Virus record (IMG/VR): IMGVR_UViG_3300024999_000002
Strand: one strand, 5' to 3'
DNA: 64,000 bases
Source of the DNA: a virus
In this document: piece by piece, positions 1 to 64,000 of the stretch
Layout of the letters: the number at the start of each line of letters is the position of its first letter
Numbering within the stretch: the first letter of the stretch is position 1
Made by a program: the position numbers and the translations under genes
Notes under the pieces: generated by a model
Database searches by the model: none
What the model was told of the DNA's origin: nothing
Seen by the model: only the letters and a program-made list of their open reading frames with translations

Positions 1-33
1 AGAAATAAAAATCTCAGTCGGTTAGGTGAGAAG

Positions 34-79
34 AAAACCCTTGGCCTATACTCTGGTATTAGAGTGGCCTTGGGTTTTT
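34..79 (+). terminator. Long imperfect hairpin ending in a T-run (terminator-like) upstream of the tRNA region
   Basis: Nested stems AAAACCC(34-40)/GGGTTTT(72-78), GGCC(43-46)/GGCC(66-69), ACTCT(50-54)/AGAGT(61-65); T-run 75-79. Confidence 0.3.
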
Positions 80-84
80 GATAT

Positions 85-118
85 TGCTCCATAGCTCAGC
101 TGGACAGAGCGACAGATT
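85..118 (+). tRNA. 5' half of a split tRNA (acceptor 5' strand, full D-arm, anticodon-stem 5' strand, first loop bases)
   Basis: TGCTCCA-TA-GCTC-AGCTGGACA-GAGC-G-ACAGA-TT. Acceptor and anticodon-stem strands pair perfectly with 650-689 (7/7 bp including one G-U, and 5/5 bp), not with adjacent sequence. Confidence 0.7.
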
Positions 119-123
119 TACAA

Positions 124-155
124 TTTGGAAGTCTCAATAATTAATATTATATTTG
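124..155 (+). promoter_or_regulatory. Bacteroidota-type sigma-A promoter (-33 TTTG / -7 TAnnTTTG) for the endonuclease ORF
   Basis: TTTG(124-127)-N20-TATATTTG(148-155), 16 nt upstream of ATG 172. Confidence 0.55.
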
Positions 156-171
156 TCTAAAATTTTGCAAT

Positions 172-582
172 ATGCAACATCATACGAAAGACAAAGGAGA
201 CACTGGAGTTGGCTTTGTAATAGCAGACTTAATGAGTAAAAATATACAAGTATGTATCCCAATTTCTGAACATCAACCTTATGATTTGGTTGGTATAAGA
301 AGTAATGGAACTACAATTAAAATATCCGTAAAATATAGAAAAGCTTCAGAAGGAACCGTAGATATACAATTTAAAAGTGTATATTCAGATTCTAGAGGAA
401 GTCATTCGGAATTTACAGATAAATCTTGTATAGATTTAATGGCAATTTATTGCCCAGATACTCAAAAAGTTTACTATATAAATCCTTCCAACTTCAATTT
501 GGCGGTATCCTTAAGGATATCCCCAACCAAAAATAACCAAACCAAAGGTATTCTTTTTGCAGACAGTTATTTAATCCCATAG
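172..582 (+). CDS. PD-(D/E)XK-type homing endonuclease (family known from a cyanobacterial tRNA intron, I-Ssp6803I-like)
   Basis: N-terminal KGDTGVGFVIADLMSKNIQVCIPISEHQPYDLVG...IKISVKY matches the KGD...YDL...xVK pattern of this family. Lies inside a tRNA gene. Confidence 0.6.
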   Translation: MQHHTKDKGDTGVGFVIADLMSKNIQVCIPISEHQPYDLVGIRSNGTTIKISVKYRKASEGTVDIQFKSVYSDSRGSHSEFTDKSCIDLMAIYCPDTQKVYYINPSNFNLAVSLRISPTKNNQTKGILFADSYLIP

Positions 583-644
583 TTCAACGAACAGAACGAA
601 AGTTTTCTAAACTTTAAATCTAGGTTTGATTCCTAGTGGGGTTA
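573..644 (+). tRNA. tRNA-Arg(UCU)-like cloverleaf, 72 nt, with non-canonical D and T loops
   Basis: AATCCCA-TA-GTTC-AACGAACA-GAAC-G-AAAGT-TTTCTAA-ACTTT-AAAT-CTAGG-TTTGATT-CCTAG-TGGGGTT-A. All four stems pair fully (one G-U), with U33 and A37 present. D loop lacks GG and T loop is TTTGATT (no C56). Overlaps the ORF stop by 10 nt. Confidence 0.6.
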
Positions 645-649
645 CTATG

Positions 650-689
650 TTTAATCTGTAGGTCGGGGGTTCGAGCCCCTCTGGAGTAA
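650..689 (+). tRNA. 3' half of the split tRNA (loop 3' bases, anticodon-stem 3' strand, variable loop, T-arm, acceptor 3' strand, discriminator A)
   Basis: TTTAA-TCTGT-AGGTC-GGGGG-TTCGAGC-CCCTC-TGGAGTA-A, with a canonical T-loop. Joining 118 to 650 gives loop TTTTTAA (anticodon UUU, Lys). Other junctions would give UAC (Val) or UAU (Ile). Confidence 0.7.
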
Positions 690-709
690 CAAAACTAAAT
701 TTAAATTTT

Positions 710-967
710 ATGAAGAAAGTATGGATTGCTTTTATAATAGCTGTAATATTAATAACAGTTATGATGATAAAATGTAACGCTGACCTTGATAAGTTGAATA
801 ATACAATACAAGAAAAAAATCAGCTTATAGGACAAAGAATTGTAATAGGTAAAGATACTGCTGTAATAACAGCTTATTCACTATTAAATGACACTTATAT
901 GACTAGTAAAGGTATAGAAATATCAAGTCAATTCGTGGATAAAACTTTAATAATCACAAATAAATAA
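710..967 (+). CDS. Small membrane-anchored or secreted hypothetical protein
   Basis: N-terminal hydrophobic segment VWIAFIIAVILITVMMI; fits the tight gene packing. Confidence 0.55.
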   Translation: MKKVWIAFIIAVILITVMMIKCNADLDKLNNTIQEKNQLIGQRIVIGKDTAVITAYSLLNDTYMTSKGIEISSQFVDKTLIITNK

Positions 968-979
968 CAAAAAACAATT

Positions 980-1324
980 ATGAGTAAATTTGTAAAGAAC
1001 CTTGTTAAAGATTCCAAGGGAATCAAAGAACAAAGAGCAGTGATCCTTGCTAACGAAGCAAAGAATGCGCAAGAAGATTTAACCAGAAGACTCATCAGAG
1101 AGATGGATATTCTTAAGGTTAAAATGTTAAACCTTGAAGATATGTCACCTGAGAATGATTATTCTCTACGTCCTGGTGGAAAAGGCTTCAATGCTGCAAC
1201 TTGGGTAGCAGAAGTTCAAGCTACTAAAGTAGCTATCTTGAACAAAGAAGTTGAACTTAAATTAGCTCTCGCAACTACTGAAGAGTGGTTTGCTGAAGAA
1301 ACCGAAAAAAAGGCTAAAGCTTAA
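980..1324 (+). CDS. Hypothetical protein (charged, helical)
   Basis: ORF in a co-directional array; 3-nt gap to the next start. Confidence 0.55.
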   Translation: MSKFVKNLVKDSKGIKEQRAVILANEAKNAQEDLTRRLIREMDILKVKMLNLEDMSPENDYSLRPGGKGFNAATWVAEVQATKVAILNKEVELKLALATTEEWFAEETEKKAKA

Positions 1325-1326
1325 TT

Positions 1327-1959
1327 ATGAGCCGTAAAAGAGTATATTTCTCAAAGTCTAATGAGTGTGATCCTAATGATGCGCGAGCAGTACATGAGAT
1401 TCTCAACTCATTAGATATTGAGGTAGTAGAATTTAAAGGGGGAAAGTATGATCCAGCCATCGTTGATGATTGCGAGTACATACTCTTTTTGCCTCCTAAG
1501 AATTCTTTAAATCCAGGTACTGAAGGTAGTGGTGAATCTACCTATGATATAGGTAAAGGCCAGTATGATCAATTTGAGAGATTTCTTAATAGTGATCATG
1601 AGGATAATACATATATAGTCTCAGGTATTTGTGGTAACACTATACTAGTAGATTATATTGATACCTATGAAGAACATGAATCAGAAGATCAGAGTTGGGG
1701 TAACTATTATGGATATTTTGAAACTGATCAAGCAATGAAAGATTTCAGAGTTCATCTTGGTATGGCCGAAGATGTTAAATCTGAAGTTACCTATGATTTA
1801 AGTGATGATTTTGAAACAATGGTTGCTCAAATGGAAAAAGAACTCGTAAGAGTAGCACCAGCATCACCTAAACCAGCAATGGTATGGATGGGTACAAGAT
1901 CACTTCAACTAGAAGAAGGCCCTATGCTTGCAGCAGCAGCATATCTAGGCTTAATTTAA
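1327..1959 (+). CDS. Hypothetical protein
   Basis: 210-aa ORF; no motif I can name. Confidence 0.55.
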   Translation: MSRKRVYFSKSNECDPNDARAVHEILNSLDIEVVEFKGGKYDPAIVDDCEYILFLPPKNSLNPGTEGSGESTYDIGKGQYDQFERFLNSDHEDNTYIVSGICGNTILVDYIDTYEEHESEDQSWGNYYGYFETDQAMKDFRVHLGMAEDVKSEVTYDLSDDFETMVAQMEKELVRVAPASPKPAMVWMGTRSLQLEEGPMLAAAAYLGLI

Positions 1960-1960
1960 T

Positions 1961-1991
1961 TTTGGAAGTAAGTTTACTTCATATATTTTTA
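1961..1991 (+). promoter_or_regulatory. Possible host-type promoter upstream of the 2027 ORF
   Basis: TTTG(1961-1964)-N19-TATTTTTA(1984-1991); imperfect -7 box. Confidence 0.3.
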
Positions 1992-2026
1992 CATTTTTTA
2001 TTAATTACATTTTAACAATTACAATC

Positions 2027-2404
2027 ATGACAAAATTTAATGGAATGATCGTTGCCGCAGTGAACCCTTTCACACAAGGCAAGAATGACAAAAACGGAAA
2101 AGCTCCAGTTATTTTAAACGTAGTAGCAGGTAATTTCCCAAACCGTAACGTAGTAAGTGGCACAGTCGCTGAAAACATCGGTCTTGAAAAGGGTAAAACT
2201 TACTTACTTTCAGTGAGAGAAGGTGAGCCTGATGCAAAGTATGGCAGACAATTCGTGTATTCTAAGCTTAAGGAACTTACAGCTGAAGAAATCATGAAAG
2301 CCCCTGCAATGCTTGGTGAAGCAAACATCTTTAATGTAGAAGCTTCAACAACTGCTGAAGTTCATGCAAACAAAGAGTTTGAGAACATTGAAAGAAAAGG
2401 TTAA
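2027..2404 (+). CDS. Hypothetical small protein flanked by a promoter-like site and a terminator
   Basis: 125-aa ORF with its own upstream spacer and a strong downstream hairpin. Confidence 0.6.
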   Translation: MTKFNGMIVAAVNPFTQGKNDKNGKAPVILNVVAGNFPNRNVVSGTVAENIGLEKGKTYLLSVREGEPDAKYGRQFVYSKLKELTAEEIMKAPAMLGEANIFNVEASTTAEVHANKEFENIERKG

Positions 2405-2422
2405 TAAACCTTAAATAACTAA

Positions 2423-2480
2423 CCCTACATAAGCACAAGAAATAGTACATTTACTACTTTCTTTCTTGTGTAGGGTTTTT
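2423..2480 (+). terminator. Rho-independent terminator
   Basis: CCCTACA...CACAAGAAA / TTTCTTGTG..TAGGG stem followed by TTTTT (2476-2480). Confidence 0.6.
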
Positions 2481-2523
2481 ATTTTTCCTGTTTTAAAAGA
2501 AACAATTAATAATTAAAAAAAAT

Positions 2524-3699
2524 ATGATCTTTTTTGTATCAAAACAGAAAAGAGTTTTTGCTGATACAATACAAGAAAGAACAATACAAGACTGTCTAGC
2601 ATATTTTGAGAACATTAATGAAATTGCCGTAGATACGGAAACTCAAGGGTTCGACCCACATACAAAGAATGTCCTATCAATCCAGATAGGACATTTTGAA
2701 AATCAGTTTGTGGTTGACTGTACAACAGTTAATATAGCACAACTGAAACCTTTATTAGAAAATGAAAATAAAGTATTCTTATTTCACAATGCAAAGTTTG
2801 ATTTAAAATTCCTTTATAAGCATAACATATACCCTAAGAAAGTATATGATACGTTTTTAGCAGAGTGTATTCTTACAACTGGATGGGAAGAAAGAGAACT
2901 TTCATTAAAATGGGTAGCTCACAAGTATTGTGGGGTTACTCTGGACAAATCAATACGTGGTACTATACACATAGAAGGATTAACTGATAGAGTTATAGTC
3001 TATGGTGCAGATGATGTAAAGTATTTACCACTTATTAAGGAAAAACAATTAGTGCAAATAGAACACTTCAATTTACATAACCTGTTAAGGCTTGAAAATG
3101 AAGTTGTAAAAGTATTTGCAAGAATGGAGTTCAATGGAGCTCCGTTGAATAAAGTGAAATGGCAAGAAGTATCTGAGCAAGTTGAAACTAATGTCAAGGC
3201 ACTTGAAGAACAAATGGATGCCCTTATTTATACTCATGGAATAAAAGATTTACCTAAAGCAAATGTACTCACTAAATATTGTGAGATATATAAGCAAGGT
3301 AATATGTTCTTTGATGATAAACAAAGAGATTGTAATATCAATTGGAGCTCACCAGCACAGAAAACTAAATTATTACAAGACTTAGGTCTTAAAGTTACTT
3401 CAGTTGATGATAAAACATTACAGAAATTAAAAACACAACATCCAATTGTACCTTTATTAATTACATATTCAAAACAAAATAAATTAGCAACATCCTTTGG
3501 TAAAGATTTTCTTAAATTTGTTAATCCTGTAACTGGTAGAGTACATGGCAATGTCTGGCAAGTGCTTTCAACCGGCAGGATAAGTATCTCAGAACCAAAC
3601 ATTAACCAGATTCCGAGTCATGGACCTTTGGCAAAACTAATTCGAGCGTCTTTTGAAGCTCCGAAAGGTTATAAATTTGTTGGAGGTGATTATAGTGGT
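2524..3699 (+). CDS. Family A DNA polymerase, exon 1 (3'-5' exonuclease domain and N-terminal polymerase up to motif A ...GGDYSG)
   Basis: Exo motifs AVDTETQG and FHNAKFDLKF. Sequence ends at DYSG, the first half of motif A (compare T7 DASGLELR). Downstream residues RKNKLNFIW... look non-coding. Confidence 0.85.
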
Positions 3700-3721
3700 A
3701 GAAAAAATAAATTGAATTTTA

Positions 3722-3753
3722 TTTGGATTATAGAGTATTTATTCTTATATTTA
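3722..3753 (+). promoter_or_regulatory. Host-type promoter for the intron ORF
   Basis: TTTG(3722-3725)-N20-TATATTTA(3746-3753), 19 nt before ATG 3773. Confidence 0.45.
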
Positions 3754-3772
3754 CAAATAAAATTAATAAATT

Positions 3773-4561
3773 ATGTATTTTAATGAAAAGAAAATAATTG
3801 AAGACTATTTAAATGGTAAAAATACTAAGCAAATAGCAATTGAACTTAATACCTACAACACATCAGTTAGACGCGTATTGCTGCGTAATAATATTAGATT
3901 AAGAAGTCAATCAGAGGCACAAGTTAAAACTGTGAATAACTTTTTAGATTTGTCTAATGAAAATGTGCAATATTGGCTTGGATTCCTTGCTGCTGATGGT
4001 ACTGTGGGTAAAAAAGATTTTTTAGTCTCTCTAGAACTTCAAAGAAAAGATTTAAATCATTTACTTAAATATTGTAATTTTATAGGAATATCTTATAAAA
4101 CTATAAAATACCCTAAATATAACACAGTAGGATATAGGGCTAATTTTCGTAATAAAGAAGTAAATTTATATTTAAAGGCGCTAGGAATTACTGATAATAA
4201 AAGTAAAACTATTAAAATAAATTTTAATTTTAATAGACATTTTATTAGAGGAGTTTTTGATGGTGATGGATATGCTAGACTTCTTTCCGAAAAAAGAGGA
4301 GCCTATGAAATAGCTACTATGAGTTTAGATTTTAAAAATCAATTATCAACTTTTTTTAATAATAATAGTATTAAACATACTGTAACTTTACGAAAAGATG
4401 GAATATTTCTAATAGGAATATATACCCAAAATGAAGTGAAAAAATTTTATAACATAATTTATGATAATGCTACAGTATTTCTTGAAAGAAAGAAAGCTGT
4501 TATATGCCCTCTATATGAAGAAATTCAATTAGATGCAAAACTTTCAAATTCGGTGAACTAA
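3773..4561 (+). CDS. Double-motif LAGLIDADG homing endonuclease with N-terminal HTH
   Basis: YWLGFLAADGTV and FIRGVFDGDGYA motifs; paralog of the 22356-23147 ORF. Confidence 0.85.
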   Translation: MYFNEKKIIEDYLNGKNTKQIAIELNTYNTSVRRVLLRNNIRLRSQSEAQVKTVNNFLDLSNENVQYWLGFLAADGTVGKKDFLVSLELQRKDLNHLLKYCNFIGISYKTIKYPKYNTVGYRANFRNKEVNLYLKALGITDNKSKTIKINFNFNRHFIRGVFDGDGYARLLSEKRGAYEIATMSLDFKNQLSTFFNNNSIKHTVTLRKDGIFLIGIYTQNEVKKFYNIIYDNATVFLERKKAVICPLYEEIQLDAKLSNSVN

Positions 4562-4682
4562 GCATGAGAATACCGAGCCAAGACATTAGAAATAATGTAA
4601 GGTGTACAGACTAGACGGAAGTTACCTAAGTACATATAGTGTATAAGGTTAAGGTATAGTCGAAACAGAACAAAACTGTTTG

Positions 4683-5390
4683 ATGGAGTTAAGAATTATA
4701 GCAGAATTTAGTCAAGATCCTTTATGGCTTGAAGTATTCAAAAGAGGTGGAGATTTGCACTCCGAATTATGTGCAGCTACCTTTAAAATACCATTGAGTG
4801 ATGTTAAAACACCTTTCCCACCTAAGCCAAGTTTTACATACAGAGATGTACAGAAGACGGTCGACTTTGGGTTAGCCTTCGGAATGTCAGAATTTAAATT
4901 ATCTGATACAATACAAGTTCCGGTAGATAAAGCCAAACAGATCATCAAAGACTTCTTTAAAATTGTTCCAAAAGTGGAACAGTTCTTAAATAAGTTAGGT
5001 GAATTAGGTAAGGCAAGAGGTTTTATAGCCACTCCAGAACCTATGAAAAGAATTCGTTGGTTTCAACAATGGGAACATGCAGTAGAAACTAAAGATTTTA
5101 GAGTAATGGGGGAAATTGAAAGACAATCAAAAAATTTCCCAATACAATCAACGAACGCTAATATTACTAAGCTGGCCATGTGCAACTTACAATACCTCAT
5201 TGATAAAGATAATTTACCTGTACAAATTGTAATGCAGGTATATGATGAACTTCAATGTATTGTTAAAGAAGAATTTGCAGAAGAATGGAAAGTAATCTTA
5301 GAACAAGAGATGATTAAAGCAGCACAAATAATAATAAAAACAATCCCAGTAGAGGTAGATTGCAAAATTTCCTCGCATTGGCAAAAATAA
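4683..5390 (+). CDS. Family A DNA polymerase, exon 2 (second half of motif A, motifs B and C)
   Basis: MELRIIAEFSQD; RDVQKTVDFGLAFGMS (motif B); QVYDELQ (motif C). Confidence 0.85.
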   Translation: MELRIIAEFSQDPLWLEVFKRGGDLHSELCAATFKIPLSDVKTPFPPKPSFTYRDVQKTVDFGLAFGMSEFKLSDTIQVPVDKAKQIIKDFFKIVPKVEQFLNKLGELGKARGFIATPEPMKRIRWFQQWEHAVETKDFRVMGEIERQSKNFPIQSTNANITKLAMCNLQYLIDKDNLPVQIVMQVYDELQCIVKEEFAEEWKVILEQEMIKAAQIIIKTIPVEVDCKISSHWQK

Positions 5391-5397
5391 TAAACAC

Positions 5398-5772
5398 ATG
5401 GAAGAAACTTTTATAAAACCAGAAACAGCAAAACTTGCTAAGTTAAAAGGATTTGACTGGCCTGTACATCATTATTATCAAGGTGAACATGCAGAAGTTC
5501 AAATATGTGTTCCTGTTTATAATAGGAATCATTTTAAAAACCTTTATTCAGCGCCAACACAAAGTTTATTACAGAAGTGGATAAGAGAAAAGCATGGTAT
5601 AAATGTATTAGTATATACCGATGATACCTTATCTTTCTTTTGGCAAATTCAATCAGCACATCCAGCAGCAAGTTACTTAGGTAATACCTTATATAGCAAT
5701 AATGTTTGGTGTGGTAATTATGAAGATTGTCTTGAAGATGGGTTATTAACAATACTTAAACTCATACCATAA
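5398..5772 (+). CDS. Hypothetical protein, member 1 of a tandem paralog pair
   Basis: Shares ETAKLAKLKGF and SLLQKWIREKH with the next ORF. Confidence 0.6.
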   Translation: MEETFIKPETAKLAKLKGFDWPVHHYYQGEHAEVQICVPVYNRNHFKNLYSAPTQSLLQKWIREKHGINVLVYTDDTLSFFWQIQSAHPAASYLGNTLYSNNVWCGNYEDCLEDGLLTILKLIP

Positions 5773-6161
5773 TGGAAGACACACTAATATCATTTGAAAC
5801 AGCTAAATCAGCTAAAGAAAAAGGATTTACAGAAGGAGACCATAAAACAATTTATACAGAACTTGGAAATATAATGTATGATGAAGATGGTTATTCTCCA
5901 GAAGTTTATTTATTAGCTCCAAGTCAGAACTTACTTCAAAAATGGTTAAGAGAAGTTCATAAATACCACATAACAATAAATATCAAGTATGATCACTCTA
6001 CTGAAAGTGTCTCTGGATTTATTATTAAAATATTCAACTTAAATCAACAATTCCCTTATATTTGGTATTGTGACTTACATTTATTAGAAGATGGATTATA
6101 TCAAACTTATGAAGAAGCCTTAGAAGTTGGATTACAAGAAGCGCTTAAATTAATTAAATAA
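5772..6161 (+). CDS. Hypothetical protein, member 2 of a tandem paralog pair
   Basis: ETAKSAKEKGF, NLLQKWLREVH and C-terminal EDGL...LKLI align with 5398-5772. Confidence 0.6.
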   Translation: MEDTLISFETAKSAKEKGFTEGDHKTIYTELGNIMYDEDGYSPEVYLLAPSQNLLQKWLREVHKYHITINIKYDHSTESVSGFIIKIFNLNQQFPYIWYCDLHLLEDGLYQTYEEALEVGLQEALKLIK

Positions 6162-6460
6162 TGACAAACTACAAACACGAAACAAAAGGAGTTATAATCT
6201 CAGCTAGGGATTATGATAAGCTACCTTACAGTGAAAAGAGAAAATATTTTACTACCTACCGTGAACCTACACATAAGTTTAGTGATGGTGAAGAAAGTGG
6301 AATAGATCTTTTAGACATTGTTACAGGAGTAGCGGTAATATCAAGTTTATTTGATAATGACTCTAGTTCTTCTTTCGACAGTTCATCAGATTCTTCATCA
6401 CCATTTGATGGTGGAGGTGGAGGTGACTTTGGAGGTGGAGGAGCAGGAGGAGATTGGTAA
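6161..6460 (+). CDS. Small protein with a Ser/Gly-rich C-terminal tail ending in W
   Basis: Tail is SSSSFDSSSDSSSPFDGGGGGDFGGGGAGGDW. Confidence 0.5.
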   Translation: MTNYKHETKGVIISARDYDKLPYSEKRKYFTTYREPTHKFSDGEESGIDLLDIVTGVAVISSLFDNDSSSSFDSSSDSSSPFDGGGGGDFGGGGAGGDW

Positions 6461-6464
6461 AAAC

Positions 6465-6929
6465 ATGGAAGAAGCTATAAGATATTTAGCGACTCTAAAA
6501 ATTAATCAATGGCATAACATTAATGATTCTCCTGCTAAAATCAGGGACAATGTATGGGAAGCTATTGAACAAGGTTTACTAGATGGCTATAGATTCATGA
6601 TGCATGAGTCTATAGACTATTTAGTAATGAAGACCCGGAATGCAGAGGATGCAGACCTAAAGATGACTCTAGCACAGATTGAACGAGACTATCAAAGTAT
6701 TGATTGGTTATGGTGCAAATTTGCAGAAGAAGGACACATAATGGAGATTACAGGAGGATCAGATCCAAATGCTTCACAAAGAAGTACGATTAAGTCAACC
6801 AGTGATCCTATATTTAAAGAATTAGTAGGCAAATCCTTAATAGATGTTGAAGTACTTAACTTCTTATATAGGAATTGCAAGACAATTAAAATAGTTTACA
6901 CAAGAAAAGAAGATGAGCCAAAACTTTAA
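6465..6929 (+). CDS. Hypothetical protein (start moved to the internal ATG)
   Basis: ATG 6465 follows the stop of the previous gene. The upstream 38 codons of the tracked ORF overlap 6161-6460 out of frame. Confidence 0.5.
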   Translation: MEEAIRYLATLKINQWHNINDSPAKIRDNVWEAIEQGLLDGYRFMMHESIDYLVMKTRNAEDADLKMTLAQIERDYQSIDWLWCKFAEEGHIMEITGGSDPNASQRSTIKSTSDPIFKELVGKSLIDVEVLNFLYRNCKTIKIVYTRKEDEPKL

Positions 6930-8052
6930 ATCAAAGCAAGAAATCCAAGATTATGGAGTTGAAGTGGCTAATTCAAACCAGAATGTTTTATTTGAATGGG
7001 CCACTGGACTAGGAAAATCTTTAGCAGCAATTAGAGTAATGGAGGCTTATGGTGGACGATGGAATATTGTCATTGCTGAAACTAACCATGAATCTAATTG
7101 GAGAGAACAGTTTAAGGAGCATGGTAAAGAACATCTTTTAACTAATGTAAACTTCTTCTGTTATCAATCCATGAGTAAGTATATTGAGAATGCTAATTTC
7201 ATCTTTGATGAGGGGCATCATATACTTAGTGAACTTAGGTTGTCACATCTCACTGATATAGTAACATGTCAAGTAGGTAAGAGAAATGTATTTCTATCTG
7301 CCACAATGACATGGTTTCAAAAGAGCGTTATCACTTCAATCATTCCGAATTTAGTGGTATTTAAAGTTACTTTGTCACAAGCTATAAAATGGGGATTATT
7401 ACCTAAACCTAGTGTGTACTTGATACCTGTACAACTGGATGATACAATAAAAAATCAAGTATTTGAATACTCCAAGTCTAACCATGTTAGGTGTACTGAA
7501 GCAGGAGCATACAAATTAATTAGTAGCAGAGTAGAACTGTACAAACAGAAATACTATGATACTAGACAACACTGGGATAAAATACGTTGGCTTAGAGCAG
7601 GGGGAATTAGGAAACAATTCTTAGCAGATTGTAAAACTACTCATGCTAAAATTTTACTAGAGAAACTTCAAGACAAGAGACTTATTTGTTTTGCAGGATC
7701 TATACCACAAGCAGAAGAACTTAGTGGAGGTAATGCTATACATTCTAAAGTCCCTAAAAAACAAAGGGAGGTAATGATTGCTAATTTTAACAATGAAGAA
7801 TCACATAAATTATTTGTGGTTGATATGTTGAAAGAAGGCATGAACTTAAAGCATATTGAAGCCGGTATAAATGTTCAATTGGATAATGTTGAAAGATACT
7901 TCACGCAAACTCACGGGCGCGTACTTCGTTCTCAGTTCCCTGAGCAATATATCTTATACGTAGAAGATACCCAAGATGAAGTTTATATTACTACTGCACT
8001 TGAAAACTTTGATTTAACATACGTGAAAAAAATTAACTTAGACGAAATTTAA
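6913..8052 (+). CDS. Superfamily 2 (DEAD/DEAH or SNF2-like) helicase
   Basis: Walker A ATGLGKS, DEGHH box (IFDEGHH), SAT motif (LSATMT). Confidence 0.7.
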   Translation: MSQNFKSKQEIQDYGVEVANSNQNVLFEWATGLGKSLAAIRVMEAYGGRWNIVIAETNHESNWREQFKEHGKEHLLTNVNFFCYQSMSKYIENANFIFDEGHHILSELRLSHLTDIVTCQVGKRNVFLSATMTWFQKSVITSIIPNLVVFKVTLSQAIKWGLLPKPSVYLIPVQLDDTIKNQVFEYSKSNHVRCTEAGAYKLISSRVELYKQKYYDTRQHWDKIRWLRAGGIRKQFLADCKTTHAKILLEKLQDKRLICFAGSIPQAEELSGGNAIHSKVPKKQREVMIANFNNEESHKLFVVDMLKEGMNLKHIEAGINVQLDNVERYFTQTHGRVLRSQFPEQYILYVEDTQDEVYITTALENFDLTYVKKINLDEI

Positions 8053-8279
8053 TGACTTACACAAAAGTAAAACTAGCACAGTGTCCAAAACCAGTTGAGG
8101 TAGATGTATACTTCACTGAAACTGAAATAGAAATTCCTGTTGGGGAAAATGACACTATTCCGGACACAGCCATAGAGATTGACGAGATTAATTACGATGG
8201 AGATATTTTAACAATATTTGCATGGTATAAATACAGTGATTTAATTGATGAAATAGTCGGACATCTTAAAAAGAAATAG
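8052..8279 (+). CDS. Hypothetical acidic protein
   Basis: ATGA-type overlap with the upstream stop. Confidence 0.5.
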   Translation: MTYTKVKLAQCPKPVEVDVYFTETEIEIPVGENDTIPDTAIEIDEINYDGDILTIFAWYKYSDLIDEIVGHLKKK

Positions 8280-8280
8280 T

Positions 8281-8466
8281 ATGAGAAGTAAAAAATCAGC
8301 TAAAAAATCAAAACTATCAGCAAGTCTTTCAAAATATTCTGGAAAGACTCTTGCTAGATTAGTTGCTTTAAAAGATATAACTGCAGAAGGTTGGCATCAG
8401 GCCTTTCCTTATGAAAGAGATATCTTAGAATTAAATGCAGCAGATTTGGAATTGATTTATGATTAA
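8281..8466 (+). CDS. Hypothetical small basic protein
   Basis: 61-aa ORF in the array. Confidence 0.4.
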   Translation: MRSKKSAKKSKLSASLSKYSGKTLARLVALKDITAEGWHQAFPYERDILELNAADLELIYD

Positions 8467-8701
8467 AACTGCAATTAAACCGTCAATAAAAGCAATAACA
8501 AGACCATTACCTGATGTTTTAGGGAGTATTATTAAAGCCCTAGAGCAAGAAGGAGTTCAATACAATGGTTTAAGTGAACTTGCTAAAATTATCACTAACC
8601 GATTTAATGTAACTGTAACTGAAGATGATCTAATAAATTATTATCAGCCTAGGATATGTGAGATAGAAAGTGAGTTATTGTATAAATTATACGGATATTA
8701 A
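8459..8701 (+). CDS. Hypothetical protein
   Basis: 80-aa ORF overlapping its neighbour by 8 nt. Confidence 0.45.
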   Translation: MIKTAIKPSIKAITRPLPDVLGSIIKALEQEGVQYNGLSELAKIITNRFNVTVTEDDLINYYQPRICEIESELLYKLYGY

Positions 8702-8720
8702 CCTAAACAAAATAATAAAA

Positions 8721-9050
8721 ATGAAACAATCATTCAAAGAGTTTTTACTCTTACACAAACTTGCTGTTGAACTAACATCTAGAATTTCTTTAATTCTATT
8801 TATAATTGCAGCATTCTTAGGCCCAATAATTCCCTTTCACGGGTTTATGTTTGGCTTAATCTTTTTAATCTTTGTGGTACTTATTGTATCAGTTCGCTTA
8901 GAATATCATATTGATGATATGGAAGAAGATGATTTTACAACCTTTCTAAAAGATTTTAAAGATAGGTTAGATAACCGTGACTGTGAAGAATGTGCTGATA
9001 AAGATTCTTGCACTATAAAGGAGGAAAAAACAGATGAACAACCAGTTTAA
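8721..9050 (+). CDS. Membrane protein with an acidic C-terminus (start at the internal ATG)
   Basis: Two hydrophobic segments (ISLILFIIAAFLGPIIPF, GLIFLIFVVLIVSV). ATG 8721 avoids overlap with the previous gene. Confidence 0.5.
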   Translation: MKQSFKEFLLLHKLAVELTSRISLILFIIAAFLGPIIPFHGFMFGLIFLIFVVLIVSVRLEYHIDDMEEDDFTTFLKDFKDRLDNRDCEECADKDSCTIKEEKTDEQPV

Positions 9051-9453
9051 ACCAATTGAGGTGTACATCCATGATTCTGTCAATGACAAAGATGGACGAA
9101 TTCACCGTATTACTGCCTGTGGTCTTGGATTTAAAGGCGTAGGAGTAGGTGTTGGGATTTCTATTACTAATCCTGTTGACATACATAATCAACAGTTAGG
9201 TCAAGTAATAGCAAAAGGTAGAGCATTTAAGAGCCCTTGTGTAAGTATTTCTATAATGCCTAAATACCCTTTAACAAAAGTTGCTATCAATAAAATGGTA
9301 GAGAATGTAGTGGCTGATCTTAAAGCTCATCCAGATGCATTCATTGGGGGATTTACCAAAAAGTTTAAGAAAACTAAACCAGTTGAAGTTCCTTTAAATG
9401 GAACAATTCAAGAAGAACCAACTTTACATGAAAGAGTTGTAAAAGAAGCGTAA
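9034..9453 (+). CDS. Hypothetical protein
   Basis: 139-aa ORF. Confidence 0.5.
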   Translation: MNNQFKPIEVYIHDSVNDKDGRIHRITACGLGFKGVGVGVGISITNPVDIHNQQLGQVIAKGRAFKSPCVSISIMPKYPLTKVAINKMVENVVADLKAHPDAFIGGFTKKFKKTKPVEVPLNGTIQEEPTLHERVVKEA

Positions 9454-9983
9454 TGTCTGAATTAAGTATTAATTTAGATAAGTTACAGGAGTCTGGGCTG
9501 TTCATAGAAGAGTTTGTATATTTACAAATGATTAATGACGGCCTAGAGCCTGAGGCTTATAAGATGAGTGACAAAAATGCTCTTCAGCATCTGTCTGAAG
9601 GGTTATGGATTAAACCTACTGAAGGTGGATGGGAATTGCGATCAAAAGCAGTAGCCTTATTCACGGTAGTTTCCATGGTAAATTTTGATGAGTTTTGGGA
9701 CGCATTCCCCATAACAACTCCAAAAGGTAGAACTCTGCGTGCAGGTTCTAAAGAATGGGGTGGAAAACCTACCAGAGATTATCTGGTTTGTAAGAAGAAA
9801 TATCTAGCTAAAATAAAAGATAAAGAATCACATGATAAGATTGTGGCTATTATCAAAGCTAGATTATACAGTGGAGATTATGAATATATTAATAATCTCG
9901 AAACATATATTAATCAAGAAGTTTGGCAGAAAGATGTCAAATACTTAAAGAACGAGGGGGACTGGGCACACCAGAGAGTATGA
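9453..9983 (+). CDS. Hypothetical protein, possibly a replication accessory
   Basis: 176-aa ORF translationally coupled (ATGA) to the helicase gene. Confidence 0.5.
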   Translation: MSELSINLDKLQESGLFIEEFVYLQMINDGLEPEAYKMSDKNALQHLSEGLWIKPTEGGWELRSKAVALFTVVSMVNFDEFWDAFPITTPKGRTLRAGSKEWGGKPTRDYLVCKKKYLAKIKDKESHDKIVAIIKARLYSGDYEYINNLETYINQEVWQKDVKYLKNEGDWAHQRV

Positions 9984-11092
9984 GTGAATTATTTGATAGC
10001 GTATTTAACCAGATACTTGAAAACAAGTCTCTGCGTGAACAAGGTAAAGATATCTGTATTCCTTTCCCATTTCCAAGATTCTCCGCTGAGATCCCTGGAA
10101 TTCAGAAAGGTAGATACTATATTGTAACGGCAAATAGTAAAGTGGGTAAGACTCAAATATGTGATTTTTTGTTCATGTATGGCCCTTACAGTTTTACTAA
10201 AAATAATAACACAAACATAAAAATACGCATAATTTACTTCACATTAGAAATGTCCAAAGAGGATAAAGTCAAACAGGCTATATCCCATTTTTTATTTATT
10301 TTAAAGGGAATAAGAATCCACCCAGATAAAATGGATTCAATATTTAAAAATTACATACTAGAAGATCCATTAGTACAGGCTATTGAAGAAATTAAGCCTT
10401 ATGTATCAGATTTTCTAAGTCGTGTTACATTCATTGACCACACAAGAAATCCGTATGGAATATACAAAGCAGTACGAGAGTATGCACATGCGCATGGACA
10501 CTATATAGATAAAGAAGGAACCACATTAAATACAGAATGGATTGAATCGGGATTTAATGAAGAGGGTAAAAAAATCTTCCAATATGTTCCTAATGATCCA
10601 GATGAATTTGTAATTGTAATAACTGACCATGTCAGTTTATTAACTCCTGAAAAAGAAGGAACATTACATGAAGCTATTGGTAAACTTTCATCAAATTATT
10701 CATTACATATCAGAGATAGATGGAAGTATATTGTAGTAAATGTGCAACAACAGGCAGCTGCACAAGAAGGTGTAGAAAATGCCGCTGCTAATATGATCAG
10801 ACCATCAGCGAATGGATTAGGAGATAACAAGCTAACTGGCAGAGATTGTGATATGATGCTTGGATTATTTGCTCCTATTAGATTCAGACGTGCTGAATGG
10901 GAAGGTTATGATATCAAAAGGCTCAGAGATGCTTATAGAGAATTATCTGTCATATTAAACAGAAGAGGTAGTGCAGTCCTAACAGACGTGTACTTTGATG
11001 GTTGTGTAAACTATTTTGCCGAATTGCCTACCTCAAATAAAATGACACCAGAAATGTATAAAGCTGTCGAAGAGCGTAGAGTAAGACCTTAA
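9980..11092 (+). CDS. DnaB-like / T7 gp4-like replicative helicase (RecA-fold)
   Basis: Walker A ANSKVGKTQ and Walker B-like VIVITDHVSLL. ATG 9980 overlaps the upstream TGA. Confidence 0.7.
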   Translation: MSELFDSVFNQILENKSLREQGKDICIPFPFPRFSAEIPGIQKGRYYIVTANSKVGKTQICDFLFMYGPYSFTKNNNTNIKIRIIYFTLEMSKEDKVKQAISHFLFILKGIRIHPDKMDSIFKNYILEDPLVQAIEEIKPYVSDFLSRVTFIDHTRNPYGIYKAVREYAHAHGHYIDKEGTTLNTEWIESGFNEEGKKIFQYVPNDPDEFVIVITDHVSLLTPEKEGTLHEAIGKLSSNYSLHIRDRWKYIVVNVQQQAAAQEGVENAAANMIRPSANGLGDNKLTGRDCDMMLGLFAPIRFRRAEWEGYDIKRLRDAYRELSVILNRRGSAVLTDVYFDGCVNYFAELPTSNKMTPEMYKAVEERRVRP

Positions 11093-11179
11093 TGTTAGTA
11101 AAACTTAATATAAAATTAACATTAACTTAACACGCTTTTCATTTATTCTATTTATCTTTAGGAATTAAATTTAAAAATT

Positions 11180-11944
11180 ATGAATAAAGAGAATGTATTA
11201 GTTAAAATTTATGAATTAAGAGATCCTAGAGACTTAAAATGTAGCCCTAGATATATTGGAATTACAGTAAAAAAATTAGAATATAGACTAAGTTTACATT
11301 TAAATAAAAAAGGACTGCAAATAAAAACATATAAAAACAATTGGATAAAGTCTTTACTAGAAGAAAATATTAAACCGACTATACACTTGATTGAAGAAAT
11401 TCAAGGTTGGGAATACGCTTGTAAAGTTGAAAAATATTGGATTAAAGAATTCAAGAAACAAAATTATAAGCTTACCAACGGTACTCTAGGCGGTGAAGGT
11501 GGAGGAGGGTGTGGTAGAATATGGACAAAAGAAAGTAAAGAAAAAGCAAGTAAAACAAGAATAAAATTACTTTTAAATGGTAAGTTAACAATACATAGAA
11601 AACCACACTCTGAAGAAGCTAAAAGAAAAATGTCTGAAAGTCACAAAGGAAAAGTCTTTTCTGAAGAGTATAGAAAAAATATATCCATTGCTAAAAAAGG
11701 AACAGTATGCCAAGAAAATAAAAAATTACGACAAAAAGAAAATAGATCTGAACCAATGATTGTAAAATATGATAATGGAATTATAAAAGAATTTTCTAGT
11801 GGTGCAGATTGTCGTAAAAGCTTAAAAATAGCTGAAATTACTTATTATAAATGCCTAAAATCTAATGGTTATTTAAAAAAGAAAAAACTTACAATCTCTT
11901 TTAAAAATCCAAGAAAAAGAACTTCATTTAAGTTAAACGAATAA
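11180..11944 (+). CDS. Free-standing GIY-YIG homing endonuclease with NUMOD3-like repeats
   Basis: IYELRDP...RYIGIT (GIY-YIG); repeated HSEEAKRKMSESHKGK and SEEYRKNISIAKKG. Confidence 0.8.
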   Translation: MNKENVLVKIYELRDPRDLKCSPRYIGITVKKLEYRLSLHLNKKGLQIKTYKNNWIKSLLEENIKPTIHLIEEIQGWEYACKVEKYWIKEFKKQNYKLTNGTLGGEGGGGCGRIWTKESKEKASKTRIKLLLNGKLTIHRKPHSEEAKRKMSESHKGKVFSEEYRKNISIAKKGTVCQENKKLRQKENRSEPMIVKYDNGIIKEFSSGADCRKSLKIAEITYYKCLKSNGYLKKKKLTISFKNPRKRTSFKLNE

Positions 11945-11951
11945 TAAAACA

Positions 11952-12452
11952 ATGAAAAAAGTATGTACAACAACATTAGCCTTACTACTCACAGTCCCCC
12001 TATTTGCCCCTAATCCCGGAGAAGATATTATGACTATTTGTGCTCCTACTCCTATTAAATATAATATGGAGTTAGAGAATAGGAAGATCAGAATATTTTC
12101 TGCAATTTGGGCAGTAGAACACCCAAAAACAAAAGCACAAGCTAGAGCAGCCTTTTTAAAAGAGGGGGCTTTAGGCCCATTTCAAATTCATAAAGAATTT
12201 GTAAATGATGTAAACGATATAGTTTTAAAACAGAAAAAGTATACACATAATGATTGTCTAGATAGCTTGAAATCTATAGAGATAATGACATTATATCATG
12301 GGTATTATGTTCCTGCTTTTGATACCTATAAAGTAGCGATGACACATAATGGTGGGCCTACTTGGTATAAAGCCACTCCAAAACAAGCAAAAAAATTACA
12401 AGAATATTGGTATAAAGTAAACAAACACCTTAAGAAAAATGGAAGAAGTTAA
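11952..12452 (+). CDS. Secreted protein, possibly lytic-transglycosylase-like
   Basis: Signal-like N-terminus MKKVCTTTLALLLTVPLFA. AVEH...GALGPFQI resembles the SLT E...GLMQI motif; the match is weak. Confidence 0.4.
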   Translation: MKKVCTTTLALLLTVPLFAPNPGEDIMTICAPTPIKYNMELENRKIRIFSAIWAVEHPKTKAQARAAFLKEGALGPFQIHKEFVNDVNDIVLKQKKYTHNDCLDSLKSIEIMTLYHGYYVPAFDTYKVAMTHNGGPTWYKATPKQAKKLQEYWYKVNKHLKKNGRS

Positions 12453-12792
12453 ATTAACAGAAATGCCTGGGGCATTTGTAGGTTCCTTAATCAGGAATAA
12501 CAAACAAATTAAAGAAGATCGCGCCACTGCTATTGCAGAAGATGTAGAGATTCTTTTTAAAAGAGAAGTTGAAGATCTAGAACTTCAAATCAAGAAAACT
12601 AGGAGAGATAGAGAATCATTATTGGATTTATCCCCAACTAATGCTACTTCATTAATTCTAGCATCTGATTTTAATTCAAAGAATTTTATTGCAAAGTATC
12701 TTGAACTAGGGCTTACTATTAGAAATCTTGGGATCAGACTTGAGATTGCTACAGAAGGTTATAATTATTTATTTAAAGCTAAAGCAGAGTAA
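12439..12792 (+). CDS. Hypothetical protein (coiled-coil)
   Basis: 117-aa ORF. Confidence 0.5.
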   Translation: MEEVKLTEMPGAFVGSLIRNNKQIKEDRATAIAEDVEILFKREVEDLELQIKKTRRDRESLLDLSPTNATSLILASDFNSKNFIAKYLELGLTIRNLGIRLEIATEGYNYLFKAKAE

Positions 12793-12794
12793 TC

Positions 12795-12908
12795 ATGGGA
12801 ATGGTAGAAAGAATTGAATCTACAGAAACTGTAGAACAAGAAATAGTAATGCCTACTAAAGAAGAAGTTGGCGAAGTTCCAGTTGAAATTTTAGAAGAAG
12901 GTAAGTAA
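12795..12908 (+). CDS. Possible 37-aa acidic micro-ORF
   Basis: MGMVERIESTETVEQEIVMPTKEEVGEVPVEILEEGK; exactly fills the gap and ends in a TAATG overlap with the next start. Confidence 0.3.
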   Translation: MGMVERIESTETVEQEIVMPTKEEVGEVPVEILEEGK

Positions 12909-13762
12909 TGGGATTTTCAAATTACTCAGTTCAAAACAGTCTTAGTAATAGGGTATCAAAACACTATTATACTAAGAGCGCGGATGAAATCTTTACACAA
13001 AATAAAGTAAAGAGAATCCATCCTTCTATGGATCCTAAGGGGATAATTGTTAGAGAGTGCCTAGATTCTGAAGCACATCCTCTTACTGTTCCGATTATAC
13101 TCAGTCTAGACCTTACAGGAAGTATGCAACAAATTCCTTTAAATCTAATTAGAAATGGATTGCCTAAGTTAATGGGTCGTCTAGTTCAGAATGGAGTTAA
13201 AGATGCATCCTTACTATTTGTAGGAGTAGGTGATCACGAATGTGATGATGCTCCACTTCAAGTTGGACAATTTGAAAGTGGTGATGAAGAGTTAGACTTA
13301 TGGCTAACTAGAACTTGGATTGAAGGTGGTGGCGGTGGTAATGGAGGAGAAAGTTATTTATTAGCTTGGTACTTTGGAGCTTTCCACACTAAGATTGATT
13401 CATTCGAGAAAAGAGGTAAGAAGGGTTTCCTATTTACTATTGGGGATGAGCCATGTCTAAGAAACTTACCTGCTCGTTCTATTGCTGAAATTATAGCAGA
13501 AGGGCAGCATAGTACCTTTACAGAGGAGCAATTACTTGCAAAAGCTCAAGAAAAATACAATGTATTTCATATACATGTATTAGAAGGACAGCAAGGACAT
13601 AGTTCATTACCTTATTGGAAGAAATTACTTGGACAGAATTGTATTGAAGTAAGTGATTACGAAACAATTCCAACAGTAGTTGCTGAAATAGTAATGAAAA
13701 ATTCGGAGGTAACTTTGGTTGCTCCTGCAACAGATTTAACCAATACACAAGAAATTCTATAA
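12908..13762 (+). CDS. von Willebrand factor A (vWA)-like domain protein
   Basis: MIDAS-like DLTGSM followed by a Rossmann-like alternation; internal GGGGGNGGES loop. Confidence 0.5.
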   Translation: MGFSNYSVQNSLSNRVSKHYYTKSADEIFTQNKVKRIHPSMDPKGIIVRECLDSEAHPLTVPIILSLDLTGSMQQIPLNLIRNGLPKLMGRLVQNGVKDASLLFVGVGDHECDDAPLQVGQFESGDEELDLWLTRTWIEGGGGGNGGESYLLAWYFGAFHTKIDSFEKRGKKGFLFTIGDEPCLRNLPARSIAEIIAEGQHSTFTEEQLLAKAQEKYNVFHIHVLEGQQGHSSLPYWKKLLGQNCIEVSDYETIPTVVAEIVMKNSEVTLVAPATDLTNTQEIL

Positions 13763-13763
13763 G

Positions 13764-14894
13764 ATGGAAGCACAGATCGTAGTGGGACTCGGTTTTGGGG
13801 ATGAAGGCAAAGGCAACTTTACTAGTTATCTTTGTAATGAACACAAAACTGAAAAACCTTTAGTTATAAGATTCTCAGGAGGCCAACAAGCAGGTCATAC
13901 TGTAATGTATAAAGGTAAAAAACATATATTTTCTAACTATGGTAGCGGCACTCTTCAAGGAGTAGCCACACATATTTCTGAACATTGTTCTTTCTATCTT
14001 AATACAATGGCTGTGGAGAGAGAGATATTAAAGAAAACTTTTAATATCAATCCCATCTTAAGTGTGCATCCTTTAGCTATGGTAACCACACCTTACGATG
14101 TAGCTTTTGGTAGACTTAGGGAACGTACTGTTAAACATGGTAGTTGTGGGTTAGGTATTGGTACTACTGCTGCTAGACATACTAATACAGGCTTTAAGTT
14201 ACATGCAATAGACATGGAACATAAAGGCATTTTCGGAGTAAAACTTGCTAATATTAAGGAGTATTACGCCGATAAAGCAGCACAAATGGGAACAATTGCT
14301 CTGGATGAGTACATGGCAGAGGTTGATCGTCTTGAACAAGATTACTTCGACCTTATAAACAAAGAACTCTTTACAATCAAGAATAATGATGAGGCCACTG
14401 ATAAGGCAGAGACTCTTATCTTCGAGGGATCACAGGGAATAATGTTGGACAAGGATCATGGGATATTTCCTAATGTTACTTATGCCAATACTACTTCTAA
14501 GAATGCAGTACAAATCTGTAAAGAATTAGAAGTTCCATTCTCAATTAACTATATCACAAGGTGTTATCAAACACGTCATGGGAATGGTTGGATGAGTAAT
14601 GAGAACCCTGTAATCCTAATGAATGATGAAGAGGAAATTAATAAAAGTAATTCTTGGCAGGGAGATTTCAGAACTGCAGAACTTGATTATGATCTTTTAA
14701 ACCTTGCAATTGGAATTGATTTCAGTTATTGTGGAGGTGTAGAAAATACTAATCTAGTAGTTACTTGTTTAGATCAAATTCCAGGGATAGAGTTTGAAGA
14801 ACATAAGATCATTTATGAAATAGATGAAATTTATGAATCTCACTCTCCCGAATCAACAAAGATCAAGGCTCTTGTAGGGTCATTAATGCGTTAA
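13764..14894 (+). CDS. Adenylosuccinate synthetase family enzyme (PurA/PurZ-like), short and divergent
   Basis: GFGDEGKG P-loop, GGQQAGHT, GLGIGTT, FEGSQG, TRHGNG. The GxxTGRRRR loop is replaced by SWQGDFRTAELD. Confidence 0.85.
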   Translation: MEAQIVVGLGFGDEGKGNFTSYLCNEHKTEKPLVIRFSGGQQAGHTVMYKGKKHIFSNYGSGTLQGVATHISEHCSFYLNTMAVEREILKKTFNINPILSVHPLAMVTTPYDVAFGRLRERTVKHGSCGLGIGTTAARHTNTGFKLHAIDMEHKGIFGVKLANIKEYYADKAAQMGTIALDEYMAEVDRLEQDYFDLINKELFTIKNNDEATDKAETLIFEGSQGIMLDKDHGIFPNVTYANTTSKNAVQICKELEVPFSINYITRCYQTRHGNGWMSNENPVILMNDEEEINKSNSWQGDFRTAELDYDLLNLAIGIDFSYCGGVENTNLVVTCLDQIPGIEFEEHKIIYEIDEIYESHSPESTKIKALVGSLMR

Positions 14895-14901
14895 CATACT
14901 T

Positions 14902-14931
14902 AATAGGTGCTGTAATGGCACCTATTATTTT
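14902..14931 (+). terminator. Rho-independent terminator
   Basis: AATAGGTGC(14902-14910)/GCACCTATT(14918-14926) followed by ATTTT. Confidence 0.65.
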
Positions 14932-14942
14932 AAAATTAAATC

Positions 14943-15242
14943 ATGGAAAGAGAAAAGATTAAGTTAAGTAATGAAGAGTGGTGTAATTTAGTTTGGGAAA
15001 ACTATATTAATCTTGACGGAGTAGAGGTTTCATTTACAGAAATACAATCTAATTATGATGGTAGTAGAAGACATACTGAAGATCATCATAAAATACTAAA
15101 GAGAAATATTGATGGTAAATTCTTTAGAGTTGACTATGAAACTTCTGTAAAAGATGAGATGGGATGGAGTGAATGCAATAACGGTGATACTGAAGTAATT
15201 GAAGTATTTCCGCAAGAAGAAATCAAAATAATTTATAAATAA
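14943..15242 (+). CDS. Hypothetical protein
   Basis: 99-aa ORF. Confidence 0.5.
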   Translation: MEREKIKLSNEEWCNLVWENYINLDGVEVSFTEIQSNYDGSRRHTEDHHKILKRNIDGKFFRVDYETSVKDEMGWSECNNGDTEVIEVFPQEEIKIIYK

Positions 15243-15985
15243 TGGAATTACCTACAGGTATAGTTAAGGCTCTACATAAAAGCCCTAGAAGATTATTAAT
15301 TTACAGTCCACCTAAATGTGGTAAAACCACAGCGGTATCTTTTTTACAAAATTCGTTAATTGTAGATTTGGAAAGAGGATCTGATTTTTTAGATGCTGTA
15401 AAAGTAAGTGTTAATAATCTAGATGATATAAAGGAACTTATTGCTGCAGTCAAAAAAGCAGGCAGACCTTATAAGTATGGTATTATAGATACCACTACAA
15501 AATTAGAAGAAATGGTGCTTCCTTATGCCGCCAAATTATACAGGGATACCCCGATGGGTAAAAATTGGGAAAAACTTCCAAATGGTGATCCTAATCCTAA
15601 TGTTAGTATTTTATCATTACCTAATGGAGGTGGATATCTATATTTAAGAGAGGCTTATACAGCCGTATCTACTGCATTAGACGCTTGTTTTGATCGTGTT
15701 ATATATTTAGGGCATTTAAAAGACAAGATGTTGGAAAAGAATGGCAAAGAAGTTTCGGCAAGGGACATTGATTTAACAGGTAAGATTAGAAATATTGCTT
15801 GTGCTAATGCTGATGCCATAGGCTATATGTATAGAGAAGGTAATAAAACAATGTTATCTTTTAAAACATCTCAAGATGTTATATGTGGAGCACGCCCAGA
15901 ACATTTAAGGGATAAAGAAATAACTTTATTAGAATATAATGATGGTAAATTTACCAATCATTGGGATGAAATTTACATAGATTAA
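15242..15985 (+). CDS. Sak4-like / AAA_24 RecA-fold recombination ATPase
   Basis: Walker A YSPPKCGKTT; IIDTTTKLEE; IYLGHLKDK. Confidence 0.6.
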   Translation: MELPTGIVKALHKSPRRLLIYSPPKCGKTTAVSFLQNSLIVDLERGSDFLDAVKVSVNNLDDIKELIAAVKKAGRPYKYGIIDTTTKLEEMVLPYAAKLYRDTPMGKNWEKLPNGDPNPNVSILSLPNGGGYLYLREAYTAVSTALDACFDRVIYLGHLKDKMLEKNGKEVSARDIDLTGKIRNIACANADAIGYMYREGNKTMLSFKTSQDVICGARPEHLRDKEITLLEYNDGKFTNHWDEIYID

Positions 15986-16005
15986 TAAAAATTTATGTAA
16001 AAATA

Positions 16006-16037
16006 CTTGTTTATGTTAGACTTATTAATTATATTTG
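16006..16037 (+). promoter_or_regulatory. Host-type promoter for the free-standing LAGLIDADG gene
   Basis: CTTG(16006-16009)-N20-TATATTTG(16030-16037), 14 nt before ATG 16052. Confidence 0.4.
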
Positions 16038-16051
16038 TAAAAATATTAATT

Positions 16052-16645
16052 ATGAGTTTAATAGGAAACATTGAAATTACCCAAGAACAGAAGGAAATTC
16101 TGTTTGGTACATTATTAGGAGACGGAAACCTAAGATATAATGATAGCGGTAAAAGTGTATTTGGCAGAATGAATCATTCTGCCTCACAAGAAGAATATAT
16201 AAAATATAAACAGAGTAATCTTGCAAATCTAACTAGTAATGTTAAGTCTTATAAGGCTAAAGCTGGATTAAAATATTATGATAGTTTATATTTTACATTT
16301 AAATCTAATATACAATTAAACTCTTTATATCATGTTTTTTATGATGTGAATGGTAAAAAACATATTCCGGACGACTTAAGTTTATTAACTCCACGAGCTA
16401 TGGCTTTTTGGTTTATGGATGATGGTACAGCTTCAAATCCTACTATAAAAATAGCAACTTGTTGTTTTTCTATGTCAGATTTACTTAGATTACAAACATT
16501 TCTATCTGAGCAATATGGTATAGATACAGTAATAACAGGAGAAAGAAAGTTGTACTTTAAAGCAAAAACTAAGAAAATTTTTAAAACGTTGGTAGACCCT
16601 TATATAATAGAGTCTATGCGTTATAAACTTAAATTTATTAAGTAA
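16052..16645 (+). CDS. Free-standing LAGLIDADG homing endonuclease
   Basis: LLGDGNL and FWFMDDGT motifs. I prefer ATG 16052 because the tracked TTG start at 16007 lies upstream of the -7 box. Confidence 0.8.
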   Translation: MSLIGNIEITQEQKEILFGTLLGDGNLRYNDSGKSVFGRMNHSASQEEYIKYKQSNLANLTSNVKSYKAKAGLKYYDSLYFTFKSNIQLNSLYHVFYDVNGKKHIPDDLSLLTPRAMAFWFMDDGTASNPTIKIATCCFSMSDLLRLQTFLSEQYGIDTVITGERKLYFKAKTKKIFKTLVDPYIIESMRYKLKFIK

Positions 16646-16661
16646 CAAATAACAATTAAAT

Positions 16662-16901
16662 ATGAAGAATGTTTCAATTAAGAAGATCCTTGGTCAATTG
16701 GAAGCAGGGGTTTCTAGAGATGAGATTGCAGCAGAATTGGAGTTAAATCCAAGAGAGGCTAAAGTCTTATGGCAACACGATGCCTTAAAGGGTATTAAGA
16801 AAAGTAAATACAAAGTTGAACTCAACATTGTAGAAGAAGAGGAAGTAGCAACACCAACTCCTCAAGGGCCAGGTAATAGTCAAATAGTAGATACTTTATA
16901 G
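16662..16901 (+). CDS. Hypothetical small protein (possible HTH)
   Basis: 79-aa ORF. Confidence 0.45.
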   Translation: MKNVSIKKILGQLEAGVSRDEIAAELELNPREAKVLWQHDALKGIKKSKYKVELNIVEEEEVATPTPQGPGNSQIVDTL

Positions 16902-16903
16902 TC

Positions 16904-17122
16904 ATGATGCCGTGGATAGATCCAAGAGATCCAAGGTATAGAGGGTATATGAATGAGGGAGAAAAACGTTGGCTTGAGCAAAAATATTATGAAGAGCAAA
17001 GAGCGGCAGCTATGCGCCAAAATCTAGCTACGAATAGAATAGATCCTTATATAGCAATGATGCCTTCATTATCTGATAACAAAGAGGATTTAACAAAACG
17101 CGAATTAATACTATTACTTTAA
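16904..17122 (+). CDS. Hypothetical small protein
   Basis: 72-aa ORF. Confidence 0.4.
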   Translation: MMPWIDPRDPRYRGYMNEGEKRWLEQKYYEEQRAAAMRQNLATNRIDPYIAMMPSLSDNKEDLTKRELILLL

Positions 17123-17388
17123 TGGCAAAAAGATCAGATTTAATTACAATGGGTAAAGAGGCAATTGAAGCCTTACAAGCGCCCTTTAAAGTTAGGAAAG
17201 ATAAGAAAACTTTAGAAGCTTGGCTTATTGACAAGGAGCAGAAGATTGCTGAATTGGAAAATAAAATTCAAGAAGAGAAGTCAGCGAAGGAATTCCAAGT
17301 TGACAAGATTTTAAAAGCTATTGATGATTTAGCTATTGAGAGAAGGAAACTTACTCAAGGTGAAGAATTACTAGCAGAATTATTTTAA
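17122..17388 (+). CDS. Hypothetical coiled-coil protein
   Basis: 88-aa ORF with an ATGA-type junction. Confidence 0.45.
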   Translation: MAKRSDLITMGKEAIEALQAPFKVRKDKKTLEAWLIDKEQKIAELENKIQEEKSAKEFQVDKILKAIDDLAIERRKLTQGEELLAELF

Positions 17389-17406
17389 TCATAAAAAAAG
17401 AATAAA

Positions 17407-18198
17407 ATGGCCTTTGTAGCAAACGACAGTAACAAACAGTTTTTTAGTGAGACTAAACTTTTCACAGGCGTAAGCCCAATGAAAATTGTTGGGATATGCC
17501 CAACTCTTGAAGAACTTAATGAGTTAAAATTCAATTTTGAGAAGGAGCCTGTATACGTTTCTAAAGATGAAACTACTGGTACAGACAAAGTGAGGATTGA
17601 TGTAGTATTTATGAATGACAAAGTTAAAAGCAAGTCTGCATTCTTTCTAGAGAATAGAGAAAGACAGTCTAAAGCTGGAGACAAGTTCGAGATTATCAAC
17701 AATTTTGGTCAGTCCACTTGGGCTCCAAGCGTAGGTGATGCCTTAGAAAAAGTTGGTAAGAACGGTAAGAAATGGTTTAGACCTGAAGGAGCTAGGGTAG
17801 CATTAGTAGGTGAGGTAGCTCTGATTAGTTTCTTAAGAGATTGGTTGAATGCTAATCCTGAAGATCAAGGTAAAATAGACAGTTATCCTGCTCTATTTGC
17901 CGGTAACTTTAAAGAGTTACAAAATTTTGTTAAGATATTAAGTAAAAACACAATATACACACTGTCCACAGTAAGAGAAGGTAAGTACCAAGGAGTCTAT
18001 AATGGATTCTTTGTAAGAGGTCAATTCACCCTTGAAGGTGCTAAGACCAAATTTAGTAATTACGCAAAAGCACAAAAAGATTCGGGTTATCCTATCAAGG
18101 ATGCATATAGTTTTGCTTTCCAACCATACACTGGGGGAGTAGTTGAACCTGATGCTGAAACAGCTGTTAAAGAACAGGCTGACGATCTTAAATTTTAA
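17407..18198 (+). CDS. Possible ssDNA-binding protein (T7 gp2.5-like)
   Basis: Sits between recombination and primase genes. Acidic C-terminal tail ...EQADDLKF ends in Phe as in gp2.5. No direct motif proof. Confidence 0.4.
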   Translation: MAFVANDSNKQFFSETKLFTGVSPMKIVGICPTLEELNELKFNFEKEPVYVSKDETTGTDKVRIDVVFMNDKVKSKSAFFLENRERQSKAGDKFEIINNFGQSTWAPSVGDALEKVGKNGKKWFRPEGARVALVGEVALISFLRDWLNANPEDQGKIDSYPALFAGNFKELQNFVKILSKNTIYTLSTVREGKYQGVYNGFFVRGQFTLEGAKTKFSNYAKAQKDSGYPIKDAYSFAFQPYTGGVVEPDAETAVKEQADDLKF

Positions 18199-18208
18199 GT
18201 AAGAACTT

Positions 18209-19225
18209 ATGGCATTTATTCCTAGAGAACCTCTCACTAAGGAGAAGATTTATGAAAAGATAACCTCTTTTGATATATTCAAATTATATTGCAGTGGTTT
18301 TTCTAAAGTGGGAGAAATGTTCAAAAGTGAATTAAGGAAGGACTCTAATCCTTCATGTTGTATTTCTTATATTGATGGGGATCTGTTATATACAGACTTT
18401 GGAGATGGGAGTATGCGCGCAATTGATTATGTTATAAGGAAATATTCATTAACATATGGAGAAGCCCTTTATAAAATAAACAAGGATTTTAAACTAGAAC
18501 TAGGAAGTCCAGTATTATGTGATATAACAGGTTTGCGAATTGCACCTGCTACACATAGTAAGGTAACTTATACTGAAAGGACACCTACTATAATTAAAAT
18601 TAAAGCACGCGACTTCACAGCGAGAGATGCCACATATTGGAAACAATATGGATGGACTAGGGAGATGTTAGAAAGAGCAAAAATCAAATCACTAGCATGT
18701 TACTGGATTGATAATCAAAAGAATGATAATGTTGCCTATCCCATTGGGAAAGATGAACTTTGTTATTCTTATGAATACTATTGGAATAAAGACATTTTCA
18801 GACGTAAAATCTATCTTCCTGAGAGTAAGATAAGATTTATAAGTAACGTGGATGATACTATCGTCCAAGGTTATCACCTTCTTCCAAAAGAAGGTGGTGA
18901 TCTGTTATTTATCACAAGCAGTCTAAAAGATTGCGGGGAGTTTTGGTTGCTAGGATATAATGCAATTGCCCCAAATAATGAAGAAACATTATTTCCAGAG
19001 TCTTATATTGAAAAACTTAAGGCTAGGTGGAAAAGAATCATTCTATGGTATGATAATGACTTTACAAAAGAGGATAATCCGGGAATAAAAAATGCAATGA
19101 AATTTAGTCAGAAGTACGGATTTGAGTATTTCTACACTCCTGATGGAACAGAGAAAGATCCTTCTGACTTTGTTAAATCATATGGATTGCAAACATTTAA
19201 AACACTAATAGATGGCAAACTATGA
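18209..19225 (+). CDS. Primase-like protein (Toprim-type C-terminal half)
   Basis: LLFITSSLKD...ILWYDNDFTKEDNPG resembles the Toprim DxD region; N-terminal Cys cluster (SCCISY). Confidence 0.5.
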   Translation: MAFIPREPLTKEKIYEKITSFDIFKLYCSGFSKVGEMFKSELRKDSNPSCCISYIDGDLLYTDFGDGSMRAIDYVIRKYSLTYGEALYKINKDFKLELGSPVLCDITGLRIAPATHSKVTYTERTPTIIKIKARDFTARDATYWKQYGWTREMLERAKIKSLACYWIDNQKNDNVAYPIGKDELCYSYEYYWNKDIFRRKIYLPESKIRFISNVDDTIVQGYHLLPKEGGDLLFITSSLKDCGEFWLLGYNAIAPNNEETLFPESYIEKLKARWKRIILWYDNDFTKEDNPGIKNAMKFSQKYGFEYFYTPDGTEKDPSDFVKSYGLQTFKTLIDGKL

Positions 19226-19385
19226 TGAATACAATTCTCACATTAAAGAAGCTAAAAGCAAAAGAACTGCGCAACAAATGGAACAAGCCTCACAGGTAAA
19301 AGCCAGGGTCAAAAGATATTATGACCAAAAAGAAAAGTTTGAAAAGACTAAAGAAGTTGTAGCTAGGTTTATTAGCATGAATTAA
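19212..19385 (+). CDS. Possible 57-aa ORF bridging primase and resolvase genes
   Basis: MANYDEYNSHIKEAK...ARFISMN; ends in a TAATG overlap with the 19385 start. Confidence 0.3.
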   Translation: MANYDEYNSHIKEAKSKRTAQQMEQASQVKARVKRYYDQKEKFEKTKEVVARFISMN

Positions 19386-19873
19386 TGGGAAGAAGATACC
19401 CTTCAAAAAAGGGGCCTAACACTAGGCGAACTCCAGTTATTAAAAAAGTCAGAAATAAGAAAGTGCGGGGTGCACAAGCGGTCACAGTAGATAATATAAG
19501 TTTTAAAAGCAAACTAGAGGTTTTCTGTTACAGGAAACTAAAAGAGAGCGGTATACCTTTTGAATATGAGGTGCACAAATTTGTATTATTTGAAGGATTC
19601 AGACCTAATTTTCATAGCTATTTTCCAGATAAACTGGGAGATATGCAATTAGATCTAGGTAAGATACGCGATATGACTTACACCCCAGATTTTGTAGGGT
19701 CAAACTGGATAATTGAGACGAAAGGTAAAGCAAATGATGTTTACCCAGTCAAATTGAAGTTTTTTAGAAGATGGTTAGAGGGGAATTCTAAGTACAAAAT
19801 GTTCTTAGAACCCCATAATCAAAAGCAAATACTTCAATGCATTGAAATAATCAAACAAATTAGTAACAAATAA
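19385..19873 (+). CDS. T7 endonuclease I-like Holliday junction resolvase
   Basis: FKSKLEVFCYRKLKESGIPFEYE and YTPDFVGSNWIIETKG align with T7 gp3 (FRSGLEDKVSKQLESKGIKFEYE; YTPDFLLPNGIFVETKG). Confidence 0.85.
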   Translation: MGRRYPSKKGPNTRRTPVIKKVRNKKVRGAQAVTVDNISFKSKLEVFCYRKLKESGIPFEYEVHKFVLFEGFRPNFHSYFPDKLGDMQLDLGKIRDMTYTPDFVGSNWIIETKGKANDVYPVKLKFFRRWLEGNSKYKMFLEPHNQKQILQCIEIIKQISNK

Positions 19874-19885
19874 CAAATAAATAAA

Positions 19886-20464
19886 ATGAGAAAAATTAGT
19901 TTTAAACTGCTAACTCAAGCACAACTTTTAGTGCTAGAAACCAATGCAAGAACTCTAGGTGAGTTAAAAGCAGAGATCAGTAGAAATTCACAACTACGTG
20001 GTAAAATTGCTTTCGGTGAAGTTCAACTTATTGAAAGAGAGACCAAAGCAACATTTGGGGATATTGATGAGGCTATCCTACCTGCTACAGACTGTATCAT
20101 GTTTGTAGTTCCTAGGAAAACTAAATCAGGAGCAATTCTTACAGAATTAGCTGCTATGAGTTTTGTGGATTTAAAGGCGCATGCTGAAAAATTAATGGAC
20201 GAAGATGATGATCTTTGCTTTGATCTCGATGTTCCTGCTGCTGATCTTTATGATGCTCTTTTAGATCATTATGAGAGAAACCCAGAGGTTGCTGAAGAGA
20301 TTAAAGGTCTTGTAGAAGATCTAGTAAAAGTAACTGATATTATCAATATAGTTATTCCTAAGTTGGAGGCTTTAAATATTGAAGAAGTTACAGCTTTAAG
20401 AGTAACAACCAATGACCTTCAAAGGGAAATTGAAGCAGTATCAAGTACTGTAAGAAGATCCTAG
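19886..20464 (+). CDS. Protein with an N-terminal ubiquitin-like (beta-grasp-like) pattern and an acidic helical C-terminal extension
   Basis: Residues 1-82 align by eye with ubiquitin (VLETNARTLGELKAEIS vs TLEVEPSDTIENVKAKIQ; IMFVVPRKTKSG vs LHLVLRLRGG). Confidence 0.45.
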   Translation: MRKISFKLLTQAQLLVLETNARTLGELKAEISRNSQLRGKIAFGEVQLIERETKATFGDIDEAILPATDCIMFVVPRKTKSGAILTELAAMSFVDLKAHAEKLMDEDDDLCFDLDVPAADLYDALLDHYERNPEVAEEIKGLVEDLVKVTDIINIVIPKLEALNIEEVTALRVTTNDLQREIEAVSSTVRRS

Positions 20465-20474
20465 TAATAATAAA

Positions 20475-20497
20475 GGGTAGGGAAACCTACCCTTTTT
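20475..20497 (+). terminator. Rho-independent terminator
   Basis: GGGTAGG(20475-20481)/CCTACCC(20486-20492) followed by TTTTT. Confidence 0.75.
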
Positions 20498-20508
20498 AAC
20501 TTAAAAAT

Positions 20509-21723
20509 ATGATATATTATCCAGATTTTCTTAAGTTTAAAGAATCAGAATTACAAGCACACTTAGAAGAGCACAATAAATTTGTAGCTCCAGGTGGTCT
20601 TGTAGTCTACAATAATGAGATAGCTGAAATATATGGAAGAGCAAAGCCGTACTTGTTGATAAAAACTGAAAATAACAATATAATGCAGGTATATACTTCA
20701 GATGCCCCTTTGCTTACTATAGACAGGTTTAACCGGCTAAAACTTTATAGAAGAACAAGACAACTACGTGGAAATTATAAATTTATGTGTGCAGTCCTAA
20801 AAAGAATAGCACATCAAATTTATGGAGAAAATCGCGTAGATATTATACTAGAACCTGGCGCCAGAAGAATACAAATTATTATACACTATCCCGAAATTGA
20901 AATAACAAATAGTACAGGTACAAAACACATAATCAAAGATTTATATATACGACATCATTTTGTTAACACTGAGGCCATGGGTATACAATTAGCCGGACAA
21001 GCTGCTCTTAAGACTACCTACAGTAATGGAGAAATTCAAAGATCATATTTACATTCTCACATTTCTAATAATGGTCTAGGAAGTTGGAGTAATAGTTTCT
21101 GTTTTGGCTCTACTACATTTGCACAATTTATACAGAATGTTAGACAACGCGGAGAGATGAATCAAGCAGATATATATCAACTATTCTTTGGGATGGATGA
21201 GTATCTCAAGTGGGAAAGTATAGAAGGCACTCCTTATAACAGGTTGAATGATATTATGGAATTTACCAGTGAATCATATTCTGTTAGTTACAGTAATGAT
21301 TTAGCGGAGAAAGCCTATGCCCATGTTGTCCAAAATTTAGAAAACTTTGAGTACAGTATCACTATGCGTAATAATGAAGTACGTATTGAAATAACAACTT
21401 CATTAGAAAGTGCTTTAAGTAATTTCCTAGAAACTTCTGGGAGAAAAGATTTAATACTAAGAGTACATAATGGAAGTCCAGTAAGGGTAGTATCTGCCGG
21501 CAGATCAAATAGTAGATATAACAACACGAGATTAGACTTCACATTTAAAGGTGCAAGACAAGTCTTAAAAGTTGATTATGATCGTGGAAGTCCAGAAGCA
21601 ATAGAAAGGTTGCACCCTTTAAGAGTGTACCCACAATTCTATATTGCAGTAAAAGTAAAGTTAGAAAATAAATTTGAAACTTTCTTAAGTGAAAAACAAA
21701 AACAAACACAACAAGCACAATAA
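20509..21723 (+). CDS. Hypothetical 404-aa protein with an H-S-H...C motif (speculative E2-like)
   Basis: YLHSHISNNGLGSWSNSFCFG (H182, H184, C198) follows a beta-rich segment, reminiscent of the UBC HP(N/H)...C motif. Located between the Ubl-like and JAB genes. Confidence 0.35.
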   Translation: MIYYPDFLKFKESELQAHLEEHNKFVAPGGLVVYNNEIAEIYGRAKPYLLIKTENNNIMQVYTSDAPLLTIDRFNRLKLYRRTRQLRGNYKFMCAVLKRIAHQIYGENRVDIILEPGARRIQIIIHYPEIEITNSTGTKHIIKDLYIRHHFVNTEAMGIQLAGQAALKTTYSNGEIQRSYLHSHISNNGLGSWSNSFCFGSTTFAQFIQNVRQRGEMNQADIYQLFFGMDEYLKWESIEGTPYNRLNDIMEFTSESYSVSYSNDLAEKAYAHVVQNLENFEYSITMRNNEVRIEITTSLESALSNFLETSGRKDLILRVHNGSPVRVVSAGRSNSRYNNTRLDFTFKGARQVLKVDYDRGSPEAIERLHPLRVYPQFYIAVKVKLENKFETFLSEKQKQTQQAQ

Positions 21724-21724
21724 A

Positions 21725-22084
21725 ATGGGTAAACATAGCACACATGTGATAACACCCGCAAAACCATTTGTTAAGAAGGAACCAGTTCCTACAAAAACAT
21801 TAGGTAACGTAGGTAAAATTTTCATTTCTGAGGAATTGAAAAAACAAATTGACTTTCTACATAAGAAGATAGGAAGCATAGAGTGGTCGGGAGTTCTAAT
21901 TTATAAGCATACAGGTGGAGAAATTAAAGACCTTAAAGATCTTGAATTCCACGCAACTAATATGTTCTTAATGGACATTGGTACAGGAGCTTATACTGAA
22001 TTTAATTATAATGAGCAAATTGTAGCTATTTATGATGTAATACCAGAGGCAATGGAAAGTGCTACTGGACTAATTCACACGCAT
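21725..22084 (+). CDS. JAB/MPN (JAMM) metallopeptidase, exon 1
   Basis: Conserved Glu (IEWSGVLIY); ends ...GLIHTH, the HxH of the JAMM motif. ATG 21725 directly follows the upstream stop. Confidence 0.8.
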
Positions 22085-22355
22085 TAAAATGAATGGTGCA
22101 GCCTTAAAGTAATTTAAGGTAAAAAATATCGGATGAACTCAGGGAACGGAGATAAAGTGACCAATCCTGAGCCAAGCTAAAGATTAAATGTCTTTAGAAG
22201 GTGCAACGACTAGGTATTGAAACTAAATAATGGAAAGTTCTTCTAATGGAATAGGAAATGTCTCCCAGAAAGGAGCAGAATATAGGTTTGAGTCCTATAC
22301 TTTCTACTAGATTATTTAGAATATAATATACCCACGAGCGTCCGACATCCTATCA

Positions 22356-23147
22356 CTAGGATGATGATATAGTCTGAACTTTAGGATACTTTAAAATAAG
22401 TTTTTCAATTCCTTGATTAAACTTATTAATTTTTCTTGTTAACTTAAAAGGAGAGTTATTATAAATTAAATAGAATTTATATACTTCTTCTTTCTTAGCA
22501 AAACTTAATATCCACGTTTTGTTAAAAAATAATGAATAATTTTGTAAATTTAGAGAATCGGCAATACCCTTTAATAACTCTTCAGTACCTCTGATAGATA
22601 CTCGAATAGTTGTTATATTAGGATTGTTGCTTACATGAATACAGCCATCTCCATCTAAATAACCTGATATAAAACTTCCATGAAATTCATTTGGGATATT
22701 TAATAAGATATTAGTTAGAGTTTTGGATTTTCTTTGTGTAATTCCTAAATTTAATAAATCATTTACTAGTAATGGATTAGATAATGTAAATCTAACCATT
22801 TCATTATTAGGAAATGTAAGAACTTTTTCACAACCAATTTCTTGTCTAAGCAATTCTAAAACTTCTGTATCAACTCTATTTATTTGAATACCTAGAGTAA
22901 CAGAGGAAGAATTGGAACGTACAATATAACCATCTGCAGCAATAAATCCTAGTAAGTAGGCCTTTGTAGCAGAATCTATATTCTGAAAATATCGTATATT
23001 ACCTTGATTAGACCTATAATATATGGAATATTTTTGCAATATGTAGGTTACGGACGAGTATTTTATATTAAGTTCTTTAGAAATTTGAATGGGAGTTTTA
23101 CCATTCTCTGCTAGAGATTTAATTAAATTATGGTCATGAATTTGCAT
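22356..23147 (-). CDS. Double-motif LAGLIDADG homing endonuclease with N-terminal HTH, antisense to its host gene
   Basis: YLLGFIAADGYI and FISGYLDGDGCI. Same architecture and length (263 vs 262 aa) as the 3773-4561 ORF. Confidence 0.85.
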   Translation of the reverse strand: MQIHDHNLIKSLAENGKTPIQISKELNIKYSSVTYILQKYSIYYRSNQGNIRYFQNIDSATKAYLLGFIAADGYIVRSNSSSVTLGIQINRVDTEVLELLRQEIGCEKVLTFPNNEMVRFTLSNPLLVNDLLNLGITQRKSKTLTNILLNIPNEFHGSFISGYLDGDGCIHVSNNPNITTIRVSIRGTEELLKGIADSLNLQNYSLFFNKTWILSFAKKEEVYKFYLIYNNSPFKLTRKINKFNQGIEKLILKYPKVQTISSS

Positions 23148-23163
23148 ACAAAATTATTTTTAA

Positions 23164-23195
23164 CAAATATAAGAAAAATTTTATTCTAAAGCAAG
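23164..23195 (-). promoter_or_regulatory. Host-type promoter for the antisense intron ORF
   Basis: On the minus strand: CTTG-N20-TATATTTG, 16 nt before ATG (23147). Confidence 0.45.
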
Positions 23196-23224
23196 AATTT
23201 TAAAATATTCTTGATAACAAAAAG

Positions 23225-24088
23225 CATTCAATGGGGGCATTCCACAGTGGAACAGACTTAAGTGAATTAGAAGATAATGCCGGAGTATATAATTACTATG
23301 TATCTCTAGTTGTTAATTTTAAAGAAACTTATGTTTGTAAAATTGCTTTCCCTGCTACAGTAATCATTAATGAAACTAAACATAATGTAAGTACAATAAG
23401 AAACACCGATGGTACAATCATTCCATTTGAAGAAAAATCAGAAAAGAATGAGGAAAGAGTAATACATTATCTAGGAGATTTAGATGTAGTAATTGAATCT
23501 ACTCCTATAGAAATTTCAGAGTGGATAGAAGATAGGTATGCCGAAGTTAAGAAAGCAAAAGAAAAACCTGTATATGTACCATACACATCTTACTACGATA
23601 CTTTTAAAGCTGATAGAAGTGTTATAGGATTTAGAAAGGAGGAAGGGGGTGCAAAACTACCTATACCTACTTACAGACAACAAGCGTTAGGAGGGGACTT
23701 TCAAAGAGAGGACAGCGTCCTTGAATTTGAAGAGTACACCGCCGCGTCCTTCACGACTGCTAGAGAAGTTAGCAGAGATCCGAGCAAAACTATCAAATTA
23801 TTTGTAAATGCCGTAGTCTTTTCAGATTCTACTGTACCTTTAGATATTATTAAAGGGGTAGTAAATTTGAATCTACTGCCTGATGCAGAATTCCAATTAT
23901 ACTTAGACTTATTAGAGGCTAATATAGAAATTCTACATGACAATATTTATGGGCTAGGTAATGTTCATCTACTAAGACACTTAAAAGAAGTGGTAGTACA
24001 TCTAAGCGCTTATAAAAATGCCAAGAGAGTAGGACACATTGATAAACTAATTGAATTCTTAGACGATTATGGAACTCCAGCAACTTAA
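23225..24088 (+). CDS. JAB/MPN metallopeptidase, exon 2 plus a long C-terminal region of unknown function
   Basis: HSMGAFHSGTDLSELED completes the JAMM motif, in frame with exon 1. Confidence 0.8.
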   Translation, partial: HSMGAFHSGTDLSELEDNAGVYNYYVSLVVNFKETYVCKIAFPATVIINETKHNVSTIRNTDGTIIPFEEKSEKNEERVIHYLGDLDVVIESTPIEISEWIEDRYAEVKKAKEKPVYVPYTSYYDTFKADRSVIGFRKEEGGAKLPIPTYRQQALGGDFQREDSVLEFEEYTAASFTTAREVSRDPSKTIKLFVNAVVFSDSTVPLDIIKGVVNLNLLPDAEFQLYLDLLEANIEILHDNIYGLGNVHLLRHLKEVVVHLSAYKNAKRVGHIDKLIEFLDDYGTPAT

Positions 24089-24740
24089 TGACAGATTTAA
24101 AGATGCTCCTTGGTTTGAACAATGCAGCAAGGAGTTTATACTTGTAGGTGGAGTAGGTGGTATAGGCAGTTCAGCAATGTACTGTTTAACTAAGACTATT
24201 CCTTGTACCTATGCAATTATTGATATGGATACTGTGGCTGAATATAATGTAGGCACACAGTTCTTCTGCAAAGACGATGTTAATAAACTAAAGGTACAAG
24301 CAGTACAAGAGATGGCTACTAGATATTCTGCAGCCAAGATCATGCCTTTTCCAAGAGCAATAACAGACACTGATTTTAGGCCTATCACAATATCAGCCTT
24401 TGACAATATGGCTGCTAGAAAGCAGTTGTATGAAGCTTGGAAAAAGCAGGTAAATAGAGAGATTTTCATAGATGGACGCCTTAGGGCAACTATGTATGAA
24501 GTCTACATTGTATTACCAGGAAGAGAAGCACAGTACGAAGCCACACTATTTGACGATAAAGATGTGGCTGATGATGAGTGCACATTTAAACAAACATCCT
24601 TCTTTGCTATGGCAATTGGGGCGAAGATTACGCAGGCTCTAACTAATTACTTGTCTAACAAGTATACTAAGGAAGACTCGTGTGCTTTACCTTTTAAGAT
24701 AACAGAGGTAGGAGAATTATTTTACTTTAACGCAGAATAG
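24069..24740 (+). CDS. ThiF/MoeB/E1-like adenylyltransferase (minimal Rossmann domain)
   Basis: ILVGGVGGIGSS, IIDMDTVAEYNVGTQFF, SAFDNMAARKQL, IDGRL...VYIVLPG. Overlaps the JAB gene end by 20 nt. Confidence 0.8.
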   Translation: MELQQLNDRFKDAPWFEQCSKEFILVGGVGGIGSSAMYCLTKTIPCTYAIIDMDTVAEYNVGTQFFCKDDVNKLKVQAVQEMATRYSAAKIMPFPRAITDTDFRPITISAFDNMAARKQLYEAWKKQVNREIFIDGRLRATMYEVYIVLPGREAQYEATLFDDKDVADDECTFKQTSFFAMAIGAKITQALTNYLSNKYTKEDSCALPFKITEVGELFYFNAE

Positions 24741-24741
24741 T

Positions 24742-25824
24742 ATGGCTTTTAGTATTACAAGAAATGTAAATGCAATGCCCGTAATTTTTGATGGAAATTC
24801 TGCACCTAGAATAGAACTTACTCCCAGTGCCCCATACAGATGGGGCTCTGTGAAGTCAGTCTTTGATGCTATGTGTCTTACTAATACCCCACAACGAGAT
24901 CATGGGCTACATATTTATCATGGATTAACTCTTGATCATAGAGGTAATCCTTTAGTAGTAGTATGTAGAATGTGTGATGGGTCATTAAAGGCTTTTATAA
25001 GTTCAGAGTATGTAGCAAGCAATAAGACCCGCTTAGATTACATTAAACATGGAATCTATAAAATGGGTGTTAAAAGAGGGTGTTGGGAAGAGAAAACTCA
25101 AGTTGAGTTAATGGCAATGTTTACTACTTCGCTGGCGATCACTATGGAAGACTTACTTCCAGAAGGACAGAAAGCAATCAGTAAAGCATTTCTAATGGCT
25201 GAAACAGAGCTTTTGAAACCTAAGTCAGTAGTTATTTTACCAGTGGCTGATCCTACAGATGTATCTAATCTAAGAATTATAAGATTAGAAAATTGTGATG
25301 GGAATAAGTTACGGGCTATAAAATGTTACAAGGACCTTACAGGAATGGGATTAAGGGAGGCTAAAGATATTATTGATAGTGCCCCGGTGAATTTATTTAC
25401 TGGAATTTCAATAGATGCCGCCAGAGAAATCCAAAGATCTTTTGAGGAAGCAGAGGTATTCGTAGCTATAATGGCTATGCCTACACCTCCAAAAGTTATG
25501 GGTATAAAACCAAAGATTACACAGACACAAGCACAATCAGGATGGGGAGAATTCTTCAAAGACCTTGACAGTGTTAATGTACCAACAGTACCTGTTGAAC
25601 CTAGTGTTGTTGAAGCTTTAACTGCAAACAATTCAATTACTTGGAGTGCTGGAGCGATGACAACAGGAGCAGGTATATCTTTAGGTGATGTGACCGCAAC
25701 AGTAGCAAGTCTAAGGACACCGCAAGAATCATCTCGTAATCAGCGCCCACAGTCTAGTAATCTAAGTGAAGAAGAACGAATTCTTCAAGATCAACTAGAT
25801 GCTGAAATTCAAAACATGATTTAA
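24742..25824 (+). CDS. Protein containing a ribosomal L7/L12 C-terminal-like domain (residues about 176-244)
   Basis: NKLRAIKCYKDLTGMGLREAKDIIDSAPVNLFTGISIDAAREIQRSFEEAEVFV vs E. coli bL12 [54 protein letters not shown]. Confidence 0.7.
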   Translation: MAFSITRNVNAMPVIFDGNSAPRIELTPSAPYRWGSVKSVFDAMCLTNTPQRDHGLHIYHGLTLDHRGNPLVVVCRMCDGSLKAFISSEYVASNKTRLDYIKHGIYKMGVKRGCWEEKTQVELMAMFTTSLAITMEDLLPEGQKAISKAFLMAETELLKPKSVVILPVADPTDVSNLRIIRLENCDGNKLRAIKCYKDLTGMGLREAKDIIDSAPVNLFTGISIDAAREIQRSFEEAEVFVAIMAMPTPPKVMGIKPKITQTQAQSGWGEFFKDLDSVNVPTVPVEPSVVEALTANNSITWSAGAMTTGAGISLGDVTATVASLRTPQESSRNQRPQSSNLSEEERILQDQLDAEIQNMI

Positions 25825-25826
25825 TA

Positions 25827-26675
25827 ATGGCTAATGTATTAGCATTGATTGATGCAGATGGTTTAGGCTATCAGTCTAGTAAGGAGTCCTTAGTAGAATC
25901 TATTAGTATTCTTGATGAAAAGATCAGGAATATTATAGAATCTACTGGGGCTACTCACTATTCTATATTCCTATCATCTGGACCGTATTTTAGACATAAA
26001 ATAGACCCAATGTATAAAAGTTCCAGGGGTAAGTATGGAACACCACTTAAGTGGATCAAAACACTTAAAAGTTACCTTTTTGAGGGATATAATGGAAGTA
26101 GTATGATGCATGTAGAAGCGGATGATTTGGTGAGTTATTGGTATGAACACCCTATCATTGTTAATGCAGATGAAAACACTCCTATTACTGTTTTTGAAAG
26201 AAAGATTTTATGTAGCACCGATAAGGACTTATTAAAATCTATTCCGGGAAAGCATTTTAATTACACTTATGTTCTTAAAGAAAAGGAAAATCCTAACAGT
26301 CTTGTAAAAGGTTGGTGGGTTGAAACTTCAGAAGAGGAAGCAAATACATTCAAACTTATGCAGATGCTTGTAGGAGATTCCACTGATGGAATTAAAGGTG
26401 TGGAAGGTAGAGGAGAAGTATACTTTAAAAACATGCTTGTAAAAAAGCCAAATTTAGGTATGCTTGACATTCTATCTGAGTATATCATAAAGTATGGAGA
26501 TGCGGAAGGAGTACATGAATTCCAAAAGAATTATAAGCTGTTACATATGCTTGATTCTGATAAGGATTTTGTGAGAGAGGTGTTAGCCTTACCCTCATTT
26601 CCTAATATTAACAAAGTTATTATTTCAGAAACTGGAGATATAACAACAGTAGTACCTACTGATGATAAATTTTAA
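25827..26675 (+). CDS. 5'-3' exonuclease / flap endonuclease (PIN + H3TH)
   Basis: LIDADGLGY; GDSTDGIKGVEGRGEV (H3TH GDxSDxIxGVxGxG). Confidence 0.85.
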   Translation: MANVLALIDADGLGYQSSKESLVESISILDEKIRNIIESTGATHYSIFLSSGPYFRHKIDPMYKSSRGKYGTPLKWIKTLKSYLFEGYNGSSMMHVEADDLVSYWYEHPIIVNADENTPITVFERKILCSTDKDLLKSIPGKHFNYTYVLKEKENPNSLVKGWWVETSEEEANTFKLMQMLVGDSTDGIKGVEGRGEVYFKNMLVKKPNLGMLDILSEYIIKYGDAEGVHEFQKNYKLLHMLDSDKDFVREVLALPSFPNINKVIISETGDITTVVPTDDKF

Positions 26676-26678
26676 TTA

Positions 26679-27479
26679 ATGAGAAAAGAGCAGGTAACAA
26701 ATTATTTTACTATCCCGCTACCAGCGGGTAGTACATTATTTTATGTATTAAATAATAGTAGAGAGATTGAAATCTGTACCGATGCTCCAGTACAAGAAGC
26801 CTTTGAGAATAATAAAATTGTAAGTTTAATCGCAGGAAATTTCGTCATAAAAATCGGTGACAATTTCAAACACGAACTTCAGTCTATCCCGAGTTCATAT
26901 CAAATAAAATTCATTGATAAATTTGTAGGGAAGAAATTTAGAAATTCATATATATTAAGCACACACCCTTTAAATCTAACTAGTCAGTATATTATACCAT
27001 GCCTAGGCTTAACAAGAGACCAATTACATTATAATGGGTTTCTAGTTAATGCATACCTGATGGAAACACCTGATAAAATAGCTTTGCTATACAGGTTCTC
27101 CACATCAGAGAATTATGGCAGACTAGAGGAGACATTTAGTAAAAACAAATTGTTTGACAAAATGGATAACTCTATTGAAGGATTTGACTTAGTAATTATG
27201 AATGTACCTAAAGAATACCAGAAAGATGTGGTAACCTTTTCAAATGGAGGATACTCTAAACTCTCTTCTGCCCTAAAGCAAAAGATTGTAGACTTCCACT
27301 TTTTGACAAAGAAAGACTATATTCATAAGGTAATGTTTAAAGATCCAGACTTGCAAAAGAAACTGGAGAAAGAATGGGATGTTAAACTTGACTTTATCGA
27401 GTTAAGTCAACGTCCTAATATGCAACACGAGGCGCTAAATAATCAAATATGGAAACATACAAATTTGGAGAAGCTATAG
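26679..27479 (+). CDS. Hypothetical protein
   Basis: 266-aa ORF. Confidence 0.5.
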   Translation: MRKEQVTNYFTIPLPAGSTLFYVLNNSREIEICTDAPVQEAFENNKIVSLIAGNFVIKIGDNFKHELQSIPSSYQIKFIDKFVGKKFRNSYILSTHPLNLTSQYIIPCLGLTRDQLHYNGFLVNAYLMETPDKIALLYRFSTSENYGRLEETFSKNKLFDKMDNSIEGFDLVIMNVPKEYQKDVVTFSNGGYSKLSSALKQKIVDFHFLTKKDYIHKVMFKDPDLQKKLEKEWDVKLDFIELSQRPNMQHEALNNQIWKHTNLEKL

Positions 27480-27712
27480 TAACAAGACACATATTAAAAA
27501 AAGAACATGGCCCTAGAAGAAATCAAATACACTGGGAACAGCATTTTATTCCAGAAACAGTAGTAAGAGTTATTGGGATAAGATCTTTGCGTAATGGTAT
27601 TTATCATGTTAATGAAGATGAATATTATTTTGAGCCTAGTGAATACATAAAAGCGGCACTTGTTGTTAAAAACTTAAAAGAAAAACCATTTTACATAAAA
27701 TTAAATGCATAA
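27449..27712 (+). CDS. Hypothetical protein
   Basis: 87-aa ORF. Confidence 0.45.
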   Translation: METYKFGEAIVTRHILKKEHGPRRNQIHWEQHFIPETVVRVIGIRSLRNGIYHVNEDEYYFEPSEYIKAALVVKNLKEKPFYIKLNA

Positions 27713-28400
27713 AGAAATACTTATAAAATTATTTGGTGAAGAATGGGTAAATGCCTTGGGTCAAGAGTTTCTTGACTCCAAGGAATTTATTAACATCGCT
27801 AATAAGATAGGAAACTTAAGGGAAACACTCACCATATACCCAAGTAGAGGAAATGTATTTAAAGCATTTAGACTAACTCCACTTAGTAAAGTTAAGGTCG
27901 TTCTATTGGCAATGGATCCATATCATGATGGTTCTGCCGATGGTCTTAGTTTTTCTAACAGTTTAACAAAGAAGATATCACCTTCCTTAAGAAATATTCT
28001 AAAGGAAATTGATACAGAATACCCAGAGAATAAAGAACTAATCTCACATGGAAGACTAGACCCACAGGATTTATCGCGGTTAGCCTTACAAGGGGTACTG
28101 ATGTTAAACACAGCACTGACTGTAGAAGAGCATGTTGCAGGTTCACACTTGGAACTGTGGAAACCTTTTACTGAGGAAGTAATTAAGACTCTTAATAATG
28201 AGGGTGAAATAATTTGGTTACTTCTAGGTAAAGAGGCTCAGAAATACAGTAAGTTAATAACTAATCCTTCCCATTCTATAGTCACTGCTAGCCATCCAGC
28301 TGCAGAGATATATGGTAATGGGGGATTTTTTAATTCTAATTGCTTTAAGAAAGTTAACTTAGAGTTATTTGCAAGAAATAAACAAGAAATAATTTGGTAA
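27705..28400 (+). CDS. ung: Family 1 uracil-DNA glycosylase
   Basis: VVLLAMDPYH (GQDPYH), GVLMLNTALTV...GSH (GVLLLNTVLTV..HSH), ASHPAA (HPSP). Confidence 0.85.
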   Translation: MHKEILIKLFGEEWVNALGQEFLDSKEFINIANKIGNLRETLTIYPSRGNVFKAFRLTPLSKVKVVLLAMDPYHDGSADGLSFSNSLTKKISPSLRNILKEIDTEYPENKELISHGRLDPQDLSRLALQGVLMLNTALTVEEHVAGSHLELWKPFTEEVIKTLNNEGEIIWLLLGKEAQKYSKLITNPSHSIVTASHPAAEIYGNGGFFNSNCFKKVNLELFARNKQEIIW

Positions 28401-29140
28401 TGAAAATATTAGTAATAGGAGATATCCATGGTGAGGGTATCTGGAAGAAATTTGGAGATATAGAACAATTACTTCAATCAAACATTTTTGAAACAGAGTA
28501 TGATAAGTATGTATTTCTAGGGGATTATTTTGATTCCTTTAAAGTTAGCTCACCAAAGATACTAGAGAGGTTTCATGATGTATTAAGATTAAAAAGAAAC
28601 TATCCTGATAAGGTAGTACTTCTATTAGGTAATCATGATATACAATACTTTCTATGGCCTTCACACCTTGGAAATAATCCTTATGGTTGTTCTGGTTATA
28701 GATCAGAATACCATTTAACTCTTAATGAGATATATCTTAAAGAACAAGATCTATTCCAAGCTGCTTATCAAGTTAATAACTACCTGTTTACACATGCAGG
28801 AGTTAGTGAGGCTTGGTATACTCAAGTTTACAAGATGAGTGAACAAGTGGAAGAAGAAGGTTATACTGATATGGCCGACTTAATTAATAAGGAATTTAAG
28901 TATAGAAATCGTAGTTTATTTGCAGTAGGATTTTCTCGTGGAGGAATGTATGCTAAGGGTGGTCCATTTTGGGCAGACAAATCTGAAACTATACTAAACC
29001 ACGCTGTAGGGCTGCATCAAATAGTTGGGCACAGCCAGTTAAAAGAAATAGAGAAACATTCAGCAGATTCTGAAAGTTCTATCACATATTGTGATGTGTT
29101 ACAATCTAAATACCCAGCACCTTTAATTTTAGAAATTTAA
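28400..29140 (+). CDS. Calcineurin-like metallophosphoesterase (Ser/Thr phosphatase or ApaH-like)
   Basis: VIGDIHGE, LGDYFDS, LGNHD, THAG, VGHS. ATG 28400 overlaps the upstream TAA. Confidence 0.75.
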   Translation: MKILVIGDIHGEGIWKKFGDIEQLLQSNIFETEYDKYVFLGDYFDSFKVSSPKILERFHDVLRLKRNYPDKVVLLLGNHDIQYFLWPSHLGNNPYGCSGYRSEYHLTLNEIYLKEQDLFQAAYQVNNYLFTHAGVSEAWYTQVYKMSEQVEEEGYTDMADLINKEFKYRNRSLFAVGFSRGGMYAKGGPFWADKSETILNHAVGLHQIVGHSQLKEIEKHSADSESSITYCDVLQSKYPAPLILEI

Positions 29141-29145
29141 TAAAA

Positions 29146-29748
29146 ATGATTGATAATTTTGAACAAATAAAGAAACTACTTACATTTAATTCTGAAGACG
29201 AATTTTACTTTGTGCAAATATTACAAAGGAAGAAAGATAATCCTGGAAATATAAATGGCAGTAATAATTCTAGCAGATTAATAAAGGCTTATTATATTAC
29301 TTCTTTAGAACAATTGGACAGAGACAAAGAAGAGATGATATTTTTTGCCACTCATTTTAATGCTAGAATTGGAATAAACCTTAATAAACGCTCTTTTTAT
29401 AAAACTGCTTTTAACACTTTAAAGCACATCGCAGAACAAATGCACAATAAAGAGTTTAAACAAGTTAAAAGAGCTTACAATACTTCTTGTGGGGTGCATA
29501 ATGGTATTGAAGATAAAATATGGTTATTAGACTTTGATTATATTCCTACAAACCCTGATTGGTATATTGATATAAGAGGTATACTGTATGGATTACAGCC
29601 TATAGGAGTAGATAAAATAATTGATTTTATTCCTAGTAAACATGGGGTACATGTAATAACTAAAGGATTTGAAGTTCCTAAGTTTTTAGAAATTTATCCA
29701 GATATTTCAATACATAAAAATAACCCTACAAACTTATACATACCGTGA
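29146..29748 (+). CDS. Hypothetical protein with weak AEP/PrimPol-like motifs
   Basis: WLLDFDY (DxD-like) and SKHGVHVIT (sGxGxH-like); not conclusive. Confidence 0.4.
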   Translation: MIDNFEQIKKLLTFNSEDEFYFVQILQRKKDNPGNINGSNNSSRLIKAYYITSLEQLDRDKEEMIFFATHFNARIGINLNKRSFYKTAFNTLKHIAEQMHNKEFKQVKRAYNTSCGVHNGIEDKIWLLDFDYIPTNPDWYIDIRGILYGLQPIGVDKIIDFIPSKHGVHVITKGFEVPKFLEIYPDISIHKNNPTNLYIP

Positions 29749-30293
29749 GACCTGATACAGATATAAATAAAATATGGTTTACTGCCGATCTTCACCTGCT
29801 TCACCCTAAAATCGTGACTATCTGTGGACGTCCTGTATCTGTTGAAGAACACGATCAATGGATTATAAACAGGATTAATGAAAAAGTAGCTAAAGAACAT
29901 CAGCTGTACATATTAGGAGATGTAAGCATGGGAAGTAAGACAAAGACAGAACTATTACTTTCTCAAATTAAATGTAAGAACAAGTATCTGATACTAGGAA
30001 ATCATGATGGCAATTTAGAAAATTCCAAAATGTTTGTCAATATATCACAAATTAAGGACTTTACATTTAGCTCTGCATCATATCCTAATATACATATTGT
30101 GTTATGTCATTATCCTATAGCAAGTTTTAATAGGAAAGTACACGGTTCATGGCACTTATATGGACATACTCATGCCAGATTTGACAATAAAGGTCTAAGT
30201 TTTGATGTTGGAGTAGATGCTCAGAATTACTATCCTATTTCTTTAGAGGAAGTAATGGATAAAATGACTAAATTAAGTTTAACAATGTTTTAA
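29745..30293 (+). CDS. Metallophosphoesterase (second copy, different subfamily)
   Basis: FTADLHLLH, ILGDVSMG, LGNHDGN, CHYP, GHTH. GTG start overlaps the upstream TGA. Confidence 0.7.
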   Translation: MRPDTDINKIWFTADLHLLHPKIVTICGRPVSVEEHDQWIINRINEKVAKEHQLYILGDVSMGSKTKTELLLSQIKCKNKYLILGNHDGNLENSKMFVNISQIKDFTFSSASYPNIHIVLCHYPIASFNRKVHGSWHLYGHTHARFDNKGLSFDVGVDAQNYYPISLEEVMDKMTKLSLTMF

Positions 30294-30295
30294 AG

Positions 30296-30544
30296 ATGTC
30301 ACGAAGTAAAAAGAAAGCCATCTATAAAGATAAGGGATTAAAAAAGACCTATCATAAAGTAGTAAGATCTAATGTAAATCAAGTTGTAAGGGAGTCTAAG
30401 AAATTAGAAGACCTTGATGAAGTTGAAATACCTGACGAGAAGACTATTATCAATGACTATGATTATTGTGATTATAGTATTGATGCGGAGCATGACAACG
30501 ATCCTAGATGGGCAGGATTAAAAATTAAATTAAGAAGAAAATGA
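30296..30544 (+). CDS. Hypothetical basic/acidic small protein
   Basis: 82-aa ORF. Confidence 0.45.
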   Translation: MSRSKKKAIYKDKGLKKTYHKVVRSNVNQVVRESKKLEDLDEVEIPDEKTIINDYDYCDYSIDAEHDNDPRWAGLKIKLRRK

Positions 30545-30804
30545 AAGTATGTAAAATGTGTAAGTCCGAAGATGTTCTATTTATACCACAATATAAACAT
30601 GAATGTATAGAGACAGGACACGAGGTTGTACATGATGTACATATGTGCCAGAAATGCGGAGCATTCTGTTACAGAGAAGGTACTGATAATATTATGGAAT
30701 ACACACCTAATATTACAGGTAAATACAAGTATGTACCTCAAGTATCAGATCATGATGTGATATTGGAAGCAAAAAGAAAGGCAGAATTAAATGTACAGAA
30801 TTAA
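30541..30804 (+). CDS. Small zinc-ribbon-like protein
   Basis: CKMC...CQKC Cys pairs. Confidence 0.45.
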   Translation: MKVCKMCKSEDVLFIPQYKHECIETGHEVVHDVHMCQKCGAFCYREGTDNIMEYTPNITGKYKYVPQVSDHDVILEAKRKAELNVQN

Positions 30805-31003
30805 AAACTCACAAGGATTATATTGGGTTGGCCACAGTTATAATTGCTTTAACGAAACTGGTAAAGTTTGGAAAAAGCTTAATCATGCCAGATGCGCTGT
30901 AACTAATACCTCAGGTCATACTCATATTCCCAATTGGTTAGCTGATTGTGTAATAGTTAAATATGAATTAGTGGAAATTGGTATATTTCCAATAAGAGGA
31001 TAA
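30791..31003 (+). CDS. Hypothetical small protein
   Basis: 70-aa ORF, last gene of the plus-strand arm. Confidence 0.4.
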   Translation: MYRIKNSQGLYWVGHSYNCFNETGKVWKKLNHARCAVTNTSGHTHIPNWLADCVIVKYELVEIGIFPIRG

Positions 31004-31007
31004 AAAT

Positions 31008-31040
31008 AAAAAACCCTAGGAGAAATCCTAGGGTTATTTT
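31008..31040. terminator. Bidirectional rho-independent terminator between the convergent arms
   Basis: AAAAA-AACCCTAGGA(31012-31021)/TCCTAGGGTT(31026-31035)-ATTTT. Confidence 0.75.
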
Positions 31041-31059
31041 ACTTTCTAAAAAATTTTTC

Positions 31060-34000
31060 CTATTCTTGTAACTTCTTACCCATACTCTGAATCTTGTAGT
31101 ATTGGCTCCAATACGGTAGATTCTTACCCCACGCGTTAATTACATCTTCCTTATCTGTGTTATCATCCCCCTGCATATACTTCATAGTTTGATCTTTAGC
31201 AGTTTGAAAGTTCTTATAGATATTAAACACTGGAATTATACTCCCCCTATTTAATATCTGGTCAAAAGTTGCAGGAGAGAAGTAAAAAGTAGTATCCCCC
31301 ATTACCCTATTAAGTGTGTTTAAAGTTATCTTCATGCCAGGACTCATATCATCATCATCATCCATCGCTGCCTTGAGTAGTAGATATAAGGTAAACATTG
31401 CAGAATACATATAAATTTCCATGAGGTTCTTTCTCATGTTTTCCTTGATTAGCTCTATGTCTTTGCTACGTATTCCATCAAAAGCCTTATCCCCCTTCAT
31501 CATAGAAAGATTGAATAGTACTTTAAGTGATTGATTAAACCCTAGTCTTGAATAACTTCTATATCTTCCTTCTACAGTACGTTCAAGAACGTCACTATAT
31601 CTTTTACTCCCAAACCTACTTTCTATACCAGTAGCAGCCCAACTTAATCTAAACTGCCCGAGCATTCTACCTAATATCCACTTCTTTGCCATTTGTGGGG
31701 AATTAGGGTCAAAGTTACCGTGCAGAGTCTTATTTATATCAACTACTTTATTCTTGAATCTAATAAACTCTTTCATCTCGTCAGAGTTTCTAATGTCTCC
31801 ACCCCAATCTTTGTTATCTCCAAACTCTTCTACATTCCATGTGCCATCATTGTTAAAGGCTTCTAATAGAGTACGTTCTTTACCATTTTTATCCTTAATT
31901 TTATTACTAAGCAATAAAGAGGTCATGGTTGTAGCCTTAATGAAAAAGTCACCACTTCTTAATAAGATGTAGGGAAAGTTCTTTAACTTTTCCATGGTCT
32001 TATTTGTAGACTTTGTTTCTCCATATTGAGACTCAATAGCATCACCTATTATATCAAATCTTGCGGCCAAGTTAGAAATCTTATCCAACTTTTTGTTCTT
32101 TAAATTTAAAGCAGAACTTGAAACTAATCCAAAAGCATTTATTACATCGCGTTGAGAAAAGTCTTTATTGCTAGATGCCCAAGTCAAGTTACTTACTACC
32201 CCAAAGATCCAGTTATTAATACCGGAGAACACGTTAAGTCCTAGAGTTAAAGCTTGATTATATCTTAGAAGTTTATCTCCTATCTTAGAAAATACTAAAT
32301 TTCTACCTAATCCTTGAGCCTCTACAATCAAAGGTTGCATTTGTTCATCATACTGTTCTTCAGTTATTTCCCCATTAAAGAGTTTTTCTTCTATAATATC
32401 TCTTTCCTTTTCAAGTTCTTTATATCTCTTTCTCTCTACTTCACTATCAAATAGTTTCTTTTTCATAGTGCCTTCATCATTCTTCTTCTCATTATAAAGA
32501 ATGGCATTAATAGTGTAGGATGTAAGAGCTTTTAAATTAGGTAAACCATCCTTTGTTTCTACAAGGTTATCACCGGCTTTGTTCTTGATTACATCTCCAT
32601 TACTATTTAGTCTTAACTCTTCAGCATTGTCAAGGATACGTTGGGCTAACAAAACCTTATCTTCTACCTTACTCTTATACTTGTAAGTTAAAGCCATTTG
32701 AGAGAAGGCTTTAAGAATTGCGGGCATATTTCTACTCATATCCTCTTCAGCTAAAGGCCTCAAGAATCTTGTAGGAATTTGTTTATAAGGCTTTTTAGTG
32801 TAAGGATCTACATCCACAAATCTTTTATCAAGCCCTTCTTCGGAAGTAATCCCTTCAATGAAAGATTTATGCAACCCCTTTACTATTCCACTAACGCTTT
32901 TATCTAATACCCCATCAACCAAGTCCTTCTTAACTTGCGGTAGGAAGTTATAACCTAGTTCATGTATCAAGTAATTTGGTAAATATGATTTCTGTTCATA
33001 CATAAGTTCCCTTATGTAATTATATACTTCATTTAGTTTTGGATCATTCTCAATGTTTTGAAATTCAGGGCTATAATACCCCATATCTCTACCTTTTTCA
33101 TCAGTCTTAACAGGAACTTCCCTTACATATCCATTATAACTTTGAGTAAAGAAAGGCCTTTCCCCACTTAACTGATCCAAATAGACAATAGGACTGTGAA
33201 AGTTTATCCAAGTTCTTAGTTTATTAGAGTACTCTTCGTGAGAAATAATACCAGCTAATTCCTGAGTATGCATGTCTTCTTCTAATATTGTTCTAGAATC
33301 TAAGTATTTTTGGTACTTTTCAACCGCACTATCCCTCAATTCTTCCGCCCTTTTTTCTCCTAGTTGATCTACTAGATACTTGAAATAAGATTTAGAATCT
33401 TCATGTGCTGCAGTTTTATGCTCAGGATCTGTAAAGAATCTAAAGTCAATACTTATCATATTATCTTTTTTCCACTCCATAAAGTCCTTATAGGCTTTGT
33501 GTGTAGAACTACCAGCATTCTTCAGATTTTCTTTGTAATTTTCAAAAGTACTCTTAGCCTTTGCCAAAGCCTCATCGTATTCTGAAGAATATCTGGTAAC
33601 TAATCCCCCTGTATATTTTCCTGCAGAGTCCTGTTTGAATAACCAATCAAAGTTAGTCATCCCTTCAAACATCTCATCTATCTTCTTAAAAGTATCATCT
33701 ACTTCAGTCTGCGCTCTGAACATCTCCCCGCGTAACCATAGATCTATTTGTTGTACTAATCTATTACCTGATTGAGAGGCATCTATTGCAAGCATACGTG
33801 CAGTGCTAATATCGCTCATCTCAGTTAGTTCTGATGGCAGTAGTCTCTTATTTTCATTAGACATTTCAATAATATGGCCCCCAACTAAAGTCCACCATCT
33901 TTGAAAGATGTCTTCAGAGTCGGCCCTATTTTGTATAGCATTTAAGGCATTAATCATTTCCTCATTGAGGTTGGTCTCCCCTTTAAACATTACACTTTTT

Positions 34001-34980
34001 ATGTTGCGCCATATATCAATAGTAGCCCCAACTTCTTTTAGTTGCTCTGAACTAATTGTTGGTTTGCCTAATATATTCTGTATTTGACTTAATTGCTTAT
34101 TTGCAACGTCAAGTAGGAATTGTGCAGTCTCATTACTATTTTCTCCAGTAGGGTCTGAAGTTAAGATATCAATATCATACTCAATCTCCCCAATTCCAGT
34201 TTCTAAATCTAATCTTGTAATAAGTGCGGCATCTAACTTGTCTTCAAGTATTTGTTTTCTCTCTGCAGAGATACCTGCTTTAGCGAGTTCTCTCTTGAAA
34301 GATTTAATATCTGTCCAAGTTTTAGATAAGGTTCTTTGTTTATCCCTAATCTTAGCCTCTAATTGTACTCTAAGTTTTTGAAAGGCAGGGCTAAGAGTTG
34401 CCATATCCCTAGAAACATCAGGATAGAAATCTATAGTAGTTTGGCCATCAGGACTTATAAGCTTGCGCATTACAAAGATCCTATGATTTCCATCAGTACT
34501 TTGTCTTACTTGAAAGGAAAAGTTAGGACTAAGATTTAATGTCTTAACCCAATCTTTTGTAGACTGACTATCAGGATCAACTTCCTTTATCTTTCCGTTC
34601 TTATTTAATAGGTTGTAATGTTCATAGGTAATCTCGTTACCTTTTAACTCTATTACATCACTCTTATTAAGAGGAGCAGATGAGCCAATAGGAAACTTCT
34701 CCCTAACCTGCATATACCAATTCTCTCCTATCTTATTTGCAGAGAATAGTAAGTCTGAATATTTCTCATTTAATTGAGAACTCTTCATAGCAGCTTCATC
34801 ATAACTCATTGGAACTAGAGTTCTATTATCTGTAGAAACCAAATTTTCTTCTAGGAAGACATTACGTTTGAAAGCTAAAGGATTACTTAAGTATTCCTTT
34901 AATCCTTTAGCCTGTCCGTACTTATCAGTATACTGTTTTAAAACAGGGTTAGTTGTTGAATCTATCCAGCACTTTGCCAT
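31060..34980 (-). CDS. 1306-aa virion-associated or ejected protein (unknown function, C-terminal hydrophobic segment)
   Basis: Uninterrupted 3.9-kb ORF, 1 nt from the upstream giant gene; LMEIYMYSAMFTLYLLLKAAM. Confidence 0.6.
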   Translation of the reverse strand: MAKCWIDSTTNPVLKQYTDKYGQAKGLKEYLSNPLAFKRNVFLEENLVSTDNRTLVPMSYDEAAMKSSQLNEKYSDLLFSANKIGENWYMQVREKFPIGSSAPLNKSDVIELKGNEITYEHYNLLNKNGKIKEVDPDSQSTKDWVKTLNLSPNFSFQVRQSTDGNHRIFVMRKLISPDGQTTIDFYPDVSRDMATLSPAFQKLRVQLEAKIRDKQRTLSKTWTDIKSFKRELAKAGISAERKQILEDKLDAALITRLDLETGIGEIEYDIDILTSDPTGENSNETAQFLLDVANKQLSQIQNILGKPTISSEQLKEVGATIDIWRNIKSVMFKGETNLNEEMINALNAIQNRADSEDIFQRWWTLVGGHIIEMSNENKRLLPSELTEMSDISTARMLAIDASQSGNRLVQQIDLWLRGEMFRAQTEVDDTFKKIDEMFEGMTNFDWLFKQDSAGKYTGGLVTRYSSEYDEALAKAKSTFENYKENLKNAGSSTHKAYKDFMEWKKDNMISIDFRFFTDPEHKTAAHEDSKSYFKYLVDQLGEKRAEELRDSAVEKYQKYLDSRTILEEDMHTQELAGIISHEEYSNKLRTWINFHSPIVYLDQLSGERPFFTQSYNGYVREVPVKTDEKGRDMGYYSPEFQNIENDPKLNEVYNYIRELMYEQKSYLPNYLIHELGYNFLPQVKKDLVDGVLDKSVSGIVKGLHKSFIEGITSEEGLDKRFVDVDPYTKKPYKQIPTRFLRPLAEEDMSRNMPAILKAFSQMALTYKYKSKVEDKVLLAQRILDNAEELRLNSNGDVIKNKAGDNLVETKDGLPNLKALTSYTINAILYNEKKNDEGTMKKKLFDSEVERKRYKELEKERDIIEEKLFNGEITEEQYDEQMQPLIVEAQGLGRNLVFSKIGDKLLRYNQALTLGLNVFSGINNWIFGVVSNLTWASSNKDFSQRDVINAFGLVSSSALNLKNKKLDKISNLAARFDIIGDAIESQYGETKSTNKTMEKLKNFPYILLRSGDFFIKATTMTSLLLSNKIKDKNGKERTLLEAFNNDGTWNVEEFGDNKDWGGDIRNSDEMKEFIRFKNKVVDINKTLHGNFDPNSPQMAKKWILGRMLGQFRLSWAATGIESRFGSKRYSDVLERTVEGRYRSYSRLGFNQSLKVLFNLSMMKGDKAFDGIRSKDIELIKENMRKNLMEIYMYSAMFTLYLLLKAAMDDDDDMSPGMKITLNTLNRVMGDTTFYFSPATFDQILNRGSIIPVFNIYKNFQTAKDQTMKYMQGDDNTDKEDVINAWGKNLPYWSQYYKIQSMGKKLQE

Positions 34981-34981
34981 A

Positions 34982-37900
34982 TTACTTACACTTAAATTTA
35001 ATTTCTTTTGATTCCATCATTTGTCTTAAAAGTTCTCTTTGTCCTTTATCTAGCGTACGCATGTATTCCCCTACTGTCATTCCTAAATCTTGCTGTTCTG
35101 CAACAACTGATAAATCAGCTATTTTATTATTAGGATCAAACATCCAACTTATATCACCTGGATCAGGTCTATTGTATTCTGCTTCAATCATTGAAACCTC
35201 TTTAAAATTAGAGGGCCTATCTGTGCTTAAATCTCCCCTACTTATTAAATCTATTGTAGAAGTTATAGTTGCTTTAAGAACACTCTTATCTCTAACTTCA
35301 ACTCCTAAGAATTCACCTAATTTTAAAAGTAACTCAGCTACAACCTGTTTTAATCTAGCAAATACAGACTGTTCTTCGTTGAAGTCCATTGCATTAAGTT
35401 CTTTCTGAAATTCTGGAGTACTCATCGCCTCTGCAATAAACTCACTTACCTTAGTGTATCCGTATAATCTAGAAGCATTTTCTGGAACTTTAGCCTTTCT
35501 TTTTTCTTCCTTAGCTTTTATTAACTCTTCCTTTAATGCTTTTAAGTCTCTTTTATCATCAGCATTAAGAGATTCAATTGCAAAGTTATGAATATATTTC
35601 AATTTTGCAATAGCTTGTTTGATTTGTGGCGTTAATTTTGAATTATTTGGATCAGTTTCAGATAGATTAATTAATTTACTAGTATATGCGTGTATTAACT
35701 CGTGTACTAGCACCCTTTCAATATCACTAGCAATGACCTCTCTGTTGTGTAAAAACTTAGTACTATTTTTAATTACTGTAGGATTAATTCTTAAAGAGTT
35801 TTCTTCCCAATCAAATTGACCTGCATCCTTTAAATCATTATCAATTTCAGCAGTAAATTCCATAGATAAATAATCACCTTGAGCTGAAAGAAAATCTAAA
35901 ACAGCTTTATAAGCCGGATCAGTAAAGGCCTTCCTCATTTCATTTAAAGCCATAATACCTTTATACCCTCTTGTCGGTATGTAATTTTTAACAGCTACCT
36001 TACCTTCATGGAATGCGTTAGCAACAGCATCATCAAAACCTATATCCATACCATTAAGGGCTTTCTTGGGTTTTAAAACGGTTGCATTATCATCATATAA
36101 ACTAACTGCAGTTCCATTTGCATTGTATTCTTTAACACCTGTAAGTTTAAGATTGGCTGAACCTAACAATGGAATTTGAGTATAAGTGGCTGTAATACCG
36201 TCTTCAGAAACTTTTTCAAATAGTGTCCATCTATTATTCTTACGATCTCTTACAGTTACAAACTTAGCAAGTTTTATAACTATTTTACCATAAGCATTTC
36301 TTTCTTTACGAAGTAAATCACTTTCCTTTTCACCATCTATAATTAATATACCTTTCTTAGCCTCTGTATCTGACTTAGGGGCATAACTAGGATTATGTTG
36401 TAAGAACTGTTTTACAAATTTATAAGTATTAACATTATCAAATGTTCTTAAATTTTGCCCAATCTTTTTAACCACTAAGTAATCAGATGGTACATACTTA
36501 ACAAATTGTACAGCCTCTTGTAGACCACCTGTTAAATAAGCATAAGCCACAAGTTTCTCTCCAAGTTCACTAATCTTAGGATCCTTAGAAGTTAACATAT
36601 CAACAAAGCCTCTGATAACATTAATATCATCAGTTCTTTCTACTTGAGATGCCACATACTTAACTGTAGAAGGTTGTCCCTCTTTTACTGCAGAATCCAC
36701 GAACAGGTTTCTTACGAAAAAATTTTTCCTACCAAAGTCAGTTTTCTTAAGTGCTTCAACTAAAGTTTTTAAAGATGGGCCTTTATCTGTCTCTGTAAGG
36801 AGTTCTTCTAATGTCCAATCCCATCCAAGACTCTGTTGAGTAAACATGAACGACTTTAATTCTTCAAATATTTCTTGTCTAAACTCAGTATTGATATCTT
36901 TAAGATTTCTAAGGTTTTCTAATTCTCCTGTAACTTCTTGAACAGCTGCTTCATTATAAGGAAACAACTGATTTAAGGTGTCATCCACTAAAGCAACATA
37001 CATGGCAACATCTCCAGCTTCTCCATAAAGAGCCTGTTCAGCATTAGCAATAAGTTGCTTGTTACTCAGTCCATCAATTTGAATTCTTTTCTTAGCTATC
37101 TCTTGTAGGTTCTTTCCAAAACCTTTACTATCAGTAGATACAGCTCCGAACACTTCAGATAGTTCCCTACCAACTTCATCTAAGTAACTAAAGTGCGCTA
37201 GTATCTCTAATTGATCTCTAACATAATCAGCTCCATTAGAACCTTTGTTCTTAAGCATCTCTTCCATATCATTTAAAGAGAATGATTTGTTGGTAGTATC
37301 ATATTTTGGAGCTACAGGTTCACCTTTCTCATTAACTGTGGCCAGTCTACTTAAATACTTTTCCTTAAGTAACTTGATTACATATTTGTTTTTATCTTTA
37401 GTAAATACATTGTTAAGACCGTCAGAAAGAGTCTGCATCTCTGATACAAAATCTCTAACAATCTCTTGTCTTAAAAAGAAGGCATTGTACCTTAAATCCA
37501 GAGCTTTACCTTTTTCAGTTTGAAGTAAACTGATTATAATAGAAGCATTGAATGTGGTCATGTTAAAGTTGTTCTTATCTAACTTAGGGTCTTTAGCATT
37601 ATCTACAGCAGCACTTTGTTGTAGAATTAAGTTCTGAATCTTTGTTCTTTGCTCTCCTTCAAACTTAGATATACCTACTCCTGATAAATCAGTCAGCATG
37701 ATTGGGTTTTCACCCTCTCTAAATCCTTTGAAGAATATTCTCTCTTTTATTAATCCATCATCTGTTTTAACAATTTTACATAAATGTAGAGCTTTATCTT
37801 GTATAACAGTAGCACCTACTACAGCACGAGAGTACACACTAACACCATCCTTACCGGCACGTTGTGAGATGAAGTCATCCATCTGACGTCCTGGGGAATT

Positions 37901-40900
37901 AAATAGTTGATCATTAACAATATTGTCTCCAGTAGTCTCTAAGTCTTTCTTATCTAATGGTTCAAGACATTTCTGCATAACCTTAGCATTACTTAGTATT
38001 GACCAGTGAATATCAATGTATGCATTCTGTAGTACCTTTTTAGTTAAGGCCTTTGAATACATTGTTTGGATATCCTCCATAGTAAGACCTCTGTCTTCTA
38101 GTATCTTCTTAATTGCTGCTTTTTCTTCAGCCTTAGTTGGCTCTGCGACTTCTTCTCCCTGCCCTTCAGCAAATTCTGCAGCGGCTTCTTCTAGGCTACC
38201 TTTAATAATACCTTTAGCAGCTTTTTCAATTTCTTTTCTAAGTGCAATCTTACCGGCAAATTGTTCTCTAATCCACTTATCAAGTTCTTTATAATTTATC
38301 TCTCCAGTTTCTGTATCAATTGCAGAAGGAATTTTCTTTAGTTCTCCTTTTTCATTTACTATAGTATTGAACATGTAAGAGTATAACTTATCCACGTCAA
38401 AGTCAGAGCCCATTTGTTTTGTGATTTGACTAGGAACAATGATTAAGTCTCCCATTACAGCAGGTAAAAAGCCTACCACTTTTATAGCTACCTGTGAACT
38501 GTGGCCTTGGTTAGGAATACGAGCACCTATTAAATTAAGGAGTTCTGGATCCACTTTATCTATGTCCAACATTCCTTTATTAGGGCCTTCCTTTATAACA
38601 TATTCTTGTACATCAAGGAGTTCTCCTTTATTGTTTAAGAATTTAAATGGAATCAATACCTCACAATATGATATTACCTCAGGATTTTCTCCTTCAGTAG
38701 TATTTAAGAATTTTAATCCTGTCTTAGGGTCAAATCCTTTAGTATAAACAATACCAGATTCTTTAGCTAGCCTGCTAGGATTCCAAGTCTCTATTTTAGG
38801 AGCCTTGAATCCAATAGAAGAACCTTGGATGAAGGATTTACCAGACATCTTTTGTTTTACAATAGGATTGAACAATGATAACAACATTGACTCAATCTTA
38901 TTAGCACTATTATTAAAAGCTAAAGGAATTACAAAATTACCTTCCTCATTTATTTGAAGAGATTTGATACTATTAATATCCCAACCTCTACCAATAGCCT
39001 CTTCTACAAGAGCCTTCTGGATTAAAGGAAGTGATTTCTTTGTGATAGTAGGTACACCTTCTATGTCTTCAATACCTAGTCTCTTAAATAAACTGTCCTT
39101 AGCCAATCTAAACAATTGTTTTCTAAGTTCATCCTTTAAGTTCTTAAGTTGTGCGGCAGTATAGCCTTTCTTACCTAGAAAGTCAAAGCCTTCATAATCA
39201 AGTATACCTTCAAATAGAAGTTTATTCATTTGAGAAATTGTAACAATCTCTCTTTTAGTTGCCTCATAAGGAACATCTTGTTGGATTAAGAATCTATTCT
39301 TATCCATCTGATTCATGTGTTCAGCTTTGAATTGTAGGTCTTGATGAATATTACCGTCTGCATCTGCAATCTCAACTTCATTAACACCGCCTATCTTAAC
39401 TCCAGTCATGAACACTAATCTATCAACACTCTTACCTTTAACTCCTTTAGCGTTAGTTCCACGTTCCATAGCAATTCTAAGAGCATCTAACCCAACACCT
39501 TTTGTTATATTAGGTATTAATGGGAATGCCGAAGTCTTAATATACTTAACAGTCCTGATACCATCAGGGCCAAAGCTAGAATAAACTTGTACAGGTTTCT
39601 GTGCTTGGAATACTACAGAAGCTTTCTTAAGAGCATATAACTCATTTTGTTCTAAGTTATAGTCATAGTCACCTTTAACTTTAGCCTTGTATATTTTAGT
39701 TATAATAGAAGCAAAAATCTCTTCTGGTATTCTACCATAGTTCATTAAATCATTTAAGTATTGCTCAAGTGTAACTAATTCTTGGGCATCGGTACCTGCC
39801 ACATTGTCATAGCCGAGTTCCTTAGCATACCCATCTACAGTGTTTGAGGAAACATCATCCTTAGCAAATACAGTATTATAAAACCTTTTACCTTTCCATG
39901 TAAATCCTCTACGATCTGTAAATTCCCATTTGGTATTACTTAACATACCGGGAGCAATATCTTTAGCCTCTCTCTTCTGATATTCAGCAAGAGTCTTCTC
40001 AACAGTACCTTTCCATGCCATAGCAGGATCACCTAGTATAGTTTGCATCATACTAGTGGTTGTTAAGAAGTAGTTAACATTGTAATCAGCGGCAACAAAA
40101 GCTAAAAGAGCTTCCCCTTGTAATCCTTGGCCGTATTTATCTACATACTTTTGATTAAAAGGAGTAGTATATTTAATAGGCTTACCTTCAGCTATCTCTT
40201 GTGGAGTCTGTTCTACTTCAGTGGCTAAACCTGATTCTTTCATGTAGTCGATAGAAGTGTTAATCATCTTAGCAACTTCTTCTGCAACTACAGCCTCAAG
40301 TGTAAGTAGGCCTTCACCTTGAAGTAAATCATAATTCATTACTCCATTCTTTCTAACTACATTATTTAAAGCTGGGAAGTGGAAGAAGTATTGACTACCT
40401 TCATAATACTTACCATAATTATCTTTCATCCATTTAACAGCCTTTTCTTTATCTTCAAACTCTTTTATTTTAGAATCTAATATAGAGTTGACTTTTAGCA
40501 TTCTGTCTGCTTCTCCCTTAACCACATTCATGAATCTAGCTAATAGTCTTGCAGAGATTGATTCAGCTGTAACTTTACCATCTACAAACTTTGTAGAGTC
40601 AATACCTAATTTACCATCACTAAATCTTATTCTAGGCGCTTTAATCATAAGAGATGTAGACTTATCAGATTTAGTTAAATCTACAATAAACATCTCGTCA
40701 TTACCATTATTAAAGAATCTACTTAATGTGTCAAGCATTAATTCCCTTTTAGACATATCAGATTTAGTAATACCTTCTTTACCTCTAGCTTGCTGACGCA
40801 TACCGTCAACATATTCTATAGCAAGTACCTCTAATAATTTAGGAGTATAATCCGGATCTAACCATAATGATCTTGAGGAATATGAGTCTAATTTTAAAAG

Positions 40901-43900
40901 GCTACGTAATTTTTCATTATTTATAAACTCTCTTGTTTCAAGAGTTTCAAAGTTATGCATACCATAAGCATAGATAGTCTTACCTTCAACATTCTTGAAG
41001 GTCTTAGAGAACATTACAGAAGAGAACTTAGCCTCTTGTGCTGCTAATAGTTTTAATACTTTCTCTTGTTGTTCCCCAACAAATGGATTGTTCAAAGCAA
41101 ATACACTATCTGCTTCTACTTCAACACCATCAACAACTTTCTTAGGAACTTCTCTGGTTAGAGAGTCCACAATTATAGAGAATATCCCATTAGGATTTCC
41201 TTGTTTAACAAATTGAAATTGTTGAAGAAATGATCCTGATACTGAATATCTACTTTGTACTTGTTTATTACGTGCTTTAAAAGCAGTATGATTTAGTGTA
41301 TCAAGTAACTTCATAGTATCATCAAAAGCAACGTCACTCATCATTATGCCTGTAAAAGCAAATAAGTCTTTTACAAATGTGATTAAATCCTCTTTAGGAG
41401 TTTTAGAATTAAACTTTAACATTCTTTCTTTGAACACTAAGGCTCCTTCTTTATTAACTACAAGTTCACCTTTAGCATTAAGGGTTGTACCATCAGAGTT
41501 TTTAAAGTTCTCATTCCACTGCCCTAAGATACGTGATTGTACAGTATTTCTATCTGAGTTAGCCACCTTACCGCTAATACTTCCATCTGCATTCCTTGTA
41601 TAAAGAACCATTTCAAATGATTGGTGATTCTTTCCAAAGACAGAAACAAATTCATTCTTAACTCTGAAGTCAGTGTCTTGACTAGTAAGTTTATCAAAGA
41701 CTTGTTTAAGATACATCTTAGCAGGGTTCTCTGTATAGATATTTCTTATAGTACCTAGAAAGTCATATAGGTTAATATCAACAGGAGATAAAGCCTCAAG
41801 TAAATCATCCCAAGCAGTATCAAGTGGTATAGCTTTTTGTATTCCAAGTACCGTGGATTCCTCGGCCATTAGGGTTGAAAGCCATAGTTTAATTCTAGAT
41901 GATGCTGTATTCTTGCTATTAAGTTGAAATGAAGCCCCATCCATGAAACCTTTTCTTTCATAGCCCCCTTCATTTTCTCCCATCTCTACTCCATTCTCTT
42001 CAGTAATTTCATCTCCATTAGAATCTTTAGGAGCAGCCTCAGTTAACTTATCATTAACTTCCTTGAAGCCAACTTTCTGTAAATCAATCTTAGAGAACGC
42101 TGTAAATTGTTCCCAAACCTCAGGTTTAAGTACTCTCTCTAATTCAGAGAGTTGTGATTTTAATACTGACAATGAGGACTTACTATATTGAGCATACTCA
42201 GGGCTGGCTTCAAATTCTTCATTTAATTCCTCTTGAGTATCAAATTGTGCAAGATATTCAAGATTAGATTTATAAGCTTGTAATTCTCTTTTAGCATTAT
42301 CAAAAGCTTTTCTAACATAGAATATATCACCTTTCTTAGATGTCTCCATATAAGCATTCTGAATAAGGAATCTGATGATGCCTAAGATTTCATCCTGCTT
42401 CTCAGAATCATACATATATTCCCCATCTCTAACAAGGAGACCTGCTGATTTATCCTTAAATTCCTCTTGTTCTTCTGGAGTCATTAAGGCATCAGTTGTA
42501 TCAGGTTTAGTTTCAACCTGTGTGCCTAAGTGATTACTTAATCCTGCAACTTTAGGTTTAGCTATTCTAGCTTTCTTAGTTCCTTCTACTTTAGGAGTTT
42601 CTACCTTAGGCGCCTCAACAATAGGTTCTGCGATAGTTTCAGTTTCTTCCTGTTTAACCTCAGTAGACTTATCAATAGCCATTACAGAGTGAATAGTATA
42701 TACAGGCTTTCCATTAGGAGCAGTCTTTTCCCTTAAGTTAGTATTAACTAAGTTCTTAACATGCTCATTGTATGGTTGTGTACTATCTTGAAATTCTCCT
42801 TTAGCCTTATCATATGTTAAGATATTGATAGGATCTCCGGTATTAATTCTAGATAACTTCACAGAGAAGTTACTTCTGTGTAATACTTCCTGAAGCAATT
42901 CTTTATTTCCGGGATAGTTAATATTAAATTTACTCTTAGGATCTTTATTATTTAAACTGATAGTTACACTCTTATTGTTATAATCAACAATAATATTACT
43001 CTTATCAGCATCTATTCTTATTGTAGGTCTTCCAGCTGAAGGCTTAAAGTCTAGAGAAGGCATAAATACATACTCAGAAATAAAATCTCTAAGACCAGAA
43101 GTAGTCATAATATCTCTACCACCTGTTTTAGAATTTAGTTCTTGTGCGCGAGCCTTGGCTTCTTTAGTTGCTTCGTCCTCTAATTGTGAGAATTGAGTTC
43201 TTAAATCTATAGCAGCCATGATAGCATCAACCATTCCTGGAGTAATCTTACCAATTGTAGCGGGGGTAGGAATGAATTTACCATTAGAAGTAGGAATCAT
43301 AACAAATACAGTACCAGTCATGTTACCCTCTTGTAGTCTAGATTCATACTCATCAGAAATAGCCAAGTCTCCATCAAATAGTCTATCTCCTTGTACTCTA
43401 AATCCTTTATTGTAAATTGTAAAAGGTTGAGTATCTTGCCCCCATATATCTAAGTTTAGAATATTAGGTAAAGCGTTGCCAACAGTAGTCTCAGACTTAT
43501 CTGCAGATTTAATTAATCTACCAATACCTTTTTGATTGATAGTATACGTAGCATTCAATGTAGGTTGTGAAGTTAATTCTTTTCTAAGATCTGTGATGAT
43601 CTTAATCTGGGCTTCTAGATTACCTTCTAAACCTTCTTGTTCATTTGCAATATGTAATGAACGGCCATTCTTCATAGCACTAGTCCATTCAATTGTAGGT
43701 AAGTAACCAATCTTTACTCTCTTACCTTCAACTTCAATTTCAATTTTAATTGGAACATCCAGTGGAGTACTTGATTTAATCTCTCCATAGGTAGTTTTCT
43801 TTACTACAGGTTTACCGGCAGCATTGTATGATACAGAGTCACCTACATATGTAGTATCAAAGGATAGGAATACCTTGGTACCTACCCCAACAATTTCTGG

Positions 43901-46669
43901 TAATGAAGTATAGAGGAAATTCTCATCAGTTACTTCATCACTGTTTTTATCCATTGTCTTATTAATGACAGCAAGTACATTAATCCTTTTTGCCCCGAGC
44001 ATTACTGAAGTATGTTCAGCCTCTTCAGTTACATCTGTCTCTGCAGGAGTTAATGGATTTTTACCATCTTCATAGTTATCATCAATAACATCTTGAGTAT
44101 GCTTAAGATTTAATTCTGCTCTTTTAGCTATGATAGCCTCAGTTAAAGTTACATGCTCTTTCACAGACTCATCCATATCTACGGCATCTTGAACTTTATC
44201 AAGCTCATCTATAGTGGTTACTTCTGAGATTTTTTGTTCCCAAGTTTTATCTTGTTTAGGCTCGGGCTTAGTTTCAGTAGATGCCTCTTCCTGTTTAGGA
44301 TTAATTAAATCCTTAACTTTTTCAGTTGCCTTAGTAGCTGTTTCTTTTACTTTATCAACTACATCATTAATCTTTTCCTTAGCTGTCTTTCTATCTTCTT
44401 CTGCTTTCTTTCTAGCAGTTTCTTCATTCTCTTTTACAGTTTCCTCTAATTGAGACTTAATCTGATCTTTAGCATACTTTGCAAATTCTTTCTCACTAGA
44501 AAGTGTTTTGAAGTTATTTACAGATTTCTGTAAAGACTTTTCAATCCTTGCAAGTTGTTTCTCTAGGAAGTTATACTCTTTAAATCCTTCTACTCCTTCT
44601 AAAGAGAAGTTACTAATTTTATCAGAAAGAGCAGTTATCTCTTTGTTTATCTTTTCAGATTCCTTTATACTTTTAGCTTCGGCTAATTTAGTTAGAGCAT
44701 CTTGGCGTTTATCAAGTAAATCTTTATACTCTTTAGTCTGCATTGCAATTTGTTTTACATCTGCAAACTCTTTATTCAGTCTTGTTTGAGTATCTGTTTT
44801 AATTCTAGATAAAATCTTTTGTTGCGCCCCTTCTATATATAGGGACTTCGTCCATGAACTCTGTAAGCCCTTTACATTATTCTCTAGAATTTTATATTCA
44901 CCATCACTTAAAGAAGGTTTAAGTTCTTCTAATAAGTCTGTCTCACTAAAGAATGCTGTAACATTATTAGTTACATGGTCGTAAACTTGTTGAAGTTTCT
45001 TAGCCTCTTCCTTGTATTTTACAGATAAAGCATCTATAGCCTTTTGGTCTACCTCTGTATTCTCTGCTGTATTTTGTTCTATCTCTCTCTCAGCCCAAAC
45101 ATCTATCTGATTATTTAAATGGTCTAATCCATTCTCATCTCCTAAGAAATCAAAAGCAGTAACAGCGAAGTCAGTACTATTAAGTACGTCATAGCTGATA
45201 GGATCATTAGAAGCTAATGCTGATATCTTACTTATATTTTTAATCTTAGCGCTCCATTGAGATAATAGTTCTTGCTCAAGTTTCTTTGAGTCATATTCAC
45301 CCGGAACTATGTTACCTGTCTTTGGATCAATCTTAGCCATGTCGGTCATGGTTAAATGGAAGTTAGCAAGATTCTGTTTTAGAAGTTTATGTAGAGATAC
45401 CTCACCTGCCTTTTCAGCAGATTGTTCTCTAACAGCTCCAACAGTTCCACCTAAAGTACCAATGATACTTCCAAGGACAATACTCTTTTGTCCTTCATCT
45501 GTAGTGAAGTTATTAAGCCATTCTTCAGAGTACCATGGGATACTTTCAAGAAATGAAATATCTTGTCCTGCAGTTTTCTTATTGTAGTTTTGAATAGCTG
45601 TTTGAATATTTTCTTCCCAAATACCTTCACTAACTATAGACTTTCCAATATTCTTTGCTACTGCCCCAACTCTATCTCCTATAGTTAAAGGTTTAACGCT
45701 CTCTACTAGAGTACCTTCACTATTCATAATAGAGGAAATTCTGCTTTTAGAGGCTTTAAAAGGTTTAAAAAAGAAAGCATTAGTAACGTAATTAGAAGGC
45801 ATTAATGCCACTACATTACCTAGATATGTTTTCTTGGCCCCTTCTGCAGCCATGAAGTCTACTTGTTGTTTTTGAAAAGGATCTAAATATTCATAAGGCT
45901 TATTGAACAGTTCTACTGCCTGTTCTTTCCTTATTTGTTCTTGATTATCACGTGCTTCAAATCCTGCTTCATTAAAAGAGTTAAAAGTAGACATACCAAG
46001 TAATCCCATTTCATCAATAATAGGTTTAACTTTTATTGCGTTGTCTGCTACTACTCCTGTTTTAGCTGAAGAATTTAAAAATTTAGACATACCCTTACCT
46101 AATAATCTTTCTGCTCCGGCCGCCTTACCTGCCATACTTAGACCTTTGGACCCAATTAGAGAAGAAGCCATAAAAGCAAGACCGTCCACAACATCATCCA
46201 TCCAGAATTCAGTTGTACCCATTTGATCAAATACATTACCATTTAGGTATTGAGCACTTTTATAAACAGGGGCTGCTTTTTTAATTTCTTCCTCAGCATT
46301 CTCAAATAATCTAACCCAACCATTATTCAAAGCAAAGTCCATGCTGCCAGAGGTTAATCCTCCAACAAATCCTAAACCTTCCATGAATTTAGTTCCGGTA
46401 GTACCTACTAATCTAACAGCACCTGCACCTAATTTAGCACTCATAGGCTGCCTTTCTCCACGAACTGCATCTAGATTATTAATATCTGATACAGGAATAC
46501 CTTCATCATATTTGCTTTCTCCCCAATCACCTGTTACAGGTGTTGTAGGTGTTGCAATATCTTGAAGTAGTCCTTCAGATCTTTCTGTTGGCGCTAAGTT
46601 ACTACTATAAATATCACTTGAATAATCTATGTTATTCAAGTGACGTAGGTATTCTTCGTATGTTGGCAT
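34982..46669 (-). CDS. 3895-aa multidomain virion protein; candidate virion RNA polymerase (DxDxD) with a C-terminal HExxH metallopeptidase-like motif
   Basis: QMGSDFDVDKLY (residues about 2756-2760, nt 38390-38404); VLVHELIHAYT (residues about 3656-3660, nt 35690-35704); long coiled-coil region around residues 560-800. Confidence 0.55.
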   Translation of the reverse strand: MPTYEEYLRHLNNIDYSSDIYSSNLAPTERSEGLLQDIATPTTPVTGDWGESKYDEGIPVSDINNLDAVRGERQPMSAKLGAGAVRLVGTTGTKFMEGLGFVGGLTSGSMDFALNNGWVRLFENAEEEIKKAAPVYKSAQYLNGNVFDQMGTTEFWMDDVVDGLAFMASSLIGSKGLSMAGKAAGAERLLGKGMSKFLNSSAKTGVVADNAIKVKPIIDEMGLLGMSTFNSFNEAGFEARDNQEQIRKEQAVELFNKPYEYLDPFQKQQVDFMAAEGAKKTYLGNVVALMPSNYVTNAFFFKPFKASKSRISSIMNSEGTLVESVKPLTIGDRVGAVAKNIGKSIVSEGIWEENIQTAIQNYNKKTAGQDISFLESIPWYSEEWLNNFTTDEGQKSIVLGSIIGTLGGTVGAVREQSAEKAGEVSLHKLLKQNLANFHLTMTDMAKIDPKTGNIVPGEYDSKKLEQELLSQWSAKIKNISKISALASNDPISYDVLNSTDFAVTAFDFLGDENGLDHLNNQIDVWAEREIEQNTAENTEVDQKAIDALSVKYKEEAKKLQQVYDHVTNNVTAFFSETDLLEELKPSLSDGEYKILENNVKGLQSSWTKSLYIEGAQQKILSRIKTDTQTRLNKEFADVKQIAMQTKEYKDLLDKRQDALTKLAEAKSIKESEKINKEITALSDKISNFSLEGVEGFKEYNFLEKQLARIEKSLQKSVNNFKTLSSEKEFAKYAKDQIKSQLEETVKENEETARKKAEEDRKTAKEKINDVVDKVKETATKATEKVKDLINPKQEEASTETKPEPKQDKTWEQKISEVTTIDELDKVQDAVDMDESVKEHVTLTEAIIAKRAELNLKHTQDVIDDNYEDGKNPLTPAETDVTEEAEHTSVMLGAKRINVLAVINKTMDKNSDEVTDENFLYTSLPEIVGVGTKVFLSFDTTYVGDSVSYNAAGKPVVKKTTYGEIKSSTPLDVPIKIEIEVEGKRVKIGYLPTIEWTSAMKNGRSLHIANEQEGLEGNLEAQIKIITDLRKELTSQPTLNATYTINQKGIGRLIKSADKSETTVGNALPNILNLDIWGQDTQPFTIYNKGFRVQGDRLFDGDLAISDEYESRLQEGNMTGTVFVMIPTSNGKFIPTPATIGKITPGMVDAIMAAIDLRTQFSQLEDEATKEAKARAQELNSKTGGRDIMTTSGLRDFISEYVFMPSLDFKPSAGRPTIRIDADKSNIIVDYNNKSVTISLNNKDPKSKFNINYPGNKELLQEVLHRSNFSVKLSRINTGDPINILTYDKAKGEFQDSTQPYNEHVKNLVNTNLREKTAPNGKPVYTIHSVMAIDKSTEVKQEETETIAEPIVEAPKVETPKVEGTKKARIAKPKVAGLSNHLGTQVETKPDTTDALMTPEEQEEFKDKSAGLLVRDGEYMYDSEKQDEILGIIRFLIQNAYMETSKKGDIFYVRKAFDNAKRELQAYKSNLEYLAQFDTQEELNEEFEASPEYAQYSKSSLSVLKSQLSELERVLKPEVWEQFTAFSKIDLQKVGFKEVNDKLTEAAPKDSNGDEITEENGVEMGENEGGYERKGFMDGASFQLNSKNTASSRIKLWLSTLMAEESTVLGIQKAIPLDTAWDDLLEALSPVDINLYDFLGTIRNIYTENPAKMYLKQVFDKLTSQDTDFRVKNEFVSVFGKNHQSFEMVLYTRNADGSISGKVANSDRNTVQSRILGQWNENFKNSDGTTLNAKGELVVNKEGALVFKERMLKFNSKTPKEDLITFVKDLFAFTGIMMSDVAFDDTMKLLDTLNHTAFKARNKQVQSRYSVSGSFLQQFQFVKQGNPNGIFSIIVDSLTREVPKKVVDGVEVEADSVFALNNPFVGEQQEKVLKLLAAQEAKFSSVMFSKTFKNVEGKTIYAYGMHNFETLETREFINNEKLRSLLKLDSYSSRSLWLDPDYTPKLLEVLAIEYVDGMRQQARGKEGITKSDMSKRELMLDTLSRFFNNGNDEMFIVDLTKSDKSTSLMIKAPRIRFSDGKLGIDSTKFVDGKVTAESISARLLARFMNVVKGEADRMLKVNSILDSKIKEFEDKEKAVKWMKDNYGKYYEGSQYFFHFPALNNVVRKNGVMNYDLLQGEGLLTLEAVVAEEVAKMINTSIDYMKESGLATEVEQTPQEIAEGKPIKYTTPFNQKYVDKYGQGLQGEALLAFVAADYNVNYFLTTTSMMQTILGDPAMAWKGTVEKTLAEYQKREAKDIAPGMLSNTKWEFTDRRGFTWKGKRFYNTVFAKDDVSSNTVDGYAKELGYDNVAGTDAQELVTLEQYLNDLMNYGRIPEEIFASIITKIYKAKVKGDYDYNLEQNELYALKKASVVFQAQKPVQVYSSFGPDGIRTVKYIKTSAFPLIPNITKGVGLDALRIAMERGTNAKGVKGKSVDRLVFMTGVKIGGVNEVEIADADGNIHQDLQFKAEHMNQMDKNRFLIQQDVPYEATKREIVTISQMNKLLFEGILDYEGFDFLGKKGYTAAQLKNLKDELRKQLFRLAKDSLFKRLGIEDIEGVPTITKKSLPLIQKALVEEAIGRGWDINSIKSLQINEEGNFVIPLAFNNSANKIESMLLSLFNPIVKQKMSGKSFIQGSSIGFKAPKIETWNPSRLAKESGIVYTKGFDPKTGLKFLNTTEGENPEVISYCEVLIPFKFLNNKGELLDVQEYVIKEGPNKGMLDIDKVDPELLNLIGARIPNQGHSSQVAIKVVGFLPAVMGDLIIVPSQITKQMGSDFDVDKLYSYMFNTIVNEKGELKKIPSAIDTETGEINYKELDKWIREQFAGKIALRKEIEKAAKGIIKGSLEEAAAEFAEGQGEEVAEPTKAEEKAAIKKILEDRGLTMEDIQTMYSKALTKKVLQNAYIDIHWSILSNAKVMQKCLEPLDKKDLETTGDNIVNDQLFNSPGRQMDDFISQRAGKDGVSVYSRAVVGATVIQDKALHLCKIVKTDDGLIKERIFFKGFREGENPIMLTDLSGVGISKFEGEQRTKIQNLILQQSAAVDNAKDPKLDKNNFNMTTFNASIIISLLQTEKGKALDLRYNAFFLRQEIVRDFVSEMQTLSDGLNNVFTKDKNKYVIKLLKEKYLSRLATVNEKGEPVAPKYDTTNKSFSLNDMEEMLKNKGSNGADYVRDQLEILAHFSYLDEVGRELSEVFGAVSTDSKGFGKNLQEIAKKRIQIDGLSNKQLIANAEQALYGEAGDVAMYVALVDDTLNQLFPYNEAAVQEVTGELENLRNLKDINTEFRQEIFEELKSFMFTQQSLGWDWTLEELLTETDKGPSLKTLVEALKKTDFGRKNFFVRNLFVDSAVKEGQPSTVKYVASQVERTDDINVIRGFVDMLTSKDPKISELGEKLVAYAYLTGGLQEAVQFVKYVPSDYLVVKKIGQNLRTFDNVNTYKFVKQFLQHNPSYAPKSDTEAKKGILIIDGEKESDLLRKERNAYGKIVIKLAKFVTVRDRKNNRWTLFEKVSEDGITATYTQIPLLGSANLKLTGVKEYNANGTAVSLYDDNATVLKPKKALNGMDIGFDDAVANAFHEGKVAVKNYIPTRGYKGIMALNEMRKAFTDPAYKAVLDFLSAQGDYLSMEFTAEIDNDLKDAGQFDWEENSLRINPTVIKNSTKFLHNREVIASDIERVLVHELIHAYTSKLINLSETDPNNSKLTPQIKQAIAKLKYIHNFAIESLNADDKRDLKALKEELIKAKEEKRKAKVPENASRLYGYTKVSEFIAEAMSTPEFQKELNAMDFNEEQSVFARLKQVVAELLLKLGEFLGVEVRDKSVLKATITSTIDLISRGDLSTDRPSNFKEVSMIEAEYNRPDPGDISWMFDPNNKIADLSVVAEQQDLGMTVGEYMRTLDKGQRELLRQMMESKEIKFKCK

Positions 46670-46674
46670 AATTA

Positions 46675-48792
46675 TTATTTTCTTTTTCTTACTGGGTGCT
46701 CTCTATCAATTACCTTTAGGTGATCCACGAATGCTAAGGTTTGTAATTCATTTAATGATATAGGGTGATCTATTCCTTCATATAAGAAGGCACGAGTATT
46801 ATCAGGATCTGTAAGAAGAGCGTTGTTGAACATAAACTTGACTCTATTATTACCTACAGTAAACTCCATGTTTTGTTTTCCTTTAAGATTTTCTACAGAG
46901 AGATCTCTAGTTAAATTATTTGCAATCCTTAACCCATCTGATATTCTTCTTTGAGATGTTGGTAGAGCCATTTTAATAGTTTTATAACCGGTATTATTAT
47001 CTATCTGCAGATCTCCTTTAGATGTTAAAGTAACATCTGTAGGAACATCAATAGCATATAATCCAGTGCTCTTATCTATATTAACGTATTTATCAGAGTC
47101 TTTTGTAACCTTTTGTAAGTAAGCTTCTAATTTACGTGTAGCCTCAGAACTATTACCATAAACATACTTACCTGCTTCTGACATAGAAGTTGATGCCCCC
47201 TCAGAATCTGTATAGAATGATATAGATGTTGGATTGCTAGAGAGAACTCCTTTAATACCTTCACTAGCATCAGGATCTGTAATTGGGAACATTGATCCTA
47301 TTCTATTTTTAGTAAGATCACGCTTTTCATCCATTAATTTTATCCATCCTTGCTCTGTACTTGGCATTTGGTTATCTACCTCAGCTTTATCTTTTGCTCT
47401 TCTTTCCTTACCTTCTTTAGTTTCATCTTTACTTTCAGTGACCATTGCTTCGTAACTAGAATATCCTTTCATTTGAGCGAGTTCTTCCTTATAATTTGTC
47501 TTTGTAACAGCCATAGCAGACTTTACACTACCATATCTATCAATATCTTCACTTGTTTGTTGTATGCCTTTATCATAAGAATTAGCTTCAAGTGGTACTA
47601 TATTTCTTTTTATTAATTCCTCTCTCTTATTACGCGCCTTTGTTCTAAGTGCCTCTAATCCTTCTTGAGACATGCCTTGTCTATATCCTTCTTGTATACT
47701 TTTCTCTATTTGATAGTAACTACGTTCTAAATTTAAATCTTCAATATTAGTATCTATACTATTTTGTTCAACTCCATTCCATAAACGCCCACCACCAGAA
47801 GGTTGTAATCTCCAAAATCCTTTTCTATAATTAACTGCCTCAGCAAAAGATTCAGTATCTTTAATACCAGCAGATTGTAAAGCAGGCACACCTCCAGAAA
47901 CAATTTGTCTAGGTGAAGTCTTTGTAGAAGCGTCTTTATCATAACCAGGATCTCCTACATACTGATTATCTGATACATTCTTAGCAAGTCTATAAATAGC
48001 GGACTTAACATAATCCTTAGAAGACATTCCACCTGTTTTATTTTGCAAATTAACATCATCATTATAGGTAGTTTCATTTTCAAATATAGGAGCATACTCT
48101 GCAGCAGCCTGTTCTAAAGCCTTATCTATTGCTTCTGGAGTTTTACCTAATGCTGCAAGTCCTTGTGTCTTTACAGACTTAAGCATTCCTGCCACATTAG
48201 CACTAACTAATCCTGAGTCAATAACATTCTTATCTATACCATCAACAACAGCCTTCTGAATAATACCATCATAATCACTTTGTTCCTTAAACCCGGAATA
48301 ATCTACAGGAGTGTATTTACCATCAGCATCAATAGAGGCTTGCTTTCTAGGATCTCTACCCCCGGGTAAAATTAATTTACCTTGCATTTCAAGTTGATTC
48401 ATCATAGCCTCATACTTTTGAGACTCCTTATATTCTTTCTGCGCATTATTAAGTATACCCCTAGACTTTGCAATCCCTTTTAAAATCTCAGGAAGAGCAT
48501 TACCATACTGATTATCATACTTATCTTTAACAGTTTTATTAACATCCTGCATAGCTCTATCAAGAGCACTAACAGTATTGGTATAGTCAACATCCCTATA
48601 TTCACCTGATGCATTTTCTTCTATAGCCTTTGCTATGGCAGTTTGAGAAAGGTCATACCTTTGTTGTGCCTGTGCAGCAGCCTGCATCATCATTGGATTG
48701 ATGTTTTGACTATTGTAATCTATGTATGGGACATCGCCAGTATCTACTTGCTCCGGCTGCATCATTCTATTTTGATAAGGATTTCTTGCCAT
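46675..48792 (-). CDS. 705-aa virion-associated protein (unknown)
   Basis: ORF tightly coupled to its neighbours. Confidence 0.6.
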   Translation of the reverse strand: MARNPYQNRMMQPEQVDTGDVPYIDYNSQNINPMMMQAAAQAQQRYDLSQTAIAKAIEENASGEYRDVDYTNTVSALDRAMQDVNKTVKDKYDNQYGNALPEILKGIAKSRGILNNAQKEYKESQKYEAMMNQLEMQGKLILPGGRDPRKQASIDADGKYTPVDYSGFKEQSDYDGIIQKAVVDGIDKNVIDSGLVSANVAGMLKSVKTQGLAALGKTPEAIDKALEQAAAEYAPIFENETTYNDDVNLQNKTGGMSSKDYVKSAIYRLAKNVSDNQYVGDPGYDKDASTKTSPRQIVSGGVPALQSAGIKDTESFAEAVNYRKGFWRLQPSGGGRLWNGVEQNSIDTNIEDLNLERSYYQIEKSIQEGYRQGMSQEGLEALRTKARNKREELIKRNIVPLEANSYDKGIQQTSEDIDRYGSVKSAMAVTKTNYKEELAQMKGYSSYEAMVTESKDETKEGKERRAKDKAEVDNQMPSTEQGWIKLMDEKRDLTKNRIGSMFPITDPDASEGIKGVLSSNPTSISFYTDSEGASTSMSEAGKYVYGNSSEATRKLEAYLQKVTKDSDKYVNIDKSTGLYAIDVPTDVTLTSKGDLQIDNNTGYKTIKMALPTSQRRISDGLRIANNLTRDLSVENLKGKQNMEFTVGNNRVKFMFNNALLTDPDNTRAFLYEGIDHPISLNELQTLAFVDHLKVIDREHPVRKRK

Positions 48793-48794
48793 AA

Positions 48795-50708
48795 TTATCT
48801 AGCTCTTTCTCTTGTTCTATATTTCCTTGAATACCAAGGGCCTTGTTCCTGTAACTCTACATTAGGATTCATCATCTGCATTAAAGCAGCATCTTGTTTA
48901 GATCTCATATATCCTGCAGTACCTTGATTAATAGCATTAAGTACATTATTCATTCTTTGTTGTCCTTGGGCATTTTCCATATTAGCCATTTGTGCATTAT
49001 ACATTTGAGCTTGTAACTTAGCTTGTTCACTTGGGCCACCTTGTGGAAGTTGATTGTTATACATTTCTTCCTTCTGATATGATTGGCCTAATTGATCACC
49101 TAAAACTCTTTGTACTCCTACTTCACTAGCCCCAACATTAGCTTTATATTGTTGAGCAGATGTTCCACCCTTTAAAACTCTTCTAGTATTTGATCTAGCT
49201 AAATTAGCTTGTTCTCTTGCAGAAGCACGCTCTCTTTCTAGAGATATTCCTACAGGTGCAGCACCTGATTCATCTAGCTTAATTCTGTTCTTACTTCTTC
49301 TATTTGCTCCTATTTGGCTAATAACATTTCCTAATATTGGAGCAACCATTCCTGCAGCAGCCATTCCAGCTGAACCTCCTGAGTATGTTCCCCAATCTTG
49401 AGTTCCCGCTTGTCCAGTCATTCCAGGCATTCCAGGCTGTAGTGCTGAGTTAATTTGGGAACCTGTAGGTAAAGGTGTATTAATTTGTGGTATAGGTAAA
49501 GACTGAAGTGGATTTAATATACCTCCGTCATCATATTTAGGCAGACCACCACCAGTAGCAAAATTTCTTAACATCTTAATTCTACCCCCAGTTCTCATCT
49601 TAACATCTCCCCCAGTCATCTCCATGGCCTGTTTAAGTGCCTCTTGATTATCCTCTAATTCTTTAGACTCCTTATCAAAAGCTTTCTTAGAAATAGGATC
49701 AGTAATCTTACCATTCTTCATTCTAAGTTTATATCTACTTTGTATTTTCTTTGCAGCATCTGCAAATGTTTCACCTTTTCTCATTTCTAATTTATCTGAG
49801 TATATATAGGTCTCTCCTCCATTACCTGGATTCTTACCTACTTCTCCGCCCTCTACTAATGCATTAGGTTGGCCTAAATTAACAGAACCTGTTCCATCAA
49901 CAGGTATACCCCCATCAGGGCCTTCATGACTCTGGCCGATATAATTAATAACACCCCCATTTCTTTTACCTACTAGCCCTGCATAATTAGGGTTAGTTCT
50001 AAATAAAGCAGGGTTAGCCACTTTTAGACTATCAAAGCTTGCCTCATTATAACTTTTGGTATTGTATATTCCTTCTGGATCCCTAGTAGTTACATCTCTG
50101 TATATTCCGCCAGGTTTCGCGGGAGTTCCAAATTGTTCATTTCTCCTAGTAATATTTTGTAGGGCTGTTCCTCTTTCTGTATGTGGTCTTAAAGTAGGAT
50201 CAAATCCTTGCTCAAAGCCGGGTTGACCTTCCCACCCTGCTGCTGCATATCCTTTAATTTGGCCTTTGTCATTATATACAGGTGTTGGATTTGTAGGTGT
50301 AGTAGGTACAGAACTATTTGTTAAAGGCCCGCCCTTAGCATGTTTCCTTAGTCTGCCCCCATATCTAGCAACAGTCCCCATAGGTAACTGTTGATTATTA
50401 GCCTGTAATGCTTGTAATTGTCCTTGAGCTTGGTTTTTAGCATTAGCTTGGGCATTCATAGCATTTTGTTGCGCTTGTGCTTCATCTGCCGCAGCATTAC
50501 CAGCAATTGCACCACCAGTAGAACCCCCAAGAGAAGCCCCAAGCATAGCCCCTGTAGGTCCAGCAATTAACCCCCCGGCCACAGCCCCTAATGCAGGGGC
50601 TATAATACCAGCACTTTTCTTTAACCAACTACCAAATCCATACTGTTCTAAGTCATCATAGGACATCTGTGTTGATTTATTATATCTTCTAACTTTCTTT
50701 CTGGTCAT
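48795..50708 (-). CDS. 637-aa low-complexity (G/A/Q/N/P-rich) protein, probably an internal virion or ejected protein
   Basis: GGLIAGPTGAMLGASLGGSTGGAIAGNAAADEAQAQQNAMNAQANAKNQAQGQLQALQANNQQ, plus Q/N/M-rich stretches in the C-terminal region. Confidence 0.6.
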   Translation of the reverse strand: MTRKKVRRYNKSTQMSYDDLEQYGFGSWLKKSAGIIAPALGAVAGGLIAGPTGAMLGASLGGSTGGAIAGNAAADEAQAQQNAMNAQANAKNQAQGQLQALQANNQQLPMGTVARYGGRLRKHAKGGPLTNSSVPTTPTNPTPVYNDKGQIKGYAAAGWEGQPGFEQGFDPTLRPHTERGTALQNITRRNEQFGTPAKPGGIYRDVTTRDPEGIYNTKSYNEASFDSLKVANPALFRTNPNYAGLVGKRNGGVINYIGQSHEGPDGGIPVDGTGSVNLGQPNALVEGGEVGKNPGNGGETYIYSDKLEMRKGETFADAAKKIQSRYKLRMKNGKITDPISKKAFDKESKELEDNQEALKQAMEMTGGDVKMRTGGRIKMLRNFATGGGLPKYDDGGILNPLQSLPIPQINTPLPTGSQINSALQPGMPGMTGQAGTQDWGTYSGGSAGMAAAGMVAPILGNVISQIGANRRSKNRIKLDESGAAPVGISLERERASAREQANLARSNTRRVLKGGTSAQQYKANVGASEVGVQRVLGDQLGQSYQKEEMYNNQLPQGGPSEQAKLQAQMYNAQMANMENAQGQQRMNNVLNAINQGTAGYMRSKQDAALMQMMNPNVELQEQGPWYSRKYRTRERAR

Positions 50709-50726
50709 ATGTATCTAATTCTTAAG

Positions 50727-50758
50727 CAAATGTAAAACATTATTTTGGAATTTCCAAA
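50727..50758 (-). promoter_or_regulatory. Host-type promoter upstream of the 637-aa gene
   Basis: Minus strand: TTTG-N20-TACATTTG, 18 nt before ATG; the spacer contains the palindrome TTGGAAATTCCAA. Confidence 0.5.
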
Positions 50759-50762
50759 TATT

Positions 50763-53700
50763 TTAACGTAAATTAATGGGTGAAAAGGATGTTTGGATAT
50801 CACTGACCTTTAGCTTACTAATACCGTCATTTGTAAAACTAAGAGTTAGTTTAGCATAATTATCTATAAATCTACCATCATCGCTCTGGTTTCTTATATC
50901 ATTAAATCTCCAAGTTCTAAACCTTCTGATTATATTATCATCAGGTTCTAATAAAATAATACCTGTATCTTGATAGTTATTCTCTAATCTAATAGTAGAA
51001 AATGTTTCATTGGCAATATTGGAAATACCGCTTGTAACCTCAGTAGATAATTCTATTATATCAAGTCTGGTTGCAACCTGTCTAGCAGGATTAAGTATAA
51101 GTTCCAGAGTGGAAGGAGTCTTTAAAGTATTTGTATAATCAGAGGAGTACACCCCATAAAGCCCTGTATTTAAAGCACTACCACTAACATACCAATAAGT
51201 ATCATATGAGTTTTTAAAAACATATGTTTGTCCTTTTTTGTAAGTTCCAAAATCAAAAGTAGTGTCGCTAAAGGATATGAATGTGTTAGTATACTCATTG
51301 TATTTTAAACTCTCTGTTGGAAAGCTAAACATGATTTCCTTAGTTCTAGGGTTGTATATAGTATTTACAGAAGTTAGATCTGCTCTATGCATGTACGCGT
51401 ATAGACCATTTATATCTGATAAAAACTCAAATCCCTCTTTATTCTTTAATCTACATAACTTCTTTAAATCATCGTCAACGAAATATAGGTTACTATCTGT
51501 TCCAATTATGCTATTAGGTAAGGATGTTCCAGCATTAGTACTTACATAATCATATCTTTTTAAGGCCTCGCCCGTACCTATACTTACTGGAACACCGTTA
51601 CCTGTAGTTATAACTTCCCTATCTTCTACTGGTATAATGCCAAAGCCTTTTGTTTGAAAATAAAATAAAGAGTTGTTATGGTTATAAAGTCTAGTTAATG
51701 GTCCAAACTGATTATCTATATCTATGCTATTATTAGGTAAAAATTGTAGCCATGAATCCGCTACTTCTCCATTTGTTTTCTTTTCTGAAACACTGACCCT
51801 TGTAGAATATTCTGTATTTTCTACAAAGTTAATAGGCTTAGAAACAAAACTTTTAGCCCCTGTAGATAAGGAATATACAGGGTTGTATGTATATAAGTCG
51901 TTGGCCTGAATAAAATATTGTGTAGCTGTTCCCCCATTAAGATAAAACTCCCAAGTGCCGGCCTTTTCCCAAAAAGCTGAGTACATAAATCCGTTAGTTA
52001 TAATACTTCCAGAGTTTGAAATATTGTCATCATATGTAGACCATCTAGGATTAGAAGTATAATCTAGATTCAGTTTAGACTCTACTAAGCACTGTACGAC
52101 TTGAGCATATCTATCATCTTCAAATGTAGAACCTGTTCCATCTGCCCACATAGTTCTCATATATTCAAACTTAGTGATGTATGTATCCCCTCCATATACT
52201 GTAATATTTGAAGTATTAATGCTTTGTACTGAAGAACATGGGTAATAAGTTGTATTTGCTATAGTTGATATACTGTATCCTCCATAAGGATAAGTAATCC
52301 TTCGTCTTAATGCATATGCTGGATGATCATTTGCTAAGGTTGCAATAGTTGTGGTAGACACGTCTGATGCTAATTTCATTACCAAAGTAGTTCCTTTATA
52401 CCCCCTACTACCTTCAGGATCAATATGAGAACGTGTTTTTAAAGAGTATCCTCCAAATTCAGAAGAAAGCCCTTGAAGTAGTGTTAAATTACGTTGTGCT
52501 CTAAATAATACAGTAGAATCTATATCAACTATTGCCCCAAAAGTAGAAGATGGAAGTAAAGAAGATAATATAACATTATCAACATCGTAAGCACTTGCGG
52601 TTCCAGTTCGTTTGTTTATGTGAGTACCATTTCCAGAATGAATATCCAATCTGGAATAAGCCCCGTCATTATTTTTATTATAGTTAGTTTCTGCACAAAT
52701 ATACTCAACTATACTTTTAGGAGCAAATGACGCTCCTGTTGATGAATGTAACGCGGGATATATTGCATTAGTTGGAGTTGGGGCTCCATAACCTCCCCAA
52801 TACAATACCGTATCGTCTTTCTGCAAATTCCCTATATACCCACAATCAACTACTGTGGCAGTATCATATGTTCTTTCTGCTCTAACTATTTGATAAGAAA
52901 CTATATCAGGATAAGATTGCAACAGCTCTGTAAAATTAAAAACAAAATTAATTCCTAATATTCTTATATAATCAGTAGCATAAGTAATTCCAAAAGAATT
53001 ACTATTTTCTGAATAGTGGGGCATTCTTATATCTCCAATCCATTTAACAAAACTAGATTGCCCTTTAGAATTAAAAAATATCACTCCAAATCTATATATT
53101 TCATCGCGTTGATACCCCACATTATCATTTTGTAAAGGATCTGAATATCCTATAGATCCATTTACAGACCAGATTCCTAGTCCTGTAACAGGTTCCCTAA
53201 ACTTAATAGTATTAAGTACAAATGTATAAGAAACGTTTGGACCCTGACCTCCAGGTATTCCAGCAGATTCTCCTCTATATCTGTATAAAGCATTTCCTGT
53301 TGTAGGAGACACATCTAAATCTAATTTATTTTTTATAGATAAATTATACTCTGTCTCAGTTGTAGGGTAATTAGGGTAAGTTATATCAATAAATTCGGAA
53401 TCATTTTTATACATTCTAGCAACATGAGAAGAATTAAATCTATATGTTCTGGCATCAAACTCTACATCAAAGTCTTGTTCAGAAATATTACCTACAAATA
53501 AATAATTATATTTACTTGCTATTGTTTTAGGAATTAAAATTAAAGGAGAGGCAATAGTCTCTTCCAGAACAAGAGTTCCAAGTAATTGAGCTCCTGTATG
53601 AGATATCTCTAGACTATCCATTCTAACTCCTTCATATATAATAGTTACTTCTGGTACGGCTGTAGGTGTTGTATAGAACATAGAGATTACTCTAATGTAT

Positions 53701-54449
53701 TGAAAATTTGTATTTGAATCATTAACGCTTATCTCTATCCCGCTTGTAGTTTCTGTGCCCACTACACTTCCTTGGAAGGCTGTAGAAGAGATTGTTAGTC
53801 CTGTTTCTGATACTTGAATAAATTGAGATAATGGGGAATAACAACTCTGCCCAGCATTTTGATTGTATAAACAATATGCATATTGATAAACTCCGGCCTT
53901 TAAGTTTCCGCTTATAAGTCTATTATATGTGGGAGTTGTGAATACAACATCTTGATTAATTTCAAATTGAGTGGTAATATATCCAGACACATCTAAAGCA
54001 AGATTACAGAACCTTATAGGATTTTGGCCGTCTACCCAATATACCTTTCTAATTAAAGGAGTTTCTTCCCTAGCTATTACTTCTACTCTGTCACCAAAGT
54101 CGAAATCTTTTCTAGCTACTAGGTAGGTATCTCCATCTAAACTAATACTTCCAATAGCTAAATCCGTGAATAATAATTCATGAATTTCTCCAACAACCCC
54201 AGCACACTGTATAAAGAATATAATACTAATAGAAGTTTCACCAAATCCTACAATCTTTTTATCAACATTGTTAACATCATAAATTAACTTAGTAGTTACC
54301 CCTTTAGAATTAGTCAAAGTAGCAGAAGAAAGGTCTTCTGCTACTACTATATCAAAATTTCTAGCATCATAGTAGTGTGTATTTTTATAACTCGTTACTA
54401 CCGTATCTTTATCTATCCCCTCTAAAAAGGTATTTATGTGTTTAGCCAT
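50763..54449 (-). CDS. 1228-aa virion structural protein (tail or baseplate-like, beta-rich)
   Basis: Large S/T/N/Y-rich ORF in the structural arm. Confidence 0.55.
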   Translation of the reverse strand: MAKHINTFLEGIDKDTVVTSYKNTHYYDARNFDIVVAEDLSSATLTNSKGVTTKLIYDVNNVDKKIVGFGETSISIIFFIQCAGVVGEIHELLFTDLAIGSISLDGDTYLVARKDFDFGDRVEVIAREETPLIRKVYWVDGQNPIRFCNLALDVSGYITTQFEINQDVVFTTPTYNRLISGNLKAGVYQYAYCLYNQNAGQSCYSPLSQFIQVSETGLTISSTAFQGSVVGTETTSGIEISVNDSNTNFQYIRVISMFYTTPTAVPEVTIIYEGVRMDSLEISHTGAQLLGTLVLEETIASPLILIPKTIASKYNYLFVGNISEQDFDVEFDARTYRFNSSHVARMYKNDSEFIDITYPNYPTTETEYNLSIKNKLDLDVSPTTGNALYRYRGESAGIPGGQGPNVSYTFVLNTIKFREPVTGLGIWSVNGSIGYSDPLQNDNVGYQRDEIYRFGVIFFNSKGQSSFVKWIGDIRMPHYSENSNSFGITYATDYIRILGINFVFNFTELLQSYPDIVSYQIVRAERTYDTATVVDCGYIGNLQKDDTVLYWGGYGAPTPTNAIYPALHSSTGASFAPKSIVEYICAETNYNKNNDGAYSRLDIHSGNGTHINKRTGTASAYDVDNVILSSLLPSSTFGAIVDIDSTVLFRAQRNLTLLQGLSSEFGGYSLKTRSHIDPEGSRGYKGTTLVMKLASDVSTTTIATLANDHPAYALRRRITYPYGGYSISTIANTTYYPCSSVQSINTSNITVYGGDTYITKFEYMRTMWADGTGSTFEDDRYAQVVQCLVESKLNLDYTSNPRWSTYDDNISNSGSIITNGFMYSAFWEKAGTWEFYLNGGTATQYFIQANDLYTYNPVYSLSTGAKSFVSKPINFVENTEYSTRVSVSEKKTNGEVADSWLQFLPNNSIDIDNQFGPLTRLYNHNNSLFYFQTKGFGIIPVEDREVITTGNGVPVSIGTGEALKRYDYVSTNAGTSLPNSIIGTDSNLYFVDDDLKKLCRLKNKEGFEFLSDINGLYAYMHRADLTSVNTIYNPRTKEIMFSFPTESLKYNEYTNTFISFSDTTFDFGTYKKGQTYVFKNSYDTYWYVSGSALNTGLYGVYSSDYTNTLKTPSTLELILNPARQVATRLDIIELSTEVTSGISNIANETFSTIRLENNYQDTGIILLEPDDNIIRRFRTWRFNDIRNQSDDGRFIDNYAKLTLSFTNDGISKLKVSDIQTSFSPINLR

Positions 54450-54450
54450 T

Positions 54451-55272
54451 TTACATCTTATTTAAATGTTCGCCTCTATTTATTTCTCTAAAACCATTCT
54501 TCCATTGATCAGGTTTAGGAACAAGTCTGTGTAGACTTCTCTTGATACTTTCCATACCATCTTCCCCAACCATTTTAATTCTATTTTGCGCACTACCAAC
54601 AGCCCAAGATAATTCATCTTGAAACCAATTCTTTTTAGTCTCAGTCATCTTATCTTGTAGCCATAACCTAACTGCTATATTGGTAGCTATATGTAGTACC
54701 ACCATTCTCATTACCTTAGGATCATCTGGAACTTTTGGGGTGCCATCATCCCACATAGGAAATCCTAGATAGGCTACCTGCAAAGTTATATTACTAACTC
54801 CACACCAGATATATCCATTATCAATAGAGTAGGTCCACTCTTGTAAAGAAGGTAAATCTATTGTAGGTACGAACTCTATAAAGGTAGTGGGCACATCAAT
54901 CTGTTCTACCACATTATCCCCTATACCTGTAGTTGTTATATTAATACTCTGACCTTGAACTATTGCCTCACCTAAGGCATTATAAGTTGTAAAGTTTTTG
55001 CTAAAGTATCTATCTGTAGTTGGGAGCAAGGGCTTCTTTGATTCAGCGTCTCTACACCCAATAAATCTATAAATATCTCCGGGAAGTAATCCCCTGTTAT
55101 CAGTAATAACTACATCCTCAATGGAGGGCACAAGAACTTCATCCCTACCAAAATATCCAATACAGTCCCAGATCCACTCCTTTGCCTCATCAGCATATAC
55201 ATCAGAAAATCCAAAATCCCTTTGAACCCTCTCTAATACTTCGCGTATGTGTGTGTATTTTCCGTTGAACAT
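54451..55272 (-). CDS. Structural-module hypothetical protein
   Basis: 273-aa ORF with 1-nt gaps to its neighbours. Confidence 0.55.
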   Translation of the reverse strand: MFNGKYTHIREVLERVQRDFGFSDVYADEAKEWIWDCIGYFGRDEVLVPSIEDVVITDNRGLLPGDIYRFIGCRDAESKKPLLPTTDRYFSKNFTTYNALGEAIVQGQSINITTTGIGDNVVEQIDVPTTFIEFVPTIDLPSLQEWTYSIDNGYIWCGVSNITLQVAYLGFPMWDDGTPKVPDDPKVMRMVVLHIATNIAVRLWLQDKMTETKKNWFQDELSWAVGSAQNRIKMVGEDGMESIKRSLHRLVPKPDQWKNGFREINRGEHLNKM

Positions 55273-55273
55273 A

Positions 55274-55801
55274 TTATCTCCCGTAATAATTTAATTTCTT
55301 TGTTGTATTTATATAATCCGCCAACTTACGTTGCCACTTTCTAATAGGCTCAAATGAGTAGTGTGTGTGATGCTTAAAATTACAAGTGGATTTATCCCAG
55401 TGATACCTTAGCACCTTTCCATCTACATGATCATTTGTATAATATACAATTGGCTTATCTTTTATTTCTTTTATTTCTGTAGGAGTTTTACCGGGATATA
55501 TCTTAGCCCAAAGCTTTACTGTATCCCCCCAATTCTTCCACATTCTTACAGTTCCGTCCTTCCTTAATGTCAATGCATCACACACTATCTCTACGCGAAG
55601 AGAACCAAATCTACATGGCATATAAAACTCTAAATTGTTATATATGACTAACTGCATTCTTATCTCAATGAACTCTTCCCAAACCTTCCAAAAGGTTTTA
55701 TAATCCACGGCAGACTCCCCCTGCTTTTGTTTATAGTGCCTATATATTTCCTTAGATTTATAATCAGCTATTATCTTTCTGTCTCCTCTAGGAAAGTGCA
55801 T
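55274..55801 (-). CDS. Structural-module hypothetical protein
   Basis: 175-aa ORF. Confidence 0.55.
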   Translation of the reverse strand: MHFPRGDRKIIADYKSKEIYRHYKQKQGESAVDYKTFWKVWEEFIEIRMQLVIYNNLEFYMPCRFGSLRVEIVCDALTLRKDGTVRMWKNWGDTVKLWAKIYPGKTPTEIKEIKDKPIVYYTNDHVDGKVLRYHWDKSTCNFKHHTHYSFEPIRKWQRKLADYINTTKKLNYYGR

Positions 55802-55802
55802 A

Positions 55803-56510
55803 TTATTTCTTTACTCCGGGATTAACTATATCATCATGTCCGTTAGCTTTATTATCCTCAAAAGGAGTCATAACAAATTTAAATTTCTTATCCATTATGA
55901 TATTTTGTAAGTCCATCACAATAGATTCACTAACAGGGTACTCCATATCATCTGTCCAAGGTACGCCAGCATGGCTTGTGTTAAAAGTGTAGGCATCCTC
56001 AGGATTTGCAAATATCCCTTTAACATGTAGCTCTTTAATATATTTGTGAATGTTTGTCTTACTAATTATAAACAAGTACCCATCATGTACAAAGGTGTAA
56101 ATGTCATTCTGATTGAATTTACCATTCCCAGATACCAAAGCTCTTTCATAAGATACCAAGTTAAATTTAAGTTCTAGTAAGTCTGCTGAAGCAATTCTAG
56201 TAAAAGTCCCTATATTACCTTTCCTATTTATAGTGACAGGTATCCGTGCTGTACTTCTCATCATATATTTATCAGAAGTATGTGTTCCTACTGAACTATC
56301 CACAGGGGCCATAGTAACCTTACCCAAGTCTTGAACAAGATGCTCGTCAATAATCATCATGTTGTCGTCAAGTCTTTGCTTAACTAATACAGCACGTGCT
56401 TGTTGAACCCAAGTTTTAAATAATCTGATATCAATACTATCTGTTACTTTATATGTGCCGCGATAAAGTTCTGATAACTCATACCCGAGCATGTTAAGTG
56501 ATCTTACCAT
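55803..56510 (-). CDS. Structural-module hypothetical protein
   Basis: 235-aa ORF. Confidence 0.55.
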   Translation of the reverse strand: MVRSLNMLGYELSELYRGTYKVTDSIDIRLFKTWVQQARAVLVKQRLDDNMMIIDEHLVQDLGKVTMAPVDSSVGTHTSDKYMMRSTARIPVTINRKGNIGTFTRIASADLLELKFNLVSYERALVSGNGKFNQNDIYTFVHDGYLFIISKTNIHKYIKELHVKGIFANPEDAYTFNTSHAGVPWTDDMEYPVSESIVMDLQNIIMDKKFKFVMTPFEDNKANGHDDIVNPGVKK

Positions 56511-57067
56511 AATTTTATTCTATTAAGATTTACTAAAACCCCAACTGTGGTTTCTTTTCTAACTATCTCGTAACTACCAAAATAACTCATTTTACCTTTA
56601 TTGTCAAATAGCACGATAGGGGCCAACCCTTTAAAATTGGTTGAACCCCCGATGTACCATTGGTTTTTAGGGCTACTAATTATTTGTGTAGTAACCTTTT
56701 TACTTTGTAAACTATACTTTTGCTTGTAATCAAATACTTTGTTTTGAGTTACTTTAAAAGAAGTATTAACATATCCAACACTGTCAACTATTAGACTATC
56801 TTTGAAATAATTCTTTGTGTAGTATTCTTTATTTAGCTCTTTATACTTTCTAATTAACTCGGCAGTATCTGCCGGAATTTTGAATGTATCTATCACAGGA
56901 ACTTCTACAGCATATGGAACCAACTTAGGTCTATATACTATGCTATCTTTCTTTACAATAGAAACTACAGTCTTAACAACTAAGACTTTATCCGGAAAGA
57001 ATTTTCTCTGTACAAGAACTATACCTACGATGATAAGTCCTATAATGACAATATTATACCACTTCAT
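56504..57067 (-). CDS. N-terminally membrane-anchored protein next to the endolysin (possible spanin-like or lysis accessory)
   Basis: WYNIVIIGLIIVGIVLV anchor; overlaps the endolysin gene by 4 nt. Confidence 0.4.
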   Translation of the reverse strand: MKWYNIVIIGLIIVGIVLVQRKFFPDKVLVVKTVVSIVKKDSIVYRPKLVPYAVEVPVIDTFKIPADTAELIRKYKELNKEYYTKNYFKDSLIVDSVGYVNTSFKVTQNKVFDYKQKYSLQSKKVTTQIISSPKNQWYIGGSTNFKGLAPIVLFDNKGKMSYFGSYEIVRKETTVGVLVNLNRIKLW

Positions 57068-57465
57068 TTAATGTATATTACTTGTTGTTTTAAATCATTA
57101 CTGTCATAACTTACATGCACCCAAGATAAATTATACTCGTTAATAAGTTGTTTAAATTTATACTTCTTTAAAGCCTCAAACAACTTTGCATTGTCTTGAC
57201 AAATAATGTCTGCTGCAAACCCTTTCATGTGATCACTTCCTTTAGCCCCTTTAGCAATTTCATTTAATCTAAGGCATCTATATCCTGATGTGATAGTTAA
57301 TGTAAATCCTAATTCTTCTCTAACAGGCTGAAGAACATACATACACAGATCCCTTAAGTTATTTATAACTGTTTCTCCGGGTTGGTATTGTTCAATAATA
57401 TGATGTTCATCCGCCATAGGGCTTTTTAAGAACTCCTCAAGAGTAAAGTTTTTAGACAGGTTCAT
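57064..57465 (-). CDS. Peptidase M15-family endolysin (zinc D-Ala-D-Ala / L-Ala-D-Glu peptidase type)
   Basis: TSGYRCLRLNEIAKGAKGSDHMKGFAADI matches the SGYR...N...S.H..G.A.D motif. Confidence 0.8.
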   Translation of the reverse strand: MNLSKNFTLEEFLKSPMADEHHIIEQYQPGETVINNLRDLCMYVLQPVREELGFTLTITSGYRCLRLNEIAKGAKGSDHMKGFAADIICQDNAKLFEALKKYKFKQLINEYNLSWVHVSYDSNDLKQQVIYIK

Positions 57466-57661
57466 CTGTTGTAAATTTAGATATACCTTTAAATACTACA
57501 ATAGCGGTATTCAATCCAAATAGCACCCAACTAATTTGGGTTGTTGTTAGAGGCATTGCAATAATTGCACCATTCATTAAAGGTAAGCAGTACAATAACC
57601 AGTCGGCTATTGCCTTTAATTTCCTATTGTCTGGCTTTTTTAAATTATCAATCATAACCAT
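57452..57661 (-). CDS. Holin candidate (69 aa, two hydrophobic helices)
   Basis: LLYCLPLMNGAIIAMPL and ISWVLFGLNTAIVVF; overlaps the endolysin start. Confidence 0.45.
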   Translation of the reverse strand: MVMIDNLKKPDNRKLKAIADWLLYCLPLMNGAIIAMPLTTTQISWVLFGLNTAIVVFKGISKFTTDEPV

Positions 57662-57664
57662 AGT

Positions 57665-58192
57665 TTAAGTCTCCATATCAATTATGGAAGTTAATAAATC
57701 AATTGTCTCTGATTTAAATGGTGAAGGCTTGCCTAGTTTAATGTAAACATTTTCTACCCCTTCAATTACTGAGTAAGGTATTGTCAATACTTCATAAGGA
57801 GTTTCTTTATCTAAAAGATCAACAAATTCTTTCTGTAGTCTATCTCTTTCAGCTATAGCCTCCTTTTCAATTTCTTGAAATTCTTTAATATCTGCCAATC
57901 TTAGTACCTCCACATCCTTACTGAATGAGTATCTATTATTAGTTATGATTGGTTCACCGTTATCATTTTTTGTACAGTGTTTTAAATTAATATCATTAAC
58001 TAATTTATCAATACGTTCCCATTCTTCTGTTTTAGAATAAGACTGGGCATCAGTAATATACTCGGCGATGCTCCTAGATAATTTACCCCTGTATATACCT
58101 AGTTGTACCCCAGATATACCATTCAAATCTTGTAACCCTTTACTGATATTAAAGAGTTCATAATACTTAATCTTTTTGCTTTTGTTTTCCAT
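57665..58192 (-). CDS. Hypothetical protein
   Basis: 175-aa ORF, first gene after the promoter at 58217-58248. Confidence 0.5.
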   Translation of the reverse strand: MENKSKKIKYYELFNISKGLQDLNGISGVQLGIYRGKLSRSIAEYITDAQSYSKTEEWERIDKLVNDINLKHCTKNDNGEPIITNNRYSFSKDVEVLRLADIKEFQEIEKEAIAERDRLQKEFVDLLDKETPYEVLTIPYSVIEGVENVYIKLGKPSPFKSETIDLLTSIIDMET

Positions 58193-58216
58193 TGCTATAG
58201 TTTTTTAAAATTTTTA

Positions 58217-58248
58217 CAAATTTACAATGTTATTTTAAGAATTCCAAA
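58217..58248 (-). promoter_or_regulatory. Host-type promoter upstream of the 57665-58192 / lysis genes
   Basis: Minus strand: TTTG-N20-TAAATTTG, 24 nt before ATG; the spacer TTTGGAATTCTTAAAATAA resembles that of the 50727-50758 promoter. Confidence 0.5.
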
Positions 58249-58280
58249 TAATTATACATATTTTATAATTAGTCTACTTT

Positions 58281-61200
58281 TTAAAATTTAATTACATGTC
58301 CAGACACTGCGGTAATAACTCCTGCATAAGGAGAGGTCGCTTTTAAAATTAGAGCGTTTGTATTAGAAAAAGTATAGCCTGTCCAAGCATAATAATTTTG
58401 ACTAATTGTAGTATTTGCGTATAATCCACTTATTATTACTCTAACTATACTTGAAGAGGCTCTAATCATAGTAATTTTTATAGTACATGGAGATGTGCTT
58501 GAAAAATCTTGTTCAAAACTGGTAAAAGAGTTCCCACCAAAGGTAATTGTAAATGTTCCAACTACTGTTGAACTTATAACATACTGTGCTTCTATAATAT
58601 CTCCGTCTGCTAATAAAGTATTAGCAGGTACTGTATAACTATATAATGTAGTTAGACCTGTTCCTGATGTAGAAGCACTTGTATAAAAAGTAGCAAGTTT
58701 AGAAAATCCTTCTGCTGGAGCAGCTCCATAACTAAGCTCTTTTGTAGAAGAATCATAATATACAACATCTGCTTTAGTAGCAGAAGTTAGTTGTGTGACA
58801 TATACCTTAGAGTTAAGATATAATTCTTGACTGGCGGGAGTAGCATTGAATACACCATATATTAATGAGTTAGTTCTGCCTAAAGCCTCTGTAGTTCTAT
58901 CCTGATTATCTATAAAAAATTTATTAGAAGCTGTTTCTCTAGCACCAGCATAATAGCCTATAGCTACATTACTAGAACCTGTTGAATTATAATACCCTGC
59001 TCCTACTCCTAAGAATGTATTTTTAATACCTGATAAATTAGTTGTTCCTGAAGAAACTCCAAAGAAAGAATTCTCTGACCCTGTTGTATTAGTATACCCT
59101 GAATAATATCCCACAAATGTATTAGAGTTAGCCCTTGAGTTAAATCCACTTAAAGATCCTAAATATGTACTATAAGATTGAGTACTTGTTAATAATCCAG
59201 CCTTATATCCAATTGCGGTATTATTTGTTCCAGTAGAATTTGTATAACCAGCTTGATACCCTGAAAAAGTATTTTCAGATCCTGTACTTGTTAAGTATCC
59301 AGATTCATATCCAACAAAAGTATTATACCTTGCTGCCCCTTGATTTTCTGTAAATCCCGCACTTATTCCTAATTTACTACTAAAAGTAGTAGCGTTAGTT
59401 TCTATATTACTTCCTTTTATTACTCCCAAAGAAGTTAGATTATTAGTACTCTTGTTAAATACTAATCCAGAATCCCCTCCTAATACCCCCCCGTCATTAA
59501 ATTGTACATATGTATCACTTCCCCCAATTTGTAATAAAGCTAATGCATCAAAAACAGCATTTTGGGATGGTGCTACTGTAGTAACTCCATCGGTTATACT
59601 ATCTGCTACTTTACCATCAGCATATGTTTTAACCGCTTTTGAACTACTTATCTTTGTATCAGAGTCTGTAAGAGTTGTTTCTAATGCAGCCCCCGATAAT
59701 AAACTTACATTAAGATTACTGACTACTGTAGTACTAGTTATTATAAGTGGAGCCGTTCCATCTGCTATATTAGATATTAATTGACTTCCTGTAAAAGTTC
59801 CTGTAACTGAAGCATTGCCAGTATAACTGATATCCGATCCCAATGCTGTTCCGTCCCAATGATAATAATCTCCAATACCACTATTTAAGTCAGCTAACGA
59901 ATTATGTAAATTTCCCGCACTATTTCCTCTAATTACCCAAACATCATCTGTAATATTATATGACCAATCATATCCAGCATCTCCGTTCTTATCTATTCCT
60001 ACTGCAACTGTGGCAGGTGCTGTAGCAGTAGAAGAATCATATACTATCCTAAACTCTCCTGCACTAGTTACATACTGAACCAAATCATTACTTCCTAATG
60101 CTAACGCATCTCCATTTAATTTCTTATCTATGGTACCAAAGTTAGCATGAATACTTCCTGAGTTCATAATGATATATCTATCCCCATCTACAGGAACAGC
60201 TCCTGGATCAAATCCATTATCTACTACCATTCTAATTACAGAGTCTAAAAAGTCTCCTGTAGCAGGTATAGTAATCCATGCTCCATCACTTCTTAAATAT
60301 TTACCAGTATCATTAGCTAATTTGGGTAAAAAGCCATGTTTAGTTACAGAAGCATTATTAGTAGTGATATCTGTAAATGTAATATTAGCATCTGTTAAAT
60401 AAGATATTATTTTATCTGCTGACCACAAATCTGTATTAGCTACTCCAGCATCATTAATACTTCTATGGTTAGCTACAGTATAATTAAGTAAAGAGTTATG
60501 ATCAATTCCTCCATCAATAGTAGATATTATTCCCCCAGATATTGTAACAGTAGTTTCATCTCCTACTAAAGAATCCATCTTACCATTAAATATATTCCAG
60601 TCAGCCGCAGTTAAATATCCAGATTGTGCTGTAGTGGCAGGTACTGTAATGATGGCATTTATTACCGAACTAATATGATATCCATCTGAATGTCCAGGTA
60701 AATTTGTAAGGGATAAATGGGATTTGGTTCCTAAATCAGCTATGCTTTTTATGGCAATTCTGGCATCAAATAAAGTATCAAAACTACTAGATAATCCTGA
60801 ACTAAAATCAGATATTTGAGATGTAGTAATAGTTATAGCAGCTTCATGTGCGGTAACATCGGCTTCTGTAACAACGTAGTCTGTTATGAAACCAGCATCA
60901 TTAGTATAATTAGACAATGCCTTGTTTAATGTGAATATTCCCGTTGCAGAAGAGTATGTTAAGGGGGTTCCGGCAAAAGATGAAACTTGCAGTCTAGCTT
61001 GTGTCCAATCAATATCTCCACCAATAGCTGATGCTACAGAATCATCTACATATTTTTTAGTTGTTAAAGTAGTATTTCCTACTATGGCTAGTTGTGTAGT
61101 ATATCCTATTAATGCATCAAAAGTACCACCTATGGATTTAGGTACATAATCAGTTATAGTACCCCCGCCTGTTCCACCACCTATAGGATCTACAAATACA

Positions 61201-61310
61201 TAAGATCTCTCACTTTTAGAAAGATCTTCTGGATTAATATCTACAGGTATACCTCCTTGGTAAGTACTTGCTCCGCCAAATACAAAAGATGATTTGTTCT
61301 TACTAAGCAT
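58281..61310 (-). CDS. Tail fibre or tail spike protein (1009 aa)
   Basis: G/S/T/N-rich with internal 17-residue repeats and fibre-like motifs (SKAVKTYADGKV, PSQNAVFDAL). Confidence 0.6.
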   Translation of the reverse strand: MLSKNKSSFVFGGASTYQGGIPVDINPEDLSKSERSYVFVDPIGGGTGGGTITDYVPKSIGGTFDALIGYTTQLAIVGNTTLTTKKYVDDSVASAIGGDIDWTQARLQVSSFAGTPLTYSSATGIFTLNKALSNYTNDAGFITDYVVTEADVTAHEAAITITTSQISDFSSGLSSSFDTLFDARIAIKSIADLGTKSHLSLTNLPGHSDGYHISSVINAIITVPATTAQSGYLTAADWNIFNGKMDSLVGDETTVTISGGIISTIDGGIDHNSLLNYTVANHRSINDAGVANTDLWSADKIISYLTDANITFTDITTNNASVTKHGFLPKLANDTGKYLRSDGAWITIPATGDFLDSVIRMVVDNGFDPGAVPVDGDRYIIMNSGSIHANFGTIDKKLNGDALALGSNDLVQYVTSAGEFRIVYDSSTATAPATVAVGIDKNGDAGYDWSYNITDDVWVIRGNSAGNLHNSLADLNSGIGDYYHWDGTALGSDISYTGNASVTGTFTGSQLISNIADGTAPLIITSTTVVSNLNVSLLSGAALETTLTDSDTKISSSKAVKTYADGKVADSITDGVTTVAPSQNAVFDALALLQIGGSDTYVQFNDGGVLGGDSGLVFNKSTNNLTSLGVIKGSNIETNATTFSSKLGISAGFTENQGAARYNTFVGYESGYLTSTGSENTFSGYQAGYTNSTGTNNTAIGYKAGLLTSTQSYSTYLGSLSGFNSRANSNTFVGYYSGYTNTTGSENSFFGVSSGTTNLSGIKNTFLGVGAGYYNSTGSSNVAIGYYAGARETASNKFFIDNQDRTTEALGRTNSLIYGVFNATPASQELYLNSKVYVTQLTSATKADVVYYDSSTKELSYGAAPAEGFSKLATFYTSASTSGTGLTTLYSYTVPANTLLADGDIIEAQYVISSTVVGTFTITFGGNSFTSFEQDFSSTSPCTIKITMIRASSSIVRVIISGLYANTTISQNYYAWTGYTFSNTNALILKATSPYAGVITAVSGHVIKF
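58941..59327 (-). repeat. About 7.5 tandem copies of a 17-residue repeat NTxxGYxAGYxNTTGSx within the tail fibre
   Basis: NTFVGYESGYLTSTGSE / NTFSGYQAGYTNSTGTN / NTAIGYKAGLLTSTQSY / ... / NVAIGYYAGA (residues 662-790). Confidence 0.55.
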
Positions 61311-61590
61311 AATAATGTGATTGAAAAGTATTAAATAATTTAGTAGCTTCCGCTATTATAGTCTGTACTTCACTTTCTGAAATAGGAGATTCATCATCTC
61401 TAACATATTCAGGAATATTAGCATAGTACTCTAATACCTGAATGTATAAGTCTGTAGCCTTAAATATTTCTCTTTGACGCGCACCCGTTATCAAACTACC
61501 TATTGCCATCTTATTAAAATAGATGGAATAACAAGTAAGATGTTGCACTTTTAAAGATGTAATAACATCAGAAAGTTCTAAGTCAGTCAT
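61303..61590 (-). CDS. Hypothetical protein
   Basis: 95-aa ORF overlapping the fibre gene start by 8 nt. Confidence 0.45.
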   Translation of the reverse strand: MTDLELSDVITSLKVQHLTCYSIYFNKMAIGSLITGARQREIFKATDLYIQVLEYYANIPEYVRDDESPISESEVQTIIAEATKLFNTFQSHYYA

Positions 61591-61591
61591 G

Positions 61592-62128
61592 TTAACTTAA
61601 TTGTTGTAATATATCTAAATTATCTAAAAAAGATTGTGTATCTCCAGTTGAGGCCGCATAAGCTAAATTATTAAGAAGACGCATATTTTCTAATATCTCA
61701 TCTTTTGTCTTATAATCTAAGTATATCCTATAACTCAAAAATTCTTTTATTTTCTCTGCGGTTATAAGCGCCGCAAAACCTTCAGTATAACTATAGGTGT
61801 AACTTGCTGAATAACCCCCTCCTGCCGGACTAATTTGTAAACTAAAGTCATAAATACCATCCTCAAAGGTATCTCCTGCTAGTCCTAATAGGATCGGTGT
61901 TATTTCCATAGAAGCTAGATCAGACAAACTAGAAAACTCATAGTAGTAATTAACGCTATCAAAACCTACCACCAACCTCACAGGATTAGTAACTATATCT
62001 TTTTCATAGTTAGGTGTCCCCCATCCCTCAGGATTAGTAGTTACATTGTAATCACCTGTTGTGTCTGTGAATGTAAAGTATTCTGCATTAGCAGCCTCTA
62101 CAATAGTGAAATTCATTTTTAGTGCCAT
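61592..62128 (-). CDS. Structural-module hypothetical protein
   Basis: 178-aa ORF. Confidence 0.5.
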   Translation of the reverse strand: MALKMNFTIVEAANAEYFTFTDTTGDYNVTTNPEGWGTPNYEKDIVTNPVRLVVGFDSVNYYYEFSSLSDLASMEITPILLGLAGDTFEDGIYDFSLQISPAGGGYSASYTYSYTEGFAALITAEKIKEFLSYRIYLDYKTKDEILENMRLLNNLAYAASTGDTQSFLDNLDILQQLS

Positions 62129-62418
62129 TATTTTGATCCTCCACGTTTGTTACGTTCCTCTTTATTACTCTCAGTTATTACTTGTAGCGCTTTAGTTATA
62201 TTGTCTAATTTTAGTTCAATAATTTCTTTGTCGGCTTTTTCCATTTCAAGTTGCTTTCCAAGCACTTCTAAATTAGTTAATCTATAATTTGTAGAAAAAT
62301 AAAAGGCAGTACCTAGTGTAAGTACACTAAATATAATACCAATCATGTACCTCATTAGGCTTAATTTAAGTTCTTTCAAGAACTCGCTTTCTCGTTCTGA
62401 CATAGTGGTTAAAGGCAT
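62128..62418 (-). CDS. Small membrane protein with a coiled-coil
   Basis: MRYMIGIIFSVLTLGTAFYF hydrophobic segment. Confidence 0.45.
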   Translation of the reverse strand: MPLTTMSERESEFLKELKLSLMRYMIGIIFSVLTLGTAFYFSTNYRLTNLEVLGKQLEMEKADKEIIELKLDNITKALQVITESNKEERNKRGGSK

Positions 62419-62430
62419 GTTAGGTTAATA

Positions 62431-63093
62431 TTAATTCTGATTCTCTTCTGTATTTTGTATTTGATATCCTACTTGGTCTTTTACAGCTGCAAAAGCTTTC
62501 TTAGCTGCTCTATACACTATCTCTCTATGTACTATAGGATGTAGTAGGCAATCTGCCGCCGCGTAAGCCCCATCAATAGAGGTTTGTGCGGTTAATGTAC
62601 TTATTATAATTGGAGCAGGTTTTGCTACATACAAGCCTTTTATACTTGCTCCTGTAACAGCTGTTATACCGTCTGTAATAATAATTAGTTTATCATTGTC
62701 TATCAATCTCCAGTATAAATCTATATAAGGTTTTGCCCAAGGATTACTTTTACTTGTATAGTACGAGTTATAATCAATTGGTTTAACTCCTCTATCATTA
62801 ACAAACTCTATAAAAGGATAAAAGAAATCGGTTGGGAATGCCACTGAATAAGCATTAGGAATAATACTATAAGATGTTATAGTAGGATTGCTGTATGGAG
62901 TAAGAAGTTTCTCTAGTACCATTCTAGCATAGTCATCTCCATCCTGTAAATTTTTAGCCACCTCTAAAGCAACTTCTTCTTCACCTTGTGTTAGTAATAC
63001 AGATATTTCACGATCTGTATAAGCAGGGGCATTCATACTAGCGATACTTTCGTACACTATTCTAAATTCATATTTCATTTCTAATGCTGTCAT
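62431..63093 (-). CDS. Structural-module hypothetical protein
   Basis: 220-aa ORF. Confidence 0.5.
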   Translation of the reverse strand: MTALEMKYEFRIVYESIASMNAPAYTDREISVLLTQGEEEVALEVAKNLQDGDDYARMVLEKLLTPYSNPTITSYSIIPNAYSVAFPTDFFYPFIEFVNDRGVKPIDYNSYYTSKSNPWAKPYIDLYWRLIDNDKLIIITDGITAVTGASIKGLYVAKPAPIIISTLTAQTSIDGAYAAADCLLHPIVHREIVYRAAKKAFAAVKDQVGYQIQNTEENQN

Positions 63094-63127
63094 ATGTTAG
63101 CATGTTAAATAAAGTGTGTAGTTCGTT

Positions 63128-64000
63128 TTATTTAAAGTATTTGTAGTAATCCGTCAGGTCAACCCAATAAGTATAGGTGGCCTTTTCATAAATCAAAAAT
63201 AGTTTATCGGCAGTTGAGCACATACAGGTATAGCCATATGTAACATCGGTATCTATCAGTAAGAATGGAATAAACGCCCTAAACTTTTTACTAATGAATA
63301 GCGTTATATCACTCCTGTCCAACTCATTATCTGGACAGGTAACAAGCAAAGTTTTAGGTAATTTATGAGTTCCTATTTGCGTAGGAGTTCCTGATAGTGT
63401 ATGGGTTTTATTTGCTTTTGCGGCTATCCACGTTTGCCCTAAATCATCGGTTGTGTAGATATATTTTGTATTGATAAAAGCACGACCGATAAGCATTATC
63501 TTATTTGGTTCGTATTCAATAACCGAGCATTCAGATATTGGGGCAGCAATTAGATTGCTTCTTAGCCATGTAGTACCTCCGTTAGTAGAGTAAATAAACC
63601 CGCCTCGAACCTGCCAATCTTCACCAGTTTCTAATTGGTTAGTTGATTGACGAGCCTCGTAAATTGGTACTACTAAAGTTCCATTAGCTAAAACAATACC
63701 TTTATTACTTCCACCGGGTAGCATTAAGTTTGAACCACTTTCTGAAAGTAATGATTTTAAAGATACTTCGCCAGACCATGTTACTCCGTTATCATCTGAA
63801 TACCTATAAAAGAAATCCCAAATCAAATCGTTAATAACAACACCGCTTAATGCTTCTTCTGTGTGATTATCTACCGAATGAGAAAACACATAAATTCTAT
63901 TTGTTGATGGATTTTTTAAAATTATATTACTTCCTACCCTTGATTTAGCATCAACCTCATTATTTAATATGACTTTAATACCAACCCCAAATGTAATACC
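63128..64000 (-). CDS. BNR/Asp-box beta-propeller (sialidase-like glycosidase), N-terminus beyond the window
   Basis: Asp-boxes SDDNGVTWS, STNGGTTWL, TDDLGQTWI. My hand translation shows the frame stays open from 63889 to 64000 (...GITFGVGIKVILNNEVDAKSRVGSNIILKNPSTNRIYVFSHS). Confidence 0.6.
   Translation of the reverse strand, partial: GITFGVGIKVILNNEVDAKSRVGSNIILKNPSTNRIYVFSHSVDNHTEEALSGVVINDLIWDFFYRYSDDNGVTWSGEVSLKSLLSESGSNLMLPGGSNKGIVLANGTLVVPIYEARQSTNQLETGEDWQVRGGFIYSTNGGTTWLRSNLIAAPISECSVIEYEPNKIMLIGRAFINTKYIYTTDDLGQTWIAAKANKTHTLSGTPTQIGTHKLPKTLLVTCPDNELDRSDITLFISKKFRAFIPFLLIDTDVTYGYTCMCSTADKLFLIYEKATYTYWVDLTDYYKYFK

Follow-up and report, generated by a model that had tools for sequence, protein, structure and literature searches.

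The locus described here raises the question of how a phage manages with a tRNA gene that is broken in its anticodon loop by an insert containing an endonuclease gene and a second, complete tRNA gene. It lies at positions 85-689 of a 64,000-nt stretch of viral DNA (IMG/VR record IMGVR_UViG_3300024999_000002), the whole of which will be called the window. A tRNA within a tRNA was originally predicted here from the letters of the DNA, and both the layout and its coordinates proved to be real. The halves of a single tRNA gene (85-118 and 650-689), referred to as the outer tRNA, are separated by 531 nt that contain a promoter-like leader, an orf (172-582) encoding a PF11645 PD-(D/E)XK homing endonuclease, and a complete tRNA-Arg(UCU) gene (573-644), referred to as the inner tRNA. 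The features and the evidence for them are as follows.

85-118, + strand: outer tRNA 5′ half, consisting of acceptor strand (85-91), D arm (94-110), anticodon-stem 5′ strand (112-116) and U32-U33 (117-118); from the sequence, ARAGORN with the halves joined and in intron mode, and a gapless alignment with bacterial tRNA-Arg(UCU) exons
119-171, + strand: cassette leader with a promoter-like site; from a motif conserved in leaders and a sigma-70 scan
172-582, + strand: homing endonuclease gene, 136 amino acids, PF11645 (I-Ssp6803I family); from Pfam, with the stop codon TAG at 580-582
573-644, + strand: inner complete tRNA-Arg(UCU) gene, anticodon at 606-608, CCA not encoded; from ARAGORN and RF00005
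645-649, + strand: spacer CTATG of 5 nt that separates the discriminator of the inner tRNA from the outer 3′ half; from the sequence
650-689, + strand: outer tRNA 3′ half, consisting of loop UUUAA (650-654), anticodon-stem 3′ strand (655-659), variable loop AGGTC (660-664), T arm (665-681), acceptor strand (682-688) and discriminator A689; from the sequence, pairing counts, and TCTAA at the position of 650-654 in loci L017 and L026

The cassette interrupts the outer tRNA in its anticodon loop, where it separates nucleotide 33 from nucleotide 34. The same succession of 5′ half, leader, homing endonuclease gene (HEG), tRNA-Arg(UCU) overlapping the stop codon, and 3′ half is found in L007/L008, L014, L017, L026 and L030, and because it recurs in these independent relatives it cannot be due to chance. 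The spacer between the inner tRNA and the outer 3′ half is 5 nt long in L007 and L026, and 15-18 nt long in L014, L017 and L030. Standard tRNA finders report the inner gene only.

The endonuclease gene and its leader

The original assignment of the orf to the PD-(D/E)XK endonucleases was confirmed by a match to PF11645 (PDDEXK_5) that covers 131 of 136 residues with a score of 97.1 bits (cut-off 26.1; E = 1.2e-27). Homologues numbering 221 were found. A phmmer search of PDB with the single protein sequence gave no match; a profile of 35 homologues reached PDB entry 2OST with a weak match (E = 0.009), in which PLSEHLPFDL...SVK is aligned with PLGDRLSYDL...QVK. All 27 columns that are invariant across the 35 homologues, including E33, H34, D38 and K54, are present in the protein encoded at 172-582.

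In a comparison set of about 180 related loci, HEGs of this clade are nearly always located beside a tRNA-Arg(UCU) gene or within one. In 80 metagenomic loci with relatives of the HEG, nearly all have a tRNA-Arg(UCU) gene directly downstream, just upstream, or split by an intron of 640-720 nt with the HEG inside it; among 80 HEG loci in species-representative genomes, 72 adjoin tRNA-Arg(UCU). The sister HEGs reside in group I introns of tRNA-Arg(UCU), inserted at U34|C35. The endonucleases form a compact family, of about 136 amino acids, that is likely to be specific for tRNA-Arg(UCU) genes.

The leader contains TTTG (124-127) and TATATTTG (148-155), spaced 20 nt apart, which fit the -33/-7 consensus of Bacteroidota promoters. 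The pattern TTTG-N19-20-TAnnTTT(G/A) is found at the same position in 9/9 distinct cassette leaders and has only two exact + strand matches in the whole window; a sigma-70 scan also selects 125-153. The insert had been predicted to hold a host-type promoter; what stands of this is a conserved promoter-like motif, from which we infer that the leader acts as a promoter. The motif also points to Bacteroidota as the probable hosts of the phages that carry the cassette. The conserved leader motif ATTTGnnAGTCT was considered separately as a P1 strand or guide and rejected, since in L007 there is no pairing between it and the exon, and since it can be read as a -33 element that is followed by a -7 box 20 nt further on.

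The inner tRNA

ARAGORN and the RF00005 model (60.2 bits; threshold 29) agree that 573-644 is a tRNA gene, which ARAGORN assigns to Arg(UCU); the HEG stop codon TAG constitutes its nucleotides 8-10. When the inner tRNA was aligned across 11 relatives, 98.3% of cells were paired and 17 of 22 pairs had changed on both sides, values that none of 500 shuffles matched. Columns 18 and 55 of the alignment, which the analysis equates with G19-C56, carry G-C in 10 relatives, whereas the window has A-U; thus the odd D and T loops, originally suspected to co-vary, do reflect a real compensatory change. The inner tRNA looks functional and under selection on this pattern of substitutions. AGA accounts for 64% of arginine codons in the long orfs counted in the window. 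Compared with tRNAs of the target type, the inner tRNA has two consistent differences, U11-A24 instead of C11-G24 and a 4-nt variable loop instead of RGGTY, which are candidates only for the features by which its gene might escape cleavage.

Identity of the outer tRNA

All four stems of the outer tRNA are perfect in the window. The acceptor stem pairs TGCTCCA (85-91) with TGGAGTA (682-688) at 7/7 positions, including one G.U; the D arm pairs GCTC (94-97) with GAGC (107-110); the anticodon stem pairs ACAGA (112-116) with TCTGT (655-659) at 5/5 positions; and the T arm consists of GGGGG (665-669), loop TTCGAGC (670-676) and CCCTC (677-681), with one G.U. As had been proposed, the joined halves make a tRNA: ARAGORN recognized one at almost all of the tested junctions for which the anticodon loop keeps about 5 nt or more, and in intron mode it reported a single tRNA at 85-690 with a 529-nt intron.

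The joined loop is UUUUUAA, with the anticodon UUU, and ARAGORN calls the product tRNA-Lys(UUU). If the call is taken at face value, the cassette would act by the same mechanism as will be proposed below, but on a tRNA-Lys(UUU) or other non-arginine gene, and the inner tRNA-Arg would be unrelated cargo. Locus L014 has the same loop and the AAA codon is very common in the window, both as this interpretation would have it, but the body of the outer tRNA speaks for arginine. It aligns without gaps with the exons of intron-bearing bacterial tRNA-Arg(UCU) genes, and its length, its D arm with A20 and its variable loop AGGTC are those of Arg(UCU) targets. With the anticodon masked, its best matches among 224 tRNAs from the loci, a sample biased towards arginine, are tRNA-Arg(UCU). 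Among relatives, L017 and L026 have the loop TT|TCTAA with all stems intact, so that L017, whose cassette is 91% identical to that of L014, carries UCU at the same anticodon position; and the HEG clade as a whole is associated with tRNA-Arg(UCU). A lysine or other non-arginine target is therefore unlikely. The original choice between Lys, Val and Ile is not borne out by the alignment and the loops of relatives, which indicate the Arg(UCU) type, and we interpret 85-118 as the 5′ portion, now orphaned, of a tRNA-Arg(UCU)-type gene. Since the inner tRNA has the same identity, it is to be regarded as a replacement rather than as random cargo.

Fate of the outer halves

One of three options in the original prediction was that processing of the inner tRNA by RNase P and RNase Z frees the outer halves, which act as a split tRNA or are religated. 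To give a working tRNA, the halves would have to anneal or be joined by an RNA ligase of the phage or host. The acceptor, D, anticodon and T stems that are intact in the window are as expected of such a split tRNA, and the outer ends pair with each other in the predicted fold of 85-700. The 33|34 junction is the site of action of some anticodon nucleases and repair ligases, and would be a suitable position. Against this, the 5′ half would retain about 450 nt of mRNA after cleavage by RNase P and RNase Z and the 3′ half would retain the CTATG leader. The complementarity of leader and trailer is at chance level: no helix that joins 119-171 to 583-649 exceeds 8 bp, and 148 of 200 shuffles were as good.

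The relatives also argue against a split tRNA. Their outer anticodon positions differ (UCU, CCU, UUU or UAC), even among close relatives, and the outer stems have mismatches in L007/L008 and L030. In most of them the 3′ half is undetected, displaced or mismatched. No adjacent outer 3′ half was detected in the available sequence of L006, L016/18/19/33/34, L025, L028/29 or L031; in L015 it was lost when the T arm of the inner tRNA recombined with that of the outer one; and in L027, L032 and L107 it is displaced. In L130, L133 and L134, the nearest relatives of the HEG, truncation or loss affects even the outer 5′ half. In light of these losses, the outer halves seem to be dispensable. Covariation is present in the outer stems among relatives, which fits diversity that predates the insertion but fits continued selection too. 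With the halves undetected, displaced or truncated in relatives and no bridging helix beyond chance, the split-tRNA option is not supported and is very improbable. There is correspondingly little chance that in this particular phage the outer pieces are trimmed after RNase P and RNase Z cleavage and annealed or ligated into a working tRNA with an arginine-type body and a UUU anticodon. If true, such use of the outer tRNA would be expression of a split or nested tRNA gene in a bacterial virus without a ribozyme.

Search for a ribozyme core

Another original option was that a self-splicing intron, strongly reduced or unconventional, makes up the 531-nt insert; by its splicing, the outer tRNA would be restored in RNA and the inner tRNA would be a by-product. 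T118 and G649 are present as the U...G boundary rule for group I introns wants, the family is intron-associated elsewhere (as in the sister HEGs at U34|C35), the outer stems of the window are perfect, and a 6-bp hairpin (114-119/129-134) could mimic P1. However, a group I core was not found with the RF00028 model at E<=10 in window 1-900. The same model does detect the phage's own intron at 4491-4683, but it finds no match in the orf-containing sister tRNA-Arg introns either, because the orf splits their core. As its negative result is therefore weak alone, a second model, R1, was custom-built from the sister tRNA-Arg introns to represent their group I 3′ core. R1 recovered all five held-out controls at 66-116 bits. 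With filters off, it scored at most 4.2 bits in window 1-1000, and it had no match in the whole window or in 18 further related loci, mostly of phage type.

There is also little room for a core. Outside the orf and the inner tRNA, the insert has 53 nt on the 5′ side and 5 nt on the 3′ side, 58 nt only, compared to cores of 125-162 plus 87-192 nt in the sister introns. The hairpin is the only candidate P1, but its G.U falls at U117 rather than at the splice site and L007 does not conserve its helix; the leader, in its conserved part, agrees with a promoter, and the 3′ exon is missing from many relatives. A self-splicing intron is not supported and is very improbable, with the negative results of both models and the 58 spare nucleotides against it, and by this analysis the insert is not an intron.

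Mobility of the cassette

Cassettes in the relatives are 90-99% identical in unrelated contexts, with flanks that are at the random baseline of 61%. The block shared by L017 and L032, which is 98% identical, has one boundary inside the outer 5′ half and the other at the final nucleotide of the inner tRNA. The cassette brought its anticodon-stem 5′ strand into L032, where this strand mismatches the resident 3′ fragment, a case of co-conversion. These comparisons show that the cassette is mobile among relatives.

The lineage of the window itself is less informative. Eight contigs of the same phage are identical over 1-1400 and so provide no population variation for comparison. Among 50,697 phage records, BLAST with window 1-1500 gave no match, the 210-aa protein encoded downstream retrieved only the same phage when used as a query for an uninterrupted allele, and no viral contig matched a degenerate pattern that represents the joined outer tRNA. 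Relatives identified by their DNA polymerase (58-64% identity; L125, L127, L129) are not syntenic and have no tRNA gene upstream of pol. As no allele of this phage's locus without the HEG was found, the gene that preceded the insertion is a matter of inference and not of observation.

Proposed mechanism

The remaining option of the original prediction, a mobile cassette of endonuclease and tRNA that killed the outer tRNA, is supported by the comparative evidence in a refined form: most probably, an intron-free homing cassette splits its target tRNA-Arg gene and supplies the replacement. The endonuclease would cut the uninterrupted tRNA-Arg(UCU) genes of co-infecting phages at the DNA of the anticodon stem-loop, and repair of the break would copy the cassette in, with the tRNA-gene sequence on both sides as homology arms. 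Insertion would destroy the target site and thereby make the carrier genome safe from its own enzyme. Since the cassette brings a working copy of the tRNA, splicing of the outer gene is most likely never required: the split gene would not be repaired at the RNA level, decoding would be carried out by the tRNA-Arg(UCU) of the cassette, and the outer halves would be a relic that may persist as homology arms. The overlap of the inner tRNA with the HEG may have a further consequence. Cleavage by RNase P at the 5′ end of the inner tRNA would sever the HEG mRNA 7 nt before the stop codon, so that each transcript would give either the tRNA or a complete mRNA, but not both.

Comparison with known systems

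In Synechocystis PCC 6803, the site of I-Ssp6803I lies in the tRNA-fMet gene, at its anticodon stem-loop region. The enzyme recognizes a 23-bp pseudo-palindrome (PMC3384342). The window cassette resembles I-Ssp6803I and its tRNA-fMet group I intron in the PF11645 family, the kind of target and the region of insertion in the anticodon loop, but differs in that it lacks a ribozyme core, has its own promoter-like leader and a complete tRNA gene, and is located in tRNA-Arg(UCU). The junction is also different, 33|34 in the window cassette versus 34|35 in the sister tRNA-Arg introns.

SegB of phage T4 and F-Tfl of phage T5 are free-standing HEGs in phage tRNA clusters that home without an intron and spread flanking markers along with them. 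The linkage of a phage HEG to tRNA genes has been described for T4 SegB (PMC13096335, PMC2988022). The window HEG is likewise a tRNA-linked phage HEG outside an intron, and in the relative L032 the flanking anticodon-stem strand was co-converted; however, SegB and F-Tfl are GIY-YIG enzymes encoded between intact tRNA genes, whereas the window HEG is inside its target, splits it, and is accompanied by a replacement copy. Genes fractured by HEG insertion include nrdA/mobE of phage Aeh1 and the split-intein fractured genes (PMC2677866). They have in common with the window an HEG placed directly in a host gene between two flanking fragments, without an intact intron or intein, but their function is restored in the protein, by subunit assembly or by trans-splicing inteins, whereas in the window it would be restored by a duplicate gene and the fragments are apparently abandoned.

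Integrative elements that target tRNA genes carry a copy of the displaced tRNA segment (the attP/attB duplication), which keeps the tRNA working. They resemble the cassette in targeting a tRNA gene and supplying sequence for a working tRNA. In contrast, they use an integrase, duplicate only the 3′ end and are excisable, whereas the cassette would employ an endonuclease and homologous repair at the anticodon loop and duplicates the whole tRNA, or in some relatives effectively the 5′ half. The halves of archaeal split tRNAs have a complementary leader and trailer that form a bulge-helix-bulge for the splicing endonuclease. The window is like the split and intron-containing tRNA genes of Nanoarchaeum equitans in that the halves are apart and the break is in the anticodon loop region; unlike them, it has no leader-trailer complementarity beyond chance, and its halves appear dispensable in relatives.

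Literature searches, necessarily incomplete in coverage, found no description of an HEG combined with a replacement tRNA, which does not prove that the arrangement is novel. HEGs are thought to persist in essential genes only inside self-splicing introns and inteins, or else to reside between genes. The cassette would represent a third route, by which an HEG cuts a gene, inserts itself and carries a replacement copy, so that splicing is unnecessary. One clade of endonucleases with one target forms a natural series, in an intron, free-standing beside the target, or in the target with a spare copy, which is relevant to the passage of endonuclease genes between introns and intron-free locations. 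The cassette would also explain a class of tRNA fragments and of apparently missing tRNAs in the genomes of metagenomic phages.

A tRNA gene split by an endonuclease gene and a second tRNA gene

The original prediction of a tRNA gene within a tRNA gene at positions 85-689 is borne out by the sequence, ARAGORN, PF11645 and RF00005.

Features of the split tRNA gene and its insert
85-118, + strand: 5′ half of the outer tRNA, TGCTCCA-TA-GCTC-AGCTGGACA-GAGC-G-ACAGA-TT
119-171, + strand: leader, 53 nt
172-582, + strand: homing-endonuclease gene (HEG), 136 aa; PF11645 PDDEXK_5, E = 1.2e-27
573-644, + strand: complete inner tRNA-Arg(UCU); RF00005, 60.2 bits
645-649, + strand: spacer of 5 nt between the inner tRNA and the outer 3′ half
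650-689, + strand: 3′ half of the outer tRNA, TTTAA-TCTGT-AGGTC-GGGGG-TTCGAGC-CCCTC-TGGAGTA-A

The 5′ half comprises the acceptor 5′ strand, the D arm, the anticodon-stem 5′ strand and two loop bases; the 3′ half continues with the remaining loop bases, the matching strand of the anticodon stem, a variable loop of 5 nt, the T arm, and the 3′ strand of the acceptor stem with the discriminator. When joined, the halves are called as a tRNA by ARAGORN at nearly all junctions that leave a loop of at least about 5 nt, and in intron mode ARAGORN reports a single tRNA (85-690) with an intron of 529 nt. The inner tRNA is the only intact tRNA found by ARAGORN over the 64 kb, and its nucleotides 8-10 are the HEG stop codon TAG (580-582). 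The same overlap with another tRNA occurs in L007, a locus containing a relative of the HEG, where the stop codon TAG of a truncated PDDEXK_5 orf of 94 aa (4512-4858) forms nucleotides 8-10 of tRNA-Ile(GAU), 1.3 kb from the tRNA-Arg cassette (leader, HEG and inner tRNA) of that locus.

A motif consisting of TTTG, a gap of 19-20 nt and TAnnTTT(G/A) has a constant position in the leaders of all nine distinct cassettes, and only two exact copies exist on the whole + strand of the window. The motif fits the Bacteroidota -33/-7 promoter consensus; the leader is promoter-like and presumably functions as a promoter.

Association of the endonuclease with tRNA-Arg(UCU)

The HEG product has 221 homologues, including a large group of 136-137 residues with 55-67% identity to it. 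The DNA around relatives (loci with L numbers), drawn from assemblies, from viral contigs and metagenomes, and from genomes representing species, displays four arrangements.

Arrangements of HEG and tRNA-Arg(UCU)
Phage type: tRNA 5′ half, leader, HEG and tRNA-Arg(UCU) overlapping the stop codon; tRNA 3′ half optional
Type A: HEG 1-33 nt upstream of tRNA-Arg(UCU)
Type B: tRNA-Arg(UCU) about 12-110 nt upstream of HEG
Type C: HEG inside a group I intron interrupting tRNA-Arg(UCU) between U34 and C35

The phage-type proteins group as a single clade in a neighbour-joining tree, beside sequences of types A and B, and the intron-borne enzymes are placed elsewhere. Of the 80 loci from species-representative genomes (L135-L214), 72 have the HEG adjoining tRNA-Arg(UCU) and 61 are of type B, mainly from Mycolicibacterium, Nocardioides, Isoptericola and other Actinomycetota. 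These 61 HEGs are free-standing, and the tRNA begins about 60-110 nt upstream of them in the opposite orientation; HEG and presumed target are thus paired very consistently and, it seems, without an intron. About two thirds of the metagenomic type B loci have the tRNA in the opposite orientation. In the bacterial type C loci L042, L044, L068, L078, L085, L086, L090, L095, L100, L101 and L103, the introns are 640-720 nt long and their HEGs belong to this family (PF11645).

Orphan tRNA halves flank the HEG in the non-phage loci L035, L051 and L052 (with the HEG antisense), L065 and L072. In L051 and L052 (about 1360-2000), the antisense HEG lies between a full tRNA-Arg(UCU) gene and an orphan tRNA-Arg 5′ half of 36 nt that resembles this gene; a bacterial contig of high G+C content thus has the same layout of a split and a duplicate.

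Identity of the outer tRNA

No gaps are needed to align the joined outer tRNAs of the window and six related loci (L007, L008, L014, L017, L026, L030) with the exons, likewise joined, of three bacterial tRNA-Arg(UCU) genes that contain introns, and both sets have TAGCTCA..TGGAyAGAGC and an RGGTY variable loop. The left junction is invariably the stem and TT, followed by AGGTATTTGG... (by TACAATTTGG in the window). The right junction TCTAA of L017 and L026 yields the loops UU-UCU-AA with every stem intact; the anticodon position reads CCU in L030, UUU in L014 and the window, and UAC in L007 and L008. The cassettes of L014 and L017 are 91% identical and their outer anticodons differ. With its anticodon masked, the outer tRNA of the window is closest to tRNA-Arg(UCU) among 224 tRNAs of these loci, a sample biased towards Arg. 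Therefore, the lysine, valine and isoleucine identities originally proposed are unlikely. The outer tRNA is best read as Arg(UCU) type, its UUU anticodon probably reflecting a disrupted Arg gene in which C35 changed to U. It is improbable that the cassette split a non-Arg target gene in the window phage, an explanation for which the UUU of the joined loop is the sole argument.

State of the outer halves in relatives

The outer halves of the window are the best preserved of all examples. The outer tRNA has one anticodon-stem mismatch in L007 and L008, and one D-stem and one anticodon-stem mismatch in L030; no adjacent outer 3′ half was detected in the flanking sequence of L006, L016, L018, L019, L025, L028, L029, L031, L033 or L034. 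L015 looks like a deletion in which the T arms of its two tRNAs, inner and outer, recombined; the inner one ends in ...TGGAATCACCA and is followed by a terminator resembling that 3′ of the L017 outer half. In L027, L032 and L107, a 3′ fragment located about 390-720 nt further downstream has 7/7 acceptor pairing with its own strand and only 2/5 anticodon-stem pairing; the anticodon-stem 5′ strand arrived with the cassette. In the nearest relatives of the window enzyme, L130 (67% identity), L133 and L134, the 5′ half is about 10-15 nt long or gone. On this comparative evidence the outer halves look dispensable, and in the window phage the outer tRNA may have residual function. A split tRNA assembled after cleavage by RNase P/Z, one of three explanations originally offered, is very improbable: its halves appear dispensable in relatives, its 5′ piece would retain about 450 nt of mRNA, and complementarity between the junction regions is no better than chance.

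Search for a group I intron

RF00028, the group I model suggested in the original prediction, detected no core in the insert (window 1-900, permissive filters, E<=10); the DNA polymerase group I intron of the same phage (4491-4683) scored 56 bits with this model. The type C introns (sister introns) are likewise missed by RF00028 because the orf splits their core, and are found by ARAGORN only in intron mode. The negative result is therefore weak alone, so a covariance model, R1, was built from the aligned 3′ cores of six sister introns, which begin at the HEG stop, contain GAGACTA.ACG, then a P8 that covaries, then AAGATATAGTCC, and finish with GGTAAG|CTAA. R1 recovered all five held-out introns with 66-116 bits, one of them with a 100-nt insertion. 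It had no match over the 64-kb window and 18 further related loci (mostly phage-type), and with filters off its top score in window 1-1000 was only 4.2 bits. Sister introns have 125-162 nt of non-orf sequence 5′ of the orf and 87-192 nt 3′, versus 53 nt before the orf and 5 nt after the inner tRNA in the window. The insert is not an intron of a recognizable kind and has no ribozyme core. A cryptic self-splicing intron that restores the outer tRNA is very improbable, as the core is missing by both models, the space for one is insufficient and the outer halves are decayed or undetected in relatives.

Non-coding stretches of 130-200 nt with common motifs, ACTA(G)TAAGGTrA..GGCAAAA and AATATAGTCAGG (the latter in L018), adjoin the cassette or the outer 5′ half in L016, L018 (2478-2607), L033, L006 (about 3480-3650) and L007 (about 2700-2900), and have no Rfam or R1 match. 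In L018 the stretch is followed by a long-variable-arm tRNA (2608-2690; RF00005, 42 bits; also in L019, L033 and L034) with an abnormal anticodon loop, which ARAGORN outputs as tRNA-??? with anticodon 'tt'.

Selection on the inner tRNA

In an alignment of 11 distinct inner tRNAs, pairing holds in 98.3% of cells and 17 of 22 pairs are altered on both sides; 0/500 shuffles matched these values, and slid controls dropped to 28-50% paired. The odd D and T loops, already suspected of covarying, are a compensatory change: at alignment columns 18 and 55, taken here as G19-C56, 10 relatives have G-C where the window has A-U. All 11 differ from the target type by U11-A24 instead of C11-G24 and a 4-nt variable loop instead of RGGTY. 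The inner tRNA looks functional by these signs. The window is 34% G+C, and in the long orfs counted, 200 of 312 codons for Arg are AGA.

Mobility and proposed mechanism

The cassettes of L014-L017, L027, L031 and L032 are 89-99% identical, and their 300-nt flanks are nearly all at the random baseline (61%, shuffled sequence), the only exception being the upstream flank of L027 and L032 (87%). By this comparison, the cassette is found in unrelated genomes. The block common to L017 and L032 begins at the D arm in the outer 5′ half, is 98% identical throughout and ends with the last base of the inner tRNA, as would be expected for donor repair of a tRNA-Arg gene break with tRNA-gene sequence as the sole homology. 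The near-identical cassettes in unrelated flanks, the missing ribozyme core and the dispensable-looking outer halves favour and refine the remaining explanation, a mobile cassette of endonuclease and tRNA: an HEG, a promoter-like leader and a selected tRNA-Arg(UCU) interrupt a tRNA-Arg(UCU)-type gene in its anticodon loop.

The enzyme would attack tRNA-Arg(UCU) genes that are uninterrupted, cutting them at the anticodon stem-loop, and repair of the break would copy the cassette in. The insertion would shield the carrier genome from its own enzyme, and the inner tRNA would replace the lost tRNA function; U11-A24 and the 4-nt variable loop are candidates for enzyme resistance and for weaker pairing with the 5′ half of the recipient. 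If RNase P cut at 572|573, the HEG mRNA would lose its final codons and its stop, and tRNA maturation and endonuclease synthesis would compete for one transcript.

Other selfish elements and known systems

The DNA polymerase intron (threshold 50 bits), flanked by pol orfs 3773-4561 and 4680-5390, escaped a gathering-mode scan of the whole window and came up only when 2 kb was scanned. Another group I intron is probably located at about 22090-22360, with GAGCCAAG at 22169 followed by AAGGTG..GACTAGG; it holds a T-arm-like hairpin, TATAGGTTTGAGTCCTATA (about 22283-22301), and just downstream on the opposite strand is an orf of 263 aa (22356-23147). About 2.3 kb upstream of window position 1, L001 (the same phage) encodes, in the opposite orientation, a homing endonuclease of the GIY-YIG/NUMOD kind (488-1069). 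The phage is thus home to several selfish elements: this gene, at least one group I intron and the PD-(D/E)XK cassette. L017, a related phage contig, has upstream of its cassette a sub-threshold match to alpha_tmRNA RF01849 (526-681; 35.9 bits, threshold 50, E = 2e-7).

I-Ssp6803I, which is of the same family as the window enzyme, has its site in the anticodon region of a tRNA-fMet gene; the window element, however, is no group I intron. The I-Ssp6803I recognition site is pseudo-palindromic and 23 bp long (PMC3384342). The cassette would work like the free-standing T4 SegB and T5 F-Tfl of phage tRNA clusters, except that its HEG sits inside the target gene. It also resembles Aeh1 nrdA/mobE and fractured genes (PMC2677866) in that an HEG leaves genes in pieces, but here a duplicate gene would restore function. 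No description of the cassette-in-tRNA arrangement was found in the searchable literature; stand-alone PDDEXK_5 genes of Bacteroides jumbo phages have been mentioned, but not in such an arrangement (PMC12880540). By its logic, the cassette is most like an integrase element that enters a tRNA gene and brings along the segment it displaces. The cassette would represent a splicing-free route by which a homing endonuclease can occupy its own target gene.

What the first reader, a model, noticed from the sequence alone, without database searches (positions are those of the whole stretch)
12908..14931. Divergent adenylosuccinate-synthetase homolog (PurA or PurZ-like) next to a vWA protein
Seen: the 376-aa protein has the AdSS GTP/ATP P-loop (GFGDEGKG), GGQQAGHT, FEGSQG and TRHGNG. 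It is about 55 residues shorter than bacterial PurA. The arginine-rich IMP/aspartate loop (TGRRRRxGWLD) is replaced by SWQGDFRTAELD. It starts 1 nt after a vWA/MIDAS-like gene and is followed by a terminator. Established: short phage PurA homologs (PurZ) make the precursor of 2-aminoadenine (Z) that replaces A in some phage genomes, usually alongside dATP/dGTP-hydrolysing enzymes and a family A polymerase. Inference: this phage has a family A polymerase and two metallophosphoesterases but no obvious HD-domain DatZ or MazG-like gene in this window. The retained Asp in GDEGKG looks PurA-like. I cannot tell whether this is purine-salvage boosting or a base-modification pathway.
Basis: partly seen in the sequence, partly recalled or inferred. 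Interest (0 to 1): 0.7.

Follow-up and report, generated by a model that had tools for sequence, protein, structure and literature searches.

The report
PurA-like/vWA three-gene phage module
This crAss-like phage carries neither an ordinary adenylosuccinate synthetase nor the PurZ enzyme of 2-aminoadenine phages. It carries a member of an apparently undescribed third branch of that enzyme family, which almost always comes with a vWA/MIDAS protein and usually a small helical protein, and which in Flavobacteriia lies inside NAD/ADP-ribose recycling gene clusters.

Summary
In detail: both ORFs, all motifs, the 1-nt spacing and a downstream hairpin are present. The interpretation needs revising.

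The 376-aa protein has the adenylosuccinate-synthetase fold (AF2 pLDDT 93) but fails NCBI's curated cut-offs for PurA (about 115 vs about 400 bits) and PurZ (49 vs 300). It forms its own clade, 100/100 bootstrap apart from PurA and from PurZ/PurZ0.

It keeps the GTP-dependent phosphoryl-transfer core (D13, K16, H41, Q224, D333). It has replaced every residue that all aspartate-using relatives share for binding IMP 5'-phosphate and L-aspartate (N38, T129, R143, V273, T301, R303, R305).

The upstream gene has a vWA fold with a MIDAS site. It accompanies the enzyme in 163/166 loci, and reciprocally in 76/77. A 117-aa helical ORF (12439-12792) is a third member, present in 130/166.

The module occurs in crAss-like, Rhizobium, Vibrio and cluster C Mycobacterium phages. 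It also occurs in about 400 bacterial species, where Flavobacteriia place it in NrtR-headed NAD/ADP-ribose clusters.

No Z-pathway genes were found and Asp13 is retained, so a Z genome is very unlikely. The most likely function is a GTP-driven ligase with changed substrates that works together with the vWA protein. The exact reaction is unknown.

The parts
12439..12792 (+). SMALL: 117-aa helical protein, first gene of the conserved trio
   Evidence: 47-52% identical (E about 1e-34) to the 111-aa ORF directly upstream of the vWA-like gene in Flavobacterium and Cellulophaga chromosomes. Present in 130/166 loci that carry the PurA-like gene and upstream of vWA-like in 62/79 viral loci. Its stop lies 2-3 nt from the vWA-like start in 110 loci. 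No Pfam, PHROG, NCBIfam or PADLOC hit.
12795..12908 (+). 37-aa acidic mini-ORF between SMALL and the vWA-like gene (membership uncertain)
   Evidence: Called as a gene in the source contigs. Most other loci have only 2-3 nt at this position, so it may be lineage-specific or not real.
12908..13762 (+). vWA-fold protein with a MIDAS site (phrog_2971), near-obligate partner of the PurA-like enzyme
   Evidence: PHROG 2971 (unknown function) at 5e-42. AF2 pLDDT 79.7; Foldseek hits integrin I / vWA domains at E 5e-7 to 1e-4. MIDAS residues D68, T70, S72, T161 and D180 are conserved. 31-41% identical to the gene upstream of PurA-like in Rhizobium, Mycobacterium and Vibrio phages. N-terminal MG in 118/120 homologs, Tyr6 in 118/118, C-terminal Leu in 115/120 after a disordered tail.
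13764..14894 (+). Third-clade adenylosuccinate-synthetase-superfamily enzyme (PurA-like, neither PurA nor PurZ)
   Evidence: PF00709 at 1.7e-40, N-terminal 280 residues only. AF2 pLDDT 93.2; Foldseek top hits are bacterial PurA, TM 0.73. Below all NCBIfam PurA and PurZ cut-offs. Separate clade with 100/100 bootstrap. Catalytic and GTP residues kept, substrate-binding residues replaced.
14901..14927 (+). Terminator-like hairpin closing the trio
   Evidence: 11-bp stem, -14.7 kcal/mol, z = -4.63, followed by UUAUUUUAAAAUU. Not called by the strict consensus scan.

Best explanation
Genes 12439-14894 form a conserved three-gene module: a small helical protein, a vWA/MIDAS protein and a PurA-like enzyme. 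The enzyme belongs to a third, apparently uncharacterised clade of the adenylosuccinate-synthetase superfamily. SHOWN: it has the AdSS fold and keeps the machinery that lets PurA use GTP to phosphorylate the C6 oxygen of a purine (P-loop with Asp13 and Lys16, His41, Gln224, and guanine-binding Asp333 and Ser414). It has replaced, in a clade-specific and conserved way, the residues that PurA, PurZ and PurZ0 all share for holding the IMP/dGMP 5'-phosphate (N38->Q, T129->C/V, R143 lost) and L-aspartate (T301, R303 and R305 lost; R131 mostly hydrophobic). That removes about four or five positive charges from the pocket. Its gene is almost never found without the vWA gene directly upstream on the same strand. 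INFERRED: the enzyme still carries out GTP-driven activation of a 6-oxopurine-type (lactam) substrate. It couples that substrate to a nucleophile other than free aspartate, and/or acts on a substrate less anionic than IMP. It works as a complex in which the vWA MIDAS metal (with the small protein) supplies or positions a ligand, making up for the lost arginines. In Flavobacteriia the trio sits in operon-like clusters headed by the ADP-ribose-sensing regulator NrtR, next to Prs-like/NAMPT, NADAR, Macro, PARG, ARH, Tpt1 and SIR2 genes. I therefore infer that its product feeds or repairs the adenine-nucleotide/NAD(+)-ADP-ribose economy. In phages it would then be an auxiliary or counter-defence function that keeps such pools usable during infection. 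It is not a route to 2-aminoadenine DNA.
For: Fold and clade. Residue pattern; 50 positions are invariant across 57 clade members, including D13, K16, H45 (= E. coli H41), Q224, T239, H272, Q299, C335 and D337. Linkage: vWA-like present in 163/166 loci, SMALL in 130/166; same strand in 162/163 and adjacent in 145/163; reciprocal 76/77. The pair is conserved in phages of Rhizobium, Mycobacterium and Vibrio and in a crAss-like phage despite only 31-41% identity. vWA fold and MIDAS. NAD/ADPr context in bacteria. Of 80 genome loci, NrtR is in 65, Tpt1 in 60, and NADAR and ARH in 54 each. Pricia has the minimal operon NrtR / Prs-like / trio / NAMPT. A Vibrio phage has NADAR two genes upstream. Rhizobium phage TM30 has phosphoribosyltransferase-like and cytidyltransferase genes nearby. 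NrtR-type regulators sense ADP-ribose, and vWA 'chaperones' are noted in such clusters (PMC9503650).
Against: No biochemical data exist, so neither the substrate nor the nucleophile is known. Residue equivalences come from MAFFT alignments, not from superposed coordinates, and the aspartate loop can be aligned in two ways, although both lose T301, R303 and R305. The NAD/ADPr link rests mainly on related Flavobacteriia (Chryseobacterium, Flavobacterium), where conserved gene order may partly reflect shared ancestry. In Acidobacteriota, Moraxellaceae and most phage loci the trio has no NAD-related neighbours, and the window itself has none. A physical complex is inferred only from gene linkage. 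No gene fusions were found. PADLOC has no match.
Confidence: 0.55

Rival explanations
1. It is a working adenylosuccinate synthetase (IMP + Asp + GTP) that boosts AMP synthesis during infection. On this reading it is an ordinary auxiliary metabolic gene, and the vWA and small proteins only regulate or stabilise it.
For: All chemistry-performing residues and the GTP-specificity Asp are retained. The nearest structures are bacterial PurA. One basic residue (R/K) persists in the aspartate loop. The MIDAS metal could in principle bind aspartate's carboxylate.
Against: It scores 110-120 bits against equivalog cut-offs of 395-402. N38, T129, R143, V273, T301 and R305 are conserved in PurA, PurZ and PurZ0 alike but are all replaced here. 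It forms a separate clade with 100/100 bootstrap. Many Flavobacteriia carry it inside ADP-ribose clusters rather than purine operons. A plain PurA would not need a near-obligate vWA partner.
Confidence: 0.2
2. It is a PurZ/PurZ0-type enzyme making the precursor of 2-aminoadenine, so the phage has Z-substituted DNA.
For: It is a short phage-encoded AdSS homolog next to replication genes, and the phage has a family A polymerase. PHROG 1211 and RefSeq label its relatives '2-aminooxy adenylosuccinate synthetase'.
Against: Asp13 is retained, whereas 100% of phage PurZ/PurZ0 have Ser and S14D abolishes selectivity. The PurZ model scores 48.8 against a cut-off of 300. It lies outside the PurZ/PurZ0 clade. 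No HD/DatZ, MazG, DUF550 or Dut-like gene appears in about 79 kb surveyed. The aspartate loop that PurZ keeps is lost. The same gene sits in hundreds of bacterial chromosomes.
Confidence: 0.02
3. It is a protein-directed ligase. The nucleophile is a protein amine, most attractively the invariant N-terminal glycine of the vWA partner after Met removal, so the enzyme attaches a purine nucleotide through C6/N6 to that protein.
For: The vWA-like N-terminus is MG in 118/120 homologs with Tyr6 in 118/118, and it is modelled as flexible. In PurA the nucleophile is an alpha-amino group. Loss of the carboxylate-binding arginines and gain of aromatic/hydrophobic residues in the loop is what a switch from free Asp to a peptide N-terminus would predict. 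The gene linkage is near-obligate.
Against: This is purely inferential. Conserved termini could equally be docking motifs. No precedent exists in this superfamily. No complex model or mass data are available.
Confidence: 0.1
4. It is a GTP-driven switch or chaperone rather than a metabolic enzyme. On this reading a SIMIBI-class GTPase has been co-opted, like MoxR-vWA or G3E metallochaperone systems, to remodel or load a target bound by the vWA/MIDAS protein.
For: vWA proteins usually act as adaptors for NTPases, and are proposed as peptide-binding chaperones in NrtR/ARG clusters (PMC9503650). In some phages the slot upstream of vWA holds a J-domain-like/kinase-like protein instead of SMALL. 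Substrate-binding residues are degraded.
Against: Residues needed only for chemistry on the purine (D13, H41, Q224, T239 and the TRxG loop) are invariant across the clade. That is unexpected for a mere GTPase switch.
Confidence: 0.1

Closest known systems
Adenylosuccinate synthetase PurA (EC 6.3.4.4; Pfam PF00709, TIGR00184)
   Same: Same fold (Foldseek E 5e-22, TM 0.73). Same P-loop GDEGKG with catalytic Asp13, plus Lys16, His41, Gln224 and Thr239. The guanine-binding Asp333 and Ser414 are also kept, so GTP-dependent phosphoryl transfer to a purine O6 is plausible.
   Different: About 55 aa shorter, and the profile match stops at residue 280. N38->Q, T129->C, R131->hydrophobic, R143 lost, V273->H, K331->C. 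The TTGRRR aspartate loop is replaced by N-x-aromatic-Q-G-x-F-R with a 3-residue insertion. Fails the equivalog cut-offs. Almost always paired with a vWA protein. Found in NAD/ADP-ribose clusters rather than purine operons.
PurZ / PurZ0 (succino-amino-deoxyadenylate synthase of Z-genome phages; NF038379; PDB 6FM1, 7ODX, 7VF6)
   Same: Short, phage-encoded members of the same superfamily with similar compaction of the C-terminal half. PurZ0 also keeps the guanine-binding Asp.
   Different: PurZ/PurZ0 have Ser in place of Asp13. They keep N38, T129, R143, V273, T301 and R305, and come with DatZ/MazZ/DUF550 or DutZ/DmtZ. This protein has none of these features and lies in a different clade (100/100 bootstrap).
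NrtR/ARG-centred ADP-ribose-processing clusters with vWA 'chaperones' (Iyer, Burroughs, Anantharaman, Aravind 2022, PMC9503650) and phage NAD+ reconstitution pathways (NARP1-3)
   Same: In Flavobacteriia the trio lies in clusters headed by a Nudix-wHTH (NrtR) regulator, with ARH, Macro, NADAR and calcineurin-like phosphoesterase genes plus Prs-like and NAMPT genes. That is the same parts list as those systems. A vWA component is noted in them.
   Different: None of those descriptions includes an adenylosuccinate-synthetase-like enzyme or the small helical protein. The window phage carries the trio without any NAMPT, Prs, Macro or NADAR gene. A role in NAD+ metabolism is an inference from neighbourhood only.
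NTPase-vWA adaptor pairs (MoxR-vWA such as NorQ/NorD, CbbQ/CbbO, Mg-chelatase ChlI/ChlD)
   Same: A MIDAS-bearing vWA protein genetically coupled to a P-loop NTPase. Conserved terminal peptides on the vWA protein suggest docking.
   Different: The NTPase here is a SIMIBI-class AdSS homolog with an intact small-molecule catalytic site, not an AAA+ MoxR ring ATPase.

Membership tests
PurA (adenylosuccinate synthetase) | AdSS fold with P-loop GDEGKG (catalytic Asp13, Lys16), His41 and Gln224 | tested here: met
   Alignments; AF2 and Foldseek.
PurA (adenylosuccinate synthetase) | GTP specificity elements: Asp333 of (T/N)KxD and Ser414 | tested here: met
   T-C-L-D-Q with Asp invariant and S-x-S-P conserved. 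Lys331 is replaced by Cys.
PurA (adenylosuccinate synthetase) | L-aspartate site: Thr301, Arg303, Arg305 (and Arg131) | tested here: not met
   The loop is N-x-(W/Y/F)-Q-(G/K)-x-(F/L)-R with a 3-residue insertion. R131 is L/M/V/K. T301 and R305 are invariant in the PurA, PurZ and PurZ0 references.
PurA (adenylosuccinate synthetase) | IMP 5'-phosphate ligands Asn38, Thr129, Arg143' and Thr239 | tested here: not met
   Q38, C/V129 and no Arg at the R143 column; only T239 is kept. This is alignment-based, not structure-superposed.
PurA (adenylosuccinate synthetase) | Score above curated equivalog cut-off (NF002223, TIGR00184, NF010355, NF003295) | tested here: not met
   119.5 vs 402; 110.5 vs 395.55; 95.6 vs 445; 67.6 vs 368.
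PurA (adenylosuccinate synthetase) | Catalyses IMP + L-Asp + GTP -> adenylosuccinate | not testable with these tools
   Needs an enzyme assay or purA complementation.
PurZ / PurZ0 | [quoted passage not shown] | tested here: not met
   GDEGKG here and G-D in all 22 clade members tabulated. PurZ/PurZ0 references have G-S.
PurZ / PurZ0 | Score above NF038379 cut-off, and placement in the PurZ/PurZ0 clade | tested here: not met
   48.8 vs 300 bits. The PurZ+PurZ0 split and the F-clade split each have 100/100 bootstrap.
PurZ / PurZ0 | Co-encoded dATP/dGTP-clearing enzymes (DatZ HD, MazZ/DUF550, or DutZ/DmtZ) | tested here: not met
   None among the precomputed Pfam hits of called genes over about 79 kb of the ~103-kb genome. 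PHROG scan of 10 further ORFs found none. About 24 kb of the genome was not seen.
PurZ / PurZ0 | 2-aminoadenine in virion DNA | not testable with these tools
   Requires LC-MS/MS of virion nucleosides.
vWA / MIDAS domain (upstream gene) | Rossmann-like vWA fold | tested here: met
   Foldseek vs PDB: integrin alpha I domains, collagen VI and VWF A domains at prob 1.00, E 5e-7 to 1e-4, TM about 0.6 on the target.
vWA / MIDAS domain (upstream gene) | MIDAS motif DxSxS ... T ... D | tested here: met
   D68-L-T70-G-S72 (DxSGS in TM30), T161, and G-D180-E are invariant or nearly so.
vWA / MIDAS domain (upstream gene) | Match to a curated vWA sequence model | tested here: not met
   No Pfam hit at E <= 1 for 15 members. 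No PDB profile hit. No NCBIfam hit.
Phage NAD+ reconstitution pathways (NARP1/2/3) | Adps+Namat, NAMPT+NMNAT, or PnuC+NadR encoded by the phage | tested here: not met
   No such Pfam hits in the window or its flanks. Prs-like and NAMPT genes flank the trio only in Flavobacteriia.
Known anti-phage defence systems (PADLOC) | Match to a defence-system protein model | tested here: not met
   No hit for any of the three proteins.

The most novel reading that the evidence does not exclude
The trio is a new enzymatic system. A PurA-derived, GTP-dependent ligase works in complex with a MIDAS/vWA protein to join a purine (or related lactam) nucleotide to a non-aspartate amine. The product would be either a new N6-substituted nucleotide or a protein-nucleotide conjugate on the partner's invariant N-terminal glycine. 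The system would function in the NAD+/ADP-ribose conflict between phages and bacteria, induced by ADP-ribose via NrtR in hosts and used as a counter-measure by phages.
Probability: 0.3. Interest if true: 0.85.

Novelty: new variant of a known kind. Interest (0 to 1): 0.7.

Why it matters
Hundreds of phage genomes, including about 200 cluster C mycobacteriophages, Rhizobium and Vibrio myoviruses and many crAss-like gut and environmental phages, carry this gene. So do about 400 bacterial species. It is annotated as 'adenylosuccinate synthetase' or, wrongly, as the Z-DNA enzyme '2-aminooxy adenylosuccinate synthetase'.

Showing that it is a separate clade with remodelled substrate sites and a near-obligate vWA partner has three consequences:
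- It corrects a widespread annotation and removes a false signal for Z-genomes in metagenome surveys.
- It defines a compact, widely conserved three-gene module that can be tested in tractable hosts (M. smegmatis phages, Flavobacterium johnsoniae, Chryseobacterium).
- It points to a possible new reaction in a superfamily that so far has only two known activities, in a genomic setting (NrtR, NAMPT, NADAR, Macro, Tpt1) central to current work on NAD+-based immunity and phage counter-defence.

Tried and rejected
- **Close phage relative by DNA:** megablast of 11 kb found none.
- **PurZ hypothesis:** rejected on Asp13, the HMM cut-off, the tree and gene content (23, 25-27).
- **Sequence-profile identification of the vWA-like and small proteins:** Pfam, PDB profile, NCBIfam and PADLOC all empty. 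Only structure prediction identified the vWA fold.
- **Known NAD+ pathways:** NARP3 is PnuC + NadR, with no PurA-like enzyme. The NARP1 preprint matched none of my context terms (NrtR, Flavobacteriia, Bacteroidetes); I did not search it for adenylosuccinate, PurA or vWA. The survey of viral NAD-ADPr systems never mentions adenylosuccinate or PurA.
- **Literature searches:** crAss + adenylosuccinate, vWA / von Willebrand + adenylosuccinate, NADAR + adenylosuccinate, anti-defense + adenylosuccinate, and PurA-like + mycobacteriophage returned nothing relevant. In Vi01-like phages the two annotations belong to non-adjacent genes.
- **Rosetta-stone fusions among the three families:** none in about 4,000 ORFs.
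- **NAD/ADPr genes in the window phage itself:** none found. The NAD link therefore comes from bacterial homolog contexts only.
- **Consensus terminator scan:** found nothing after the gene. Folding was needed.
- **Not possible here:** a model of the three-protein complex, extraction of model coordinates for a true structural residue mapping, and a check that the Flavobacteriia carrying the trio also have a canonical purA.
Full report
**1. Observation**

The quoted motifs are all present. Pfam PF00709 matches at 1.7e-40, but only over residues 5-280 (profile 1-275 of 416), so the C-terminal quarter is too divergent for the model. A strict consensus scan finds no terminator after the gene. However, 14901-14927 folds into an 11-bp hairpin (-14.7 kcal/mol, z = -4.6) followed by a U/A-rich run.

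**2. Genome**

The window is part of a phage contig of about 102.7 kb, seen in several metagenomes. It is crAss-like:
- It has CrAss_Ring Pfam families.
- It has a 3,895-aa ORF.
- GC is 33%, with two opposed gene blocks.

No record in the phage collection is close at the DNA level. The module lies in the replication block, among a split family A polymerase, helicases, a primase, a Sak4-like ATPase, UDG and two metallophosphoesterases.

**3. Which family**

- PDB sequence search ranks bacterial PurA first (3.5e-21). PhiVC8 PurZ is barely detected (0.005).
- An AF2 model built on 57 homologs is confident (pLDDT 93.2). Foldseek gives bacterial PurA at E about 5e-22 and TM 0.73, ahead of PurZ0 (5e-16) and PurZ (1.5e-15).
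- The curated NCBIfam thresholds are all missed by wide margins. PurA equivalogs score 119.5 vs 402, 110.5 vs 395.55 and 95.6 vs 445. Archaeal-type PurA scores 67.6 vs 368. PurZ scores 48.8 vs 300.
- I built a neighbour-joining tree on 351 aligned columns from 22 relatives of the window protein, 4 bacterial PurA, 2 PurZ and 3 PurZ0. It gives three groups, each with 100/100 bootstrap.
- tblastn against phage records finds 238 records with the window protein (201 Mycobacterium, 10 Rhizobium, 6 Vibrio and others). PhiVC8 PurZ finds 201 records dominated by other host genera (Arthrobacter, Microbacterium, Acinetobacter and others). No record appears in both sets of listed hits.

**4. Residues (E. 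coli PurA numbering)**

All three clades share G12, K16, G40/H41, Q224, T239 and the T/S-R-x-G loop.

The window clade keeps Asp13, whereas all PurZ/PurZ0 have Ser. It also keeps the guanine-binding Asp333 and Ser414, but K331 is Cys.

The aspartate-using enzymes (PurA, PurZ and PurZ0) all keep N38, T129, R143, V273, T301, R305 and R306. The window clade instead has:
- Q38.
- C129 (sometimes V).
- No arginine at the R143 column.
- H273.
- A loop N-x-(W/Y/F)-Q-(G/K)-x-(F/L)-R that is three residues longer and holds a single basic residue.
- Mostly hydrophobic residues at R131.

These replacements are themselves conserved. Across 57 members, 50 positions are invariant, including H272, Q299, C335 and D337. 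This is the signature of a changed specificity rather than decay. The equivalences rest on sequence alignment. An alternative register of the loop still loses T301, R303 and R305.

**5. Partners**

The upstream protein matches only PHROG 2971, of unknown function. It has no Pfam, PDB-profile or NCBIfam hit. Its AF2 model (pLDDT 79.7) is a vWA fold by Foldseek, matching integrin I, collagen VI and VWF A domains. The MIDAS residues D68/T70/S72, T161 and D180 are conserved, together with family-specific blocks (R-E..D-S, L-Q-x-G-Q-F-E, G-G-G-G-N-x-x-E-S-Y).

Its termini are unusually conserved. The N-terminus is MG in 118/120 homologs, with Tyr6 in 118/118. After a disordered variable tail, the C-terminus is Leu in 115/120, mostly as I-L or M-L. 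The enzyme's own termini vary.

The 117-aa ORF at 12439..12792 is 47-52% identical to the 111-aa ORF that precedes the vWA gene in Flavobacterium and Cellulophaga. The module therefore has three genes.

**6. Linkage**

- I analysed 166 loci holding a relative of the enzyme: 80 GTDB genomes, 80 IMG/VR contigs and 6 reference loci. The vWA gene is present in 163 and the small gene in 130.
- The vWA and enzyme genes are on the same strand in 162/163 loci and adjacent in 145/163. Most exceptions hold one inserted ORF of about 250 aa; one such cluster has GIY-YIG-like motifs by eye and was not scanned against Pfam.
- The small gene's stop lies 2-3 nt from the vWA start in 110 loci.
- Searching the other way with the vWA protein, 76 of 77 viral loci with enough downstream sequence carry the enzyme.
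- The pair is conserved in Rhizobium phage RHph_TM30, Mycobacterium phage Tonenili and Vibrio phage TDDLMA, at 31-41% identity for the vWA protein.
- Phage lineages lacking the small gene have a protein of about 294 aa with an H-P-D motif in that slot. In Tonenili the slot holds a protein with a weak DnaJ hit and a protein-kinase domain.

**7. Cellular homologs and context**

The genome collection contains 410 relatives. Most are in Chryseobacterium and Flavobacterium. Others are in Pyrinomonadaceae, Moraxellaceae and candidate-phyla MAGs.

In Flavobacteriia the trio lies in a co-directional cluster that begins with a Nudix-wHTH NrtR regulator (65/80 genome loci). The cluster also contains:
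- Tpt1 (60 loci).
- NADAR (54) and ADP-ribosylglycohydrolase (54).
- A calcineurin-like phosphoesterase (45).
- Macro domains.
- Microbial PARG.
- SIR2.
- DUF4291.
- A ribose-phosphate-diphosphokinase-like gene.
- NAMPT.

A Pricia MAG has the minimal arrangement NrtR / Prs-like / trio / NAMPT. The Vibrio phage has a NADAR gene two genes upstream. Rhizobium phage TM30 has phosphoribosyltransferase-like and cytidyltransferase genes a few kb upstream.

Iyer et al. 2022 describe NrtR/ARG-centred ADP-ribose-processing clusters with vWA 'chaperones', but mention no AdSS-like enzyme.

Outside Flavobacteriia, and in most phage loci including this window, the trio has no NAD-related neighbours.

**8. 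Z-genome test**

Every criterion available from sequence fails:
- Asp, not Ser, at position 13.
- Below the PurZ model cut-off.
- Outside the PurZ clade.
- No DatZ, MazZ, DUF550 or DutZ-type gene in about 79 kb surveyed.
- The aspartate loop that PurZ needs is missing.
- The same gene sits in hundreds of bacterial chromosomes.

The PHROG/RefSeq label '2-aminooxy adenylosuccinate synthetase' on cluster C mycobacteriophage and Rhizobium phage homologs appears to be name transfer across clades.

**9. Mechanism**

Shown: an intact GTP-dependent phosphoryl-transfer centre, remodelled and less cationic substrate pockets, and a near-obligate MIDAS-vWA partner plus a small helical protein.

Inferred: the enzyme still activates a lactam oxygen of a purine-type substrate with GTP. 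It then joins that substrate to something other than free aspartate. The vWA protein supplies or positions a ligand through its metal site or its conserved termini. The Flavobacteriia context suggests the reaction serves the adenine-nucleotide/NAD+-ADP-ribose economy under NrtR control. Phages would use it to sustain or repair such pools, or to blunt NAD/ADPr-based immunity.

Rivals, with my estimated probabilities:
- A genuine but regulated PurA (0.2).
- A protein-directed ligase acting on the partner's N-terminal Gly (0.1).
- A non-metabolic GTPase-vWA chaperone (0.1).
- PurZ (0.02).

**10. Novelty and limits**

Nine literature searches and five papers read found no description of this clade or module (58, 59, 67, 68, 88, 89). 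PMC12884076 notes several hundred viral PF00709 proteins that are neither PurZ nor in the E. coli PurA group, but uses them only as the root of its tree.

The library is incomplete, so prior description elsewhere cannot be excluded. The function is inferred entirely from sequence, predicted structure and gene neighbourhood. The tree is NJ with few references and no archaeal PurA. The complex was not modelled.

Noticed in passing
window 2524-5390 (+): The family A DNA polymerase is split. A 419-aa ORF (DNA_pol_A_exo1 + DNA_pol_A) and a 235-aa ORF (DNA_pol_A) are separated by a 262-aa LAGLIDADG-type ORF whose start overlaps the end of the first. This could be an intron- or intein-like homing-endonuclease insertion in the polymerase gene.
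   Followed up: no
window 11180-11944 (+), 16007-16645 (+), 22356-23147 (-); also L098, L106, L114, L145-L155: The replication block is dense with homing-endonuclease-type ORFs (GIY-YIG/NUMOD3, LAGLIDADG_2, LAGLIDADG_1/3). In 16 related viral loci a single ~207-276-aa ORF (clusters c85, c91) sits exactly between the vWA-like and PurA-like genes. One of these clusters looks GIY-YIG-like by eye. None was scanned against Pfam.
   Followed up: partly
window 24069-25824 (+): A ThiF/E1-like protein (223 aa, PF00899) is directly followed by a 360-aa protein with a Ribosomal_L12 Pfam hit. PHROGs list both as unknown function. This is an unusual pairing in a phage replication module.
   Followed up: no
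window 29146-29748 (+); L108, L109, L132: A 200-aa protein of unknown function (phrog_14949, no Pfam) lies between the two metallophosphoesterase genes in the window. Its homologs sit directly downstream of the PurA-like gene in three other viral contigs. It may be an accessory gene of the module.
   Followed up: partly
window 12795-12908 (+): A 37-aa, strongly acidic mini-ORF (MGMVERIESTETVEQEIVMPTKEEVGEVPVEILEEGK) fills the gap between SMALL and the vWA-like gene. Most other loci have only 2-3 nt there. It is called as a gene in the source contigs.
   Followed up: no
window 12908-13762; homologs P0121-P0240: The vWA-like protein has near-invariant short motifs at both ends: M-G-x-x-x-Y at the N-terminus and (I/M)-L-COOH after a disordered variable tail. 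The PurA-like protein's termini vary. This suggests docking peptides or a modified terminus.
   Followed up: partly
L002:3850-4923 (Mycobacterium phage Tonenili); L110-L122 (cluster c68): Where the small helical gene is absent, the slot upstream of the vWA-like gene holds another protein. In Tonenili this has a weak DnaJ hit plus a protein-kinase domain. In several metagenomic phages it is a ~294-aa protein with an H-P-D motif and no Pfam hit.
   Followed up: partly
L001, L002, L003 and PHROG 1211: RefSeq and PHROG annotate the cluster C mycobacteriophage, Rhizobium phage and Vibrio phage homologs as '2-aminooxy adenylosuccinate synthetase' (the PurZ name). Yet they carry Asp13 and belong to the vWA-linked clade. 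This looks like systematic mis-annotation that could inflate counts of Z-genome phages.
   Followed up: yes
L102-L104 (IMG/VR contigs): In some viral contigs the PurA-like gene is followed by a 435-aa TROVE + vWA (Ro60-like) protein. In others an R2K-clade ATP-grasp protein lies a few genes downstream. The Vibrio phage locus also has an 'RNA-binding protein' of about 500 aa nearby.
   Followed up: no
window 31060-46669 (-): Two very large ORFs (1,306 and 3,895 aa) with no Pfam hit open the opposite-strand block. From my own knowledge, not tested here, their size and position match the giant virion-associated proteins of crAss-like phages.
   Followed up: no

Follow-up and report, generated by a model that had tools for sequence, protein, structure and literature searches.

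The 64,000-nucleotide window analysed here comes from a crAss-like phage of ~103 kb, which is the source of a four-gene ubiquitin-like (Ubl) cassette. The genes follow each other on the plus strand in the order P1 (Ubl), P2 (404 aa), JAB and E1 (Table 1). All the ORFs lie where a preliminary description had placed four consecutive plus-strand genes, and the motifs quoted there (KSG, HSH...C, GGVGGIGS and FDNMAARK) were all located in the ORF translations. The E1 gene starts ahead of the JAB stop, with an overlap of 20 nt (24069–24088), as had been claimed.

Table 1. Positions of the cassette genes and associated features in the window
Feature	Position	Strand	Remarks
P1, Ubl precursor	19886..20464	+	192-aa ORF; beta-grasp domain and tail
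P1 residues 1–82, beta-grasp domain	19886–20131	+	ends K-T-K-S-G82
Terminator-like stem-loop	20472..20495	+	in the 44-nt P1–P2 gap
P2, 404 aa	20509..21723	+	ORF; model pLDDT 85.8
JAB/JAMM exon 1	21725..22084	+	catalytic Glu (EWSG); ends H-T-H
Group I intron (predicted)	22085..23224	+	Rfam RF00028; inside the HxH...S..D motif
LAGLIDADG homing endonuclease ORF, 263 aa	22356..23147	−	within the intron; Pfam
JAB/JAMM exon 2	23225..24088	+	starts H-S-M-G-A-F-H-S-G-T-D
Minimal E1, 223 aa, one Rossmann-type domain	24069..24740	+	Pfam ThiF

Related IMG/VR loci, having E1 identities of about 30–55%, were informative when they carried enough upstream DNA, and in 78 of these 78 loci the same gene order and strand were registered. 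Since both recur in every one of them, the four-gene arrangement can not be attributed to chance, and linkage of JAB and E1 in relatives, proposed earlier as a test, turned out to be strict. Those loci of the genome collection (MAG contigs) that reach far enough also show all four genes. In related viral loci the cassette is always located in the replication module. It is adjoined by primase and surrounded by genes of nucleotide and DNA metabolism, which agrees with the replication-arm setting suggested initially. Its carriers are Steigviridae (crAss001, for example), FpV4-like phages and numerous relatives from the environment; in the literature no paper describing this phage cassette was found.

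In the AF2 model of P1 (structure models were built from shallow alignments of 15–19 sequences) residues 1–70 adopt the bbabb topology with pLDDT of 84–90 and a low-confidence hinge occupies residues 79–84, while residues 83–192 make up a helical, acidic and poorly conserved tail. Foldseek search in the PDB returned ubiquitin with TM (target) of 0.66–0.73, rmsd of 2.2–2.8 Å and probability 1.0 in alignments spanning about 82 columns, and almost all of the best 50 matches are ubiquitin or other Ubl domains; ThiS and MoaD are absent from these 50. The domain is closed by the motif K-[TIV]-K-[SA]-G, represented here by KSG at residues 80–82. Its Gly82 is invariant in 71/71 relatives and K80 is preserved in 67 of the 71; the Ubl terminus is S-G or A-G and almost never G-G. 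Every relative continues beyond this Gly with a variable tail (24–252 aa, median 139 aa), the tail being the least conserved part of the protein and the Ubl domain with its closing Gly the most conserved. Just past the Gly, matches to the SAP domain were detected in two members (SAP, 0.052) and, with SAP_new25, in one (4e-4), all of them under any reliable threshold. Thus, the ubiquitin-like pattern noticed previously in the first 82 residues is borne out by the beta-grasp model, the ubiquitin match and the invariant Gly82. As modelled, this part of P1 has the ubiquitin fold and is synthesised together with a C-terminal extension, and we infer that Gly82 is the site of both cleavage and activation.

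The gap between the P1 and P2 genes contains a feature that goes beyond the earlier observations, namely a terminator-like hairpin with a 10-bp stem, a GAAA loop and a subsequent T5 run (MFE −16.3 kcal/mol). Folding of 55 distinct P1–P2 gaps from related loci gave z < −2 in 54 of them (median −5.1), and in 48 of the 55 a T-run comes after a stem of 7 bp or longer, the stem sequences being different.

The JAB gene is interrupted within its catalytic motif by a segment that is, on the strength of its Rfam match (63.6 bits, cut-off 50, E = 2.1e-15, positions 22096–22395), a group I intron predicted to be self-splicing. We deduced its boundaries by inspecting the sequence and by aligning the spliced product, without any gap, to homologs that are not interrupted, which places the 5′ splice site after U and the 3′ site after G. 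Joining of 21725–22084 to 23225–24088 gives GLIHTH/HSMGAFHSGTD (the slash marks the junction), that is HxHx7Sx2D, and the spliced product contains the full JAMM signature (E...HxHx7Sx2D) expected from the first inspection of this DNA. Each of the 82 other loci has its JAB match within one ORF and lacks a second fragment. The endonuclease encoded in the intron matches LAGLIDADG_3 (1.5e-8) and LAGLIDADG_1 (4.5e-7), both above the Pfam cut-off. Homing introns usually target strongly conserved sites, and the catalytic HxH motif, in which this one is located, is a site of that kind. The JAMM residues Glu, HxH, Ser and Asp are conserved in 72–75 of 75 relatives. Pfam Prok-JAB is matched by 15/15 family members (best 4.5e-6); the score of this particular JAB is 19–21 bits, under the cut-off of 25. 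In the PDB the JAB profile finds JAMM1 (0.0026), CSN5, an Rpn11-like protein and AMSH, so that its nearest solved relatives are Ubl isopeptidases. Exon 2 runs into a poorly conserved C-terminal region of ~270 aa. An alternative GTG start exists at position 21689; the public gene call uses ATG.

E1 passes the Pfam ThiF cut-off (46.5 bits versus 28.1, 3.3e-12), matches PHROG 15670 (1.8e-39) and is named ThiF in public records. The search of the PDB with its profile gave UBA5 as the first match (2.8e-12), MccB (7e-12) and PaaA (6.7e-10), with UBA2, UBA6, UBA3, ThiF, MoeB and Cap2 (1e-6) among the further ones; ThiF and MoeB are about 1000-fold weaker than UBA5. The best NCBIfam model is ThiF PRK08644 (2.2e-10) with a score of 40.6 versus the cut-off of 159, and all ThiF and MoeB scores are far under their cut-offs. 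HMMER aligned only the N-terminal half of E1, and the C-terminal half had no PDB match. The motifs GGVGGIGS, NVGTQ and FDNMAARK are present. R9, G28xG30G31, D52, D54, N60, Q64, K75, D112, R117, R137 and C171 are invariant in 73/73 relatives, N113 being found in 72 of them. Retention of the nucleotide-binding residues, which had been set as a test, was complete with one exception, the arginine of NxxRQ. At this position, aligned to Arg of UBA5 NMNRL, E1 has the T that was pointed out before, and its 73 relatives have G (61), T (8), C (3) or S (1) and never R. Since the canonical arginine is missing family-wide, the chemistry of E1 may differ from the usual one. By manual alignment, Cys171 is a candidate counterpart of the crossover-loop cysteine (C184 in ThiF, C187 in MoeB, C250 in UBA5). 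With the Pfam threshold passed and GxGGxG, D52, D54, K75, D112, N113 and R117 kept, the claimed assignment holds: judging from its sequence, E1 is a minimal, homodimer-type adenylating enzyme of the ThiF/E1 family.

P2 was supposed to be E2-like. Its model is confident, yet no UBC/E2 match was obtained with it in the PDB. A variable SH3/Tudor-like barrel at the N-terminus is followed in this model by a core composed of a helix, four long strands, the loop Y180-x-x-S183-H184...C198-x-G200 and two helices, and then by W-E236-S237-x-E-G240-x-P242-Y and a C-terminal a/b domain. The HSH...C motif described earlier is indeed there (residues 182–184 and Cys198), and S-H...C-x-G together with E-S-x-x-G-x-P is invariant in 72–99 homologs; relatives of P2 at E ≤ 1e-3 comprise 3317 representative clusters. 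The succession of helix, four strands, Y-x-x-S-H...C-x-G and helices, seen in the model and in the alignment, resembles E2 in topology only. Searches of Pfam, NCBIfam, PADLOC and PDB sequences with P2 were all negative, Pfam scans of 99 members revealed neither UBC/E2 nor DUF6527, and Foldseek found nothing in the PDB at E < 1e-3. UBE2O was the sole E2 among its best 50 matches (E 0.05, probability 0.12), hhalign gave 0.6% probability for UbcH5B, and in BFVD it matches nothing but uncharacterised proteins of crAss-like phages. The UBC/E2 identity is thus not supported by Foldseek with the model of the whole protein, Pfam, PDB profile search or hhalign. No fusions that would tie P2 to the pathway beyond synteny (P1-P2, JAB-E1 or other) were present among 172 homologs. 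We read P2 as an orphan component of the Ubl processing and activation system, which occupies the E2 position.

Such pathways have so far been studied as bacterial anti-phage defence. Carrying this tightly conserved four-gene set, the phage seems to operate a Ubl tagging pathway of its own, and we lean towards the reading that the cassette is a phage-encoded module for processing and activation of Ubl, maintained as one unit in crAss-like phages and operating by the conjugation mechanism outlined below. Pre-processing of the Ubl precursor by JAB at a conserved Gly has been described for known systems (PMC10557695, PMC11601596). In the phage, JAB would cut P1 after Gly82 in the manner of BilC and BubC and thereby release the C-terminus of Ubl. 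E1 would then adenylate Gly82 with ATP, probably forming a thioester on Cys171, and Ubl could move to Cys198 (or Ser183) of P2. The latter would act as an E2 or ligase with its own fold, attaching Ubl to some target of the phage or of the host in the replication phase, and JAB could undo this attachment. The hairpin may hold Ubl in excess over the enzymes. A bolder version, which we consider possible but rather doubtful, takes P2 for a new non-UBC Ubl-conjugating enzyme (an E2 or E2/E3 analogue with a Ser-His...Cys centre), by means of which crAss-like phages run a complete pathway of their own tagging replisome or host proteins during replication. If it is true, Ubl tagging would be a viral weapon in bacteria too, beyond host defence.

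The same set of genes might serve sulfur transfer of the ThiS/MoaD/CysO/QbsE type, with E1 adenylating Ubl for conversion to a thiocarboxylate, P2 thiolating a nucleotide, DNA, tRNA or cofactor, and JAB doing no more than trimming. Trios of Ubl, E1 and JAB do occur in sulfur pathways (Iyer et al. 2006, PMC1779556), E1 has the size and single domain of ThiF/MoeB, ThiF is both its best NCBIfam match and its public label, genes of nucleotide and DNA metabolism surround the cassette, and P2 is enzyme-like with an invariant Cys. Nevertheless, we hold this explanation to be unlikely because of the Ubl terminus, which is almost never G-G, the lack of ThiS and MoaD among the best 50 Foldseek matches of P1, and the NCBIfam scores far below threshold. 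Besides, the Pfam matches recorded for genes up to about 10 kb away on either side include no rhodanese or cysteine desulfurase, and UBA5 is the best solved match of the E1 profile, though MccB, an enzyme outside the Ubl E1s, is nearly equal. Precursors of sulfur carriers have tails of 0–2 residues, while those of P1 are long.

Little credence can be given to the idea that Ubl is just a removable N-terminal module and that it is the tail which works, possibly through a SAP/HeH-like DNA-binding motif and an acidic helix, after its release or activation by JAB, with E1 and P2 acting elsewhere, for instance in C-terminal nucleotidylation of the MccB and PaaA kind. The tails are always present and long, weak SAP matches follow the Gly in a few members, the E1 profile is nearly as close to MccB and PaaA as to UBA5, and TAPI/TAPK of lambda offer a precedent for Ubl and JAB without conjugation (PMC1779556). 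Against it stand conservation, which favours the Ubl domain and Gly over the tail, the invariable linkage of E1 to the Ubl gene and the sub-threshold level of the SAP matches. It seems no less improbable that the cassette mainly neutralises Bil, Bub or type II CBASS, with JAB stripping host Ubl or cGAS conjugates or with phage Ubl and E1 as decoys: phage proteins are targeted by host Ubl systems, an anti-defence role has been proposed for phage DUB domains (bioRxiv 10.1101/2023.09.04.556158), the gene order is like that of Bil and E1 has weak PADLOC matches, but a deconjugase alone would suffice, yet four genes go together in every locus, P1, P2 and JAB lack PADLOC similarity to BilA–C or Cap3, and the site is in the replication module beside primase, not among typical early anti-defence genes.

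The cassette, in the preferred reading a Ubl module of the phage, belongs to none of the systems Bil, Bub, CBASS and PRTRC. The last of these was rejected, as PRTRC_ThiF scored 33.6 bits versus the NCBIfam cut-off of 144.75 and no other PRTRC family (A–F) matched. With type II CBASS (Cap2, E2-E1; Cap3, JAB) it shares an adenylation domain of the E1 family and a JAB deconjugase, but it has a dedicated Ubl and no E2-E1 fusion or CD-NTase; the PADLOC model of Cap2-type E1-E2 reaches the phage E1 only weakly (5.4e-6), and P1, P2 and JAB show no PADLOC similarity to Cap3. Sulfur-carrier pairs (ThiF/MoeB-ThiS/MoaD; CysO/Mec+, QbsCDE) also have a small single-domain E1, a beta-grasp partner with C-terminal Gly and a trimming JAB, whereas the phage Ubl resembles ubiquitin and is not G-G-ended, its E1 has no NxxRQ Arg and misses NCBIfam equivalog cut-offs widely, and no Pfam sulfur-transfer match lies within about 10 kb on either side.

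Of the Bil-type operon announced in the preliminary description the gene order stood, being equal to Ubl-E2-JAB-E1 (PMC10557695); the kinship did not, order alone being in common. In Bil, JAB exposes the reactive C-terminal Gly of Ubl by pre-processing (PMC10557695), and both systems have a ubiquitin-fold Ubl with C-terminal Gly and no E3 gene. The phage cassette differs in being encoded by a virus and lying in its replication module (Bil is host-encoded), in its E1 of one 223-aa domain instead of IAD-AAD-CYS, in P2 without UBC/CEHH similarity and in precursor tails of 24–252 aa compared with 2–9 aa reported for BilA. Membership in BilABCD was dismissed given this single-domain E1 and PADLOC, whose BilA, BilB and BilC models found no match in the cassette proteins and whose BilD model alone reached E1, at only 1.3e-3. 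In type I Bub a large Ubl precursor is cut by JAB after a conserved Gly, and BubCD is a fusion of JAB with a minimal homodimeric UBA5/ThiF-like E1 (PMC11601596). The phage also has a large precursor with conserved Gly and pairs JAB with a minimal E1, although by a 20-nt gene overlap rather than fusion. The piece behind the Gly is a helical tail in the phage and E2 in Bub, P2 is a separate orphan, and Cys171 of E1 and Cys198 of P2 are invariant, while Bub uses Ser/Tyr oxyesters. With its genes separate, both cysteines invariant and no Pfam match to the DUF6527 protease, the cassette was not assigned to type I Bub (6E/DUF6527; BubAB, BubCD, BubE). The one previously described phage-encoded pairing of Ubl and JAB is that of the lambda/T1 tail assembly proteins TAPI (Ubl) and TAPK (JAB and NlpC/P60) (PMC1779556). 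There, too, Ubl has a conserved Gly at its end and a C-terminal domain behind it, but TAPI/TAPK lie in the tail module and have no E1, whereas the cassette of crAss-like phages combines Ubl and JAB with E1 and the orphan P2 in the context of DNA replication.

The four genes noticed earlier as consecutive on the plus strand are all present as open reading frames: the precursor of a ubiquitin-like protein (Ubl), P1; the orphan protein P2, which occupies the "E2 position"; the JAB/JAMM peptidase, JAB; and the minimal ThiF/E1-like enzyme, E1. The claimed overlap of 20 nt between the E1-like gene and the JAB stop codon is there as well. In public records JAB is labelled "contains metalloprotease domain" and E1 "thiamine biosynthesis protein ThiF", while P1 and P2 are both hypothetical.

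Features of the cassette and its surroundings in the window
Feature	Position	Strand	Basis or remark
GIY-YIG/NUMOD3 and LAGLIDADG_2 genes	about 11180-11944 and about 16013-16645	+	
Adenylosuccinate-synthetase-like protein	13764-14894	+	376 aa
P1 gene	19886-20464	+	192 aa ORF
Terminator-like hairpin	20472-20495	+	
P2 gene	20509-21723	+	404 aa ORF
JAB gene	two pieces flanking intron	+	ORFs
Group I intron	22085-23224	+	Rfam and sequence reading
tRNA-like element	22232-22306	+	within intron
LAGLIDADG homing-endonuclease ORF	22356-23147	-	Pfam; inside intron, antisense to it
E1-like gene	24069-24740	+	223 aa
L7/L12-domain protein	24742-25824	+	360 aa

Linkage of the four genes was surveyed with the E1 family as bait. 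From 390 IMG/VR loci encoding a relative 80 were fetched, and their six-frame ORFs were searched with profiles of P1, P2, JAB and E1. In all 78 loci with enough upstream DNA the genes follow each other as P1-P2-JAB-E1 on one strand; their E1 proteins are about 30-55% identical to that of the window. The other four loci and short MAG contigs end before a full cassette could appear. Linkage of JAB and E1 in related genomes, expected from the preliminary description, thus extends to the entire set, and this synteny (78/78) rules out chance adjacency of unrelated genes. Scanning of 185,579 species genomes with E1 gave only 8 loci, all of them on MAG contigs, with the cassette intact wherever the contig reaches far enough. 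As far as the searched collections show, the cassette is therefore phage-specific. One of these loci lies at 5175-8699 of DASYBV010000020.1, a contig of 373,651 bp from a Puia sp. MAG (Bacteroidota). It is flanked by DnaB, RecT, primase, ExoVIII and PolA, genes of a phage replication module, and may represent either an integrated prophage of crAss-like type or a chimera of assembly or binning.

The region matched none of 50,697 phage records in megablast, and the phage was placed by protein similarity. Its E1 matches 74 phage records. These are partly the FpV4 group of Flavobacterium psychrophilum phages and partly crAss-like phages of Bacteroides (crAss001-type phages, Kolpuevirus, cr85_1, cr128_1 and cr106_1 among them); all four records checked for taxonomy belong to Steigviridae. 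Cultured hosts are listed as Bacteroides intestinalis for crAss001-type phages, B. cellulosilyticus for Kolpuevirus and Flavobacterium psychrophilum for FpV4. The exact P2 protein is present on contigs of ~102.7 kb in at least 14 assemblies. Since the neighbours of the cassette are DnaB, an AAA ATPase, primase (usually close upstream), an endonuclease, a 5'-3' exonuclease, UDG and metallophosphatases, it sits in the replication module of a crAss-like phage.

Several other properties of this surrounding DNA were registered. Two bases past the E1 stop codon starts a 360-aa protein with the C-terminal domain of ribosomal protein L7/L12 (Pfam 1.8e-12, above cut-off; NCBIfam L12 2.3e-11), which has no homolog at this position in 82 related loci. 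Among the replication genes there is an adenylosuccinate-synthetase-like protein, recognised by Pfam PF00709 on the public gene call and by the GDEGKG loop in the translation; it could be an enzyme of PurA or PurZ type, in which case an unusual metabolism of purines or DNA bases would be suggested. Near position 30000 GC skew and coding strand switch, from plus-strand genes before to minus-strand genes after, which fits a genome with two gene arms, divergent or convergent.

Conservation of P1 is good only over its first ~82 residues. All 71 distinct sequences have Gly82, the last residue of a K-[TIV]-K-[SA]-G motif, and the poorly conserved tail behind it (24-252 residues, median 139) is never absent. 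The AlphaFold model of the domain has pLDDT 84-90 and ββαββ topology, its confidence dipping exactly at residues 79-84. Foldseek matched it to ubiquitin many times (ubiquitin-normalised TM 0.66-0.73, rmsd 2.2-2.8 Å, about 20% identity). Model and matches bear out the ubiquitin-like pattern previously noticed in residues 1-82 and, together with the invariant glycine and the ever-present tail, indicate that P1 is a ubiquitin-fold domain made as a precursor. A helix-extended-helix pattern shared with homologs (consensus M-x-Y-x-x-L-R-x-L-G...) occupies residues ~88-130 of P1, window 20147-20275. Weak SAP-domain matches were found just after the glycine in three P1 homologs (0.052 twice, and SAP_new25 at 4e-4), and the start of the tail is possibly a DNA-binding motif.

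The 44-nt gap 3' of P1 contains a feature absent from the preliminary description, a hairpin with a 10-bp stem and GAAA loop followed by T5 (-16.3 kcal/mol). Among 55 distinct P1-P2 gaps of related loci, 54 are much more stably folded than shuffled sequences (median z -5.1), and in 48 a stem of 7 bp or more precedes a T-run, the stem sequences being unrelated. Related loci thus keep a terminator or attenuator behind the Ubl gene. In the simplest reading of these folds the Ubl transcript would stop here or read through only partly, which may supply more Ubl than enzymes. Counts from a promoter scan equalled the shuffled expectation and were uninformative.

E1 was described as a minimal ThiF/E1-like adenylyltransferase, and it passes Pfam ThiF; one arginine apart, its nucleotide-binding residues are all there. 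In all 73 sequences R9, G28xGG31, D52, D54, N60, Q64, K75, D112, R117, R137 and C171 are invariant, and N113 is present in 72. Compared with solved structures, the family profile gave UBA5 as the best match (2.8e-12), then MccB, UBA2, UBA6, UBA3, PaaA, ThiF, MoeB and Cap2. The missing arginine, reported as T in the window, turned out to be a family-wide property: the position, aligned with Arg of UBA5 NMNRL, is occupied by G, T, C or S and in no member by R, so that this is an E1 family without the canonical ATP-contacting arginine. In a manual alignment Cys171 stands just before the helix after the crossover loop, putatively the site of ThiF C184, MoeB C187 and UBA5 C250; a profile of the C-terminal half of E1, meant to place this cysteine, found no match in PDB.

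The JAB gene is separated into two pieces by a group I intron (Rfam 63.6 bits, gathering score 50). According to reading of the sequence, exon 1 ends with CAC ACG CAT (H-T-H) at 22084, after U, and exon 2 starts with CAT TCA ATG (H-S-M) at 23225, after G. The spliced product, GLIHTHHSMGAFHSGTD, contains a perfect HxHx7Sx2D motif, i.e. the complete JAMM signature anticipated for the intron-free gene. Its alignment to uninterrupted homologs has zero gaps, e.g. GLIHTHHNMGAFFSGTD, which makes the junction secure at the sequence level, and we infer splicing itself from it. At all other related loci the JAB match, from a profile search of six-frame ORFs, is confined to one ORF and leaves no further fragment; the intron therefore seems peculiar to this phage. 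The Rfam core of the intron stops at 22395, leaving ~830 nt with the antisense ORF before the 3' splice site. An insertion within the core is occupied by the tRNA-like element, scored by a sensitive scan at 31.4 bits (Rfam tRNA cut-off 29) and called neither by default Rfam scan nor by ARAGORN. Two more free-standing genes of homing-endonuclease type lie upstream in the replication module, and the genome is therefore rich in mobile endonucleases.

The JAMM residues of the JAB family (Glu, His, His, Ser and Asp) each recur in 72-75 of 75 sequences. Pfam Prok-JAB matched 15 of 15 tested members, with individual scores slightly under the curated cut-off. The best matches of the family profile to solved structures were Ubl isopeptidases: JAMM1, CSN5, an Rpn11-like protein and AMSH. 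No recognisable domain was found in the C-terminal ~270 residues.

P2 belongs to a family of 3317 representative clusters (50% identity, E<=1e-3). Its 99-member alignment has invariant N134, S183, H184, C198, G200, E236, S237, G240 and P242; R168, Y180, W235 and E239 exceed 90% there, E239 being found in only 43 of 72 members of the IMG/VR set. In the confident model (pLDDT 85.8) a variable SH3/Tudor-like barrel at the N-terminus precedes a core of one helix, four long antiparallel strands and a loop with Y-x-x-S-H...C-x-G. Two helices, a W-E-S-x-E-G-x-P-Y loop and an α/β domain follow. Such a predicted succession is reminiscent of the UBC fold (helix, four strands, HPN...Cys loop, helices), and local YLHSHISNNG...FC likewise resembles UbcH5 YHPNINSNGSIC. 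Homology to E2/UBC, implied by the former label "E2-like", is supported by no test, all comparisons being negative. Foldseek found nothing below E 1e-3 in PDB, the sole E2 being a meaningless UBE2O alignment, and only uncharacterised crAss-like proteins in BFVD; Pfam scans of 99 members, a profile search of PDB and an hhalign comparison with UbcH5B gave no match. Family libraries contain for P2, as for P1, nothing meaningful in Pfam, NCBIfam and PADLOC and only families of unknown function in PHROGs, and among 172 retrieved proteins none fuses P2 to Ubl, JAB or E1. P2 may be regarded as a candidate new enzyme class standing where E2 should be.

Established for the cassette are its folds and motifs, the invariant glycine and cysteines, strict synteny, gene overlap and the hairpin. 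In Bil and Bub systems JAB cuts the Ubl precursor after a conserved glycine, which E1 then adenylates (PMC10557695, PMC11601596), and the steps assumed here follow from analogy with them. The phage JAB would cut P1 after Gly82. E1, which probably forms a homodimer as UBA5, ThiF and BubCD do, would adenylate this residue, the thioester likely forming on Cys171. Ubl might then pass to P2 (Cys198, or Ser183-His184) and from P2 onto a target, from which JAB could take it off again. The processing-and-activation core is moderately probable; the full conjugation scheme with P2 as transferase should be taken as tentative. Service in a sulfur-carrier pathway seems unlikely. Cleavage alone, with the P1 tail as the working part, is favoured by the few P1 members with weak SAP-like matches just after the glycine and yet appears rather improbable. 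A primarily counter-defence role has equally little likelihood.

Of the known systems, Bil and type I Bub come closest to the cassette in presumed mode of action, and it is a member of neither. With Bil it shares gene order, the presumed pre-processing by JAB and the lack of E3, so from the "Bil-type operon" of the preliminary description the order stands; the IAD-AAD-CYS architecture of Bil E1 is absent and PADLOC Bil models gave no match. Type I Bub has a likewise large precursor and JAB paired with a minimal E1, but its fusions and DUF6527 protease are both missing from the phage cassette, and the invariant cysteines argue against Bub-type oxyester chemistry. Membership in Bil, Bub, CBASS or PRTRC was rejected on defining tests, which the cassette also failed for classical ThiF/MoeB equivalogs. 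The original observation as a whole is thus confirmed and its interpretation supported in part, with the labels "E2-like" and "Bil-type" to be dropped or softened. The only phage precedent found is the TAPI/TAPK tail-assembly pair of lambda/T1, comprising Ubl and JAB with no E1 (PMC1779556); in viruses of Asgard archaea E1-like genes were noted with no self-contained set (bioRxiv 10.1101/2021.07.29.454249). The searched library on crAss-like phages, jumbo phages, Bil and Bub contains no description of the cassette, an absence within this library and not a proof. Described here is a phage-encoded Ubl/JAB/E1 module tied to the replication module, whose E2 position is taken by an orphan component; it is kept throughout a large and abundant phage lineage (>3000 P2 representative clusters). 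Since this lineage includes isolates with named cultured hosts, direct genetic, proteomic and biochemical testing is feasible. Up to now bacterial Ubl conjugation has been investigated as an immune function by which hosts resist phages (Bil, Bub, type II CBASS), whereas here the machinery is the phage's own.
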